Assembly (NCBI GenBank): GCA_903813345.2
Contig: CAIIXF020000001.1
Location: 26,908,001-26,972,000, forward strand
DNA from: Owenia fusiformis
Lineage: Eukaryota
Length of the DNA: 64,000 nt
Direction: 5' to 3'
Shown: positions 1 through 64,000 of the stretch, piece after piece
How positions within the stretch are numbered: position 1 is the first letter of the stretch
How the letters are laid out: every line of letters starts with the position of its first letter
Position numbers and translations under genes: made by a program
Notes under the pieces: model-generated
Databases searched by the model: none
Told to the model about the DNA's origin: nothing
What the model saw: the letters and a program-made list of their open reading frames with translations, nothing else

Positions 1-984
1 AGGTTTTTTGCCTAAATCACTATCAGCTGCGGAAGGAGAATCTCGTTTTCAACCAATCTCCATAAAAGCTCTTTCCTCTTTCGTGGATAAAGATTCACCT
101 GACAGGAAACTTTGTCCTCTGAGAGCCTTACGCTTTTACCTACAAGCCACAGTCGCTAGAAGAGGAAACAGGAATAGACTTTTTATTCCATTTAAGCCTG
201 GATACGATGGAGATATACACATTAACACTATCTCATCTTGGGTGAAAAATCTGATCTTGTATACATACAAAAATTCACAAGAATCAGATTACAGGATCGA
301 CTCCATTAAACCCCACGAAACCAGGGCCCTTTCTGCAAGTCTAGCTGTTCAAGCAAACTTATCAGTGGCCGCAGTTCTCAAAGCATGCTCATGGGCAAAT
401 CACAACACATTTACCAGCTTCTACCTCAGAGATACATCAGTGATTGAGGGAGAACTGCGGAAACTGGGTCCTATGATGATTGCAGGCACCCTGTACGACA
501 TATAACTTCAACATTACAGTAGGGTGAGTTCAAAACCTGTTTTCATCAAACATTCTTATTTATTTATTAGAATTAAATTCAGAATGTTTCTACTCATGGT
601 TTGTGGGGCCCTCTGGTTATTACTGAATTCACCCACCACCTTTTTGGCTACATTCAGGCAATTAATTGAGAGGTGGGATGTGTAATAATACTGGGAAAAT
701 CCTTTTTAAATTGATTTTCCTGTTTATAAACATACCCACCTCTCAATTACCAAAGTCCCACCCAACCTCCCCGCTATTCACTAGGGGGAATAGGGAAATT
801 GAGGACCTCAGCACGTGTACTTACTAGTTTTATACTTAGTTGGACGCGTCCAAGTTAATGTCATCAGTAAAAACCAGAGGGGTGTTAGGATACCATATGT
901 TAGATTGCAAAGGAATCTAAGGCAATTAATTGAGAGGTGGGTATGTTTATAAACAGGAAAATCAATTTAAAAAGGATTTTCCCA
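1..984 (+). mobile_element. 3' end of a DIRS1-like tyrosine-recombinase retrotransposon (truncated by window start)
   Basis: YR C-terminus followed by a perfect 58 bp inverted pair (692-749 / 927-984) and a 22 bp direct repeat (656-677 / 920-941), as expected for the ICR and right ITR of DIRS1-like elements. Confidence 0.9.
8..505 (+). CDS. DIRS tyrosine recombinase, C-terminal part (5' partial)
   Basis: Motifs LCPLRALRFY, PHETRALSAS (HxxR) and WANHNTFTSFY (catalytic Tyr); the frame is open from the window edge. Confidence 0.9.
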   Translation: MPKSLSAAEGESRFQPISIKALSSFVDKDSPDRKLCPLRALRFYLQATVARRGNRNRLFIPFKPGYDGDIHINTISSWVKNLILYTYKNSQESDYRIDSIKPHETRALSASLAVQANLSVAAVLKACSWANHNTFTSFYLRDTSVIEGELRKLGPMMIAGTLYDI

Positions 985-1689
985 TTCTATATTGGTTGAG
1001 GGTTCTAGTGTTTTTGTTGTAGGTTAAGTGCAGTTTGTGTGTATGTATTGCTCAATAGTCTTCTCCAAATGTTGTCCCTTGTGTTTTATAATCTGTCTAT
1101 TGGCGTTTTATTCAATAAATCAACTAGCAGTTTGGAGTTTTAATTTCAATCATTATCATTTTGGTGTTTAATTTTTTTTACGATTCCTTTGAATAGCTGC
1201 TTTTCACCCAGATCAAAATGGAAAAAATGCTAGTCTAATAACTCGATGGAAAAATAGTTATTCTACTTTTCTTTAAGTATGGAGTATTTACCATTTAGAA
1301 TGCATGAAAATGTTCAGTATAGTAATGAAACATTCTGAAGTTTAAATCATAGATATAATGAAATATTAGGTGCATGCACCCTGAAAAAATCCAAAAATTA
1401 CATGCTAACCTGTTGAAACTCTGTTTGCAAAAATGCATTTGTTGAGAAATTCTCGGGAGATCCCTGTTTAACATGAAATGTCTTTTAGCAAAAAACAAAA
1501 TCATGATTTCTCTTTTTTGTTTATTTTTTTTATTTTTAGGAATTGTCAAGCAGTATAACTGGAGCTTCACCTAATAATAATATTGCAGTAGTGAAGCAAA
1601 AGTCAACAGAAACGAGTAATATAGAAGCAGCACTAAGTAAATCCAAGGAAAAACAAAATAAAATGGGGGACACAGAAAATAGGTTGGGT

Positions 1690-2010
1690 GGAACACAAAT
1701 AAAGACAATAGTAACACAAAATAAAACAGGGGAAACAGAGAGAAAATTTGGGGGAACGCAACGAAAAACATCCCAAATTAAATCAGAGGAAACACATAAT
1801 AAAACAGGGGAAACTGAGAGAAAATTTGGGGGAACACAACGAAAAACATCAGTTGAAATACAAAATAAAGCAGGGGAAACTGAGAGAAAATTTGGGGGAA
1901 CACAACGAAAAACATCAGTTGAAATACAAAATAAAGCTGGGGAAACAGAAAGAAAACTTGGGGGAACACAACGAAAAACATCATTAAGTAAAGCAGGAGA
2001 AACACAAAAT
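1690..2010. repeat. Tandem repeat, about 66 bp unit, 4-5 copies
   Basis: Recurring aaaataaa-caggggaaactgagagaaaatttgggggaacacaacgaaaaacatc. Confidence 0.85.
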
Positions 2011-2760
2011 AAATCTGTATCTCTTAAATTGGCCGCCAACACCTCTACAGCTGGCGCATATGGGGGCAAGAAAGTGCAACAGAGACTTAAGGTATGATCC
2101 AATACTGAATTATTTCCACTTCTGTGATATACTACTTCCCTTTAACTGCAAATTTATAAAATTAAAGAACAAAAAAGTTTATTTATCTTGGCATGTTAAA
2201 ACACATTTAAATTAGTTTAGAGCTAGAAATATAGATTAGTAGTTTATTGTGGTTGATATACTACTTGGCGAAGATGCACAATCTTTTATTACAAAACAAC
2301 TTGGATTGTTTCATTTTTGTATTTTTAGCAATGGGAGATGATGGCAGGGAATAAGTAGATGGAGGTTATGTTGTCTCAGACAGTATGTTATTTGCAGCAT
2401 AGAGCCCGGAGGAGCATTGACCATGATGATCATTAATGGCCTTGGGCATGCATATGCCAGATGTTGTACCAACGTTGAGGCGACTGAGTGTTTCATCCAG
2501 TTAAGAATCAAAATGTTCAATTTTGGACTTTTTGACCGAATTGTTCCATGTAGTTTTGTTATTATTATGTCACTACCACAAATGGTGACATATTGTTATG
2601 GCCTCCAACCTTTTTGTGACAGCGTTCAGCAGTCTGATCTCTGTGTCTGTAACAAATGGCAGGTGGTGACATTTTGCATGTTAATGCCTTGTTATATAAG
2701 ATATTTGTACATGAAGATATTTTCTGTTTATTTTTAAACAGTGTATATTTAATCATAATT

Positions 2761-3493
2761 TTAAATAGGTATCGATATGGTGAATTGAATTCAACAATGC
2801 TTTTCTCTAAAACCAATTATTGAAAACATTCTGTAAAAAACATGGTCGTTTATGTAATGTTGACTGATTGACAACAATTTAATGCGAAAATTATTTATAT
2901 ATATTTTATATAACTGTTTTTGTTAACATTTTTTGTTTTTTAGTGCAATTGTTTTTTGTTCCTTTCTACCAATTCTTGAGAATGAAATAAAATGTCTTTC
3001 TGAACTTTGTTGGAATAAAATAGCATATACAACATTTTTTTAGACCTCTCAATATTAAAGTTATACAAAGGGAATTTTGGTTGACTTTACAAAAAGTATT
3101 CAAAGAATTAAAACAAAACCCCCAATAGATAAAAATTAAGATGGACCTTTTATTTCATTAACAAGATACTTTTTTAAAATCAACCAAAATTTCCTTTGTA
3201 CAATTACAATATTGAGAGACCTAAACATGTTGTGTTTATGTCGTTTTGTTCCAATGAGGTTTGGAAAAATTTTTGATTTCATTCCGAACATATGATACCA
3301 AGAACAAAAGAAGTGTCTGACGTGTTTTCTAAAATAATATAGAGAAAAGCATATATATTTTTTCAAATTATATTGATACCACTCCAAAGATGACCATTAA
3401 ATTGACGATGTGTAAAATTTTTATAATGTTTTAATGACTGGTTAAAGAGAAACATGTGTTCAAAAAGTTCACCATATCGATACCAATCCTTTA
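2761..3493. mobile_element. Non-autonomous DNA transposon, possibly Kolobok-like
   Basis: Terminal inverted match ggtatcgatatggtgaa / ttcaccatatcgatacc; a related copy starts near 63398. Confidence 0.6.
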
Positions 3494-5869
3494 TAACGAG
3501 TGAATGAATGATTTAAAATGCTTAAAGAATCTTATTGGTAATTATCGCTTATACAAGATTTGTATAAGGATCATGTGTCTCTGTGGATTCATTTTCTCTT
3601 GAGGCTCAACAGTGGTGACACTTGGTAAACCTGCTTCAGTAATTATTTTAATAGCAAAATTGTAAATCTTTTTGTAAATTGCACTTGATAACTATTGCTG
3701 ATAATTTGCAAAAAACACACTCTACATGCATAGATGTCACCCCTAACAGACATTCCTGTATTGAAAATCATTGCATTGAAAGGCATTTTACCTAGCAGGA
3801 TAATTCTTTTCAGTACAGTATGTTTGGTATGACACATATGAGTGGATCTCAGAAATACCAGGGATATGATCCTTGGTAAATAGATGTATAAATCTATCAT
3901 TCAGTATGATAACACCGAACAAAGAGGACTGACTCCCATTGTTCTCTCTCAATATTTAGTCAGAAGAGGGTCTGAGGTAGAAGATTGATTTAATAAAAGC
4001 ATTTGGTGCATTTGCGACCTGTGCTATTTGAAAATCACAGATATAGATATTTACTGTTTAGTTTTTAGTTTTTAAACAGAATACACTGAGGGTGCAACCT
4101 GAGCATGTCCTGAGCGCAAAATGTGGATTTACGCTATTTTTAAGGGAAATGATTAGAGCTGGGTGAATTTCTGAAGCAAAACTATAAGTTTACAATCAAG
4201 AAATTTTGTAATCTTATGAACAGAAGTCTGTCATATGTGGACAATATTTAATAAAACATAATAAATCAGAAAAAATATTGGGCTCGGCTACCACCTCGCC
4301 CAATATTTTTTTGTCGAATAGGTATTCTGCCATATTCAGCTCCTGATCATCCAGTATTTGTTTAATATACTTTTTAGCCAATCAGACAGTTTCTTAAAAA
4401 TACTTCGCAAAAGTGGGAGATATTCAAAATATATTCATAGTAATGAACTGGACTGTCAAAGAGTAAAGTACACTGTTTCATAGCTACTGTGCTATACAAG
4501 GGTTGTTCCATAAGTAATGCACTATATGCTCTAACTTTATGAATACTTCATGATATTTTTCCATGAATGTATTATACTGTACCATAGAGTACCATACAAG
4601 ACAGTTCTACCATTGGCTGTACCATTATACTGTTATGTGGTAATAGACTGTGCTATACTTGTAATATACTAAGTTCTACCAGAGCACATTACAGTTCCAG
4701 ATTACTGTGTTCTAGCCCTGCGCCAGAGTACTGTATTAGATTTTACCTGTATAATGCACTAGACTGTACTGGTGTTCTATACTGAATATTTGTATAATAC
4801 ATTCCTATACATATACATATTATATGTAAATTCTTTATTTAATCATGTCTCACTTTTAATTATTTAAATCAAGTTTTCATCATGTTATTTGTAATATATT
4901 TATTAAGGATAACAGATAATTTGCAATAATTATCCTAATGTTAATCACTTTTAAAGATTTATAATATTACTACATATCTATAATTTTTAGTAATAAATGT
5001 AATATACTGTGCGCTATACAGTACATACTTGTATATAGTTCTTGTGTTGGTTTAATCCAAAATATTTGTGTAGAAGTTACTAGCTAGTATCACTGTAGTG
5101 TATTTGTTTTTTACCAGAAAGTAATAGCCATAACCTTCTCAAAATTGCACACAGTTGATATTTTAAGTTTCCTAAAAACAATTTTGCTTTGGACATTTGG
5201 CTTTGATATTTCAATCTCACTGATCGTTTATGAAATAGAAACTCCAAAATATGAAAATATAATAATAATTGTTCCCATTATTGATCACATTGAGATTGAT
5301 GCATTGTTTTATATCTTATAATGGGAAGGGCATAAACATGAATTCTTTATTTATGATCATGATACTGCACCCAGCAGAATCCTGTTGGATTGTGGTGTCC
5401 ACACATAATAAAGGAACAATTTATCCAATTATAAATAGTTTGATATGGTTGAAATTTCAAAGATTTTGTATGTCTAACCAGGGATGTAAGGGAAATGGTT
5501 TAACACTACCATTATATTATATTCAAAAATCAATATCATAATCCTAACCAAAATACCATGGAACAATATTAAAGGCAGAATCAGATCTATGGGGGTGACA
5601 AAATTGCAAGCAACATGTACGATTGACCTACCAATCTATTCCTTACAATCTCAAATACAATATCTCCCAAAAAGATTCATGATATGTTATAAATTGGTGA
5701 AGTTATAATGGATTCAAAGTGCAAAAATAGGTGCAAAATGTTTAAATTCTCCCAAATAATAAGAAATAATAGAAAAATAATACATTATTGTAAAAATCTT
5801 TAGTTTTCCTGGAATTAAGTGTGCACTTAGGGCAATACAATACACACTGAAGAACAGAGCCACATGGCC

Positions 5870-6165
5870 CCACAAACAATTTCAGAAAATTGTATCTTGG
5901 ATTATGAATATTTTCTGATTATTAAGATAACTGCATCTTTTCGATCCATTCATCATGTCCAAAAAAAGTACCGGTATATATAATGATAGTTTAGACTGTG
6001 CTACTAAAAGGGTAATGAACCCACCAAGTCCAATTGACGTAATTATCATTGTACATGTAAATACTTTTCTTTGAGATAATGAATGGATCTAATAGATATG
6101 CCTGTCTTCATGGTCAGAAAATTGTCAAAATCAAAGATAAAACCACCAGAGATTGTTTGTGATAA
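5870..6165. mobile_element. Degenerate palindromic MITE; same family at about 41985-42505
   Basis: Imperfect inverted arms (acaaacaatttcaga...ttatgaatattttctgatt / tcttcatggtcagaaaat...attgtttg) shared by both loci. Confidence 0.55.
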
Positions 6166-6789
6166 CCTAAATGGCCAAAATGAAGCATTCAGTCTAAATG
6201 ATGTGGATCAGACAAAATGATATCTTATTTATTTCAATTGAACTTTATTAATTACATTCTGTCTTTAAATGCATACATTTTCCAAAGTATGGTATTGCAT
6301 TTTCTCCCATTCCTGCAACCCTGAGGGAAGCTGTCTGAGTGAACATTTTGAATCAAAGTTGGACATTACAACTTTTTATATAATCACTATCGAAGACCCG
6401 AAACACAACCAAGTAGCGTGTATAGGGTATAACATCATAAAATATATTTGGGCAAAGCTCTCCTTTAAATTGGTCACATTTATTCTAGTTGGGATTTTAT
6501 AAATATCAAAGAATAATTTAAAATATTTGACGAATTGATTAAATATTTTCCTAGAAATGATAACTATCTTTGCATTTGATATTTAAAGTTATATTCAGCA
6601 AGTCCCCTGATGTTGTTACACATGATATACTGCAGCAGAATCGTCATTTTAATTTAATACTAACAAACTGCAGGGTTGTTGTTGTGATACAAGAATAGCA
6701 GCATTGTCATTACAGTTATACACAAAAGCACCAAGATAGTCTTCATAGTAATGCATATTTATTGTAGAATACTGAATGCAGCATTGTCA

Positions 6790-7330
6790 CAATCATAATG
6801 CACATACCACAACATAGCCACTGTAGTAATACACATACCACAACATAGCCATTGTAGTAATACACATTATACAGCAAAGTCCTTGTAGTAATACACATAC
6901 CTCAGCATAGTCATTGTAGTAATACACATACCACAGCATAGCCATTGTAGTAAAACACATACCACAGCATAGTCATTGTAGTAATACACATTCGCCAACA
7001 TAGTCATTGTTGTAATATACATACCAGTATAGTCATTGTAGTAATACACATACCGCAACATAGCCACTGTAGTAATACACATACCACAACATAGCCATTG
7101 TAGTAATACACATTCTACAGCAAAGTCCTTGTAGTAATACACATACCACAGCATAGTCATTGTTGTAATACACATTCGCCAACATAGTCATTGTTGTAAT
7201 ATACACACCAGCATAGTCATTGTAGTAATACACATTCTACAGCATAACCATTGTAGTAATACCACAACATAGCCATTTTAGTAATACACATTCTACAGCA
7301 AAGTCCTTGTAGTAATACACATACCACAAC
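6790..7330. repeat. 30 bp minisatellite, left array
   Basis: Unit approx. catagtcattgtagtaatacacataccacag. Confidence 0.95.
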
Positions 7331-9166
7331 TCTGCAAAGATTATGTATTAATTCTAATGGTTGTGGAAATGGCGGTTGCTATAGTAACGTCAAAAATCGG
7401 TAGGCGGGGCAACTTTATTTGATCGTAAAATCCATGGATGTAGTTAGATTTCATCTTGAAATGTCATATGTTTTATCTGAAAGATTTGCAACCATAGAAA
7501 CAGGTTTTGACATCAGTGTGAAAGATGCAACTTTTCTGAGTATAGTTATTACTGTGACATCACATAAAAAGGTATGACATCACAGAAAAGGTTTCAATAG
7601 AGAGACCCAAGATGGCAGCTGACTGTGGTCTTGTGAAAAGTCAAGATGAAATTCAAATTCAAATCCGTAGTGTGATAAGATTTTGTGTGTTATCCAAGAA
7701 ATCAAGAGGAGAAACAATAAAAGCAGTTCAAGATATTTATGGAAAGGAGTTAATGAGCACACATATACCATATACCAATGGTATCAAAGGTTTGGTTCAG
7801 AGGGAAGAAAATCTGTGATGGATGAAAAACGGACTGGCAGACCGGTAAAAGTCACCAACCCAAAGGCTGTTGAAAGAGTTAAGACAGTTCTAGATGATGA
7901 TCGCCGCATCTCTGTACGGGAACTTAGTGAGAATGTGAACATTAGTATAGGTAGAACACACTTCATTCTGAAAGAGAAGCTTAAAATGAACCTCATGTGT
8001 GCTAAATGGGTGCCAAAGGAGTTAACTAGTGACCAGAGAGCCCGCAGAGTTGAGGTTTCCCAAGAATTTCTAAGACGATACCAAGATGAAGGGGATAGTT
8101 TTCTTCAACGAATTATCACATGCGACGAGGTGTACGTCAGCTATTATGAGCCCCTTGGGAAGAGAGCATCAAGTGGTTGGAGAACTAAGAACTCACCTAC
8201 TCCCATTTCAACCCTGGCAAAACTGACCAAAAATGACGGCAAGGTGATGTTCATTGTGTTTTTGGATAGCTCTGGGGTGCTGCTTACGCATGCAATTCCT
8301 GATGGTCAGAGAATAAACAAGGACTATTATGCAATGGTAAGCTTATTCATTATTAATAAATTAATCAATATAAGAGTAAAAACATTAAATCAAATCAAAT
8401 TTAAAATCAGATTTGAACTATAAAAATGGTTAAGTACAAATGTTAAAGGCATTAGTATCCTATCCTACTGACTATTTCAGGTTCTCAAGAGGCATCTCAA
8501 ACGGGCCTTCTCAAAGAAACGCCCCCTCCTAGAGTTGGCGACAAGAATATTTCATCAGGATAATGCCCCGTGTCACCGGGCAGAATTTGTACTGAACACC
8601 ATAGGAGAACTCGGAATGGAAGTTCTCCCACAGGCACCATATTCACCTGATGAAGCCCCATGCGACTTTGGCGTGTTTGGCCCAATGAAAGATGAGCTGA
8701 GAGGTTTTCGATTTGCATCGACAGAAGATTTGCAGAATGCAGTCCAAAATGCTCTCAGAGCTAGATTTCCTGATGGATTCCATAAAATCTTCCAGGATTG
8801 GGTAGAACGTCATCGAAAGTGTGTCGCATCCAATGGACATTATTTTGAGCATTTAAAGTAGGAATAGAAACATTTACCCCATACTATTTCATGGGATAAA
8901 TGGGACTACATGACATTAAAACACTTGTTACTCTCCACAATGTTGAACTGAATTATATGCCACTATGACGTCAAATAATCTGCCCCGCCTACCCATTTTT
9001 CATGTTACTATAACAACCGCCATTTTCACGACCATTAGAATTAAAACTTAATTTTTGCAGGGTTGTTACACAGATACATTCTGCATCGTCTGTGAAATTT
9101 TCATGGAAAAATATAAAAAACTCTTAAAATGAGAGCAAAATTATGAGAACTTATTGAACGACCTGG
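7326..9166 (+). mobile_element. Mariner (DD34D) DNA transposon with long imperfect TIRs of about 200 bp; outer part of the left TIR lies at 4497-4571
   Basis: 7326-7430 is inverted relative to about 8965-9066; the right end ...ttattgaacgacctgg is followed by TA (9167-9168); transposase inside. Confidence 0.9.
7612..8861 (+). pseudogene. Mariner transposase with one 144 bp intron (8337-8480) and one frameshift (about 7763)
   Basis: WVPKEL motif, TCDE, HQDNA, YSPDEAPCDF with 34 residues between the 2nd and 3rd Asp; phase-0 intron GTAAGC...CTGAC...TTTCAG; the N-terminus from ATG 7612 is in another frame, joined by removing 2 nt in cacatatacc. Confidence 0.88.
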
Positions 9167-9675
9167 TAATACACATACCACAGCATAGCCATTGTAGTAA
9201 AACACATACCACAGCATAGTCATTGTAGTAATACACATTCACCAACATAGTCATTGTTGTAATATACATACCAGCATAGTCATTGTAGTAATACACATAC
9301 CGCAACATAGCCACTGTAGTAATACCACAACATAGCCATTTTAGTAATACACATTCTACAGCAAAGTCCTTGTAGTAATACACATACCACAGCATAGTCA
9401 TTGTTGTAATACACATTCGCCAACATAGTCATTGTTGTAATATACACACCAGCATAGTCATTGTAGTAATACACAAACCACAGCATAATCATTGTAGTAA
9501 TACACATACCGCAACATAGCCACTGTAGTAATACACATACGCCAACATAGTCATTGTTGTAATATACATACCAGCATAGTCATTGTAGTAATACATATAC
9601 CACAGCATTGTCATCATACACATACTCCACCATAGTCATTGTAGTAATACACATACCACGGCACAGCCATTGTTG
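9167..9675. repeat. 30 bp minisatellite, right array
   Basis: Same unit as 6790-7330. Confidence 0.95.
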
Positions 9676-9810
9676 CAGTACTTACAGGACAGGGCAGCCA
9701 TTTTTAAATTAACATTCAGCTTATATGTGGGTGGCGACCTCCATTACAACTTCACAACTACAGAAGTAGTATATGTAAGTAATACAAACATCTTGGTAAC
9801 TTGACATATG

Positions 9811-12800
9811 CTATCCTTTATTGTCTGTATTACCCCACCCCCTCCGATGCTCTGAAATGCAAAAATATTAAATAGAAAAATTGTCTTTGTTCATCAGTAT
9901 TTTCCACAAAACAAATGTATTTCTACAGTAAAGCAACCTCTCTAGAATAAATCATTGTTTAATAATTTAATCTCTAGTTACAAAATTCAGTTCCTTTTTT
10001 TGGTGATGAAAACACCAATACTATAATTCCATGTATATTGCCTAAATGGTGAAATAAAGAGCATACAGAAAACAGAAAGAAAAGCAGAAAGGATCTGCAT
10101 CTATTCACTAGAATATACAAGAACACAAATGTGTACAAAATGTCCCCACCAAGTGGTGATCCCGTGAAATGGTTATCCTGAAAATGAGTAGACAAGACTT
10201 TACCAACACAATTTGAGGACGGAAAATCCAAAGTGGCCACCTTAAAATTTACCCAGAATGCCAAAAATTTAGTCAGTTCTAGATTTTCATACTAAGAACC
10301 ACCCCTGAAAATTTGAAATTGATCCGTCACACAGTTAACCAGAAAACATGTAAACAAGACTTTACAGACAAGATTTCAGGATGGAAAATCCAAAATGGCT
10401 GCCTTGACATTTACCAAGAATGTCAAAAAACTAATCTGTTTGTAGATTTTCATACTAAGAATCATCCCTGAAAATATGAAATTGATCTACCAAACGGTTC
10501 ACCTGAAAACGGGTAGACAAGACTTTACAGACAAGATTTTAGGACAGAAAATCCAAAATGGCTGCCTTAACATTTACGCAGAATGCAAAAAAAGTAATCA
10601 GATGTAGATTTTCATACAAAGAATCATCCCTGAAAATTTGAAATTGATCTATCAAACCGTTCACCTAAAAACGCGTAGACAAGACTTTACAGGCAAGATT
10701 TTAAGACGGAAAATCCAAAATGGCTGCCTTGACATTTACCCAGAATGCAAAAAAACTAATCAGTTCTAGATTTTCATACTAAGAATCATTCCTGAAAATT
10801 TGAAATTGATCTACCAAACAGTTCACCTGAAAACAAGTAGACAAGACTTTACAGACAAGATTTTAGGACGGAAAATCCAAAATGGCTGCCTTGACATTTA
10901 CCCAGAATGCCAAAAAACTAATGAGATCTAGATTTTTATACTAAGAATCATCCCTGAAAATTTGAAATTGATCCACCAAACAGTTCACCTGAAAACGCGC
11001 AGACAAGACTTCACAGACAAGATTTTAGGACCGAAAAATCCAAAATGGCCGACAATAAAAAAGTCCTTATGAGTTTTTGCTGATTTCTTTTTACAAAATT
11101 ATCACATATAACTACTGTTAACAATAAAGTAGGCTTTTACAGCAAAGTACATCTGAAATTATTTATAAAGCTACTAAATAGTTAAAGTATGAAAACTCAA
11201 AAACACCATTCAATATGATACAAAGTATTATCGCGCGCTAACTTTTCTTAAGACATTCAAAATGGCTGACATGACTGAGCTAGCAGGTCCAAAACCTAAT
11301 CAGATCTAGAATGAAGTGAGCTGAACAAGATGTTAAAGTTTTAAAAGCAACTGTGAAGCAGTTTTTCTTAAAGTTTGCAGACAAGGATTTTAGCATTTGA
11401 CTTCAAAATGGCCGACAGGAAGTAGGTTTTGAGTTAAATTTTTTTCATCCACATCTATAGGCACTCATAAGTTATTCCTGAAAATTAGAAGGTGATACCT
11501 GTAGCGGTTTTGGAGAAAACTGCCGGACGTACGGACGGACAGACAGACAGACAACCAACCAGACAGACGGACGGACGGACGCGCCTAGGACGACAATATG
11601 GCCCCACACTATGTGGTGGGGACATAAAAACTTACCATCCGTCCAATTATCCCAATCTCTGGCCTTTTGTAAAGTTTCTGGATCATCTTTTTCTATTTTT
11701 TCTTCTTTTTCTATATCTTCTAGTTCCTTTTGTTCAGCATCAAAACCAGGATTCATGTTCATTGCCTGGTTCATCATATCATTAGACTCCCTGGAGATTG
11801 ACATAGTATTGAAACAATTTTGTGATCATTTTGGGTTCTTGTTTAAACACTACTGCAAGTCAAAACTGTTTGCACATTGACATAAGGCAATAGAATGAAT
11901 AAATCAAAATTTACTTGGTAAAGTGAAGTGCTCTTATAAGTAGCTACGATTAGACCAGATTAGCAAATATTGATAACATACATTCATATTTCTTAGCATT
12001 AAAATATCATAGATACTTCTTCCACATGATGATGTACTGCAGTTGAAAACTTTCAACCCCCCCTCTTGTATATTTTCAATATATTATTAAAATCAATCAT
12101 ATCGCTTCTAAATTCTAAAGAGAATAAAGAGCAATATAGTATATATGAGGTAGATTGAATCAAAATTATCTTACCCTGGCTTTGGCAACCGTCCTTGTTC
12201 CACTTGCTGGTCATACCATTGGTCTATCGAGTAAGTAGGAATGCTGGGATAGCCTAAACCGAACACTTGGGCCTGCAGAGCATCCTTTGTTAGGATGAAT
12301 GGTCTCAGGGCCTAAATTAAATATGGGAAAGTTAAGTTTATAGATGGTGCTATGAATTGTTTCATTCATTATTCTAACTTTGTGAGAAAAATCCAAAGTG
12401 ACATGCTACATTTTGCAAGATCTGTCCAGTAACTTTAATACAAAAAATACTGCAACAGATCAATTTAAAGCAGTTATGAAAAATCGTATTCGATCAATAG
12501 AATATTTTACCATATCATACACGAACCTGTTGAGGTTTTTCTTTTGGTTTTACATTTTTGTTTTCCTTTCCTTCTTTCTTCATCTTGGCCATCTGTTCCA
12601 CAAAGGGGAGTTCCACTGAAAACAAATATAAATATTCACAGAAAGAACCAAACATATTAAGAAATGAATGATGCTGGTTGCTTAAGTTTTTAAATATTAT
12701 CAACTAGATGATATCAGAATGACACAAAAACTACATAACAAAATATTATACTGTACAATGAAATGCCAATTACAATCAATGTTATCCTCTTTACTGGGTA

Positions 12801-15800
12801 TTTTCTCAACTGGGTGCAAATTCTCATGATACCTTTTCTGTCGAAGAATATCCAAAACTGATCAGAATTCAGTGTTTTCAGTTTCACTTCCAAAATTTTA
12901 AAAGAGACTTCAGTTAGAGCTTGGATTTTTCAATTTCTTTACTATAGGTACTTAGCACCCACTTGCTCAAATGATAAAAGATACTCTAACTAACATATGA
13001 CTTACTTCTGATACTCTGTAGTTCCTCTACAGCTATATCCACCCATTTCTCTAGTAATGATGTGTAATATTCCCTCTGGAAATACAGCTTTCTGCTTTCA
13101 AACAAATACAAGTTTTATAAACATGTTCATTTCAGATTGTGAAATAAAATTTTATAGTCATTTGTTGCGATATTTCTGTAACCAACCTTGTTACCAGTTA
13201 GCATGGTTACGACGGATACCAGTTACCATGGTTATGACGGATACATTTTGTTAATGGGAGTTCCACTTCCATCAAGCAATCACAATTTTCAAAATCTATA
13301 GCTTCTGAAGCAATTTGAAGCACAGTGCAAAAATGAGCTAATGGGAATTTATCAAATATACTGTACCTTTTTCTCATCATCCACATGTTCCTGTTGTATA
13401 TATGTATACAATTCATTCAGCTTTGCCTCTCTGGCCTTTTGCTCCTTGAATCTTTTAATCTTGTTCTCTCTGCTGTTGACTTGACTCAGAAGGTCTGGTT
13501 TTCTGTAACATAAAATCAATCAAATTCCCAAACATGAATTTCCCAGGGATTTTTGACTTCTCTCATATATGGGTGCTCTTTGGAATGGGTTACAATGGGA
13601 ATTTCAATTTCAAAAGCACCCTTGGCGCTTTTTACGGTGAATATGGTAGTACTACAGTGCAGTAAAAGCAGTCTAAAGGATTTGATAACAACACTGAGAT
13701 TGATAGAACTTTCTCCTTTTTTCTTGATTTCCAAAATCTCAACTTAATTGAAATGTATTTGTTTTCAACAGGGTGTTACTTTAATTGAAGTTTCAACCTT
13801 TTTTTCCAAGAGTGTACATGTTTACTGAATTTTTTCTTTTGAGTACATGTACTTTATTTGAATGTAAGCTCTAACTTACCCCATATTGCTAGCTGAGTCT
13901 CCTGATTGTAAAAATGTGGAAGGATCTATTGATGTGACATTATACGACTTGCAGAGCTTCAGAAAGTCAACATAACACAACTAAAACAAGAAAAATAAAA
14001 AATCATCAAAGCACACTAGTATTACATACATGTACAACATGTAGTTATTGCTAGTGTAATTTAAACATAAGGCAATAATAACATAAATATTGGATATTTA
14101 ATGCTCAGTGGAACAGCTTTAAGATTCATTTGGACATAATACTATTTTGTAAGACTTGCCTACGTATTAATGTAAAAACATATCCAAACATATTGACCAG
14201 ATTACAGTGATCCTGTCATGATCAGATATGAGAATATTGAGTGAATCAGCATTTTAAATCTACAGGACTAAGTTTGTCAGAATGAATATTAGCCCTACCT
14301 GAGCATCTTGCAGTGTTTGTTTCCTTTCTCCATCTATTTGTTTCAGGGTAAAGTATCCATACAGTGCAGATAAGAGCATGTATCTGTAAAATAATCATAT
14401 ATTATTACAATATTTTAATACCATATCACCAGTGATTTCATTGGATTTTTCTAGACGTTTCTCTTTGAATGCATGCACTTTCATGCCCATTTTGAATCAT
14501 CAGAAAAAGGTGCCGCCACCAAGCAATTGTCTCCAAAGCCAAAAAAGGTATTTTTCCAATCATTTTCTCATTGCTATCAATCAGGGAAGTGGTTTGTGAT
14601 TGAGAAGATATTTGTACAGGAATGAAACATCTTAAACTTGAAGAACAGCATGTCAGTCTATGGATGAAATGAGGCATTCCAAATGTACAACTCACTTTAT
14701 TTCATTAGATGCAACCTCTTCTATGTCCTCATTAGTGCTGAACAGTCCTAGTTTGTTTACCATGAATACTGCCTTTTCTGCATCAGGAATCCCCGTCTTC
14801 ACCTTATCCTATAAAGTAAAACATTGTAAACATTATGTTGTACATTTGTATCCATCAAGATACATTTATACAGGGTCATCTAGTTACAATCCCATCTCTT
14901 TGTTCTGGCCTTGTTAGTTTGTTTCCAACAGACTGAATGAGATTCAGTTTGAATACTTTTCAGACTAAATACTGTAGAATATAGTCTAGGGTACTCTCAG
15001 GCCCGTAGCCAGGGGGGGGGGGGTTCGCAGGGTTAGGGTGAACCCCCCCCCCCCCTGGCCAAAAATTGTTTCAAAATCTTGCAGTTTTTGACCATTTTGA
15101 GCTCTTCTCAAGTGATTTTAGCCTAATTTGGGCCAAAATTGTCAAATGTGAACCCCCCCTGGAAATTTTTGAAAATTGAACCCCCCTTGGCAAATCCTGG
15201 CTACGGGCCTGACTCTAGTCAACTTAGTACGAGATAACCATCACCCTTGTGACCGTCAAATGTCTCAATATAATCATGGTCTAGTTGAAAGCCCATGATA
15301 TAATAAATACTCGGCCAAGAAAACAGGGCCTTTTGGATATAAAAATGTAAAAGCATACTTACTATAATATTAGCCATTAAATTATTTCAATTACAGATCT
15401 ATAACATACAGTTGGGGACAAAAATAAATGACAGGTCGATTTTCGATCACCATTTCCTAATTATGGTGGTCTGAAAGCCCATAATTTCCAATATTGTCTA
15501 GATACATATCCCTTAAAATTTGTATATTTTACATTTTGTATAATCTCATCCACTGATTTATGGCCTCTTGTAAATTCTCTTATTTTTAACATGGGAAATC
15601 CTCACTTCAGCAAATCCACCTGTCATTTATTTATGTCCCCAGCTGTATTTTAGAGATTTACAAATTGCCAGTGCCATTGCATTTGCAATGTCATGTGTTT
15701 CAACATCAAAGAGTTGTAGACCAATCATCGAAATAATGGCTAAAAACTTGTATTGAAAACATACCTGATATTGAGTTGATACCGTTGGATCATCAGTTGA

Positions 15801-15875
15801 GTCTAGGTATTGGTATACTTTCCAGCAATCATCGAATATTTCAGGTAGTTTCCGGGTATCTACAGAACTTGCCAT
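9811..15875 (-). CDS. IGBP1: Immunoglobulin-binding protein 1 (alpha4/TAP42, PP2A regulator), 10 coding exons, 345 aa
   Basis: Exons 15875-15765, 14808-14696, 14383-14299, 13980-13880, 13502-13367, 13075-13006, 12615-12527, 12311-12175, 11790-11636, 9851-9811; all GT-AG and phase-consistent. Motifs LGLFSTNEDIEEV, RENKIKRFK, PFILTKDALQAQVFGLGYPS, KARDWDNWTDEHRRGWGN. Confidence 0.95.
10117..11630. mobile_element. Helentron-associated (HINE/DINE-1-like) non-autonomous element carrying a 162 bp satellite array, in IGBP1 intron 9
   Basis: Subterminal inverted repeats tgtccccacca / tggtggggaca, about 6 copies of a 162 bp unit (gtagacaagac at 10513, 10675, 10837), (GACA/GACG)n microsatellite 11525-11580, terminal hairpin, A/T-run end. 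Confidence 0.8.
14998..15211. mobile_element. 214 bp MITE in IGBP1 intron 1
   Basis: 16 bp TIR caggcccgtagccagg / cctggctacgggcctg; 5 bp TSD actct. Confidence 0.9.
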
Positions 15876-15964
15876 TTTGTCTAATCTCGTGCACTGAGTT
15901 ACGAGAATTGATTCTTCACCATTCACTAACACAGTACCATGTGACTTTTAACGCGAGATCTGAC
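15876..15964. promoter_or_regulatory. Compact bidirectional promoter between IGBP1 and FMC1
   Basis: 89 bp between divergent ATGs; E-box-like catgtg, cgcgaga, and a YY1-like acatggcggc overlapping the FMC1 start. Confidence 0.7.
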
Positions 15965-18900
15965 ATGGCGGCCCAAAACACAAATGTTCGCATTTTGCGG
16001 AGATTAATTCGAGAATTAAGACACATCAGTGGCAAGGTAAGTTAGATAGTTCATTTAAGATATAACATATCTCACTGACTTTGTATGTCATAAGTTTTTT
16101 TTATACTGTTAAGGTATCATTGCTAATTTTCTTCCAAAAGTTATGAAAATCGTTGAGCTTTTTTTAGAAATAAATCCGAAATGGTCTAAATTTCTCAATT
16201 TCATAAGAATCTCGCCATGAAATTGGAATTTCATGAACGAGATGTAGCTGAGATTTTATACATTGCCGTTGCTCGCAACCAATCAGCGTTTCAACCTCAT
16301 TAATATTCATTAATAATGTAACAAACTAGCCGATTTGTGGTAGTGTGAGGGCTAGGTTACTTTGGGATTTCTTGGTACACGTTAAATGTACTTGTGTTTT
16401 ACAGTAATTACAACACGACAAACAATATAGATTTATTTCACATATATTATAACATTAATTATAGACAAATAAATTCAAAATGTCCAAATAAACTTGTTGT
16501 TGTTAATTATATACACCCACTCTCTGGTACAATAATAGTTCAAAGTAGAATTCTATTCAAAGTTCACAGTGGCCAAACTGAATCCCAATGATGACTGTAA
16601 TGCTGGCCTGGGTGCAAGGGTTACTTGAGGTTCCTGGTTAGTAGAGTCCCCTTCAGTCCTCATACACACACGGATGCATATAATCGCGATCAAACAGGTC
16701 ACTATGAATAAAACACTGACTAGGACTAAGGCGAAGAAAGGAACATCCAATTCCATGAATTAGGTCTATGAAGGCTGGACACCACGTCTGTAAGCTCTAT
16801 GCTGGGGATAGCTTCACCCTCTTGAAGTGCTGTCCAGTCCTGTAGATTCCCACGCAGCAAATCGACTTAGTTCTTCAGATAGCAGAAAACTTCTAAGTTT
16901 TGTAGATCCAAAATATCAGCTAAGTTTTGCAGTTAGCAAAAACGACTAAGTTTTGTAGTTCCAAAAATTCCTCTAATAAGCCAATAAATTCATCCAGGTT
17001 GTCACATCAATGGCTTATAATCATCAATGGCTACTTCATCAGGCTAAGAGAAGTCAATAGTCAATAGTCAATGGTCAGTCATCCCATGTAGCAGATCGAC
17101 TATGTTCTTCAGATAGCAGAAAACTTCTAAGTTTTGTAGATCCAAAATATCAGCTAAGTTTTGCAGTTAGCAAAAATGACTAAGTTTTGTAGTTCCAAAA
17201 ATTCCTCTAATAAGCCAATAAATTCATCCAGGTTTTCACAGCAATGGCTTATAATCATCAGTTGCTACTTCATCAGGCTAAGAGAAGTCAATAGTCAATA
17301 GTCAATGGTCAGTCATCCCATGTAGCAGATCGACTATGTTCTTCAGATAGCAGAAAACTTCTAAGTTTTGTAGATCCAAAATATCAGCTAAGTTTTGCAG
17401 TTAGCAAAAACGACTAAGTTTTGTAGTTCCAAAAATTCCTCTAATAAGCCAATAAATTCATCCAGGTTGTCACATCAATGGCTTATAATCATCAATGGCT
17501 ACTTCATCAGGCTAAGAGAAGTCAATAGTCAATGGTCAGTCATCCCATGTAGCAAATCGACTAAGTTCTTCAGATAGCAGAAAACTTCTAAGTTTTGTAG
17601 ATCCAAAATATCAGCTAAGTTTTGCAGTTAGCAAAAACGACTAAGTTTTGTAGTTCCAAAAATTCCTCTAATAAGCCAATAAATTCATCCAGGTTTTCAC
17701 AGCAATGGCTTATAATCATCAGTTGCTACTTCATCAGGCTAAGAGAAGTCAATAGTCAATGGTCAGTCATCCCATGTAGCAGATCGACTATGTTCTTCAG
17801 ATAGCAGAAAACTTCTAAGTTTTGTAGATAGCAAAAATGACAAAGTTTTGTAGTTCAAACAATTCCTCTAGTAAGCCAATATTTTCATCTAGGTTGTCAC
17901 ATCAATGGCTTATAATCATCAATGGCTACTTCATCAGGCTAAGAGAAGTCAATAGTCAATAGTCAATGGTCAGTCATCCCATGTAGCAGATCGACTATGT
18001 TCTTCAGATAGCAGAAAAACGACTAAGTTTTGCAGATAGCAAAAATGACAAAGTTTTATAGTTCCAGAAAACTGCCTAAGTTTTGTAGTTCCAAAAATCC
18101 CGTAAATCAGAGCCACATAGTCCCGTTCGTCAAAAGTCAATATGCTATCTGCTCCAACATCAGTGGCTTATAATCATCTAGGACTATCGGGCTAATAGTC
18201 AGCGAAAAACTTCCTAAGTTTTGTAGTTCCAGAAAATTCCTCTAATAAGCCAATAAATTCATCCAGGTTTTCACAGCAATGGCTTATAATCATCAGTTGC
18301 TACTTCATCAGGCTAAGAGAAGTCAATAGTCAATAGTCAATGGTCAGTCATCCCATGTAGCAGATCGACTATGTTCTTCAGATAGCAGAAAACTTCTAAG
18401 TTTTGTAGATCCAAAATATCAGCTAAGTTTTGCAGTTAGCAAAAACGACTAAGTTTTGTAGTTCCAAAAATTCCTCTAATAAGCCAATAAATTCATCCAG
18501 GTTGTCACATCAATGGCTTATAATCATCAATGGCTACTTCATCAGGCTAAGAGAAGTCAATAGTCAATGGTCAGTCATCCCATGTAGCAAATCGACTAAG
18601 TTCTTCAGATAGCAGAAAACTTCTAAGTTTTGTAGATCCAAAATATCAGCTAAGTTTTGCAGTTAGCAAAAACGACTAAGTTTTGTAGTTCCAAAAATTC
18701 CTCTAATAAGCCAATAAATTCATCCAGGTTTTCACAGCAATGGCTTATAATCATCAGTTGCTACTTCATCAGGCTAAGAGAAGTCAATAGTCAATGGTCA
18801 GTCATCCCATGTAGCAGATCGACTATGTTCTTCAGATAGCAGAAAACTTCTAAGTTTTGTAGATAGCAAAAATGACAAAGTTTTGTAGTTCAAACAATTC

Positions 18901-21900
18901 CTCTAGTAAGCCAATATTTTCATCTAGGTTGTCACATCAATGGCTTATAATCATCAATGGCTACTTCATCAGGCTAAGAGAAGTCAATAGTCAATAGTCA
19001 ATGGTCAGTCATCCCATGTAGCAGATCGACTATGTTCTTCAGATAGCAGAAAAACGACTAAGTTTTGCAGATAGCAAAAATGACAAAGTTTTATAGTTCC
19101 AGAAAACTGCCTAAGTTTTGTAGTTCCAAAAATCCCGTAAATCAGAGCCACATAGTCCCGTTCGTCAAAAGTCAATATGCTATCTGCTCCAACATCAGTG
19201 GCTTATAATCATCTAGGACTATCGGGCTAATAGTCAGCGAAAAACTTCCTAAGTTTTGTAGTTCCAGAAAACTTCCTAAGTTTTGTAGTTCAATAACTTC
19301 CCTCAATAAGCCATTTAATTCACCTAGAATCCAACACCAGTGGCTTATAATCATCTATGGTTACTACCTCAGGCTAATGAAGTTCAATTAGGCAAGTCAA
19401 TCATCCCATGCCATCCTTCAGTTAGCAGAAAACTTCCTAAGTTTTGTAGTTCCAAGAATCGTCTAAGTTTTGCAGTTAGCAAAAACGACAAAGTTTCATA
19501 GTTCCAAAGATTCCATAAACCCGAGCCACATAGTCCCGTTCGTCAAAAGTCAATGCGCAGAAAGCCCCCGAGTCACGTCCGCCACCGTATTTATACCCCA
19601 ACATGTATGTAACATGTGTTTTGCACACGAAACTATCTGCCTAACCAATCATAGCTCACGAGCGGCTGATGCAATACCTGGCCAGTCACTGGAATCCCAG
19701 CCAGGATATCACTAGTGCATAATTAATTAATATGATGCAATGATGACATAACTTTTGCAAAAAATTAGCTTCACCTAACAATCACGATCTCTGGTTTTTA
19801 ACACAGAACAAACATATATCTTGCAATTAACTAGCTAGATTAAGATATAAACTAGATAAATATAACAAAAACCAATCATCATTGGCTCTAATTATGGCGA
19901 AATTGCAAGGAAAAACGAGTTATTGAATGTAGGTCAACAGAGCTCTCTAATAGGAGGTGAGAAAATGCACACAAACGAAAGCAAAATAAATCTCCCAGAA
20001 AAGAGTAGTTTACACTATTCCCAGTACACCTAAAGTGTTCTATTCATAAATATAACTATATAAGCTGTCAACTGTGACTGGAAAACACTTTCCTACTGTC
20101 AAAACTGTCTAAAGTGCTAAAAAACGGCACTGGACTCCAAAAATAAAATTTTGAAAAATTGAAAAATTCGTTACACTCCTCCCAACCAATGATTTTGGTG
20201 TTAACAACACCAAGCCTAAGTTATAAAAAAAATAACGAATTTTTCCTAACTAGCTATTTCTTACACTTATAACTTATCTGGTTTGCTTAACCCCGGGGTT
20301 ATCTATCAGTCATTTTCGAGATGCGATGAGAGTTATCTAACAAACACATTAAACTCTGGTTTATCTCAAACCTTAACGATAAAAATCTAACTACTATGTA
20401 CAAAATTATCTTCACAAGTTTCAACTTGCAGCTAACTGCAATTCATACTCATCACAAAATTATTCTCATGCTAATTGCCTCGACATACTTAATATTACTC
20501 AAGGCTGTGCTTCCGAATAAGTGTTCATGGGAGGCAATCAACAATGATTCCTCCAATCATAATCTGTGTCACATCTCTGTCGGGGTCCTGAGTATTGCGA
20601 CCTATAGACTCTTGCTAGTGGGACCTTAATGGGACGAGTACTGGACGTACCTGGACCATTCTGTCCAACATCTCTCAGGCTTCCAGGAAATTCACTCAGT
20701 TTCCCTCGCTGGCTACATCTCTTCCCTCTGGATGGATGACTACCTGCTAAATCCAGAGCCACTCTCCTCGATGTGCTTTTGTATGTGCCTCCAACACGTA
20801 CCTGAGCCTCTCTAGAACTTCCTGATCTCATAGACATCTTACGCTGACCATAGTCTAATATGGCTCCTGCAGCAGCAAGGTAATCAGTACCTAAGATGCC
20901 ATCGAATTCAATATCTGCCACTACTACTTTCAAGTTCTCAACATGGCCACCAATGTTTATTCGAACATGTGCAACACCTTTTTGACTCAATGGTTCTCCA
21001 CCAGCTTGTATGATGACCCTATTTGATGGCTCAAGTCTTGGCCTCTTAAGTTCAGGCATCTTACGGTAGACCTCCGAGTTTATTATGGTACTAGCTGCTC
21101 CTGAATCAACTAGAAATGCAACATCTGTGTTGCAAACGGTTCCATGAGCCACTATCTTATTGGTGTGTTTGGAAGCCTTGACATCTTTACCCTGATGGGA
21201 TAGAAACTCAACTGTGGCTACCTGGCTGTGACTCTCTTGGGCTTCCTTAGCCCGCTCTTCAGCGTATTTTCTAGAGAAGCACTCGGCTATTCTATGTCCA
21301 GGCTTGTGGCAGTAAAAGCATTCCATTCTCTTGGGAGCTGGCCTTGACATCTCGGGCTCAGGCTTGTTCTGCTTGGACATTAATTCCATTATTTTTCCCA
21401 TTAGAGTTTCGATTTTATTCTCAAGGGCCATTAATTTTTTTTCATTCTCATCCTTGTCTTCAATGGCCATCACACGACTACACTTTGGTTTTTGTCCCTT
21501 CCTTATCTTTTCAGATTCCAGATAGGATTCCTCCTTAAGGGCTACTTCAATGGCCTGGTCCAAGGTATTACATTCCTTTGAATGTATTGCCCTTCGGATA
21601 TCCTCTTCTAATATGGACTGTTCAAAACTTCGTCGGGCAAGTCGATCCTGAGCAGTACGACTCATCTCTGGATAAGCCAGTGCAGTGAGCCTCCTTATGT
21701 CCTGGCCAAGAGTTTGCAGAGTTTCCTTAGGCTTTCGAATCCTGCTGACTAACTCTGCCTCATAAACCTCGGCCTTGCCACCCGGACCAAATCTCTTTTC
21801 AAGAGCCAAGAGGAGTTGGTCATAAGTATAACCATGTTCCATTTCCAGAACTATTTCCTGAGCAGGGCCTCTAAGACTCGTGGCCAAGAAATTTCTATTG

Positions 21901-24900
21901 TCTTCTTCTGACCAATGGTTTAAATCCCCGATAATTTCAAAGTAGGCTCTATAGTCCTGCCAAGCAGTGGACCCGTCATACACATCTGGTTTAATTCGGC
22001 TTTTACTGGAGGATCCAGAGTTCTCTGAGCCAAATTTGTCACATAGTTTAGAACACATCCTTATTAGCTCTGTGTTTAGATTGGGTTCAGTAGTATTTTC
22101 CCCTTTAACTACTGCTGTATCTTCCTCAGAATTAGCAGCTGACCCTAAAGAAGGTTTAAGGTCCTTCCCCACTTCCCTGCGACTCATACCACATGGTTTA
22201 GAAGTGGTGTATGTTACATTCACTCGTCCACCTTTGTCTTCTAAGGGCTTAGGCCTGGACATTATGTCATCTACATTTCGATTAATTGCCTGCGTACTGG
22301 GTTTCATATAAATCCTCTCCTGCCTCCGCAAACTCCATGGTTTCCTTGACCCTACAGTCAAGATATCAGGAGTGAAACCAGGCTCCGGCGGTGATTGAAA
22401 TGGATGTGCATGGTCCATTGAGCCAATCTCAGATTGAATGCTACTCTGTAGTTTTTCAACAATGGAAGTCTCTATGTTCTGTTGAAAATCTTTCATTTGT
22501 GTTTGCATTTCCTGTCTGTTGACTTCCACTCTCTGTGCAATCCTATTAATATTGTGGAGCTGAGCTTGTTGGGACTCCACTACTGTTTCTGCTAAACGCT
22601 GCATTTGTTTTTGCTGGTTTATCATTGTCTCACTTAACAGTTCAATTTTTGACTCAAGCTTACACTCCCTTATCCTTGAGTCAGGTTCCCTCCTAATTTC
22701 CTCACCCGGTCCTCCAAATTGCCTATCAGCTAAAGTGGAAGTGAGTGGGAACCTCTGTCTCCTTGGGGGTTCTCGTCTTGCCCCAGGTATTGGGTCAAAT
22801 GGGGTTTTAGCATCTGTGAAGGCAGCTCCAGTCCAATATCCAGAACTCGACTGACCAGGTAACCCCATTTTTTCAGTATCAGAATCAGAAGTGTCAGTTC
22901 TGGTGCCAGGATAAGGAAATGCCCATTTAGGGGACCCTTTCTTTTTATCAATATATTTCGGATCACGAACAGTCTCATCACCTGCTCCCGGATTATCTAT
23001 ATCCATTTTATCGGTCTTCAGAAAGACTGTTTTCTCACGTTCACTATCCCCCTTATTCTCTAAAGGTGGTGGAGGAGGAAGACCTGTCTCCTGTTCCATT
23101 TTGCTATGTTGTATCACAAAGTCTGCAGTCACAATATCCCACCGCTGCCACCAGTGTAACAAACTAGCCGATTTGTGGTAGTGTGAGGGCTAGGTTACTT
23201 TGGGATTTCTTGGTACACGTTAAATGTACTTGTGTTTTACAGTAATTACAACACGACAAACAATATAGATTTATTTCACATATATTATAACATTAATTAT
23301 AGACAAATAAATTCAAAATGTCCAAATAAACTTGTTGTTGTTAATTATATACACCCACTCTCTGGTACAATAATAGTTCAAAGTAGAATTCTATTCAAAG
23401 TTCACAGTGGCCAAACTGAATCCCAATGATGACTGTAATGCTGGCCTGGGTGCAAGGGTTACTTGAGGTTCCTGGTTAGTAGAGTCCCCTTCAGTCCTCA
23501 TACACACACGGATGCATATAATCGCGATCAAACAGGTCACTATGAATAAAACACTGACTAGGACTAAGGCGAAGAAAGGAACATCCAATTCCATGAATTA
23601 GGTCTATGAAGGCTGGACACCACGTCTGTAAGCTCTATGCTGGGGATAGCTTCACCCTCTTGAAGTGCTGTCCAGTCCTGTAGATTCCCACGCAGCAAAT
23701 CGACTTAGTTCTTCAGATAGCAGAAAACTTCTAAGTTTTGTAGATCCAAAATATCAGCTAAGTTTTGCAGTTAGCAAAAACGACTAAGTTTTGTAGTTCC
23801 AAAAATTCCTCTAATAAGCCAATAAATTCATCCAGGTTGTCACATCAATGGCTTATAATCATCAATGGCTACTTCATCAGGCTAAGAGAAGTCAATAGTC
23901 AATAGTCAATGGTCAGTCATCCCATGTAGCAGATCGACTATGTTCTTCAGATAGCAGAAAACTTCTAAGTTTTGTAGATCCAAAATATCAGCTAAGTTTT
24001 GCAGTTAGCAAAAATGACTAAGTTTTGTAGTTCCAAAAATTCCTCTAATAAGCCAATAAATTCATCCAGGTTTTCACAGCAATGGCTTATAATCATCAGT
24101 TGCTACTTCATCAGGCTAAGAGAAGTCAATAGTCAATAGTCAATGGTCAGTCATCCCATGTAGCAGATCGACTATGTTCTTCAGATAGCAGAAAACTTCT
24201 AAGTTTTGTAGATCCAAAATATCAGCTAAGTTTTGCAGTTAGCAAAAACGACTAAGTTTTGTAGTTCCAAAAATTCCTCTAATAAGCCAATAAATTCATC
24301 CAGGTTGTCACATCAATGGCTTATAATCATCAATGGCTACTTCATCAGGCTAAGAGAAGTCAATAGTCAATGGTCAGTCATCCCATGTAGCAAATCGACT
24401 AAGTTCTTCAGATAGCAGAAAACTTCTAAGTTTTGTAGATCCAAAATATCAGCTAAGTTTTGCAGTTAGCAAAAACGACTAAGTTTTGTAGTTCCAAAAA
24501 TTCCTCTAATAAGCCAATAAATTCATCCAGGTTTTCACAGCAATGGCTTATAATCATCAGTTGCTACTTCATCAGGCTAAGAGAAGTCAATAGTCAATGG
24601 TCAGTCATCCCATGTAGCAGATCGACTATGTTCTTCAGATAGCAGAAAACTTCTAAGTTTTGTAGATAGCAAAAATGACAAAGTTTTGTAGTTCAAACAA
24701 TTCCTCTAGTAAGCCAATATTTTCATCTAGGTTGTCACATCAATGGCTTATAATCATCAATGGCTACTTCATCAGGCTAAGAGAAGTCAATAGTCAATAG
24801 TCAATGGTCAGTCATCCCATGTAGCAGATCGACTATGTTCTTCAGATAGCAGAAAAACGACTAAGTTTTGCAGATAGCAAAAATGACAAAGTTTTATAGT

Positions 24901-27900
24901 TCCAGAAAACTGCCTAAGTTTTGTAGTTCCAAAAATCCCGTAAATCAGAGCCACATAGTCCCGTTCGTCAAAAGTCAATATGCTATCTGCTCCAACATCA
25001 GTGGCTTATAATCATCTAGGACTATCGGGCTAATAGTCAGCGAAAAACTTCCTAAGTTTTGTAGTTCCAGAAAATTCCTCTAATAAGCCAATAAATTCAT
25101 CCAGGTTTTCACAGCAATGGCTTATAATCATCAGTTGCTACTTCATCAGGCTAAGAGAAGTCAATAGTCAATAGTCAATGGTCAGTCATCCCATGTAGCA
25201 GATCGACTATGTTCTTCAGATAGCAGAAAACTTCTAAGTTTTGTAGATCCAAAATATCAGCTAAGTTTTGCAGTTAGCAAAAACGACTAAGTTTTGTAGT
25301 TCCAAAAATTCCTCTAATAAGCCAATAAATTCATCCAGGTTGTCACATCAATGGCTTATAATCATCAATGGCTACTTCATCAGGCTAAGAGAAGTCAATA
25401 GTCAATGGTCAGTCATCCCATGTAGCAAATCGACTAAGTTCTTCAGATAGCAGAAAACTTCTAAGTTTTGTAGATCCAAAATATCAGCTAAGTTTTGCAG
25501 TTAGCAAAAACGACTAAGTTTTGTAGTTCCAAAAATTCCTCTAATAAGCCAATAAATTCATCCAGGTTTTCACAGCAATGGCTTATAATCATCAGTTGCT
25601 ACTTCATCAGGCTAAGAGAAGTCAATAGTCAATGGTCAGTCATCCCATGTAGCAGATCGACTATGTTCTTCAGATAGCAGAAAACTTCTAAGTTTTGTAG
25701 ATAGCAAAAATGACAAAGTTTTGTAGTTCAAACAATTCCTCTAGTAAGCCAATATTTTCATCTAGGTTGTCACATCAATGGCTTATAATCATCAATGGCT
25801 ACTTCATCAGGCTAAGAGAAGTCAATAGTCAATAGTCAATGGTCAGTCATCCCATGTAGCAGATCGACTATGTTCTTCAGATAGCAGAAAAACGACTAAG
25901 TTTTGCAGATAGCAAAAATGACAAAGTTTTATAGTTCCAGAAAACTGCCTAAGTTTTGTAGTTCCAAAAATCCCGTAAATCAGAGCCACATAGTCCCGTT
26001 CGTCAAAAGTCAATATGCTATCTGCTCCAACATCAGTGGCTTATAATCATCTAGGACTATCGGGCTAATAGTCAGCGAAAAACTTCCTAAGTTTTGTAGT
26101 TCCAGAAAACTTCCTAAGTTTTGTAGTTCAATAACTTCCCTCAATAAGCCATTTAATTCACCTAGAATCCAACACCAGTGGCTTATAATCATCTATGGTT
26201 ACTACCTCAGGCTAATGAAGTTCAATTAGGCAAGTCAATCATCCCATGCCATCCTTCAGTTAGCAGAAAACTTCCTAAGTTTTGTAGTTCCAAGAATCGT
26301 CTAAGTTTTGCAGTTAGCAAAAACGACAAAGTTTCATAGTTCCAAAGATTCCATAAACCCGAGCCACATAGTCCCGTTCGTCAAAAGTCAATGCGCAGAA
26401 AGCCCCCGAGTCACGTCCGCCACCGTATTTATACCCCAACATGTATGTAACATGTGTTTTGCACACGAAACTATCTGCCTAACCAATCATAGCTCACGAG
26501 CGGCTGATGCAATACCTGGCCAGTCACTGGAATCCCAGCCAGGATATCACTAGTGCATAATTAATTAATATGATGCAATGATGACATAACTTTTGCAAAA
26601 AATTAGCTTCACCTAACAATCACGATCTCTGGTTTTTAACACAGAACAAACATATATCTTGCAATTAACTAGCTAGATTAAGATATAAACTAGATAAATA
26701 TAACAAAAACCAATCATCATTGGCTCTAATTATGGCGAAATTGCAAGGAAAAACGAGTTATTGAATGTAGGTCAACAGAGCTCTCTAATAGGAGGTGAGA
26801 AAATGCACACAAACGAAAGCAAAATAAATCTCCCAGAAAAGAGTAGTTTACACTATTCCCAGTACACCTAAAGTGTTCTATTCATAAATATAACTATATA
26901 AGCTGTCAACTGTGACTGGAAAACACTTTCCTACTGTCAAAACTGTCTAAAGTGCTAAAAAACGGCACTGGACTCCAAAAATAAAATTTTGAAAAATTGA
27001 AAAATTCGTTACAATAAGTTAACTGTATATATACCTGAGGATGATAGCGTCTCGGTCTATTTGTGCTCTCGAGAACATGGAAAGTAAATAGGCATATATT
27101 ATGAAATTGAGATCTTACCATACCATCTAGTGGACTTGGTAAGGTATTCTTCTTAAATCGCAGTCATACACTGCCTTGTGTATAACGGTTTCTAGTCACT
27201 CCTTGTGATGAGATTTGTGTAGTTATCTTGATTGCAGATCAAATCCGTCACTTCTTGTGAGGAGGAAGTCATTCGTCACTTTTGTGCGAAAAAGTTCATC
27301 ACTTCTTGTGAGAGTTAATGTGTGTCATCACTACTTGTGAGAGTTAATGTGTGTCACCACTACTTGTGAGACAAAGTTCATTGTTCATTGAGATGAAAGT
27401 TCTATATACATCGGCCCTTGTGGAATCCTAGTGGCCCTCTGATCCTTGAGTGAGATTTATCCCCTGAAACAATATAAATAAATATTGTTTACAAAGTGTA
27501 ACTGAACATGTAATATAGGGTAGGGCGAGGTGGGCGACATGTATAAAATCTCAGCTACATCTCGTTCATGAAATTCCAATTTCATGGCGAGATTCTTATG
27601 AAATTGAGAAATTTCAATATCACTCGATGTAGCTTTCGATTTTATACATTGCCTGTTTAAAGCTAATCTCACCTCAAGATTGTAGATGAGAAGTCTGTGA
27701 CATCTTTTTTGTAAAATCTGAAAAAAGTCATTGCATTTGACCAATTGCCAGTATTTACTATTTGGTTTATAGACAATCCTTTGGTCCAGGCCTTTGACGT
27801 GGAGGCAGCTCTAGTTGAGTGAGCTTTATATGTGTTGGTATCTATGCCCGCCTGTTCCATTGTTGCTTTCAGCCAGTTGGCAATGGTACAAGAAACTACA

Positions 27901-30900
27901 TATCTGGGTTTTGGAGGTTTTGAATTAAAGAAACCTTTCATTAAGGAAATTATAGTTGGATGTTGACCTACCTTCATGCCCTCTATTGGATTGTGGTAGG
28001 CTGAAATTGCAGATCTGTAGCCATTTATAGTGGAATACAACTTACCTGTTTCGAATAGGTAGGTAAGGAAGTTGGCTATATTTGCCACAGAGGATTGAAG
28101 TGGAGAATAGCCCCGTTCAGAACACCAGCTTTCCCACTTTTTCCAGCTGCTGTTGTAAGCAGCTGATGTACCTGTTCTCCTGGCTTGGAGGAGGACTTTG
28201 GCAGTGTTTTTTGAAAACCCTTCTGCTTCATACCTGACCCTGAGATTCTCCAAGCCCCTAGATGCATTTTCCCCTCTGTTATCATTGGGTGGGTTTGCTG
28301 TAGGGGTGATTTCAAGAGACTGTCTGATGTTGGGAGAAGTATTGGTATTGCTATTGACATTTGAATTAGCATGGGGTACCAAGGTTGGTTTTGCCAGATT
28401 GGGGCAATCAGAATGATTTCTGCTAGATCCCTCTTTACTTTCTCCAGTAGTCTGCCTATAAGGCAGAACGGAGGAAAGCAGTAAAGCAGTCTGTTGCTCC
28501 AGTTCTGAGTAAATGCGTCGGTTGCCATCGCAAATGGATCTTTCTTCCAACTGATGTATGCGTTTAACTGTGCATTCATCCTGCTGGCAAAGAGATCCAC
28601 TTGTGCTGGCCCCCATATTTTGTTTATTTGGAAGAAAATGGATTTCTCCAGCATCCAGTCTGATTGATCTTTGAATATTCTGGATGCCGTGTCCGCTATT
28701 ACATTGGACTTCCCCTCCAGGAACTCTGCTATAAGAGTGATCTTCCTGGTGAGACAAAAGTCGAATATTGTTTTCGTTAGTTCGACAAGGGCTTTTGATC
28801 TGGTCCCCCCCCAGTTTGTTCAAATGGCTCATTGCTGTCATGTTGTCTGTTCTGATTAGGATATGAATGTTGGAGAGATTCTTTGTGAATGACTGAATTG
28901 CGAAATGTATTGCTTTGAGTTCCAGAAAATTTATGTGGCATGTTTTCTCTTGAGGGTTCCAGTGGCCCTGTATAATCTCCCCCTTTGAGACGGCCCCCCA
29001 CCCTGTTAGGGAACTGTCTGTTGTTATCGTTAGATCGGGTTCTTTTAGTTTTATCGCCCTCCCATTCCAATGATCTAATTGGGTTATCCACCATGTCAGT
29101 TCTTGTTTGACTTCTGAAGTAAGGAGGACTGTTGCAGAGTATGATTGTTTTGACCTCTTCAGACCCTGTGTTTTCAGAAACTGTAGGTGTCTGTAGTGGA
29201 GGGGAGCTGGTAATATTGCCAAAACTGTTGAAGAAAGTTTGCCTATCATTTGGGCCACCTCTGAGAGTGTGGCTTCTTTCTGATGATAAAGTTCCTTGCA
29301 TTTCATTTTGATTTTCAATGATTTTTCTATTGGTAGACTGAGTGTTAGATTCTGGGAATTGATGATGAAGCCTAGGTATTCTATTGTTTGTGTGGGCGTT
29401 AGAGTTGATTTTTCCCAATTTATCAAGAACCCGAGATTCTGAAGTAGGTAAATTGCTGTTTGAGCTTGGTTTTTGAGTGCTTTGGGGTGTTTGTTTAGAA
29501 TTATTAGATCGTCGAGATAGATAATGCACCTGAACCCCAGTTTTCTCATGATTGACATGGGCACTTTGAGAATTTTGGTGAATACCCTTGGACTGGACCC
29601 CAGGCCGAACGGGAGTGTTTTCATTTGATAGGTTGTGTTTTCCCATTGAAATCGGAGGTATTTCCGATGTTGTTTCGCAATTGGAACCGTCAAGAACGCA
29701 TCCCTCAAGTCGACCTTGATCATGAAATCGTTTTGTTCTACCATATGTTTGAGCATTGACATGTTCTCCATCTTGAAGTGATGGTATTCTACAAAATGGT
29801 TGAGAGGTTTGAGGTTTATGATTGTTCTTTTTGACCCGTCTTTTTTCGTTCTTAGGAAGAGATGGGATAGAAATTGATCGTTTGATGGGTTTGTTATTTC
29901 TATTGACATTTTTATTTCCAAAAGTTTTTTTATCTCTTTTGACATTTCTTGACGTTCCATTGCACTGAAGTTTGGCCAGTAAGGCGTAAACTCTAGCATG
30001 TATCCCTTGACTGTATTTAAAATGTTCGGATCTGAGGATACTTTCTCCCAATTTGCTACAAACCATTTGAGTCTGCCTCCTGTTGGGATGTTGCCCTTGA
30101 CTTGAATGAAGCCTAGATTCAACACATACTGACTTACCTCTCCTGTTAGGTTTGGGTTCGTCTGGCATGACTGACCTGGTTTTGTTTGAGGATAATTTGT
30201 TTTTAACATACCTGGATTTCCCTCCTCTGGAGGATTTGTTTCCCCTGGCACCACCTCTGGAGTTTCCTCTTGGTGTGACACCTCTTTGGGATCCGCCTCT
30301 TTGTGACGAGCGGTCGTATTTCGCCCCCCGACTACTTGCAGTTGAGGGGCCCTGGAGAAAGGGCTTGTTGAAGCTTCTTGAGAAACTTTTCTTTATTTTG
30401 TCCATTTCCTGTTTTTCTGAACTCTCTTTCTTGAGAGACTTGTAAAGTTCACGATTCATTAGTGATTTCTTGCATTTATTGAGTTCTTTCTTGTTTTCCT
30501 TTAGAAAGGTTTTCGCTTGATTTTTTTGAAAACCAAAAATAGGGACAAGAATTTCTAGTCGCCTATAAAATGTCAACATTTTGAAACTTTGGCCGAGTAA
30601 CAATATTGCTTGGTCAATTAAGTTTCTCAGGATGTTTCTTTCTAGCTTCTCGGTTGAATGAGAAAGTTTCCAAAGGGCCCCCAAGGGTCCCATGACATCT
30701 GACAATTTATGTTGAACAGTTTTAAGGTTGTTATCAGTTTTCTTGTGGTTTTTATTAGACATTTTATCTAAGTGTTTCCCTATTTTAGGGGGAACAATGA
30801 ATTTTGAGTCTGGTTTAGGAGACTTGAGGAGCATATTGTCAACATCGTCTTGGTTTAAAAGGTCTTCTTGCCAGTATTTTTTTAAGTACTGTTCATGTTC

Positions 30901-33900
30901 ATGACTAAGGCTCCATTGTCTTGATTTAAGTTCGTGAAAAGGGTCAAAAAGTGAAGACTTCTTTTTGCTTGAGACTTTAGCTCTTTTTTTGTGTTTAGAA
31001 TGTTTACCAGTGCGTGACTTGTAAGCACTACTATCTGAGGAGCTTGAGTCTGAACTTGAGTCAGAACTTGAATCTGTTGATTCAGAGCTACTTGTATTGA
31101 AAGACCTGTCTTTGGTACGTGTTGAGTTACCCTTGTGCCTTTTAGGCCGTTGAGACTCGTCACTAGAATCGGAGTCTGACTCCTTCAATGGAGTCCTGTT
31201 ACCACTAGACATTGTGAAATGATCAGAGTTACGTTTGCCTGTGGTTGGGTGACTATGTCTATCTTGGCGATTAGCCCTACTAGACGTATCGTCTGAATGG
31301 CGATTAGCCCTATCAGTTTTCTCACTAATGTCAGTTTCCCCGCTCAAAATTTCATTATCTTCTTGAGAAACTTCTTTTTCCACATCATTGTCTCTATTTG
31401 ACTCACCTTCTTTCCTTGAAGTTGAAGGTAAACTTGTTTGTTTGTTACTCATTGTGTGAGAGACTGATAAATAAATGTGCACTCGTGCCTAATGAGACAT
31501 GTCCAAGATGGAGACTGTCGACGTGGCAAATTGAATACTTGGAAAAATTTGAATTCCTATTTCCGTTTCCGTGTGTGTTAGCTCGAGAGCGAAGAGCAAA
31601 TAGGCCGAGACGCTATCATCCTCAGGTATATATACAGTTAACTTATTAATGAATATTAATGAGGTTGAAACGCTGATTGGTTGCGAGCAACGGCAATGTA
31701 TAAAATCGAAAGCTACATCGAGTGATATTGAAATTTCGATCGTACCCCAGGCTTAGAAGTTCATTTCGAAGGAGGATTGGCTCCCATGGTTCCATCTCGA
31801 TATTTTACCATAAATGGGTTCATGTGGTTATAGTGCTGATACAAAATAATAAAGGGTGAGTTTTCAAACTAGAGTCCATTTCACTGCTTGATTTCGTCAG
31901 TAGAACAGCAAAAATAAGAAATTGGGAGACCATTGTGCAATAATATATGGAAAAGTATATTCATAATGTACATGAATGACATTTGTATATCTTGCATTGC
32001 TTCTAGTTTGGCTTATAAAGTGTGTGGCCTCTTATATTTGGATGTTTCTCTGCCATGTTATTTTCAATAAGATTAACATGGCTGAAATTCTTCAAATTAC
32101 ACAAAAAACTAAAAAATCTGAAATATACAAATGTCATTCATGTACGTTATGAATATACTTTTCCATTTATTAATGCACAATGGTCTCCCAGTTTCTTATT
32201 TTTGCCGTTCTACTGACGAAATGAAGCAGTGAAATGGACTCTAAACAGAGTGCTCCTACCAAAATGAATTTGCCTACATACCCCTGAGACTCTTATCTGA
32301 TAGATAGAATGCACAAATAAAACAAAAGTTTTGCTATTAATTATAGGTAAAAAGTTAAATTTCGAAGTGATCTTACCTGTTAATTCTTTCATAGGTCCGC
32401 CAATTTTGCGGAAGTTACACTGAAACACAAATTCCATGAAATGAAACGAAATCATTAGAAAAAACATGGCACACATCATGCATACGTGCATAAAAGTTTA
32501 AACCAATGAGATTATTTGAATATTTTGCGCACATGATAAAAGCTAACCACAATTTACTTGAGTCTCTAGCTTACAGCTAGATGAAACTTCATTGATTTCG
32601 TATGTAATCTAGAAAAAGTGTCACACGCACCTAGAACTCCTATTTAATTATTCTTATGAATATATATAAAAATATTTATCATATATCTAGTTGAAAGCCC
32701 ATATCTGGATCAAGATATTTCAAAATTTCTTTTCGGAAAGAACCTCAAATTCAACAGATCCGCCATTTATACAGCTCTCTCAGCTTAATTAAAATATATA
32801 TAACAATCGATTAGAACCGGGATATAAGTTGATATTCTGCAAATGTGTACATAAAGGTATGTTTCACATAATTGTGCCATAACAGCTGTGCGTGTGTCAC
32901 CATGATTTACAAATATTGAATATCAGGGCGGCTGTAAACAATCACTCAAAGTCAGTATATAGAGAAGGACCTAAGTAAACCACATTAAACAAAGCTGGGG
33001 CAGATTACCTTACTCCATTTTAGGGAAATTTCAGCTCAAACTCGTGACAAATGCATTATGCATATGCTGGTATGAAGCCTTGGAGACACTCATTTTGGTA
33101 AATATTATTCACGGTGTATACTTTTCTGCAGTTTGTTGGAGTTTGGGACATTAAATGTTAAATTTCAAGAAAACATTCCAATTATACGACTTATCAATTA
33201 ATTTGTATCAGCACTATATTACAAAATTCGAAATTACAGCTGCCCCTTTTTCATTCAAGAGAATTGGAATCACAAGTTTTGGTCTTATTTTCAAACAAGA
33301 AATTTCAGTGAAGAAGTGATCAAGATATTAGTTCAAATCTTTTGGATCGCTGATAGCCAGGTATAATGTAGTACAAAATAATGACATTTTCAATGTTTTC
33401 ATCATTCTAGATCAAGATTATTAGAATATCAGCCATTCTCCTTAGATTTTATTTATGCGAATTTTGCCTTACTTTGAAATCAACATTGAACAAATTGCTT
33501 GGAGATTGAAAATAATGAATCAAAACCAAAGAGGATTGGTTTCCAGGGTTCCAACTCAATATTTTAATCTCCACGCAATTTGTTTGGAGCTTTCACCAAT
33601 ATATGCCTTTTTATGGCTTTTATGTGCAATTATGTGCAAAAATGTTGAAAATTCCCAAAGTAGGCCTTTAACAGTAGATTGAAGAGGAGGGGAAACCCCA
33701 GAGCTTAAGAAATTATAGATATAATTACGTCTCATGCTTACCATCGTTTGTTTGAATTTTCACTGGTTAGTTTCCTAATACCAGAGATTTGATTTGATAA
33801 TGAGCTTTCAATAGAAGGGTAGGCAACTTCCCATATTTCATACATAAGCATTGTCTTGGGTTTTCAAAATTGGAGAAAAATGCTTCCTGTAGACATTCCA

Positions 33901-36900
33901 AGGAAAATCTTGTTTTGTGCATTTCATGTATGATTTTAAGAAATAACACAAAAAAATAAAAACATGATTATCTGCATACATGTTGACAAAAACAAATACC
34001 CTCTGTGAAAAAAAGGTGCATGCATGGTCCTTTATCATTCATAACATTTTCAAAATTTTTTATTTATGATATTACTAAACTCTTGGAGGCGCATGGCATA
34101 AATATTGTGAATAACTGGTGAAAATTTGAAAAAAATGATGAAAATTTGAAAAAGTTAGCAATGGTTAAATACATTGTCTCACAAACTCACTAATGTGACT
34201 TTTTTCATTAAATGACGTCAAAAATTACAATTAGCTATTATACAGTATAGTTCATTTTCCTCTAAGCCTGGGATAGGTTTGAAATAAACATTGACACACT
34301 GACAGAAAATTGTGGAAGTGCTAAAATCCACCTAAAACATGATTTTTAGACAATTTTACGCCTCACATAGCAGTGAACTTAGGGATGGATCTCACCATTT
34401 TACTCAATAAACATATTTATATATCACATCTGACATAAATTTTGACATGGATATGCTAAGTATAGGATGTATAACATATTTATGGATCATTGAGAAAGAT
34501 TAAGGGTTATAATTCTCTTACAATTTCCAGTTTTTGTAATATATGTCACCCCTCCCCCTAATTTTGAACTGAAAAGAGACGTCTGAATCTGAAGGTTATT
34601 ACCTCAAATTCTATCACAAAATAATCATAATTAATCGGACATTCATTATACAACGTATATTTGTCACAGTTTTATAGGATTTCAAATTTTTAAAATGGTG
34701 TATTCCTCTAAACGTCACTAACAATTTCATGTCTCAGAAGATCCCCTTCTTGACCACATTGCTGAGTATGGGATTTTTCTTTATGACGTCAATTTATGGT
34801 AAAAAGTCACACTCACGATTTTGGGAGTTGTTATATTCGATCAATTCTAACTTTTTACAATATTACCGAAATTCTTTGAAATTTTCTCCATTTGGTCAAA
34901 GTATACACATATTATACTTCTGAATGTTTGGTCGAAAAATAAAAAAGATATGATTGGTAAAAGACAATGCACCTTTTTTTCTTAACAGAGGGTACATAAA
35001 TCTAAATCTTTTTGAAATATTACCAAAAAAGGGTAGCATGGCACCGCTCATTTTGAATTTCTCATGTAATAACACAGAGTAGCATTCACGTCTTGAAAGC
35101 CTAGATGATTTGATATTTGATCTGATATGGCATATATTGATGTGAAATAACAAGCCATAATGTTGGTTAAAATGCCAGATAATATTATTCAAAGTGTTTT
35201 TAAAAAATTTTGAAACTGCCATTTGTTTGTTGATTTAACCAATCAGCGTCGTTTTCATCTCAATGCACATTTACATTGTAGACATATGTCATCTCTGAAC
35301 CCTGGGGGTTTTCCCCCTCTTAGAAGATTGTCAATATAATGTTGTGACATAATTGACTGTGTTACCATAACAACCATAATTTAGCTTAACCATAACTTAA
35401 TTATAATTTAGAATAGGAATAAAACAATATACATGTTTGAAAAAAGTTATGAGGATTTATGGATATACATATACATGTACCTACATTATGTTATTGTGTT
35501 ATTGTTTCAGAAACCTGTCAAGGAGATGCCAGCATACAACTATATCTTAGAACAATTTCGAACACATCAAGTAACCAGTGAGAGAATATGTAAAGGCCAT
35601 AATGATGTGCAACACCTGGGACTTACTTACCTAAGCTATTTATCAAATGTTAGAAAAAATCAGGTACATATTTTGATTTTCATATAATACAAAGAAATAC
35701 AATGCTATTACCATCTAATAGCCTGACCAAATGTTTTATGGTCAGTCACAATATATGTAATAGAAGAACCTAAGTATAAAGCTCTTTTGAGTATGATACT
35801 ACAATTGTTATACATTTGTATAACATGTGACTATTGAAAATGTTGAAAATTATTGAGCATTTGCTATTTATTTGCTATTGAATTTATGAAATCTGGAGTG
35901 GAAATGTCGCCACCTCTTTTGTGTTTATGATTCTCAAAGAAATGACTTGTCACTTTGAAGTAGCAAAATCACTATATCATGTATGTTTAACTGTTTGTAT
36001 GGATTCTGAATCATCGATGTTATGTTTTATTACTAAAGTGTCATAGGTTGCAATCTTTACTATATACTTCACTACTCTTCTCTGTCTGTGTAGGTAAATA
36101 GTAGCTACATGTATATTTATTTCTACCATTTGAGTACAGTAAAACCTGTGTATAGTGAACATTTTTTTGCCGAGAAAAAATGTTCAATGTCTTACTGTTG
36201 GTAGGTGTTCACTACAGCAATGATTTGTTATATAAACTAATATAGACTTATTTTAGACTGACTGTCATCTGAATGGATCATCCTTTAATTTTCAAATTTT
36301 AATCTCTTTATACATTTTTGTTGTGTTATAATAATCTCATTGAGATGATCCTTGAAATAATGGAATCCTTGACACATTTGAGTCAGTTAAAGGACTTTAT
36401 TGAATCAACTAAAGGATGTGATAGAGTCAATTAAGAGTGATCATTTTAATTTTAATTCAATCTGTTTTTCAAATTGATTGGAATGAGAAAAAGATTGATG
36501 CTGTATTTTCATATACTCGCGGGTGCAACATACCCGCACAGCATGTAATGAGCCTAATCATTAGTGTAAAAATTTCTCCAGGCGGGATGATATCAGAATT
36601 AGCGGGATGATATCGATATCAAACCTGATATCATCCCACTAATTCCAATATCATCCCTATCCCAAATATGTGATTCATCACTTGATGATGTATACCTGAT
36701 ATTGCCCTGACCATGGTATATATCTTTTATATGACCATATTATTTTTGTCAAAATACCCAAAATGACATATGTATTCCAATACTCTTTGAAAAATGTTTC
36801 ATTTTATTTTGCCTATATAAAAGAGATTGAAGAAGATAAGATAAACTGTTCAGTAATATATAATTGTGTTTTAATAACCTTTTTTTGAATCATTGTAAAA

Positions 36901-37448
36901 TAAATCCCCGTTCCAATTCCTGCCATTCTGGTAACGCCATGCAATGGATGCAATTCAAAGTGAGAGAGAGAGAGAGAGATCTATGAACATCAGAATGCGT
37001 CCACCCCATTAATTTGGCCAAATACATGCCATGAAACTGGCATAAGCTTAAGTACATCCCCCCTTTCTCTGGTAAATTATGACTATATTTTTCGGAGTAA
37101 TGGGTTTCGGACAACTAGGTTTCGGACAACTGGGGTGTACCCGCAAAAACATTAAGAGTACATGTAGATTGGAGTATTTTTTATTCATGTTATGAGCACC
37201 AGTCTTGTGTCCAAAATGTGGGACACAAATTGCTCTAGCAGGATGTATATTCTAATCATATGTCATAGATGATTCCCGGGAGATGAATCGACTTTCACCT
37301 CTTCACTTTGTTCATATATTTTCCCTTTCAGGAGCTGACATCCCAGTACAAAGGCAAGGGTGAGAGAACAGTTGAAGAAAGTGCAAGATTAGTTGGACTG
37401 ACCTCTGCAAAATCTTATGAAGCCCCAGAGGCACCTCCTGATAAATAG
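15965..37448 (+). CDS. FMC1: Formation of mitochondrial complex V assembly factor 1 (C7orf55 homolog), 3 exons, 113 aa
   Basis: Exons 15965-16036, 35511-35663, 37332-37448, all phase 0 and GT-AG. Protein MAAQNTNVRILRRLIRELRH...AYNYILEQFRTHQVTSERIC...TYLSYL...YKGKGERTVEESARLVGL. Confidence 0.92.
16553..16756 (-). CDS. Candidate 67 aa single-pass membrane protein in the 3' LTR
   Basis: ATG start, hydrophobic run FFALVLVSVLFIVTCLIAIICI then RVCMR and a polar tail; same strand as gag; no homology recognised. Confidence 0.4.
   Translation of the reverse strand: MELDVPFFALVLVSVLFIVTCLIAIICIRVCMRTEGDSTNQEPQVTLAPRPALQSSLGFSLATVNFE
16860..19555. repeat. Hierarchical tandem array inside the LTR (second copy 23698-26393)
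   Basis: 26-27 bp sub-repeats (ctaagttttgtag) within 227-234 bp units within a 1035 bp duplication. Confidence 0.95.
20176..20187 (-). promoter_or_regulatory. Polypurine tract
   Basis: Minus strand GGTTGGGAGGAG directly before the TGTAACG start of the 3' LTR. Confidence 0.8.
20538..23099 (-). CDS. Gag-aspartic protease polyprotein, 853 aa from ATG 23099
   Basis: Capsid-like KPDVYDGSTAWQDY...LATSLRGPA, CCHC knuckle CFYCHKPGHRIAEC, protease LVDSGA...GILGTDYL; no RT, RNase H or integrase motifs before the stop. Confidence 0.92.
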   Translation of the reverse strand: MEQETGLPPPPPLENKGDSEREKTVFLKTDKMDIDNPGAGDETVRDPKYIDKKKGSPKWAFPYPGTRTDTSDSDTEKMGLPGQSSSGYWTGAAFTDAKTPFDPIPGARREPPRRQRFPLTSTLADRQFGGPGEEIRREPDSRIRECKLESKIELLSETMINQQKQMQRLAETVVESQQAQLHNINRIAQRVEVNRQEMQTQMKDFQQNIETSIVEKLQSSIQSEIGSMDHAHPFQSPPEPGFTPDILTVGSRKPWSLRRQERIYMKPSTQAINRNVDDIMSRPKPLEDKGGRVNVTYTTSKPCGMSRREVGKDLKPSLGSAANSEEDTAVVKGENTTEPNLNTELIRMCSKLCDKFGSENSGSSSKSRIKPDVYDGSTAWQDYRAYFEIIGDLNHWSEEDNRNFLATSLRGPAQEIVLEMEHGYTYDQLLLALEKRFGPGGKAEVYEAELVSRIRKPKETLQTLGQDIRRLTALAYPEMSRTAQDRLARRSFEQSILEEDIRRAIHSKECNTLDQAIEVALKEESYLESEKIRKGQKPKCSRVMAIEDKDENEKKLMALENKIETLMGKIMELMSKQNKPEPEMSRPAPKRMECFYCHKPGHRIAECFSRKYAEERAKEAQESHSQVATVEFLSHQGKDVKASKHTNKIVAHGTVCNTDVAFLVDSGAASTIINSEVYRKMPELKRPRLEPSNRVIIQAGGEPLSQKGVAHVRINIGGHVENLKVVVADIEFDGILGTDYLAAAGAILDYGQRKMSMRSGSSREAQVRVGGTYKSTSRRVALDLAGSHPSRGKRCSQRGKLSEFPGSLRDVGQNGPGTSSTRPIKVPLARVYRSQYSGPRQRCDTDYDWRNHC
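23136..23153 (-). promoter_or_regulatory. Primer binding site, tRNA-Leu type
   Basis: TGGTGGCAGCGGTGGGAT, 1 nt from the 5' LTR, complementary to the tRNA-Leu 3' end ATCCCACCGCTGCCACCA. Confidence 0.88.
23155..27013 (-). repeat. 5' LTR, 3859 bp
   Basis: Direct repeat of 16317-20175; TATAAATA on minus at 26433-26426. Confidence 0.95.
23391..23594 (-). CDS. Candidate 67 aa single-pass membrane protein in the 5' LTR
   Basis: Identical copy of 16553-16756. Confidence 0.4.
   Translation of the reverse strand: MELDVPFFALVLVSVLFIVTCLIAIICIRVCMRTEGDSTNQEPQVTLAPRPALQSSLGFSLATVNFE
27669..28250 (-). pseudogene. DIRS tyrosine recombinase domain with an in-frame internal deletion
   Basis: N-terminal RRTGTSAAYNSSWKKW...YSTINGYRSAIS and C-terminal AHSTRAASTS...WSNAMTFFRFY are present; the core between PPKPRY and TIANW (about 27900) is missing. 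Confidence 0.85.
28076..30281 (-). pseudogene. DIRS RT / RNase H / adenine methyltransferase-like ORF with a +1 frameshift in a G8 run (28805-28812)
   Basis: LPFGL, YLDD, TDSS..GWGA, HINFLELKAI, TDN; removing one G gives LGGTRS and continues into VDLFAS...YCFPPF of ORF 28076-28654. Confidence 0.9.
28777..31452 (-). CDS. DIRS ORF1 (gag-like) whose frame stays open across the RT ORF
   Basis: Ser/Lys-rich N-terminus, helical core, RGG-rich tail near 30220-30340; first ORF after the 5' ITR. Confidence 0.8.
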   Translation of the reverse strand: MSNKQTSLPSTSRKEGESNRDNDVEKEVSQEDNEILSGETDISEKTDRANRHSDDTSSRANRQDRHSHPTTGKRNSDHFTMSSGNRTPLKESDSDSSDESQRPKRHKGNSTRTKDRSFNTSSSESTDSSSDSSSDSSSSDSSAYKSRTGKHSKHKKRAKVSSKKKSSLFDPFHELKSRQWSLSHEHEQYLKKYWQEDLLNQDDVDNMLLKSPKPDSKFIVPPKIGKHLDKMSNKNHKKTDNNLKTVQHKLSDVMGPLGALWKLSHSTEKLERNILRNLIDQAILLLGQSFKMLTFYRRLEILVPIFGFQKNQAKTFLKENKKELNKCKKSLMNRELYKSLKKESSEKQEMDKIKKSFSRSFNKPFLQGPSTASSRGAKYDRSSQRGGSQRGVTPRGNSRGGARGNKSSRGGKSRYVKNKLSSNKTRSVMPDEPKPNRRGKSVCVESRLHSSQGQHPNRRQTQMVCSKLGESILRSEHFKYSQGIHARVYALLAKLQCNGTSRNVKRDKKTFGNKNVNRNNKPIKRSISIPSLPKNEKRRVKKNNHKPQTSQPFCRIPSLQDGEHVNAQTYGRTKRFHDQGRLEGCVLDGSNCETTSEIPPISMGKHNLSNENTPVRPGVQSKGIHQNSQSAHVNHEKTGVQVHYLSRRSNNSKQTPQSTQKPSSNSNLPTSESRVLDKLGKINSNAHTNNRIPRLHHQFPESNTQSTNRKIIENQNEMQGTLSSERSHTLRGGPNDRQTFFNSFGNITSSPPLQTPTVSENTGSEEVKTIILCNSPPYFRSQTRTDMVDNPIRSLEWEGDKTKRTRSNDNNRQFPNRVGGRLKGGDYTGPLEPSRENMPHKFSGTQSNTFRNSVIHKESLQHSYPNQNRQHDSNEPFEQTGGGPDQKPLSN
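31870..32243. mobile_element. MITE with about 70 bp TIRs, Academ-like
   Basis: tagagtccatttcactgctt... / ...aagcagtgaaatggactcta; TAG termini; 3 bp TSD aac. Confidence 0.75.
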
Positions 37449-38929
37449 GCATGCTTGAAACAACTATAAATATTATTTATTTTAATGAGTCAGTACTGTG
37501 AATCACATTATGCCCCATCACTTGTCATCACCTGGAATAGCTATGATAGAAGATTTCAAAGATAGAAGAATCTGTAAATTAAACATTTATTGAATCATGT
37601 TGTTTACCAGTGTGACTTCCAACCTTAAGAAGTTACGCTGTAAATGCAATATTGCCAGACATATCAGAGTGATTATATTTTGAAAAATCCTACACCCATT
37701 AATGATTTCAAAATAACACTAAAAGAGGACTGAGACTTTGATACTGCTTTGAATATGTTTGTACTCATTGCTGCCATAAGTAAAATTTCATCTTTGTTTG
37801 CCAAAGAAAACCATGGTGAGGCAGTAAATTCTACATTAAAAGAAAATTTTGAAGATGATCCTCAAATATTGTGATGTATATTGTGTCCAAATTCTAAGGT
37901 TTTCACTTTTGGGGAATTTGAAATCTTGAGTAAACTATAGAATTATAATTTTGTGATTGTTCAAATTCCAAAGGTGATCACTTTAAATGGGTGCTCATAT
38001 AAGTTTACAGTTTTTCCTGTATTACAAATTATACTGCTGGTATGCTGTATGTAGATAGATCCCTGATATGTTTGTTAAACTATTGCATTCTAAAGGCCTC
38101 ACTGGTAGAGTGTGGTGCCATTGTATTGCAGCTTTTGAGAAGGAATAAATGTTAATGATTTAATTATAGTTCATGCTTTCCTCTGTTAATATATATTATA
38201 ATATACTTCATGCCATTTTAGCCAATGGAAAAGTTTTCTCATTTTTATTTAACATTTTCAATATTTTTCAAGGGGTCCAAACTTTCCCCTCTTGGTGCCA
38301 ACTGCCAAGGAGGTATTTTCAACAAGCAAATACATGCATATCTAGGTCCTAAGTAATGAAGACCAGGAAGTAATAGTTATCAGTGCAATTGTCACAGTAA
38401 TGTGTCATCCATAATTTATTTTTTTATATGGTGACATCATACGATATTCTGTTATGAAAAAAAGTCCAAAAGCTTAGAAGTGAATAATCTGTAACAATAA
38501 TTTACTATATAAAAAAATAATGATGGAAAAGTACTGAATGTGAAGTGTACAGTCAATTATTGTATTTGTGATATTTACAGTTAAATAACAAAATGAGATT
38601 TGGGCTTAAAAATAATTTCCAAAATAGATAACACTACTTTTGCATCATCTTTTTGTTTTTTGTCAGTTTTGAGTGGTAAGATGCAATAGGAACAGTTGGA
38701 TATTAACTCTCTATTGATGGATTGTTATGATTGAAATAATGAATTTTCAAATGAACCCACATTTTAATAAATGGTTTACAAATCATTAGTTGTTCAGGGA
38801 CATGCTAAACATAGTATTCATTTAGCAATTCAATAGTAACATCTGCATTCAATATCAACAGATTCAACACAAGGTTGTTTCACAGCAACCTGACTCACCT
38901 CTGAAGCAAGTCGAGGAAAAGGAAGACAT

Positions 38930-39275
38930 GTTTTATAAAAAAATGATTGTAAATGTTGAAACAAGTTGTTGGAGTGTATTTGGAAGTACTTAAAGTAAAA
39001 TTGATTGTATATGCTATTGAGTAAACTAGGATAGTGCTTGTGTACTAGATTCTCGCAATAACTCTATAGTTTTAAAGGGAGGACATATTTCATAAAAAGA
39101 TGATTGTAAATGTTGAAACAAGTTGTTGGGAGTGTATTTGGAAGTACTAAGAGTAAAATTGATTGTATATGCTGTTGAGTAAACTAGGACAGTACTTGTG
39201 TAATGTGTACTAGATTCTCTTTTAAAGGGAGGACATATTTCATAAAAAGATGATTGCAAATGTTGAAACAAGTTG
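38930..39275. repeat. Local tandem duplication, about 160 bp, 2-3 copies
   Basis: atgattgtaaatgttgaaacaagttg recurs near 38942, 39100 and 39250. Confidence 0.8.
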
Positions 39276-39480
39276 CAGGAGATATATGGAAGTCTAAATA
39301 TATGTCTGAGTATTTAAACTTTCTTGAGATAGAAGTATTGTAACAAAAGTTGATTTGTGTTGAAAAAGCACAAAACAATATTTAAAGTATATAAAAGTTT
39401 ATTTTCATTCAATATTTGTAAAAATCAATTTAAGTTAAACAATTAACACTGCAAATGCATGTCATTATAAGCATTTATAT

Positions 39481-39642
39481 ACAGTGAAACCTGTATATAG
39501 TGAACACTTATTTGTTCACTGTAGGTAGGTGTTCACTACAGAGAGAATTTTATAAATTAGTCAATGTAGAATGTCTCTTCAAGTGTCCACTTGACACAGG
39601 TGTTCACTAGATAGAGGTGTTCACCTGGACAGATTTTAGTGT
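39481..39642. mobile_element. Tc1/pogo-type MITE; fragment also at about 36135-36220
   Basis: TA-cagtgaaacctgt...acagattttagtg-TA. Confidence 0.65.
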
Positions 39643-40829
39643 ATTTCTGTTATAAGTGACTTTCAAAAATCTCTGAAATGTTGTTACTAATATATAATAA
39701 TTATAATGATGATATCTGGCTTATCCCTATCGCTTTCTAACACATCAAATCTGTACATATATTATGTAATACTTGCAAGTTCCCTAAAAAATAAAATTTA
39801 GTATGAACCTCTACACATAAAGAATTTTAATCATCTTTCTCATTTTTTGCTTCTCATGGTATCTAGTTTCACAGAAAATATGATTATATTATTAATTATT
39901 GACCAATATGGTCTACAGTTAAGTATATACACTATACAGTAAAAACTATCAAACTAGTATCAAAACTATGTAAACAAATAAGTGAATTCAGTTTCACTAA
40001 AATACACATTTCCTCATTGTGTACCAACATGGTACATATTATACACTTATAAATTGTGAATTAGGCTCTCAGTCTAAAACCAAATAGAATATATCTAATA
40101 TAGAAACTTATTTTTATGTGAAACTAAATAAATTTATAGTTGCGCTACCTGGACAAGATAAATGATAAAAAGTTCAGATTTTAATAACATCCTTGTTAAT
40201 ATTTTTTGATATTTCCTCAAAAAACTTTGCCAAAACTGAAGCTCTTATCTCTATTGGTCTTCAAAAAGGACCAGGAAGGAAATAATTTTTTATATCAATA
40301 GAATAATCGATTTGGTTTCAACTAAGTTAAAGTGTCATTAATATGACAAAACTGTATACAATGCAATATGCAATACAATGTGTTTAAAATATATATGTGT
40401 CAATTAGATTTCACATAATAATACAATACAAAATGACAATGCCTTCAAAAGTAATTCAATCCCTTACTCAGCTCAGTTATACTTTTTTGATGCATTCCAT
40501 CCGGGCATTGTTTTTAATAAATTATGTAAAAAGTTATTTACAAATAAGTTACTTAAATTCTAAAATATGTACACACTATATAAATAGATCCTAAATACCA
40601 GACCCATTGTTGAAAATATTATGCATTTTCATATTTATCACAGTTTTAGTTTGTGGCATTAGTGACATTAGAAACTGTCTATTGCCAAATTACTTCCTGC
40701 GAAAGCTATGTTGATTTTGATATAATTTCAAAATCTAACATGGCTCTCGAAGTCAGTAAATGTTATTTTCATAGCATGGAAAACTAAAGTAGTTAGAAAT
40801 GTATTAATGCTGATATTTTATAGATGTTT

Positions 40830-41629
40830 TTATCCAACCACTGTCCCTTTGATTTTGCTAACTTTATCAGCTACACACGTACATCCAACAGCGATACGCT
40901 CCCAGTCTGGTATGTATTTGTAGAAGCCATCTTCACCGCATTCTCCTGCTTGTTTACGGAGAACTCTGACATTGTAGTAAACTGGTCTGCATCCAAACCC
41001 ATATTCTTTTCCATAGCACCCATCCTTGCAGTTGCAAGAGGCCTGGACCATTGTGCTTGGAAAGCGGTTCTTGTCGTAGTTATAGACATAACTATGGATG
41101 GAGAAAAGGAAAACATTAACATGATTAAAGACATTTGTAAGAAAAAAAGTTATTGTGTTTAAATCAAGTTTTGCAGGCTAAAGTCAAAATCTTTAATGGT
41201 TGATAGCATTCTAACTTTAACTTACTTTAAAATTTGGAACAAAACTGAAAGATCGTACATGGTATTTTAAAATGATACGTACCTCCAAGGGCAAATCGAT
41301 CGTTTCATGATGAAACGAGATGTCGTGTTAATTTTACATTCAGTGTCTCCAAATATATGACGCCCATTGTGATCCTCTCCTTTGGTTTCCAAATATGTCC
41401 GGGAGCGGTTCGCCCAATGAGCATGCAGTATTCTCGTTAAAGGTGGCAACATTGCAACATTTTCTGAGTAATCGCTATTTCTTCGTGCCCGTTGTAGCAC
41501 TCTGGAAAGATTCTGTGGTTCGTTGCATTCTGAACCGTACACATTCTTGTTGTTTAAGACGGTAATTGCATACGTTATGAAGAACAACAAAATTACTTTG
41601 TTGAACATGGTTGTCATGTGCGTGTCCAT
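40830..41629 (-). CDS. IL17: Interleukin-17 family cytokine, 2 coding exons, about 202 aa
   Basis: Exons 41629-41283 and 41091-40830 (phase 2, GT-AG); signal-peptide-like N-terminus; RSICPWSYVYNYDKNRFP..ASCNC..GC...CRPVYYNVRVLR...C...ERIAVGCTC cystine-knot signature; a splice acceptor lies directly before the ATG. Confidence 0.93.
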
Positions 41630-42785
41630 CTGAAAGTAATTATCAGGAATTAGTGAGACGAATCGATGGAAATTGGGAAGTGGGGAAGTGCCGTCAGTCT
41701 TTCAAATTGGGAAGTGCGGTCAGTATTTCAAATCTGAGTAATCTCTATTTTCATTGAAAACCCCTGCGCTAATTTTTAAATCTAATTGATTCATTTCAAT
41801 GTATAGTTTTTCAAGGAAAAGAAAATTTGTTTCGTATGACTTTATAATTTCAAATCATAGTAAAAATACGGGTGAGACAAGTAGAACTTTTTGTAAACAT
41901 AGTAAAAATACGGGTGAGACAAGTAGAAATTTTTGTAAACAATTTCAAAAATATGACAAAGATCTAATTGAAAAAAGGAGCACGTAGGTTATCGCAAACA
42001 ATTTCAGACCACGATTCTAACTTAAATTATGAATATTTTCTGATTATGAACGCGGGTGTATCTTTTAGACCCATTGATTATCTTTAAGAAAAGTATAATG
42101 ATAATTACGTTAATCAGACTGAGTGATATTAAAGGGGCAATGAACCAACAACATACTTTTTTCAAAAATGTTGAACTAATTTTCAACAAAAATGCAACAT
42201 TTTATTATATTGTTGAATGCGTAACCACTTTAAGATATGTTCTTTTCCCTAAAGGAAAAGTGGATTCCTCCAGGGACTTTAAAGATACATGATTGCATTT
42301 TTGTGAAAATGAGGTCAACATCTTTGAAGAGGTGTGTTGATGCTATCTAAATATCTACGAGTCCGATTGACTTTATTAAAATAATCATTGTATATAATTT
42401 TCTTTGAGACAATACATGGATCTAAAAGATATAATGTCTTCATGGTCAGAAAATAGTCATAATCCAAGATATAACCATCTGAAATTGTTTGCGATAACTT
42501 ACCTGAACCTTTGTACATGTTCTTCCCCATAGTCATCTCTGTACTAAACGACTATCTGTTGTCAGGTTGCATGATATTAATTATTAGGAATATAATGACT
42601 ATGAGAAATTATATAAATTGTAGGAAATTAATAATTTTACATACTAATCCACAACGAAATCAAATGTGCAATTATTGAAAAGTATAAAACTTTCATTATA
42701 ATATTTCTATTTCTATTTTAGATTTCATTTATTATTTTACAATTAAGCCATTATTTTTCTTTAAAACTCAATGTACGTCGCCTGT

Positions 42786-42865
42786 TAGCCTTGCCCAAGT
42801 CGGTATTTTTTTACTAATCTGATTTGAAATCAAGATAGTAAAAGAGACCGACTTGGGCAAGGCTA
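42786..42865. mobile_element. 80 bp palindromic MITE with a 9 bp TSD, AcademH-like
   Basis: 19 bp TIR tagccttgcccaagtcggt / accgacttgggcaaggcta; TSD gtcgcctgt at 42777-42785 and 42866-42874. Confidence 0.85.
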
Positions 42866-43428
42866 GTCGCCTGTGTATACTCTGCGTATACATCTTGTAC
42901 ATGTAGTTACGTTACTGTAAAGCTTTTTTTATTACGTAGAATAAAATAATATACATTTCTGTAACCTATCAAATCTTGGTTATATCCCCATTTGTAGATT
43001 ACTAAGTTAACATTGCAAAGATGTTTTTAGAACTTTGCCGAAATATCTGAAATTAATTTATTCCCTTTTGATAGATTTAATTTGAAATAAATGAACTATT
43101 GAAAAATCAAGTTAATTACATTGACAAAAGTTATTTGTTTACCTGTATATTTTTCTTGAAACACCCTTCGTCTGTTTGTAGTTGTCTCCAAATAAGTGAA
43201 TTAACTTTATTTTGTTTATTATTTTGATCTGTCTATTTGAATCTCTGTTAGAGATGGTATCGTATCGTCCCTTCTGGTTCGTCTGATCCCTCTCGACCGG
43301 GGCCCAGTATTCATAGACCCGCTCCGCGATTGCACAAGTTACATCAGCCGTGAATTCACGTGTCAATACTAGACACTACCTTAGCACATGATGGAATTCG
43401 TGTTCAAGGCAGTGATTTAAAATATCAA

Positions 43429-43645
43429 GGGAAAACCCGGCGATTGCCAATTGGCTATCATATTGTTCAAATCGGGTATTCCCATTTGTAATTTTATTTA
43501 AATTTGTTACGATTGTCGGTCAATATATTCTGAAACTACAACCTTTCACTTCGTGACCGTTTAGTTCCTGATGATTAATAGATTCAGGTATAAGGTGTAT
43601 TAGTCTGAGATCAAGCACCCGACCGTCCATCCGGTGGGCTATCCC
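43429..43645. promoter_or_regulatory. Cluster of kappaB-like sites upstream of the putative IL-17 first exon
   Basis: GGGAAAACCC 43429-43438, GGGTATTCCC 43474-43483, GGGCTATCCC 43636-43645; minus-strand donor CAG|GTAAAC at 43143/43142. Confidence 0.45.
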
Positions 43646-44134
43646 GAACGTACGACTGGAAAACTTTTGGGAGTGAATAAATAACAATGAACAATAATCA
43701 TGATCAATTCTCGGAAATTGGTGATTTCCAATATAATATAAATTATTTTTACTGTAAACGTATTTGTTCAACCCATTGTCCGAAAATTGTAGGCTATTAC
43801 CTAAGTGTTTCTGGAAGCCAAAGGTGACTCCCAGTGAGTAATAAGTAAGCATAGCATAAGGCTTTTTAGTCATTTTTGAACTTTCTTGTACACTTTTGAG
43901 CCTTATAAATTCTTGAAGATTTAGGCCAGAAATTGAAGTGGCATGGGGAACAATCATCCGACGCCGCCGAGACAGTGACTGGTAGGCTTAGGCTATGTCT
44001 GTGGTGATGGATTGGATCATCTGAGGTCCATGATAGACCTCTCTATCCCCGGATAGAGGTCCATTGTTGCGTCCTGGAGTTTTGCATTGTCATCTCTGAA
44101 TCAATTTTATTTTCCCCCATTTCATTATTTTCGA

Positions 44135-44260
44135 ATAAGGAAGTAAATAAAGCCAATGAGTCATCTCTATAAGCACGTGCTTTTGTTTACATCCGGTAAT
44201 GTAAGGTCATGAGCATGCGCAGTTGATTTGTTTCGAAATTCAAAACACGAAAAGGTAGGT
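44135..44260 (+). promoter_or_regulatory. Probable PARPBP promoter and non-coding first exon
   Basis: ggaagt, ccaat, cacgtg, gcatgcgc and ttcaaa (reverse CHR), then donor AAG|GTAGGT at 44254/44255. Confidence 0.5.
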
Positions 44261-44504
44261 ATGAATGGACCGCTGTAAAATTGTATGAGTTCCTCCCAAA
44301 CTGCTATCGCTTGAAGTGTAATTTGTTATCATAAGATTTTTTAATGTCTGATAACAATTTTCAGCTTACAAAACACGCAAAAAGGTTAGCCATTGACTCG
44401 AAAAATACAGTTTCAAAGTTTGCAAAAATATTGATCCTTTTTCTGAATCATTGAATGGATTTGTAAGAAGTGAACGGTCAGTTTCTCAATAACACTTACA
44501 CGTC

Positions 44505-45399
44505 GCACGAAACTGGGGACAATTAGCGTAACATTATGGCGTCAAAAAAACAAAACAAAACAATGAGCAGTATAGGGCGCAAACAGCCTTACAACGTCAA
44601 AAACGACAAGCGTCACATTTTTTACAAGTTTAGTCAACCTAAAAATAAAATACTTTATCCTTATCTAATCATTACAAAATTTACAGGGTAGCAAGATCTC
44701 GAGGACAATATTTCTAAAATGTTTTTGAATTTTGAAAAACGGTCAAGAAATCCACTTGGGGCGTTAGTAAAAATTGATATGTATGGAATTTGTGGTAAAA
44801 AATCGATGCGTCACATTTTTTCAAGTCTCGAAAACCAGCTCTTATTTTGATATAATTTGCAAAATAAACAAACTGGTTATTGTTTTGTAAATTTCGCCAT
44901 GACAATATTGTGCAGTTAAATTTTCTTTCAAATCAGACCTAAATTAGAAGGTTAAATGAAGGTAAACTTATTGCTCGTCCCATTCGCCTTCAAAACCTTA
45001 CACAATTTTGAAAATTTTAAAAGCGTTCGTATAAGATATAATATGAAATGTAGCCGTTAAGCAATTGTGACGTCATAAATGCATATGTTCTATTGAATAA
45101 ATTGTGAAATTTAAGTGGGATTTTGATCATTATTTCAAAAGTTATCTCAATTTCAACGAGCCCTGTAAGCGTAAAGTGTTACGTCTTACAGCGTATTTGA
45201 CGATGTCGGAGTATATTTATCTTTAAAAATGTGTTTGATCCCATCAAAATTTTGAAGGAAAAATAATTTCATTGAAATGCGAATAAAAAATACTTCAAAA
45301 TGATATGTAAAACACATAGTTGGTTTTTTAAATAAGGCAGAGATTAACGTTCAAAGCTGAGATAAGCCCGCATTTCCCGAATTGTCCCCAGGTCCGTGC
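44505..45399. mobile_element. 895 bp non-autonomous DNA transposon, unclassified
   Basis: TIR gcacgaaactggggacaatt / aattgtccccaggtccgtgc; 5 bp TSD acgtc. Confidence 0.8.
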
Positions 45400-45574
45400 A
45401 CGTCATAACTGGATTTCCATTGGCCAATTACTGAGTTTACTTAGAGAAGACAATGTAATGATATTTTCCTGAAAAAAGCAAGGAAATTAACACATGCCTT
45501 CATACTTTATTTTGTACCAGAAAATAACATGGGCATAGCATTTTTTTCAAAAATGTTTGGAAAGAAACCCACAT

Positions 45575-46932
45575 CCCTATCTATTGCAAGACTTATACCT
45601 GGCACAACTGTCACCATGTTATTAAGTGTTTTTGAGTTTCGCAAGGACCCTGCCATGAGTTTCGCAAGGACCCTGGCATGACCGTGGTAGTGTTATTGTG
45701 AAAGCCTGGTATAACCATGACAATGCTATTATATTGCAAGGCCTGTCATGATCGTGGTAATGTTAAAGCCTGTGTGATAATGGTTGCAAGGCCTGTCATG
45801 ACTGTGGTAATGTTAAAGGCTGATATGACCATGACAATGGTTGCAAGGTCTGTCACAACCGTGGTAATGCTAAAGCACGATATGACCGTGACGATGGTTA
45901 TAAATGAGCCTCGCCATAGGAAAACCGGTCTTATCACAAAAATTTAAATTGTGCTACAGAGCCAAAAATGTGCCCAAGATTAAGGGGAAAATGTGCTAAA
46001 TTCAAATCAGACTTTTTGGTCTATACTCTATACCTGCAAGTAAAAATTGTTAAGACACAAGCCATGACTCATTTGAAAGGTCTCTTTGTGCTTTTTAAGA
46101 AAAACAATAAATCAAAACATTTTTGAATCTACGATTTAAGATTCTTACTGCAGCTGAGGTTAGATAAAACTGCATGTTGTCAATTAATGCTTTGCGGACC
46201 AGCGATTGTCTGATATAACCGTATGCATGGTACACGATATGACCGCCATCGCAGTCTATTACTGGCAATCTCTTGCAGATATTCTGGCCCATTGATGAAG
46301 AAAAACAAAAAAACACGAAGACTAAAACTTCTCCAACCTACCCATATTCAAGGTCTTCTTTACAGGTTTATGGTCTGTAGCTAACAGACTGTCAGACAGA
46401 ATAATATAAATATCACCAGGAAATCATTTAAAGGTTAGTGAGCATTTTTTCTGTCTATGTTTTACAGTTTCGGGGGGTTTTCTTTGTAGCTAATGAAAAT
46501 AGATGTTAGCCTTGATGTAATTTGATGAAAGTATCTTTGATATATAACTTATATAGATACCGGTATGTAACTTCGATATATTTTGACACTAGGTCCATGA
46601 TCGTTGGATACATCTCTGCGCTACTGACTCAACCTTTAACATTACCACGGTCATGACAGGCCTTGCAACCATTGTCACAGTCATATTAGGCTTTAACACT
46701 ACCGTCATGACAGGCCTTGCAATATAATATTGTATTGTCACGGTCATATCAGGCTTTAACATTACCACGGTCATGACAGGCCTTGCAATACATGTATAAT
46801 ATAACATTGTCAAGGTTATTCCAGGATTTCACGATAACACATCCATGGTCATGGCAGGATCCTTGCGCAACTTAAAAACACTTAATAACATGGTGACGGT
46901 TGTGCTAGGCATAAGTCTTGTAACAGATAGGG
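45575..46932. repeat. Foldback-like long inverted repeat with internal sub-repeats of about 60 bp
   Basis: 45575-45900 is inverted relative to 46630-46932 (for example gtcaccatgttattaagtgttttt / aaaaacacttaataacatggtgac). Confidence 0.8.
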
Positions 46933-49230
46933 TTTCGAATAACCTTAATAAGTAAGAAAAGGTCGGACCAAGGTCAGAGCAACCAACCAACCTATCATGG
47001 GCATTTAGACAAGATTATTTACAGGGAGCTGTTTACATATGTTCTATGTGTTAGTGATTTCTTGTTTCCAAACCATAACAAACACATTCTAATGCTTAGA
47101 ATGCAACATATAACAATGTAGATTCTGTTTGTAGATTTTAAAAAATTTCCAGGGTTCCTTTTGGGGCTCGCTTGCGATTTTACGAGAAGATGTTTTCGTC
47201 TTTGGAAACTTAGGACATTTCTTTGGATCACAATAATTTTGCAACTAATGGAGGCAGTATGCTAATTTTTACACCATAATATGCAGGATTATAATCCAAC
47301 CAAAGTCAGAAAAGAAAACATTAGGTTTTTCAGGCTGAGGCTAAAAAAAATTCCACCGAAAGATTGTTGAAGGGTTGAAGAATCGCAAATGTTGAAGTTC
47401 ACATTTTATCAATTTTCAGTGATGTTTGGTTAGGGCTTATAATTTCTGCCAAGTCTACAAAAAATGTATGGTACCAATAAAAAATTTAGACCTTCCTCTG
47501 TGAAAATATGAAAGGATTCCTGCAGGTAATAATGGAAATATAGCCCGTTGCAACAGTTCACTTTTTTGGACCACCCTGTATATAGCATATTGTCCAAATG
47601 CCTTCGCGCCCTTTTGTAAGATATGGCATTATTCCACAGAACTTTATAAGGCTTATCAGGCCTGAATAATTGATATAAGTCACCTGTTCTAAATTAAGTG
47701 GTAGGATTTGGCTGGTTTTGGCTTATATGTAAGTTAATGGTGATCATTACACTGTTGTAGTTGTAATATTGAGCGGTGAACCCTCTGTGATGTAAAATAC
47801 CTGAGTACATTAAAGTGTAAATGTGTGACTATGGACATATCATACTTGTCAATCTAATGGAAAAATATGGCATTTTTAAAAAACATTAATTTTAAAAGTG
47901 TTTGTTGATATCTTAAAAATTAAAAGTTGCTGGAAGATTATGATTATGAATAATAGTGTTCCAATTGTCGTATTCGTTGTTCCCTCTTCAAAAGAGGAAA
48001 TGTGAAAGCTTTTCCTTTAAAGGTCAAAATATTTCCCATGATGCAGTTCCTGGAGTAACAAATTCATACTTCCTTGTTTTCCCCCATAGGTTTAACATGG
48101 GTATTTTCACACCTATTTTTCAATCAATATATTCGTTCGTTAATATTCCCGTATGGGAGTGCAGAAAAATTATCAGAAATGATTGATCTCTTATTTATCT
48201 CAATATAACAGATATTTTTTTATTTTTTGATTCATAGCGTGATGAAAATGATGATTGAAAAGTAGAAAAGGTCACGTGATCGCCAAAACGGTAAAAATAA
48301 TTTCATTCGACTTTCAACACTTTCATTCCAATCTTACCGCACTATAAACTGCAACATGGATGCAACAACAGAATATAAATTTACTCATCTTCAAATTACA
48401 TTATAGAGTTACGTTGAAAACCCACAAACAACTGAGCAGTTGACCAAAGAAGACGTGTCGCTATTATCTAGGTCAATCGGTTCAGTGTCCAAAAGCAAAG
48501 CTATAGTACTTGTTTCCGAATTTTATTGTTCATTGTACAAGCTTTTCTTGATTATACTCAGTATACTGACCATTAAAGCAATGACAAAGAACAAAATTGG
48601 TAATTAATTTGATTTTAGAACTTCGGGTCATGCAAATAGCATGACCATACTTTTACATCAGGATGAAAAACAGCCTAGAATTATTCCCCAAACCAAACCC
48701 GGTCCTTTACTACATCATAGGCGTAGCACTCGGTACGCACAAGCGTACCAGATGGCTGCAGATACACTCCAAATACAACCAAACTTCAAAATTTTCTGGA
48801 GAGGGGAGAACCCCGAGACCCCCCTGAACACTCGGTTTTTGCTTCGCTCAACTCATGTTCTCGTGTTGGCATACTACCCATAGAAATAGTGTTACGCCCA
48901 TGTACATAATATGTAATGTCTTTTCTTTTTTTGCCTTTCTCAATGAGCCTAATATTAAGCTTTCCCCAGAGACAGGATGAAATAACTTGAATTTAAAGAG
49001 GAACCTAGATCTGCATGTAAAGTTGAACATAAGATATATCTTTAAATTATGGGCTATTTATTCTGCCCTCTTCCTAGAGTGAGAAGTTTTCAGGAATTCT
49101 TTTCACGTCATCAATCAAATAGCATGAATGCCTAATTTGATAAGTCTATTTTATTCTGTGTTCCAGTTGACTGTTACCTTATGTGATTTCCCTAAATCTG
49201 TGAGTTGATCAGTGACAACGCCTGGACAAG

Positions 49231-52200
49231 ATGGCTTCTGTATACATGTTGTCTGGAGAATACCAAGATCAGATCGAACACATCCACAAACAACTACAAC
49301 ATAAACTAGGTATGATAGTTTAGAATAATTTTTAAGCTCGTAGACAGCTTTTGGCCAAGGGGATCACTTGAAAAGTGCTCAGAATGGTGAAAAACTGCTT
49401 AATATGAAAGAGTATTTGGCCAAGGCCCTCACTATGGGCCTGATTTATATCAATAACCCATACCATAGCACAGGGGATATTTATTGACATAGCCCAAAGC
49501 AGTTGACTTATATCTAAGTTGATCATAATTTGGTCATATCTATAAAAACACAATTAACATTGTCATGACGTATAAAATCCCATTGTCATCTTAAACGACC
49601 CAAATGGTTAGTCACTTTCGGATCATTCCAAGACAAGACTCGTAACATTACATCAAATTCAATATGACAACAGCAAATAAATTGAAGTTATTTTCAAAGG
49701 AAATATGGTGAATAACAGTAAAAGTTTAAGATAGATAGATTCCTGGATCTAGGATTTTGTCAAACTGAGTTGCTTTATAAAAAGCTCACATCTGAGCACT
49801 CTTCCTGTTTTTATACAGTACTGTACTTTGTTAAGCAGTTATGTCCCTATCATTGAATATATGCCTAAGGTCTGTCACCAATATAGCCCGAGCTTGCGAG
49901 GGTTATATTACGACAGACCGAAGGCATATATTCAATGATACGGACATAACTGTTGTATTACATACTTTTATATCATGGCTACGTTATATCAATGACGCCA
50001 CGTGTCTGTGTGCGAGTGAAATTAGGAAGAAATGAAACATGACGTCCCGATGCCGTCATAAGATTGTCATGGTAAAAGGTTTGGCGGCTATACAGGAATA
50101 TATAGCCGACCTTCAGCTCCATTGACTTCAATACAAATGCTTCGCTGGGTATGTAATACATGGTATTATTGCTCTTTTGCAGTTGGGAATCATGTACTAA
50201 TTGGGTCACATTCACAGAACATTGGTTGTCTGAATGTCAAGACTATTACAGAGGTATACCTCCAGTTACACAACCAGTACAAGTTGTATCGCAATGAACG
50301 GGAAACCATGCTTAATCAGGAGGATCAACTCATTATAGTACAGCTCTGCATGGCTGAAAGAAATAAGAAGGTAGCGTACTTAATGAACGCCTTAAATGGA
50401 ATCCTTAAATGCCACTTTACATTGTCAATTCAGCAAAAGTCATTCGAAATTCCCAATATTGTTAATTCTGATTTTTAAATAATATGTTTGCAACAAAAGT
50501 TAAGTGAAATAAAGCTCTCTTAAAAATGTCTTATTTCAGTGCAGCTTTGTGAGTTTGATGGGAAGTATGAGTACTTCAAATCATTGTTTGACATTTTTTA
50601 TTAAGGAATTTGGATCATTTGAAGTCGATGTCAGTGCAGTGCTTGAAGCCCATACAAAGTTGACCAAACACATGCTTAATCCTACTGAATATGAACTGTC
50701 TGATGACCTGAGGCCTGTTAGTGACTTATATGCAAGTTTCATGAAGGAATGTAATATGTTAGACTGGTACACATTGTTCAGCAGAGTAAAAAAAGCCATG
50801 GAAAGTGATGAGAAACTCAAAGAAAATCTTGCCTCTATGAGTGTCTTAGCATGTGGAATCCCCCGAAGTGAAATTGAGGTACAGTTTTTACCATTTTAAA
50901 GTCAAATAGAAACACAGGCAATAATGAAAATAAGTAAAAAATAGTTTGTGCTTTGCAAAAAGTAAAGTGAGATATGTTACTAATCAAAAAAGGGAGAAAA
51001 AATCGTACATAGATTGTTTCCAGTTGATTTCAGATGAGGTCTAAGATTGTTATATGTATGTTTGCTGGCTAAATTCGTTGGCTTGTGTCTTCAGAAAGCA
51101 ATGTTTCTACATCTATGCACTGATAAGGCATGTGAAGCTGTAGAGGTAGAGACACCCTTGGATGGCTCAGCCAGTGATGTTAAAGTTAACTTATTGCCTA
51201 CTTCATTGATAGAGGGACTGGAGAAAGATGTAAACGCAAACTCAGCCACCCACCCTCAGTCAGTCACAGAGGTAAATCATGCACAGAGATTAGATCTTGG
51301 GGAGGGATTGTATACTGGGCATATCGATGAATAATATAAAATTGGATAGCGTTGTAACATCACACCTGTATGGATGGTGATATCAATTTGAAAATATAAA
51401 AATACAATCTAAAAAAATCTTTTCCTGAAAAGATGTATCTGTTAAATGCAAGTAAATCCATATCATTTAGGAGGAATCATCAATCACCTGAGGCAACTAG
51501 TGTTGAATTTCTGATAACATTTTACAGATTTATGCAACAAGTGTGTTCCTGGCATACATCCATCTGCTGGTGAATTCTCGGAGTGAGTTGTCTCTTGCCA
51601 GAGCTGTAAATGTCCCTGATAGGGGAATCGACCATGCTGCCTTCACAGACCTTAAGAGGGTATCTAAGCAGAAAAATATGCCAATGTATCAGGTATGTTA
51701 TATTTAGAAAGATGAGATTTTATGACTTCATGAAGGCATTATGCTAGTGTTGCCATTCAAAACTGAGGTAGTGCGTCTTTAGGAGGGGGGGGGGTATATA
51801 TTTACATGGGGTAGGGATACCTTACTGGCCTTTCATGGATATTGGTGTTGTTCACATCATTAGAGGGCATCCTGAATATTTTCATTTTGAATAATAGCAT
51901 CCATTTATCGTGATGTGTACTTGTATATTAATCATCTGTAATAGAAAAGATGGATGCTAAAATGTAGATAACATATATGGAAATAGAGACATTGACGACA
52001 TCTGTTATATAGCATTTTGTGTGTACTTTTATTCTTTTTGTGTTTTTAAACCAAGGCCTAAATAAATGTATATAGAACATTGCTCTCCCCAGGATTTTTT
52101 CTCAAGTGTATGCAAAATTCTTATTTTTTATTTATCATTTTTCATGATTTTATTCTCATTTTTCAAGTGGGTGCAAAATGATTCTCAGGTGGGTGTCACA

Positions 52201-55200
52201 GGGTCGGGTTCTTTATACCTTAGCTGATGTTAATAATATGAAAACTTTGGTTGTTTTTGAATTAAAATTAAAAATCTATTTCAAAGTTAATAAACATATT
52301 TACAAATTTACAGTTTACGATGGAATTTTCCAAATAAAATTCTACCTTTAACTTTCCTTATCTTAACACTAATCTAATTAACTTTTCTAATAACTAACTT
52401 AACTCACTTCCAATAAACAATAGTTTTCAAATTAAATTTTAATATACTCAACAAGAAGTATATTTGCACTACTGTATATAATTGTAACCGCTCACTATTG
52501 TCATTAGTAAAGCCTGCTGTCGTCAATAAAATGTAATTTTATGATAATTTAATTATATCACCATATTTTGAAGATCCACTGTTGTTATTGTACGAAACAC
52601 CTGCAGTCTAATAACTCTGCACACTGGTCTGCATCAGCGATAATAATCTGGCACGTACACAATTATAGTTATAGTTACATTGTCATAGATGCACAAACAC
52701 TCGCAGTTTGTAGCTCCTGCACACTGGTTCACACTATCGATATATAAACGGATATGTACACGTCTTGTCTGTAGTTACGTCAAATGTTCATTTTACAGAT
52801 ACACAATTCTTACGGTACGAGTAGCTCCTGGACTCTTGCAATAATGTCATATTCACATCACAGATTTTAATCACACGTATAATTGTCCTCGTCAGTAAGA
52901 ACAATAGCACGTTAATATACACACTTGTTTCACTTTTCGTAACGATTATTAGTTCTTCATCAGTTAGTAAAAGTTGACACTATTGTCACAATTTTCACAA
53001 GTTTCACTATCACTATGCAATCACATAAGTTCATAACTGTTGTAGAATATCTCATATTCTAGTTAACTTTCATTTCACATATCTCAAATGATGCATAATT
53101 CACTAAATATATATCAAAAATATCACATTCCACATTTGTGCTTTTCTCACTCTCTAAAACTAGTTTACTTCTACCTTTTCCCTACATGTCTACTCTATAT
53201 CACATATATATGGCTTGTTCCCAGTTCCTACACTTAAAATTACAGTGCTAATTTTGACCTAATTTGGTAATAAGTGAATGTAAGAATTTGTAGGAAAGGC
53301 CAGGGTAATTAAAAATTTGAGGTATATTAGGCTAAACCAATTTAATAAGGTAGTATTTGTGACATTACCCCCTTGTTTGAGAATATAGTATATATTCTTT
53401 AAAATATAAGTACATAGTATGTAATTTATGTTAGTGTGAGTAATACTATATGAGTATATGTAGTATGTAACTAAGTTCTTTTATGGTTATATTAGACATT
53501 TCTACTCAGAAAATCTGCTCCAAAGTTATCTGCTCCTTTAATGACTTCAATTGTGTAATCATATTGCTGTAGAAATAAGGCCCATCTTGTTAGTCTGGCA
53601 TTTGTCAATTTAGCTTTTTCCAGATAAGCTAATGGTTTGTGATCTGTTTGTATTTTGAATTTGGTGCCATGTAAATATTCTTGAAATCTGTTGATTCCCC
53701 AAACTACTGCCATACATTCACGTTCTACAGTCGAGTAATTTTGTTCACGAGGTGAGAGTTTCTTGCTTGCTGTTGAGACAATGTGCAATAAATTATCATG
53801 CTCTTGTAATAATATTGCACCAATTCCCACATCAGAGGCATCTGTTCGCAGGACAAATTGTTTGTCGAAATCCGGTAGTTTCATGATTGTTGTTATTGTA
53901 GTTTCGAATTAGTACACCATTCTTCCACTTAAAGAAGTAGGAACAGTTGTTCTTGGTTGTTTTGACATCTTTTGAGTCAGCTAGCTTTCTCACCTTTTCT
54001 AAGGTTATATCATTTTTCTGCTGATCTTTAAATTCACCATTTGATATTCCAGTTACAATGCATTTTGGTACTTTTAATTTTCTTTTGGGTTTACCTTCTT
54101 GTTTTGCTTGTTCTCTTGTCTGTACTGCAGCTAGTACAATTTCTTTGTCATCAACCTTTTGTGGCTTGATCTTGTTTGTTTCATTATTGTTGTGATTATT
54201 TTCCCCAACATTATTTGGTTCTTCTTTGATGATCATATTTTGGGTATTTTGATCATTTACTTTGCTGGGTTTAATTTTCTCGTGTTCTTCTGCGTTTTCT
54301 TTATTAGTTGTACTGCTCAAGGTAGCACCAGGAATTTCACCAATGATTAATTCACAAATTGGATTTTCAATACAAATGGCTTCTGTAGTTCCAGTGAAAA
54401 ATGGAGTTTCTACATATATTTCGGCCACATCTGCTGTTCTCATGGTTCTATCAATCATGATATATTTCTTCTGCTTTCCTGTGAACTGTTTTTTTGTCAC
54501 AAGGCTTGTTTTCACTACTACTCCGCTACATCCTGTGTCGCGAAGTACATTCACTCTCTTATTTCCCATAAATCCGATTTCTATAGGAAGTTTGGATATC
54601 TTTCCTTGTTTATAATCGCAGCTGCAGGATGAACCAACGACTGCTACATTACATCCACATGACAGTATTATACTTTTACCTGGCTTTATTTCACAGTTAT
54701 GTTCTCTAATATGACAGGATGCAGTTGAAATACTATCATCATCACTGCACTCATTCTCAGATGAAGGGTTTTCATCTGATTCATATAAAAGCCCAGCTGC
54801 ATTTGTTGGTTTCTTTATTCGGTTTTTAGAACAGTCTTTGGCCATATGCCCTTCTTGAAAACATATATAGCATACTCTGCCGGTTCTTTCTTCTGTTTTC
54901 TTTTGGTCAGTTTGATCTTTTGTCTCGTTTTCTTTAGTGTGTTTCCAATTTTCTTTCCCATTGTTTTTGTATCTTTCAGATCTGAATTTATTTCCTGTGG
55001 AATAGTCATCTTTTAGTGAGTGTATACCTCTAGCTTTGGTGTATCTATCTGCTTGTTCTGTGATGTCCCATCGTGTAGTTATGTTGTGTTCTCTAATAAA
55101 GGTAGATAACGGCTTTCCACATGAGTTTAAAAATTGCTCTCTAACAATAAGGTCAGTGATGCCTTCTATGGTTTTGGGTACTTCTGCGAGTTCTATCCAT

Positions 55201-58052
55201 CTATTAAAATAGTTATCTATTCTCGCCATATACTGAATAGCGCTTTCTCCTTTTTCTGGCTCAGAAGAATAAAATCTCTTTTTGAACCCATATTCTGTCA
55301 TTTCATAACGCTTTAAAAGGGCTATTTTCAGTGTTTGGTAACAGGAACATGCAGTCTCTGGTAGTCTGGTATACACTTCAAGTGCTTTTCCTTTTAATAA
55401 GGCACTCAAATACATGGCATAATTTTCTTCCTTCCATTCTTGAGTTTTTGCGTATCTTTCAAATCTAAGTAGATAAGCATCAATATTGTCAGTTGTCTCA
55501 TCAAAGAACGGTAACTTTGGAATTTTTGGTATTTGTTGACTCTCTCTGGTAGTGGTTGGTCTTTCTATATTACTTTGTTCTGCTCTGTTGATGCTTTCTA
55601 GTTTGATTTTTTCTAAATCTATTTGAAGCATCAACTCTTCTTTTCTTTGAGCTCCTAATTCAATGTTTTTCTTGTGTTCTCTTTCATATATTCTATCTTG
55701 TCTTTCTTGACATTTTTCTAATCGATCGCGCTCGGCAAAAATGAACTTTTCTAGTTTCTCGCCTGTATAGCCTAACTTTTCTCCCAATTCCATACATTTC
55801 TCCAGGTCTGATTTTTCTGATACGTTATTGTCTGTCATATCCATTTCCTGTTTTTCTTCCATTTTTCAGTAGTAAGGAAGAAAGTTAAAATACGCGTAAA
55901 TTTTTAAACATGTATAATGTATAACTTGTGCGATCGCGATGTAGGTGTAATTGTAGGTAGCGTGTACTGGATAAGAGGTTTAATAGGTGTAATTTTAGGT
56001 AGCGTGTACTGGATAAGAGATTTAATAAAAAGTATATTCAATTTTGTATTGATAAATTGATTTGATTTACTGTATTGGCAGTTTTTTGTTTTGTTTTTTT
56101 TATAACTTGGCACTATCTACTTTATTTAATGTAACTTTCTAACTTAACTCTTAAGCTAATTTAACTTCTAACTATAAGCAAGCTACTTTAACTTTATAAC
56201 ATGCTTATTTGAAATAAAGTAACATCTAAGTTAAGTAATGGCTATGGACGAGCCCCCATTGTCACAGGGTCGGGTTCTTTATACCTTAGCTGATGTTAAT
56301 AATATGAAAACTTTGGTTGTTTTTGAATTAAAATTAAAAATCTATTTCAAAGTTAATAAACATATTTACAAATTTACAGTTTACGATGGAATTTTCCAAA
56401 TAAAATTCTACCTTTAACTTTCCTTATCTTAACACTAATCTAATTAACTTTTCTAATAACTAACTTAACTCACTTCCAATAAACAATAGTTTTCAAATTA
56501 AATTTTAATATACTCAACAAGAAGTATATTTGCACTACTGTATATAATTGTAACCGCTCACTATTGTCATTAGTAAAGCCTGCTGTCGTCAATAAAATGT
56601 AATTTTATGATAATTTAATTATATCACCATATTTTGAAGATCCACTGTTGTTATTGTACGAAACACCTGCAGTCTAATAACTCTGCACACTGGTCTGCAT
56701 CAGCGATAATAATCTGGCACGTACACAATTATAGTTATAGTTACATTGTCATAGATGCACAAACACTCGCAGTTTGTAGCTCCTGCACACTGGTTCACAC
56801 TATCGATATATAAACGGATATGTACACGTCTTGTCTGTAGTTACGTCAAATGTTCATTTTACAGATACACAATTCTTACGGTACGAGTAGCTCCTGGACT
56901 CTTGCAATAATGTCATATTCACATCACAGATTTTAATCACACGTATAATTGTCCTCGTCAGTAAGAACAATAGCACGTTAATATACACACTTGTTTCACT
57001 TTTCGTAACGATTATTAGTTCTTCATCAGTTAGTAAAAGTTGACACTATTGTCACAATTTTCACAAGTTTCACTATCACTATGCAATCACATAAGTTCAT
57101 AACTGTTGTAGAATATCTCATATTCTAGTTAACTTTCATTTCACATATCTCAAATGATGCATAATTCACTAAATATATATCAAAAATATCACATTCCACA
57201 TTTGTGCTTTTCTCACTCTCTAAAACTAGTTTACTTCTACCTTTTCCCTACATGTCTACTCTATATCACATATATATGGCTTGTTCCCAGTTCCTACACT
57301 TAAAATTACAGTGCTAATTTTGACCTAATTTGGTAATAAGTGAATGTAAGAATTTGTAGGAAAGGCCAGGGTAATTAAAAATTTGAGGTATATTAGGCTA
57401 AACCAATTTAATAAGGTAGTATTTGTGACAGTGGGTGTAAGCATATTTTTAGAATCTCAAGTGGGTGTAGTACCCACTTGCTTTAATACTGGGTAGATCA
57501 CAGTCACTGCAGTGTTGCAGTGTTTACTTTCTTTTCAAAACTAGTGAAACATGAGTAGCTTAAATACAATTAAAATTTGTAAAAGAGATTTCTTTCTTGA
57601 AATCTATTTTTTGATCAGTGTTAACAATAATTCAGTAACTTCTAAACATTACATGTTTTATTGAATGTAAATAATGAAACATTCCATTTATAATCTTCAG
57701 ATACACCTACATGTAAATCTTAAAACCCGGTCATGGTTAACAGAACTGGGGCATAAAACTTGTTCAATTCAGATGATATTTTTTTAAGAAAAATCAGTAG
57801 CTGGCTGGTCCTTTTGAAACCATTGTGTTAGAAACCAAATGATATTTCCAAATCTGAGTTGCATGTCATTTATTTCATCAATGATTTATTGTTCCAGACT
57901 GCAGCCTCTTATATCATGAGGATTCGCCTTGGTGGTAAAAGTTACGCCCCTGACGTTAACTGTCCATTGAGGAACCATGTGAAAGGACTTGGGGAATTCA
58001 CTGACTTCCTTCATAAGCTGCAATGTATCGTTGAAGAGAACCCAAATACAAG
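49231..58052 (+). CDS. PARPBP: PCNA-interacting partner PARI / PARP1-binding protein, first 6 coding exons (3' partial)
   Basis: Exons 49231-49309, 50183-50370, 50606-50878, 51095-51271, 51528-51692, 57898-58052; phase-consistent and GT-AG. Motifs QLCMAERNK, LLVNSRSELSLA..VNVPDRG..AFTDLK, LGGKSYAP...PLRNHVKGL. Confidence 0.92.
49836..49952. repeat. Near-perfect 117 bp palindrome, possibly the core of a non-autonomous Crypton-like element
   Basis: cagttatgtccctatcattgaatatatgcct...aggcatatattcaatgatacggacataactg. Confidence 0.7.
53492..53884 (-). pseudogene. RNase H remnant (C-terminus of pol)
   Basis: FVLRTDASDVGIGAIL, YSTVERECMAV, QTDHKPL, ADFLSR then stop, shortly before the PPT. Confidence 0.92.
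53832..55862 (-). CDS. Gag (SCAN-like capsid, CCHC knuckle) and protease, truncated by deletion
   Basis: YLLRFERYA, LLKGKALEVY, DLIVREQFL, CYICFQEGHMAKDC, LRDTGCS; runs out of frame into RNase H at about 53888. Confidence 0.9.
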   Translation of the reverse strand: MEEKQEMDMTDNNVSEKSDLEKCMELGEKLGYTGEKLEKFIFAERDRLEKCQERQDRIYEREHKKNIELGAQRKEELMLQIDLEKIKLESINRAEQSNIERPTTTRESQQIPKIPKLPFFDETTDNIDAYLLRFERYAKTQEWKEENYAMYLSALLKGKALEVYTRLPETACSCYQTLKIALLKRYEMTEYGFKKRFYSSEPEKGESAIQYMARIDNYFNRWIELAEVPKTIEGITDLIVREQFLNSCGKPLSTFIREHNITTRWDITEQADRYTKARGIHSLKDDYSTGNKFRSERYKNNGKENWKHTKENETKDQTDQKKTEERTGRVCYICFQEGHMAKDCSKNRIKKPTNAAGLLYESDENPSSENECSDDDSISTASCHIREHNCEIKPGKSIILSCGCNVAVVGSSCSCDYKQGKISKLPIEIGFMGNKRVNVLRDTGCSGVVVKTSLVTKKQFTGKQKKYIMIDRTMRTADVAEIYVETPFFTGTTEAICIENPICELIIGEIPGATLSSTTNKENAEEHEKIKPSKVNDQNTQNMIIKEEPNNVGENNHNNNETNKIKPQKVDDKEIVLAAVQTREQAKQEGKPKRKLKVPKCIVTGISNGEFKDQQKNDITLEKVRKLADSKDVKTTKNNCSYFFKWKNGVLIRNYNNNNHETTGFRQTICPANRCL

Positions 58053-58740
58053 GTCAGTCACTGTGGTTTAGATTGGTAATCATTTAAGTTGGTGACATAT
58101 TTATCAATAGCAACCATTATTTATTTACAGTTATTATGTCACCACCACAATAAAGTGGTGACATATTGTTATGTCTTTTTGTGAATGGTGTATGGCAGTT
58201 AGTGTTCAGCAGTCAGTGTTTGTAACAAATGACAGGTGGTGCCATTTTGCCTTGATTATAATTATTTACATCTTTATGCTTGTGTTTGTCACTTCAATAA
58301 GGTGCATTATATTATGAAATAGAATTACTAGTTTGTAACTATTGATGCCGAGAACATATTAATTGATGTGATATAATAAAGCAAACAACTCATATCAGTT
58401 GATGCTCATGAATAGCTATGTTGTAACATCGCAATTACAATGAGAAAAGGTATTAGATCACCTGTTAGTAATTCAATTGTAAGTGAACATTCAATAGGTG
58501 ACTCATCCATCCTTAATGAAATGGGAATCCTATGATAAAGATTTGGTCCCATGGCCCATAAGTGTAAACTGTACTCTACCATAAGTGTTATGAAGAAATG
58601 TTATTTACCTATTACAAAAAATTGGAAAAATCCAATTATACATGTTAAGTTTGACTGAATTTTTAGTAATTTTACCCATGGAAGAACACAGGGATATTTT
58701 TCAGACAAAAATGAAATTAGTGATAACTGTTCTATTGTTA

Positions 58741-59113
58741 TTAAAGGGGCAACAAGGACTGTAGAGGAAATAGGAATTTTTTTTTCGTTTTTTCTGAGCT
58801 ATCAAGGCAACATTTGGTTTAACATCTTCTTTGACATACATATTTTCTTAAAATGTATGGATAAATTATCAATTTCAGCATTAAGAAGTGTAAATTCAGT
58901 TCAAAGTTTCAAAAAGGGGACTTCCACTTTTATATTTTTAAGATCCACCATGTTTCAAGAGGAATATCAGCTAAAATAAGGTTTATCTAGGGGGTTTCTT
59001 TGTAGATAATAAAAATAGATGTTAGTCTTGATGAAATATCCAAACTTAAATATATTTTGACACTGGTCCATGATCGTTGAATGACCCCTCTGCACTAATT
59101 ATTGCACCTTTAA
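58741..59113. mobile_element. Kolobok-like non-autonomous element
   Basis: TTAA-aggggcaa...ttgcacct-TTAA; internal part resembles 46485-46625. Confidence 0.6.
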
Positions 59114-62100
59114 AAAAACTCATAACTAAACCAATGCCATTTTATCACTTAACATTTCAATTATAAAATTTGATGTTAACTAAATAAAATATTTCAAAGC
59201 AGCCAAGAAGTTATTGTAGCATTAGTGCAAAGCATTTGGATTGGTTTAATGAAATTATTTAGCCGCGTATTTTGCAATAACAACAAAATTTGTGTCACTT
59301 TGAAAGCAATTTGCAGGGATGATTCCTCTTGGGAGGAAGCCAATGTTATTGATTATAGATATTAAAATATTATGTTTCATTTGATCTGACATCATTATCC
59401 AATGCCACTTGTATTCACCTTGGCCTTTTGTAAAGCCCAAAGATCAATAATTTATACTGGTCTGACTGGGCATATATAAAACAATATGTTTAGTGACGTT
59501 AGTGTAGACAAATGCAATGCATCAACTACAGAGTGCTCTTGATTTTTGAGTCAAAATATGTGTAACATAATAAGATGGACCAATTTAAAGACCATGTGTT
59601 TCTGCATGTGGTAGCGAACCAAGGGATGATCAAAATCTATAATTACTATATAATATTATTAGTGTTATGGCTCGACATGTTTGTAAAACAGGGTTATCAA
59701 ACAGTAATTCTGTAACTGAATCAATGTACAATCAATGTATCAGGTTGTATTTACAAGTTATTTTAAAGGATGCTGCCCAATTACCAACTTGTGGAATAAT
59801 GAAGTTGTTTATGTGAGGGGAGGGTGGTTAATGATGGTTTCGTTAGTGAAAAGTGTTGATTCTTTTTTTTATTTAAAATTTTAAAATTTAGATGAGGGGA
59901 GAGTGAGGATCAACCTTAAGAAATTAACTTTTTATTTTAATTTTTTTTTTATTTCAAAGAAAAAACATGTTAAAGCAATTGCAAAAAACAATTACAATAC
60001 AGTTTCAATAGAAACAAAATTAACTTCATTCTTTTATAATTCTTGATAATTTGACACCATCCCTTGCAAGTTACGCAATTGATAATAAAACTCTGACATG
60101 CTACGACTAATCATAGTTCTACCAGAGACTTCCTCTAACATATGCAACTGATTTTTTCACTGCATCCAAGAATTTGAAAAATGACTATGCTGCGGCGTTA
60201 AGAATTTAAAAATCATAAAAACATGATATTTTGAATAGTCTAAGTAATGTCTCAATCAGAAATTCAAGGTGGGAAAAATTCTATGGAGAACACTTGTCTT
60301 CTATTAATCTTAAAGCTAAATATGATTGCCACACATAAATATTTGTAATTTATTGATGTCAACTTAATAACAACTTAATTAAACTTGATTAACTATTGCA
60401 TTTCAATATTTACAGACAATACACTTCAATTTATTGGGCTTTTGAATGAATCAAGGAGTATAAGAAATTTTGTGATATTTGCTCAAATGGGCATATTGAT
60501 CCTCTCCCAAAGTATCACTTCCAGTTATTGCACCCTATGCAAACTGTGCAATACGAAAATAATTGGTGCGAATTGTTGTCATGCGATGCAGACTTTAACC
60601 ATTATTTTTTAAAATTTGAATTGAATCCAAAATATTTGTATAGTTTCTATAGTTTTGAATTTAGCGCAGAAAATGGTTTGACAAATTATAGCCTTGTCTG
60701 ATTGAACTGCCGGACAAGGCCAATAAAAATAATCTTTTACTCAGTTTGAGTAAATACTTGAGATTTTGAATTATATGTGGCTTTAATTTAAAACATAGCG
60801 GCAAAGTTTGTACCAAAAATCATTGGATTATGAGCATAGTAGTGATGATATCATTGGAAATTATAATGAAAATATGACTTCAAGGTGATCCCAAGGAAAC
60901 TTCACGAAACCCAGAAAAATAGGACACAATGGAAAACTTGATGTAAAACTTCTTGAAGTTTTTTTGAAATTTCAAAATCAAGGTGAAAAACTAAATGTAC
61001 TGAACATTTGCCCAAAGGATTTTGATAATTACCATAGGATAAATATGATATCCTCTGATTTTCACGGGCTATCATTTTTATCCACTCATTGATTGATATT
61101 GCCCATCTCCACTCATTCACTGTGCTAAATGAGTGATATGCCCTCATGGATAAAAATAATATCCCTCAAAAATCATAGGATATCCACCATATGTGTAAAT
61201 TGTGTTAATAGGTGTTTGGTTTAGATGACATATCGATAAAAAGGGTTTTTGCATCTTGAAAGTCATAAAGATAGGAATATTTATTGGATATGTGCTACCC
61301 CTATACAATTGGTGCTGATGAACTCAATCCACACCGATTGGTAGGGGTAGCACATACTGCCAAATTATTAAATTGATAAAGGTGAAACATTTCACTGACT
61401 CTGACAATAGCCATTCATCTATTGTAAGGTATAGAATGCATATTATATTATATACTGTGTTCTGATTTGTAAAAATGTGATATATCATGCCTTACTTTGT
61501 GTGAATACCAGATTTGAAAAATGCTATAATCTGGTTCAAGCTGCATGCTGTTGGAATACTCCAGATGAAGATAAATTAATAAATCACTTTGGAGAGAAAA
61601 TTTCTAAAAATATGTACATTTATTCAATGATTGTCATTTGATCCATGAATATTGCCTGTTCTTTAATGACATGTGACCCAGTTTTGACCAATCACACAAT
61701 GGAAAGATTGACAGTGATATAATAGAATATCAGATCGTTTTGAGGGATATCATTTTAATTGAAGAGTTAAGATCAAATATCAACACAAATCACAAACAGA
61801 ATGGGTGTTGATACTTGATATCTACGAGGCAATGAAATGATATCACTCAAAATGATATGATATTGGGTTTATCCCATGATGACAATCAATACATTAAAAA
61901 ATTTAAAAAAATCAAATTGTTTATCATATGGATGTACTGCTGAAATGTCTCATGACAGATTTGTCACATTGGTCTATTAATGCATGTAGGTACTATAGTA
62001 TTGTATTGTATTGTACTATAGTACTAAGGTCTATTTTGATTATTCCCAGAATGAAATTAAATTTTATAGGTTAAATAGATATTTTAGTGAATACGTAATA

Positions 62101-62410
62101 CACTTGTATAATATATGATGTTAAACTGTTTCATCCTGCTTAGGTTATCATAAGGTATTGTTGCTATTTACTCTGTTGTGATGTGATATGAAATATACAT
62201 CATCAATATTGACCAATCAAATTGCCTATAAACTCATAGACATGGAATAAAGAATCCATATTACACACTTTCTTCTGGATCCGATTGTTTTGGATCTAAG
62301 GAGTCATTTTCTGTATTTGATCATTGAATGGCTGGTAATATATAATTTCTATGTTATTCAGGAATTTTTCAGTAAAAGAAGATGTCTGTTATATACATAA
62401 ATGTATTTAT

Positions 62411-63273
62411 TTATTTGCCTGTCCCGGTCTCTGAAGTACTACTTTGTTCATCATTTGTATCCTCCCTGCCACAGCGCAGCATCTTTTTATAGGCGGTTCT
62501 CATCTGAGTATTCAATGTAACATATATGATAGGGTTCAGAGCGGGAGGTAGTCGAAATAGAGCTCCAGATATAATTTGAATTGTAGCTTTTGAGCCATCG
62601 TCAGCCAAGACGCGTAACACCAGAGGTAAGATGTAACATATAAAGAATAGTCCACATATTGCAGCGGTTGTTCTTGTTAATATGTTATCTGTTTTTGCCT
62701 GTTTTGTGTCCTTGCTGGACTTCTTCATAACGGTTACCTTGCTCTGTGACTTTCTGACCTTCACGAGGATGTGTATGTAGCAATATATCGCAACTGGGAT
62801 AACTGGTGCCCCTAGTGCGATAAGGATCATATCAATTAGTGAATCGTTTCGTTCATTGACCATTGAACAACTGTAGAATGTTGCATCATAGTGGAATCGT
62901 GGATCTAGAAATGACGGGAGGAGACACAGTATTGGTAAGGTCCACGCAAAAATCAACATCCCCGTATGGAGTGGTTTGCTGTGCATCCAAAGGCCTTTTG
63001 TTGGATGTACAACTTTCATGTATCGGGTTAATGCCACAAATAAAATGCACTCTGTGGCAGATATCAAAAACCATTGTTTTCCATAGAATTCAAATGTACA
63101 TGCTGCATCACCTGGGGAACTTGATGTCAACAGGATGAATACTTTAATCGGAACCATCATCGATACAAGTCCCAAGTCTGCTATTGCTTGATTGGCGATA
63201 AGAATGTAAGCAAATTGTGTCCGGAACTTTTCCTCATAGAAAACTATTGAAATCGTCATGACATTACCAAATA
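62411..63273 (-). CDS. Rhodopsin-family (class A) GPCR, last coding exon (5' partial)
   Basis: Acceptor TTTCAG at 63274 then FGN (TM1), NQAIADL (TM2), Cys before TM3, TRY in place of DRY, Trp in TM4, ICYILP (TM6), NPIIY (TM7). Confidence 0.9.
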
Positions 63274-63397
63274 CTGAAACAAATCAATGATGAATCAATA
63301 TTTAGTTATTTCTGAAAGAGATCAAAGATATGAAAATAATTGTTGTCAGAATTTAAAAAGAGGTGAGGCATTAATTTCTATAAATTAACATGAATCC

Positions 63398-63960
63398 TAA
63401 AGGATTGGTATCGATATGGCGAACTGAATTCAACTTCGTCTTTCTTTTAAACCAATTATTGAAAACATTATGTAAAAAACACGGTTCTTTATGTAATGGT
63501 CACTGATTGACAACAATTTAATATGAAAATTATTTATTATTTATGTATATGTATTTCATATAACTGTTTTTGTTAGAATTTTTTAATTTTTTAGTGCAAT
63601 TATTTTTTGTTCCCTACTAATTCTTGAGAATGAAATGAAACATCTATCCCAACCTCATTGGAATAAATAGACATTCGGTATACACACCATGTTTTGGTCT
63701 CTCAATATTGTAATGTTACAAAGGAAAGTTTCATTTCATAAAAAGTATTCAAAATATTTTTTTTTTAAAAATAGATAACATTTTATTTCAGATACTTTTA
63801 TGAACCAAACTTTCCTTTGCACAATTACAATATTGAGAGACCTAAACACATTGAAAATATGTAATTTTGTTCCAATGAGGTTGGGATAGATGTTCCATTT
63901 CATTCCGAACATTATGATACCAAGAACAAAAGAAGTGTCTGATGTGTCTTCTAAAACACA
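63398..63960. mobile_element. Second copy of the element at 2761-3493
   Basis: Long shared blocks such as tacaatattgagagacctaaaca and gataccaagaacaaaagaagtgtctga. Confidence 0.75.
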
Positions 63961-64000
63961 GTTGAATCACTTTCACAGTTGGGTCACCTGCCCTATGCCT

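Follow-up and report, generated by a model that had tools for sequence, protein, structure and literature searches.

A short gene under purifying selection inside the giant long terminal repeats of Owenia fusiformis Ty3/Gypsy retrotransposons very probably encodes a membrane microprotein

The window analyzed here is a stretch of 64,000 nucleotides of Owenia fusiformis DNA. Its minus strand carries a young Pol-less Ty3/Gypsy element with two identical 3,859-bp long terminal repeats (LTRs), which showed no mismatch over 3,858 compared bases (Table 1). The Metaviridae hallmarks that were tested were found in this element, namely TG..CA LTRs, a primer-binding site (which we take to be that for tRNA-Leu), a polypurine tract, and a target-site duplication. 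Along each LTR, unique sequence containing a TATA-like box (580 nt into the LTR) is followed by a tandem array of ~2.7 kb, a short ORF (sORF), and an AATAAA motif. A Pfam search of the internal 853-aa ORF showed an aspartyl protease above cut-off and a weak CCHC knuckle, and detected no reverse transcriptase (RT), RNase H, or integrase in it; its C-terminal tail has a motif common to other Pol-less elements. The ~90-nt segment preceding the sORF is common to the window's LTR family (family A, 23595-23690), family J (L071 1510-1610), and the old broken copy L067. It folds into only a weak stem-loop in family A (z -1.82; 8 of 200 shuffles equally good), and the family J version forms the same stem-loop, likewise weak (z -0.77).

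Table 1. Positions of the retrotransposon features in the window
Feature	Position	Strand	Remark
5' LTR, 3,859 bp	23155..27013	-	runs from a promoter-like unique part through tandem array and sORF cassette to a poly(A)-like signal and the LTR end
3' LTR	16317..20175	-	identical to 5' LTR
sORF, 3' LTR copy	16553..16756	-	67 aa, single-pass membrane protein (predicted)
sORF, 5' LTR copy	23391..23594	-	identical; stop ~290 nt upstream of gag ATG
TATA-like box	26426..26433, also 19588-19595	-	580 nt into LTR; same context in related LTRs F and G; putative promoter
Tandem array, 200-234-bp units	23690..26400, also ~16850-19560	-	approximate limits
5' part of cassette, ~90 nt	23595..23690	-	resembles a segment in LTR family J, which lacks the sORF, at 80-85%
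AATAAA	23270..23275	-	121 nt from LTR end
Primer-binding site, 18 nt	23136..23153	-	
Gag-protease ORF, 853 aa	20538..23099	-	
Short polypurine tract	20176..20185	-	before 3' LTR
4-bp target-site duplication	16313..16316, other copy 27014-27017	.	

The element was inserted into a terminal repeat of a DIRS-like element (16188-16316 and 27014-31740), one terminal repeat of which is therefore split; this host element has inverted terminal repeats, an RT, and weak RNase H and integrase SAM-like matches. Other features of the window are a mariner-like transposon with inverted ends, a split transposase, and a 31-bp tandem array in its flank (7326-9066), a two-exon interleukin-17-like gene on the minus strand (40830-41701; IL17 domain E 2e-15), and a rhodopsin-family GPCR ORF without introns (62411-63283). 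In a second, unrelated LTR element (52194-56559), the direct repeats are identical, the Gag is SCAN-like with CCHC, and of pol a remnant of RNase H is left, the other parts being apparently deleted.

The sORF has 67 codons, starts with ATG, and is read on the same strand as gag. Both copies are located in non-array LTR sequence, 239-439 nt from the LTR 3' end. An earlier note on this DNA had reported a 67-aa sense-strand ORF at these positions, in non-array sequence of both LTRs, and this was correct throughout. Dinucleotide resampling of the 545-nt segment, repeated 5,000 times, never produced a sense ORF of at least 60 aa that was equally hydrophobic. In the window protein, 6 residues precede a hydrophobic run at residues ~7-27 (Kyte-Doolittle 19-mer 3.29), with Cys at 21, 27, and 31 and Arg at 29 and 33. 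The earlier description of a 6-residue N-terminus, a hydrophobic run, and two Arg thus held, except that the tail is more than polar: its last ~17 residues form a conserved motif with alternating hydrophobic residues. Likewise, of the three Cys residues placed near the membrane exit, Cys27 and Cys31 are there, whereas Cys21 lies within the membrane segment. Alignment of ten sequences showed that the three Cys residues and the final Asn-Phe are invariant (10/10), and that Cys27 and Cys31 are spaced as CxxxC rather than adjacent. The N-terminus has no basic and two acidic residues in all ten, and the net charge of the tail is never above zero. Residues 28-40 contain 0-3 K/R and 2-4 D/E, so a strong polybasic stretch is absent, as had been noted. 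Scoring of the last 16 residues, downstream of the Pro-rich linker, gave a moment of 0.11-0.25 at 100 degrees versus 0.37-0.51 at 170 degrees, indicating a strand-like pattern.

Next, we searched the Owenia genome itself for further copies. The window protein gave at least 59 matches, 15 at 96-100% and 44 at 43-55% identity; 55 of the 59 covered the full query and 58 were without an internal stop. A second query gave 60 matches. The copies fall into five subfamilies, A (that of the window), B, C, D, and E, with amino-acid identities of 43-100%, subfamily C being known from one LTR only. In all five the sORF is 67-68 aa long with shared start and stop positions, and 29 of 30 fetched matches lie 420-519 nt ahead of an LTR end. 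Broken copies were also observed: the N-terminus is shifted in L014/L015, the start codon is lost in L029/L030, the C-terminus is altered in L026 and L091, and L066 and L067 have several breaks. At one locus (L040-L042, G000:C8 33.50-33.52 Mb), three sORF-bearing LTRs follow one another, with no Gag ORF between the last pair.

Selection on the sORF was then analyzed. Between subfamilies, dN/dS was 0.09-0.37 in 8 of 10 pairs, and dS was saturated in the other two. The ORF DNA is 60-79% identical, with 0-1 gaps in nine of ten pairs and four in one, whereas the 204-nt flanks are 48-67% identical with 5-15 gaps, compared to 47-52% for shuffled sequence. Fisher tests gave p <=1.5e-4 in all five pairs tested. 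A codon model of seven sequences, with kappa taken from a grid of three values, yielded an omega of 0.284 and a lnL of -1027.0, compared to -1056.5 with omega fixed at 1 (2ΔlnL ~59). Synonymous sites are near saturation (pS 0.44-0.82) and third positions change most, while the amino acids are kept. The bias is weaker within young families, where eight A alleles showed 10 synonymous to 7 non-synonymous changes and ten B alleles 11 to 14. The low dN/dS, the near-random flanks, and the 58 of 59 copies without an internal stop indicate that the sORF is a protein-coding gene under purifying selection. Pooled omega was 0.09 for residues 1-31, 0.76 for residues 32-50, and 0.10 for residues 51-68, showing that the two ends are constrained and that the linker between them is nearly free. 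The earlier note had named frameshifts or stops combined with neutral substitution among diverged copies as an outcome that would refute its reading; this is not the pattern that we observed.

These data bear directly on the idea that the peptide is unimportant, the sORF serving as a uORF that regulates gag or merely accompanying a conserved RNA or DNA element. The short distance from the family A stop to the gag ATG (~290 nt) and the folded segment ahead of the ORF would suit such a role. However, it is largely refuted by dN/dS, given that synonymous sites have changed so far while the amino acids are kept. Furthermore, the sORF is found anywhere between 439 and 693 nt away from the LTR end among the compared families, and an Rfam search of seven loci showed no family at LTR ends, its only hits being two weak miRNA-family matches in the L060 flank. 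We regard this idea as hardly credible.

The earlier note had also drawn an analogy to the reovirus FAST fusogens and to small membrane ORFs of insect elements. According to the available parts of the respective sources, FAST proteins have an ectodomain of 20-40 residues and an endodomain containing a polybasic motif along with an amphipathic helix (PMC7830690; also PMC12945298). Voichek et al. 2025 described sORF2 in Drosophila 412/MDG1-group LTR retrotransposons and, in the text available to us, set out what characterizes sORF2-like proteins: their ectodomain has ~30 residues, usually with a myristoyl motif, and they further possess a polybasic region, amphipathic motifs, and a Tyr that follows the transmembrane segment (TM); these proteins have 63-107 aa and are encoded upstream of gag or downstream of pol, that text describing no LTR position, and palmitoylated variants were left out of the authors' search (PMC11952523). 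According to an excerpt of another paper, 80% or more of the mdg1-group consensus sequences contain sORF2 (PMC13486581). With its 67-68 aa and one hydrophobic segment, the sORF protein lies within the FAST/sORF2-like small single-pass range. It further resembles sORF2 in that its ORF has sense orientation, precedes gag in the genomic RNA of a Metaviridae element without env, and is under purifying selection, and it resembles p10/p14/p15 of reoviruses, as far as our partial sources go, in being small, single-pass, and probably N-out, with juxtamembrane Cys as in p10. However, its ectodomain has 6 residues in all ten sequences instead of ~20-40, residue 2 is Glu in all ten instead of the Gly2 of an N-myristoylation motif, and a juxtamembrane polybasic region is absent from all ten. 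The last 16 residues of the tail form no amphipathic helix, and no Tyr follows the TM. Moreover, no fusion peptide is present, and the protein is shorter than the ~100-200 residues given for FAST in the available parts of PMC7830690 and PMC12945298. Unlike sORF2, the sORF is optional between twin LTRs (see below), and its location inside the LTR means that it is duplicated and present in lone LTRs. By these sequence features the sORF protein is no member of the FAST/sORF2 group. Its size, its probable topology, its invariant juxtamembrane Cys, and the omission of palmitoylated variants from the search of Voichek et al. speak for a loose analogy, which is also what the earlier note had called it.

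A minimal cell-cell fusogen replacing Env, in line with the possible env substitute of the earlier note, might nevertheless take another form, either a palmitoylated FAST-like variant or, if the protein is N-in/C-out, a myomerger-like one in which the conserved hydrophobic C-terminus would act as a membrane-active ectodomain. Such variants fall outside the search of Voichek et al. (PMC11952523, available part), and in myomerger a short N-terminus is combined with an ectodomain at the C-terminus (PMC7830690, available part). The size within 63-107 aa, the sense orientation upstream of gag, and the lack of an env domain in the elements by Pfam would also fit. We consider it quite improbable, given the ectodomain of 6 residues, the missing Gly2, polybasic run, and Tyr, a tail with charge no higher than zero and a helical moment of 0.11-0.25, and a cassette that is missing from near-twin LTRs, whereas sORF2 is kept in most mdg1-group consensus sequences.

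Coronavirus E appears, by analogy, closer in layout to the sORF protein than FAST or sORF2 does. As stated in the available part of PMC6537279, E has an N-terminus of 7-12 residues, palmitoylated juxtamembrane Cys, and a role in assembly and egress. Both proteins have a very short hydrophilic N-terminus, one long TM, Cys at the membrane exit, and a C-terminal tail; the sORF protein differs in being retrotransposon-encoded, in having no significant sequence homology to E, and in that no amphipathic pore face was detected. A viroporin, that is, an oligomer forming a small pore in secretory membranes as E does, would be in keeping with the size and layout (PMC6537279, available part) and with the feature comparison in the Atlas, where coronavirus E (CoV_E) and influenza B NB clusters scored 0.82-0.87, which are leads only. 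The TM, however, showed no one-face conservation periodicity, as 2,912 of 10,000 shuffles were as strong (five subfamilies, low power), and offers few polar residues for lining a pore; we regard a viroporin as decidedly unlikely. The closest Atlas look-alikes were the small host membrane proteins TMEM52, SMIM36, and stannin (0.90-0.94), no FAST cluster was among the clusters shown, and the recognition value of the window protein was 2241, under the guide value of 2300.

The relation of the sORF to Pol was analyzed in fetched elements. In the B and E representatives, one ORF (2,679 and 2,599 aa, respectively) encodes protease (PR), RT, RNase H, and integrase (IN), and the order PR-RT-RNase H-IN was found in sORF-bearing P0003 and P0004, whereas the window copy ends after PR. 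Among 25 matches to the end of the gag-pol ORF, seven had unbroken frames of 2,590-2,722 aa, each between two sORF-bearing LTRs. Conversely, 8 of 16 stretches fetched by promoter similarity had Gag-protease-only ORFs of 859-986 aa, and the sORF profile gave no match below E 0.2 in any of the 16. Five other fetched family A elements are also Gag-protease-only. Because the sORF is found in full gag-pol elements and is absent from eight Pol-less relatives, the Pol-less design and the sORF vary independently, and the module of Gag plus a membrane protein without Pol that had been proposed for this locus is not supported; a part of the protein in cell-to-cell transfer is conceivable. The window element resembles TR-GAG and other plant Gag(-protease)-only LTR elements, as described in partly available sources, in being Gag-protease only, in its identical LTRs, and in having to borrow Pol; it differs in its animal host, in its 3.9-kb array-filled LTRs, and in the protein-coding cassette within them.

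Comparison of related LTRs showed that the cassette itself is optional. The LTR of family F (contig C4, an element with pol) has the array in common with the window LTR, is 96% identical over the last 200 bp, and precedes an almost identical Gag start, but lacks the ~340-bp cassette. Similarly, family J (51 pattern matches) and E are 70-78% alike in the array and 85% over the last 430 bp, and all 51 family J matches lay more than 6 kb from each of the 60 sORF matches. When one representative LTR per family was scanned for F, G, H, I, and J, no sense ORF of at least 30 aa had a hydrophobic 19-mer above 1.8; an unrelated, mildly hydrophobic 32-aa ORF occurs in other family J copies. Since two near-twin LTR pairs differ by the cassette, it is optional and mobile, being gained or lost as a unit between array and LTR end. 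In trees from which rows with less than 80% of the domain were removed (capsid 2/18, RT 7/18, protease 1/18), RT-RNase H placed the sORF-bearing families B, D, and E in one group (92/93, under the starred level), as did capsid (97/96), and the family A Gag grouped weakly (83/85) with sORF-less F, G, and H. The simplest reading of these unrooted trees is that the sORF was gained once in the B/D/E lineage and then exchanged or lost through LTR recombination. Database matches at ~50% are automatically named 'transposon 412', which is a name and no phylogenetic placement.

Two further features of these elements were observed. One basic Trp-containing tail motif recurs in Gag-protease elements without Pol that belong to no fewer than five LTR types (A, D, E, G, H, L106; window 20538-20640; L041, L084, L090, L106, L111, L112, and L114), and tblastn gave no credible match to it in seven elements with pol. 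The proteases of these Pol-less elements group together in one tree (97/99) and are not resolved in a second tree with more rows; the elements could represent an ancient non-autonomous lineage borrowing its LTRs and gag starts. In full elements, 400-600 low-complexity residues after integrase are followed by a conserved C-terminal domain of ~40 aa (L032 675-8711, L046 1269-9065; L058, L061), which is an in-frame fusion in B, E, G, and H, whereas a stop precedes it in F and I; neither of its two separate forms had a Pfam match.

Homologues outside this genome were also searched for. A search of 5.8 billion proteins with alignment A1, limited to 36-119 aa, gave 265 candidates, none at E <=10. 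The sole match of an HMM search of 1.84 billion representatives, a 975-aa repeat protein (E 5.7e-4), was rejected as spurious. Neither the 160 pattern matches in metagenome contigs nor the 61 in viral contigs included a confirmed sORF homologue. As the searched collections are poor in animal repeats, these results say little about the range of the gene. Pfam searches with ten sORF members gave nine families at E <=0.1, all generic TM matches, those of the window protein being below cut-off.

An origin or function on the host side was considered on these grounds. Vpu exemplifies a viral protein whose TM modulates a host membrane protein, and a Vpu- or SPAR-like accessory protein would bind a host membrane protein by its TM and redirect or regulate it, without a direct part in capsid transport; counter-defence, exclusion of rival elements, and effects on host-cell physiology are examples. 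The optional presence of the sORF, its mobility between LTRs, and its independence of the Gag lineage are consistent with this, as is its much faster evolution compared to RT (pN 0.15-0.24 versus 0.03-0.06 in B, D, and E). The Pfam matches to SPAR and TMEM52 point the same way, but they are generic and below cut-off. TMEM52 as a host source gene was rejected, since none of its seven genome matches was above cut-off and six were sORF copies, and the seventh, a host-type exon and the best non-LTR match, scored 7 bits to the sORF profile. Furthermore, there is no sign of positive selection, the linker omega being 0.76. A host modulator seems rather unlikely.

Expression was analyzed in sequencing runs. 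On the 4.2 kb mapped, three RNA runs of 11-13 million records apiece gave 61, 44, and 25 reads. In these runs, mean depth in the two bins that cover the ORF was 0.07-2.2 (first mate on +) and 0-0.7 (-), a handful of reads that would be sense-directed in stranded libraries of the usual kind. RNA depth over gag was equal to or below that over the sORF, and no splice joint to the sORF was seen in reads on the mapped stretch, which excluded the array. A higher depth at 23580-23705 was rejected as sORF expression, as its loose ends trace at least partly to sORF-less family J. Among the runs listed as containing the sequence, none is on record as RNA. One run, X1, had ~15-20 times more depth at 19520-19800 than over the sORF; we take its loose ends to resemble tagmentation adapters, and X1 may be a chromatin library. 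Its peak in the TATA region was not counted as evidence for that reason and because 79 genomic candidates share the region.

Taken together, the sORF very probably encodes a functional membrane microprotein, as judged from its sequence, and it is best explained as an optional accessory gene of one giant-LTR Ty3/Gypsy clade. The AATAAA would put the sORF in R, and if this motif and the TATA-like box are both used, as the motifs suggest, each LTR would be a transcription unit of its own. Any LTR (5', 3', or solo) could then express the sORF from a short LTR-only RNA, and the product could act in trans. Families A, B, and F have an AATAAA at the corresponding place, whereas D, E, G, and I lack it there. 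The leader from TATA-like box to sORF has 2,809 nt and 64 ATGs, so translation of the sORF would need a splice, an internal start, or shunting. Accessory proteins encoded in LTR sequence are known from MMTV sag and HIV nef, which are located in U3, with expression from the 3' copy; the sORF, in contrast, lies downstream of the putative promoter, near the LTR 3' end.

Tentatively, and short of calling it probable, we propose that the sORF protein is a membrane tether, an S-acylated adaptor that acts in trans and steers capsids to a membrane or an export route. The protein would insert N-out/C-in without a signal peptide, although the charge bias for this topology is weak and, on the C side, absent in subfamily C. 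S-acylation would occur on Cys27 and Cys31, and the short C-terminal motif, held in the cytosol on a flexible tether, would bind a trafficking adaptor or Gag. The three regional omegas follow the pattern of anchor, linker, and motif. Capsids would thereby be brought to the membrane or an export route such as vesicles or cell contacts, the protein itself not being the fusogen, and the window element would be a Pol-less hitchhiker carrying the cassette. The abundance of family J without the sORF, as in F, G, H, and I, indicates that the gene is not needed for transposition, and the weak grouping of the family A Gag with those of sORF-less families argues against a tight Gag-specific partnership. 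In a bolder form, which we consider unlikely, each LTR, lone ones included, would be a self-contained gene, with its own promoter, array, ORF, and poly(A) signal, for a non-FAST microprotein that moves env-less capsids out of the cell or to a neighbour, the cassette being traded by recombination among LTR families and acting in trans.

In the literature searched, which lay mostly outside subscription journals and Repbase, we found no description of an LTR-internal retrotransposon membrane microprotein, and the available parts of PMC12440569, PMC13524379, PMC8556966, and PMC6431247 do not mention one. What may be new for a retrotransposon accessory membrane protein is its position, inside the LTR, and its anatomy, which the myristoylation-based screen behind sORF2 would miss. 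LTRs are treated as non-coding and skipped by annotation pipelines, whereas here an LTR-internal gene of 67-68 aa is kept under purifying selection in five subfamilies with near-saturated synonymous sites. A screen for short selected TM ORFs inside LTRs is applicable to any repeat library, and the two near-twin LTR pairs with and without the cassette in one genome provide natural contrasts for tissue expression. The finding widens the accessory-gene repertoire of env-less retrotransposons and, if this LTR gene does give capsids a route out of the cell, it would add, from outside arthropods, a second and independent substitute for Env.
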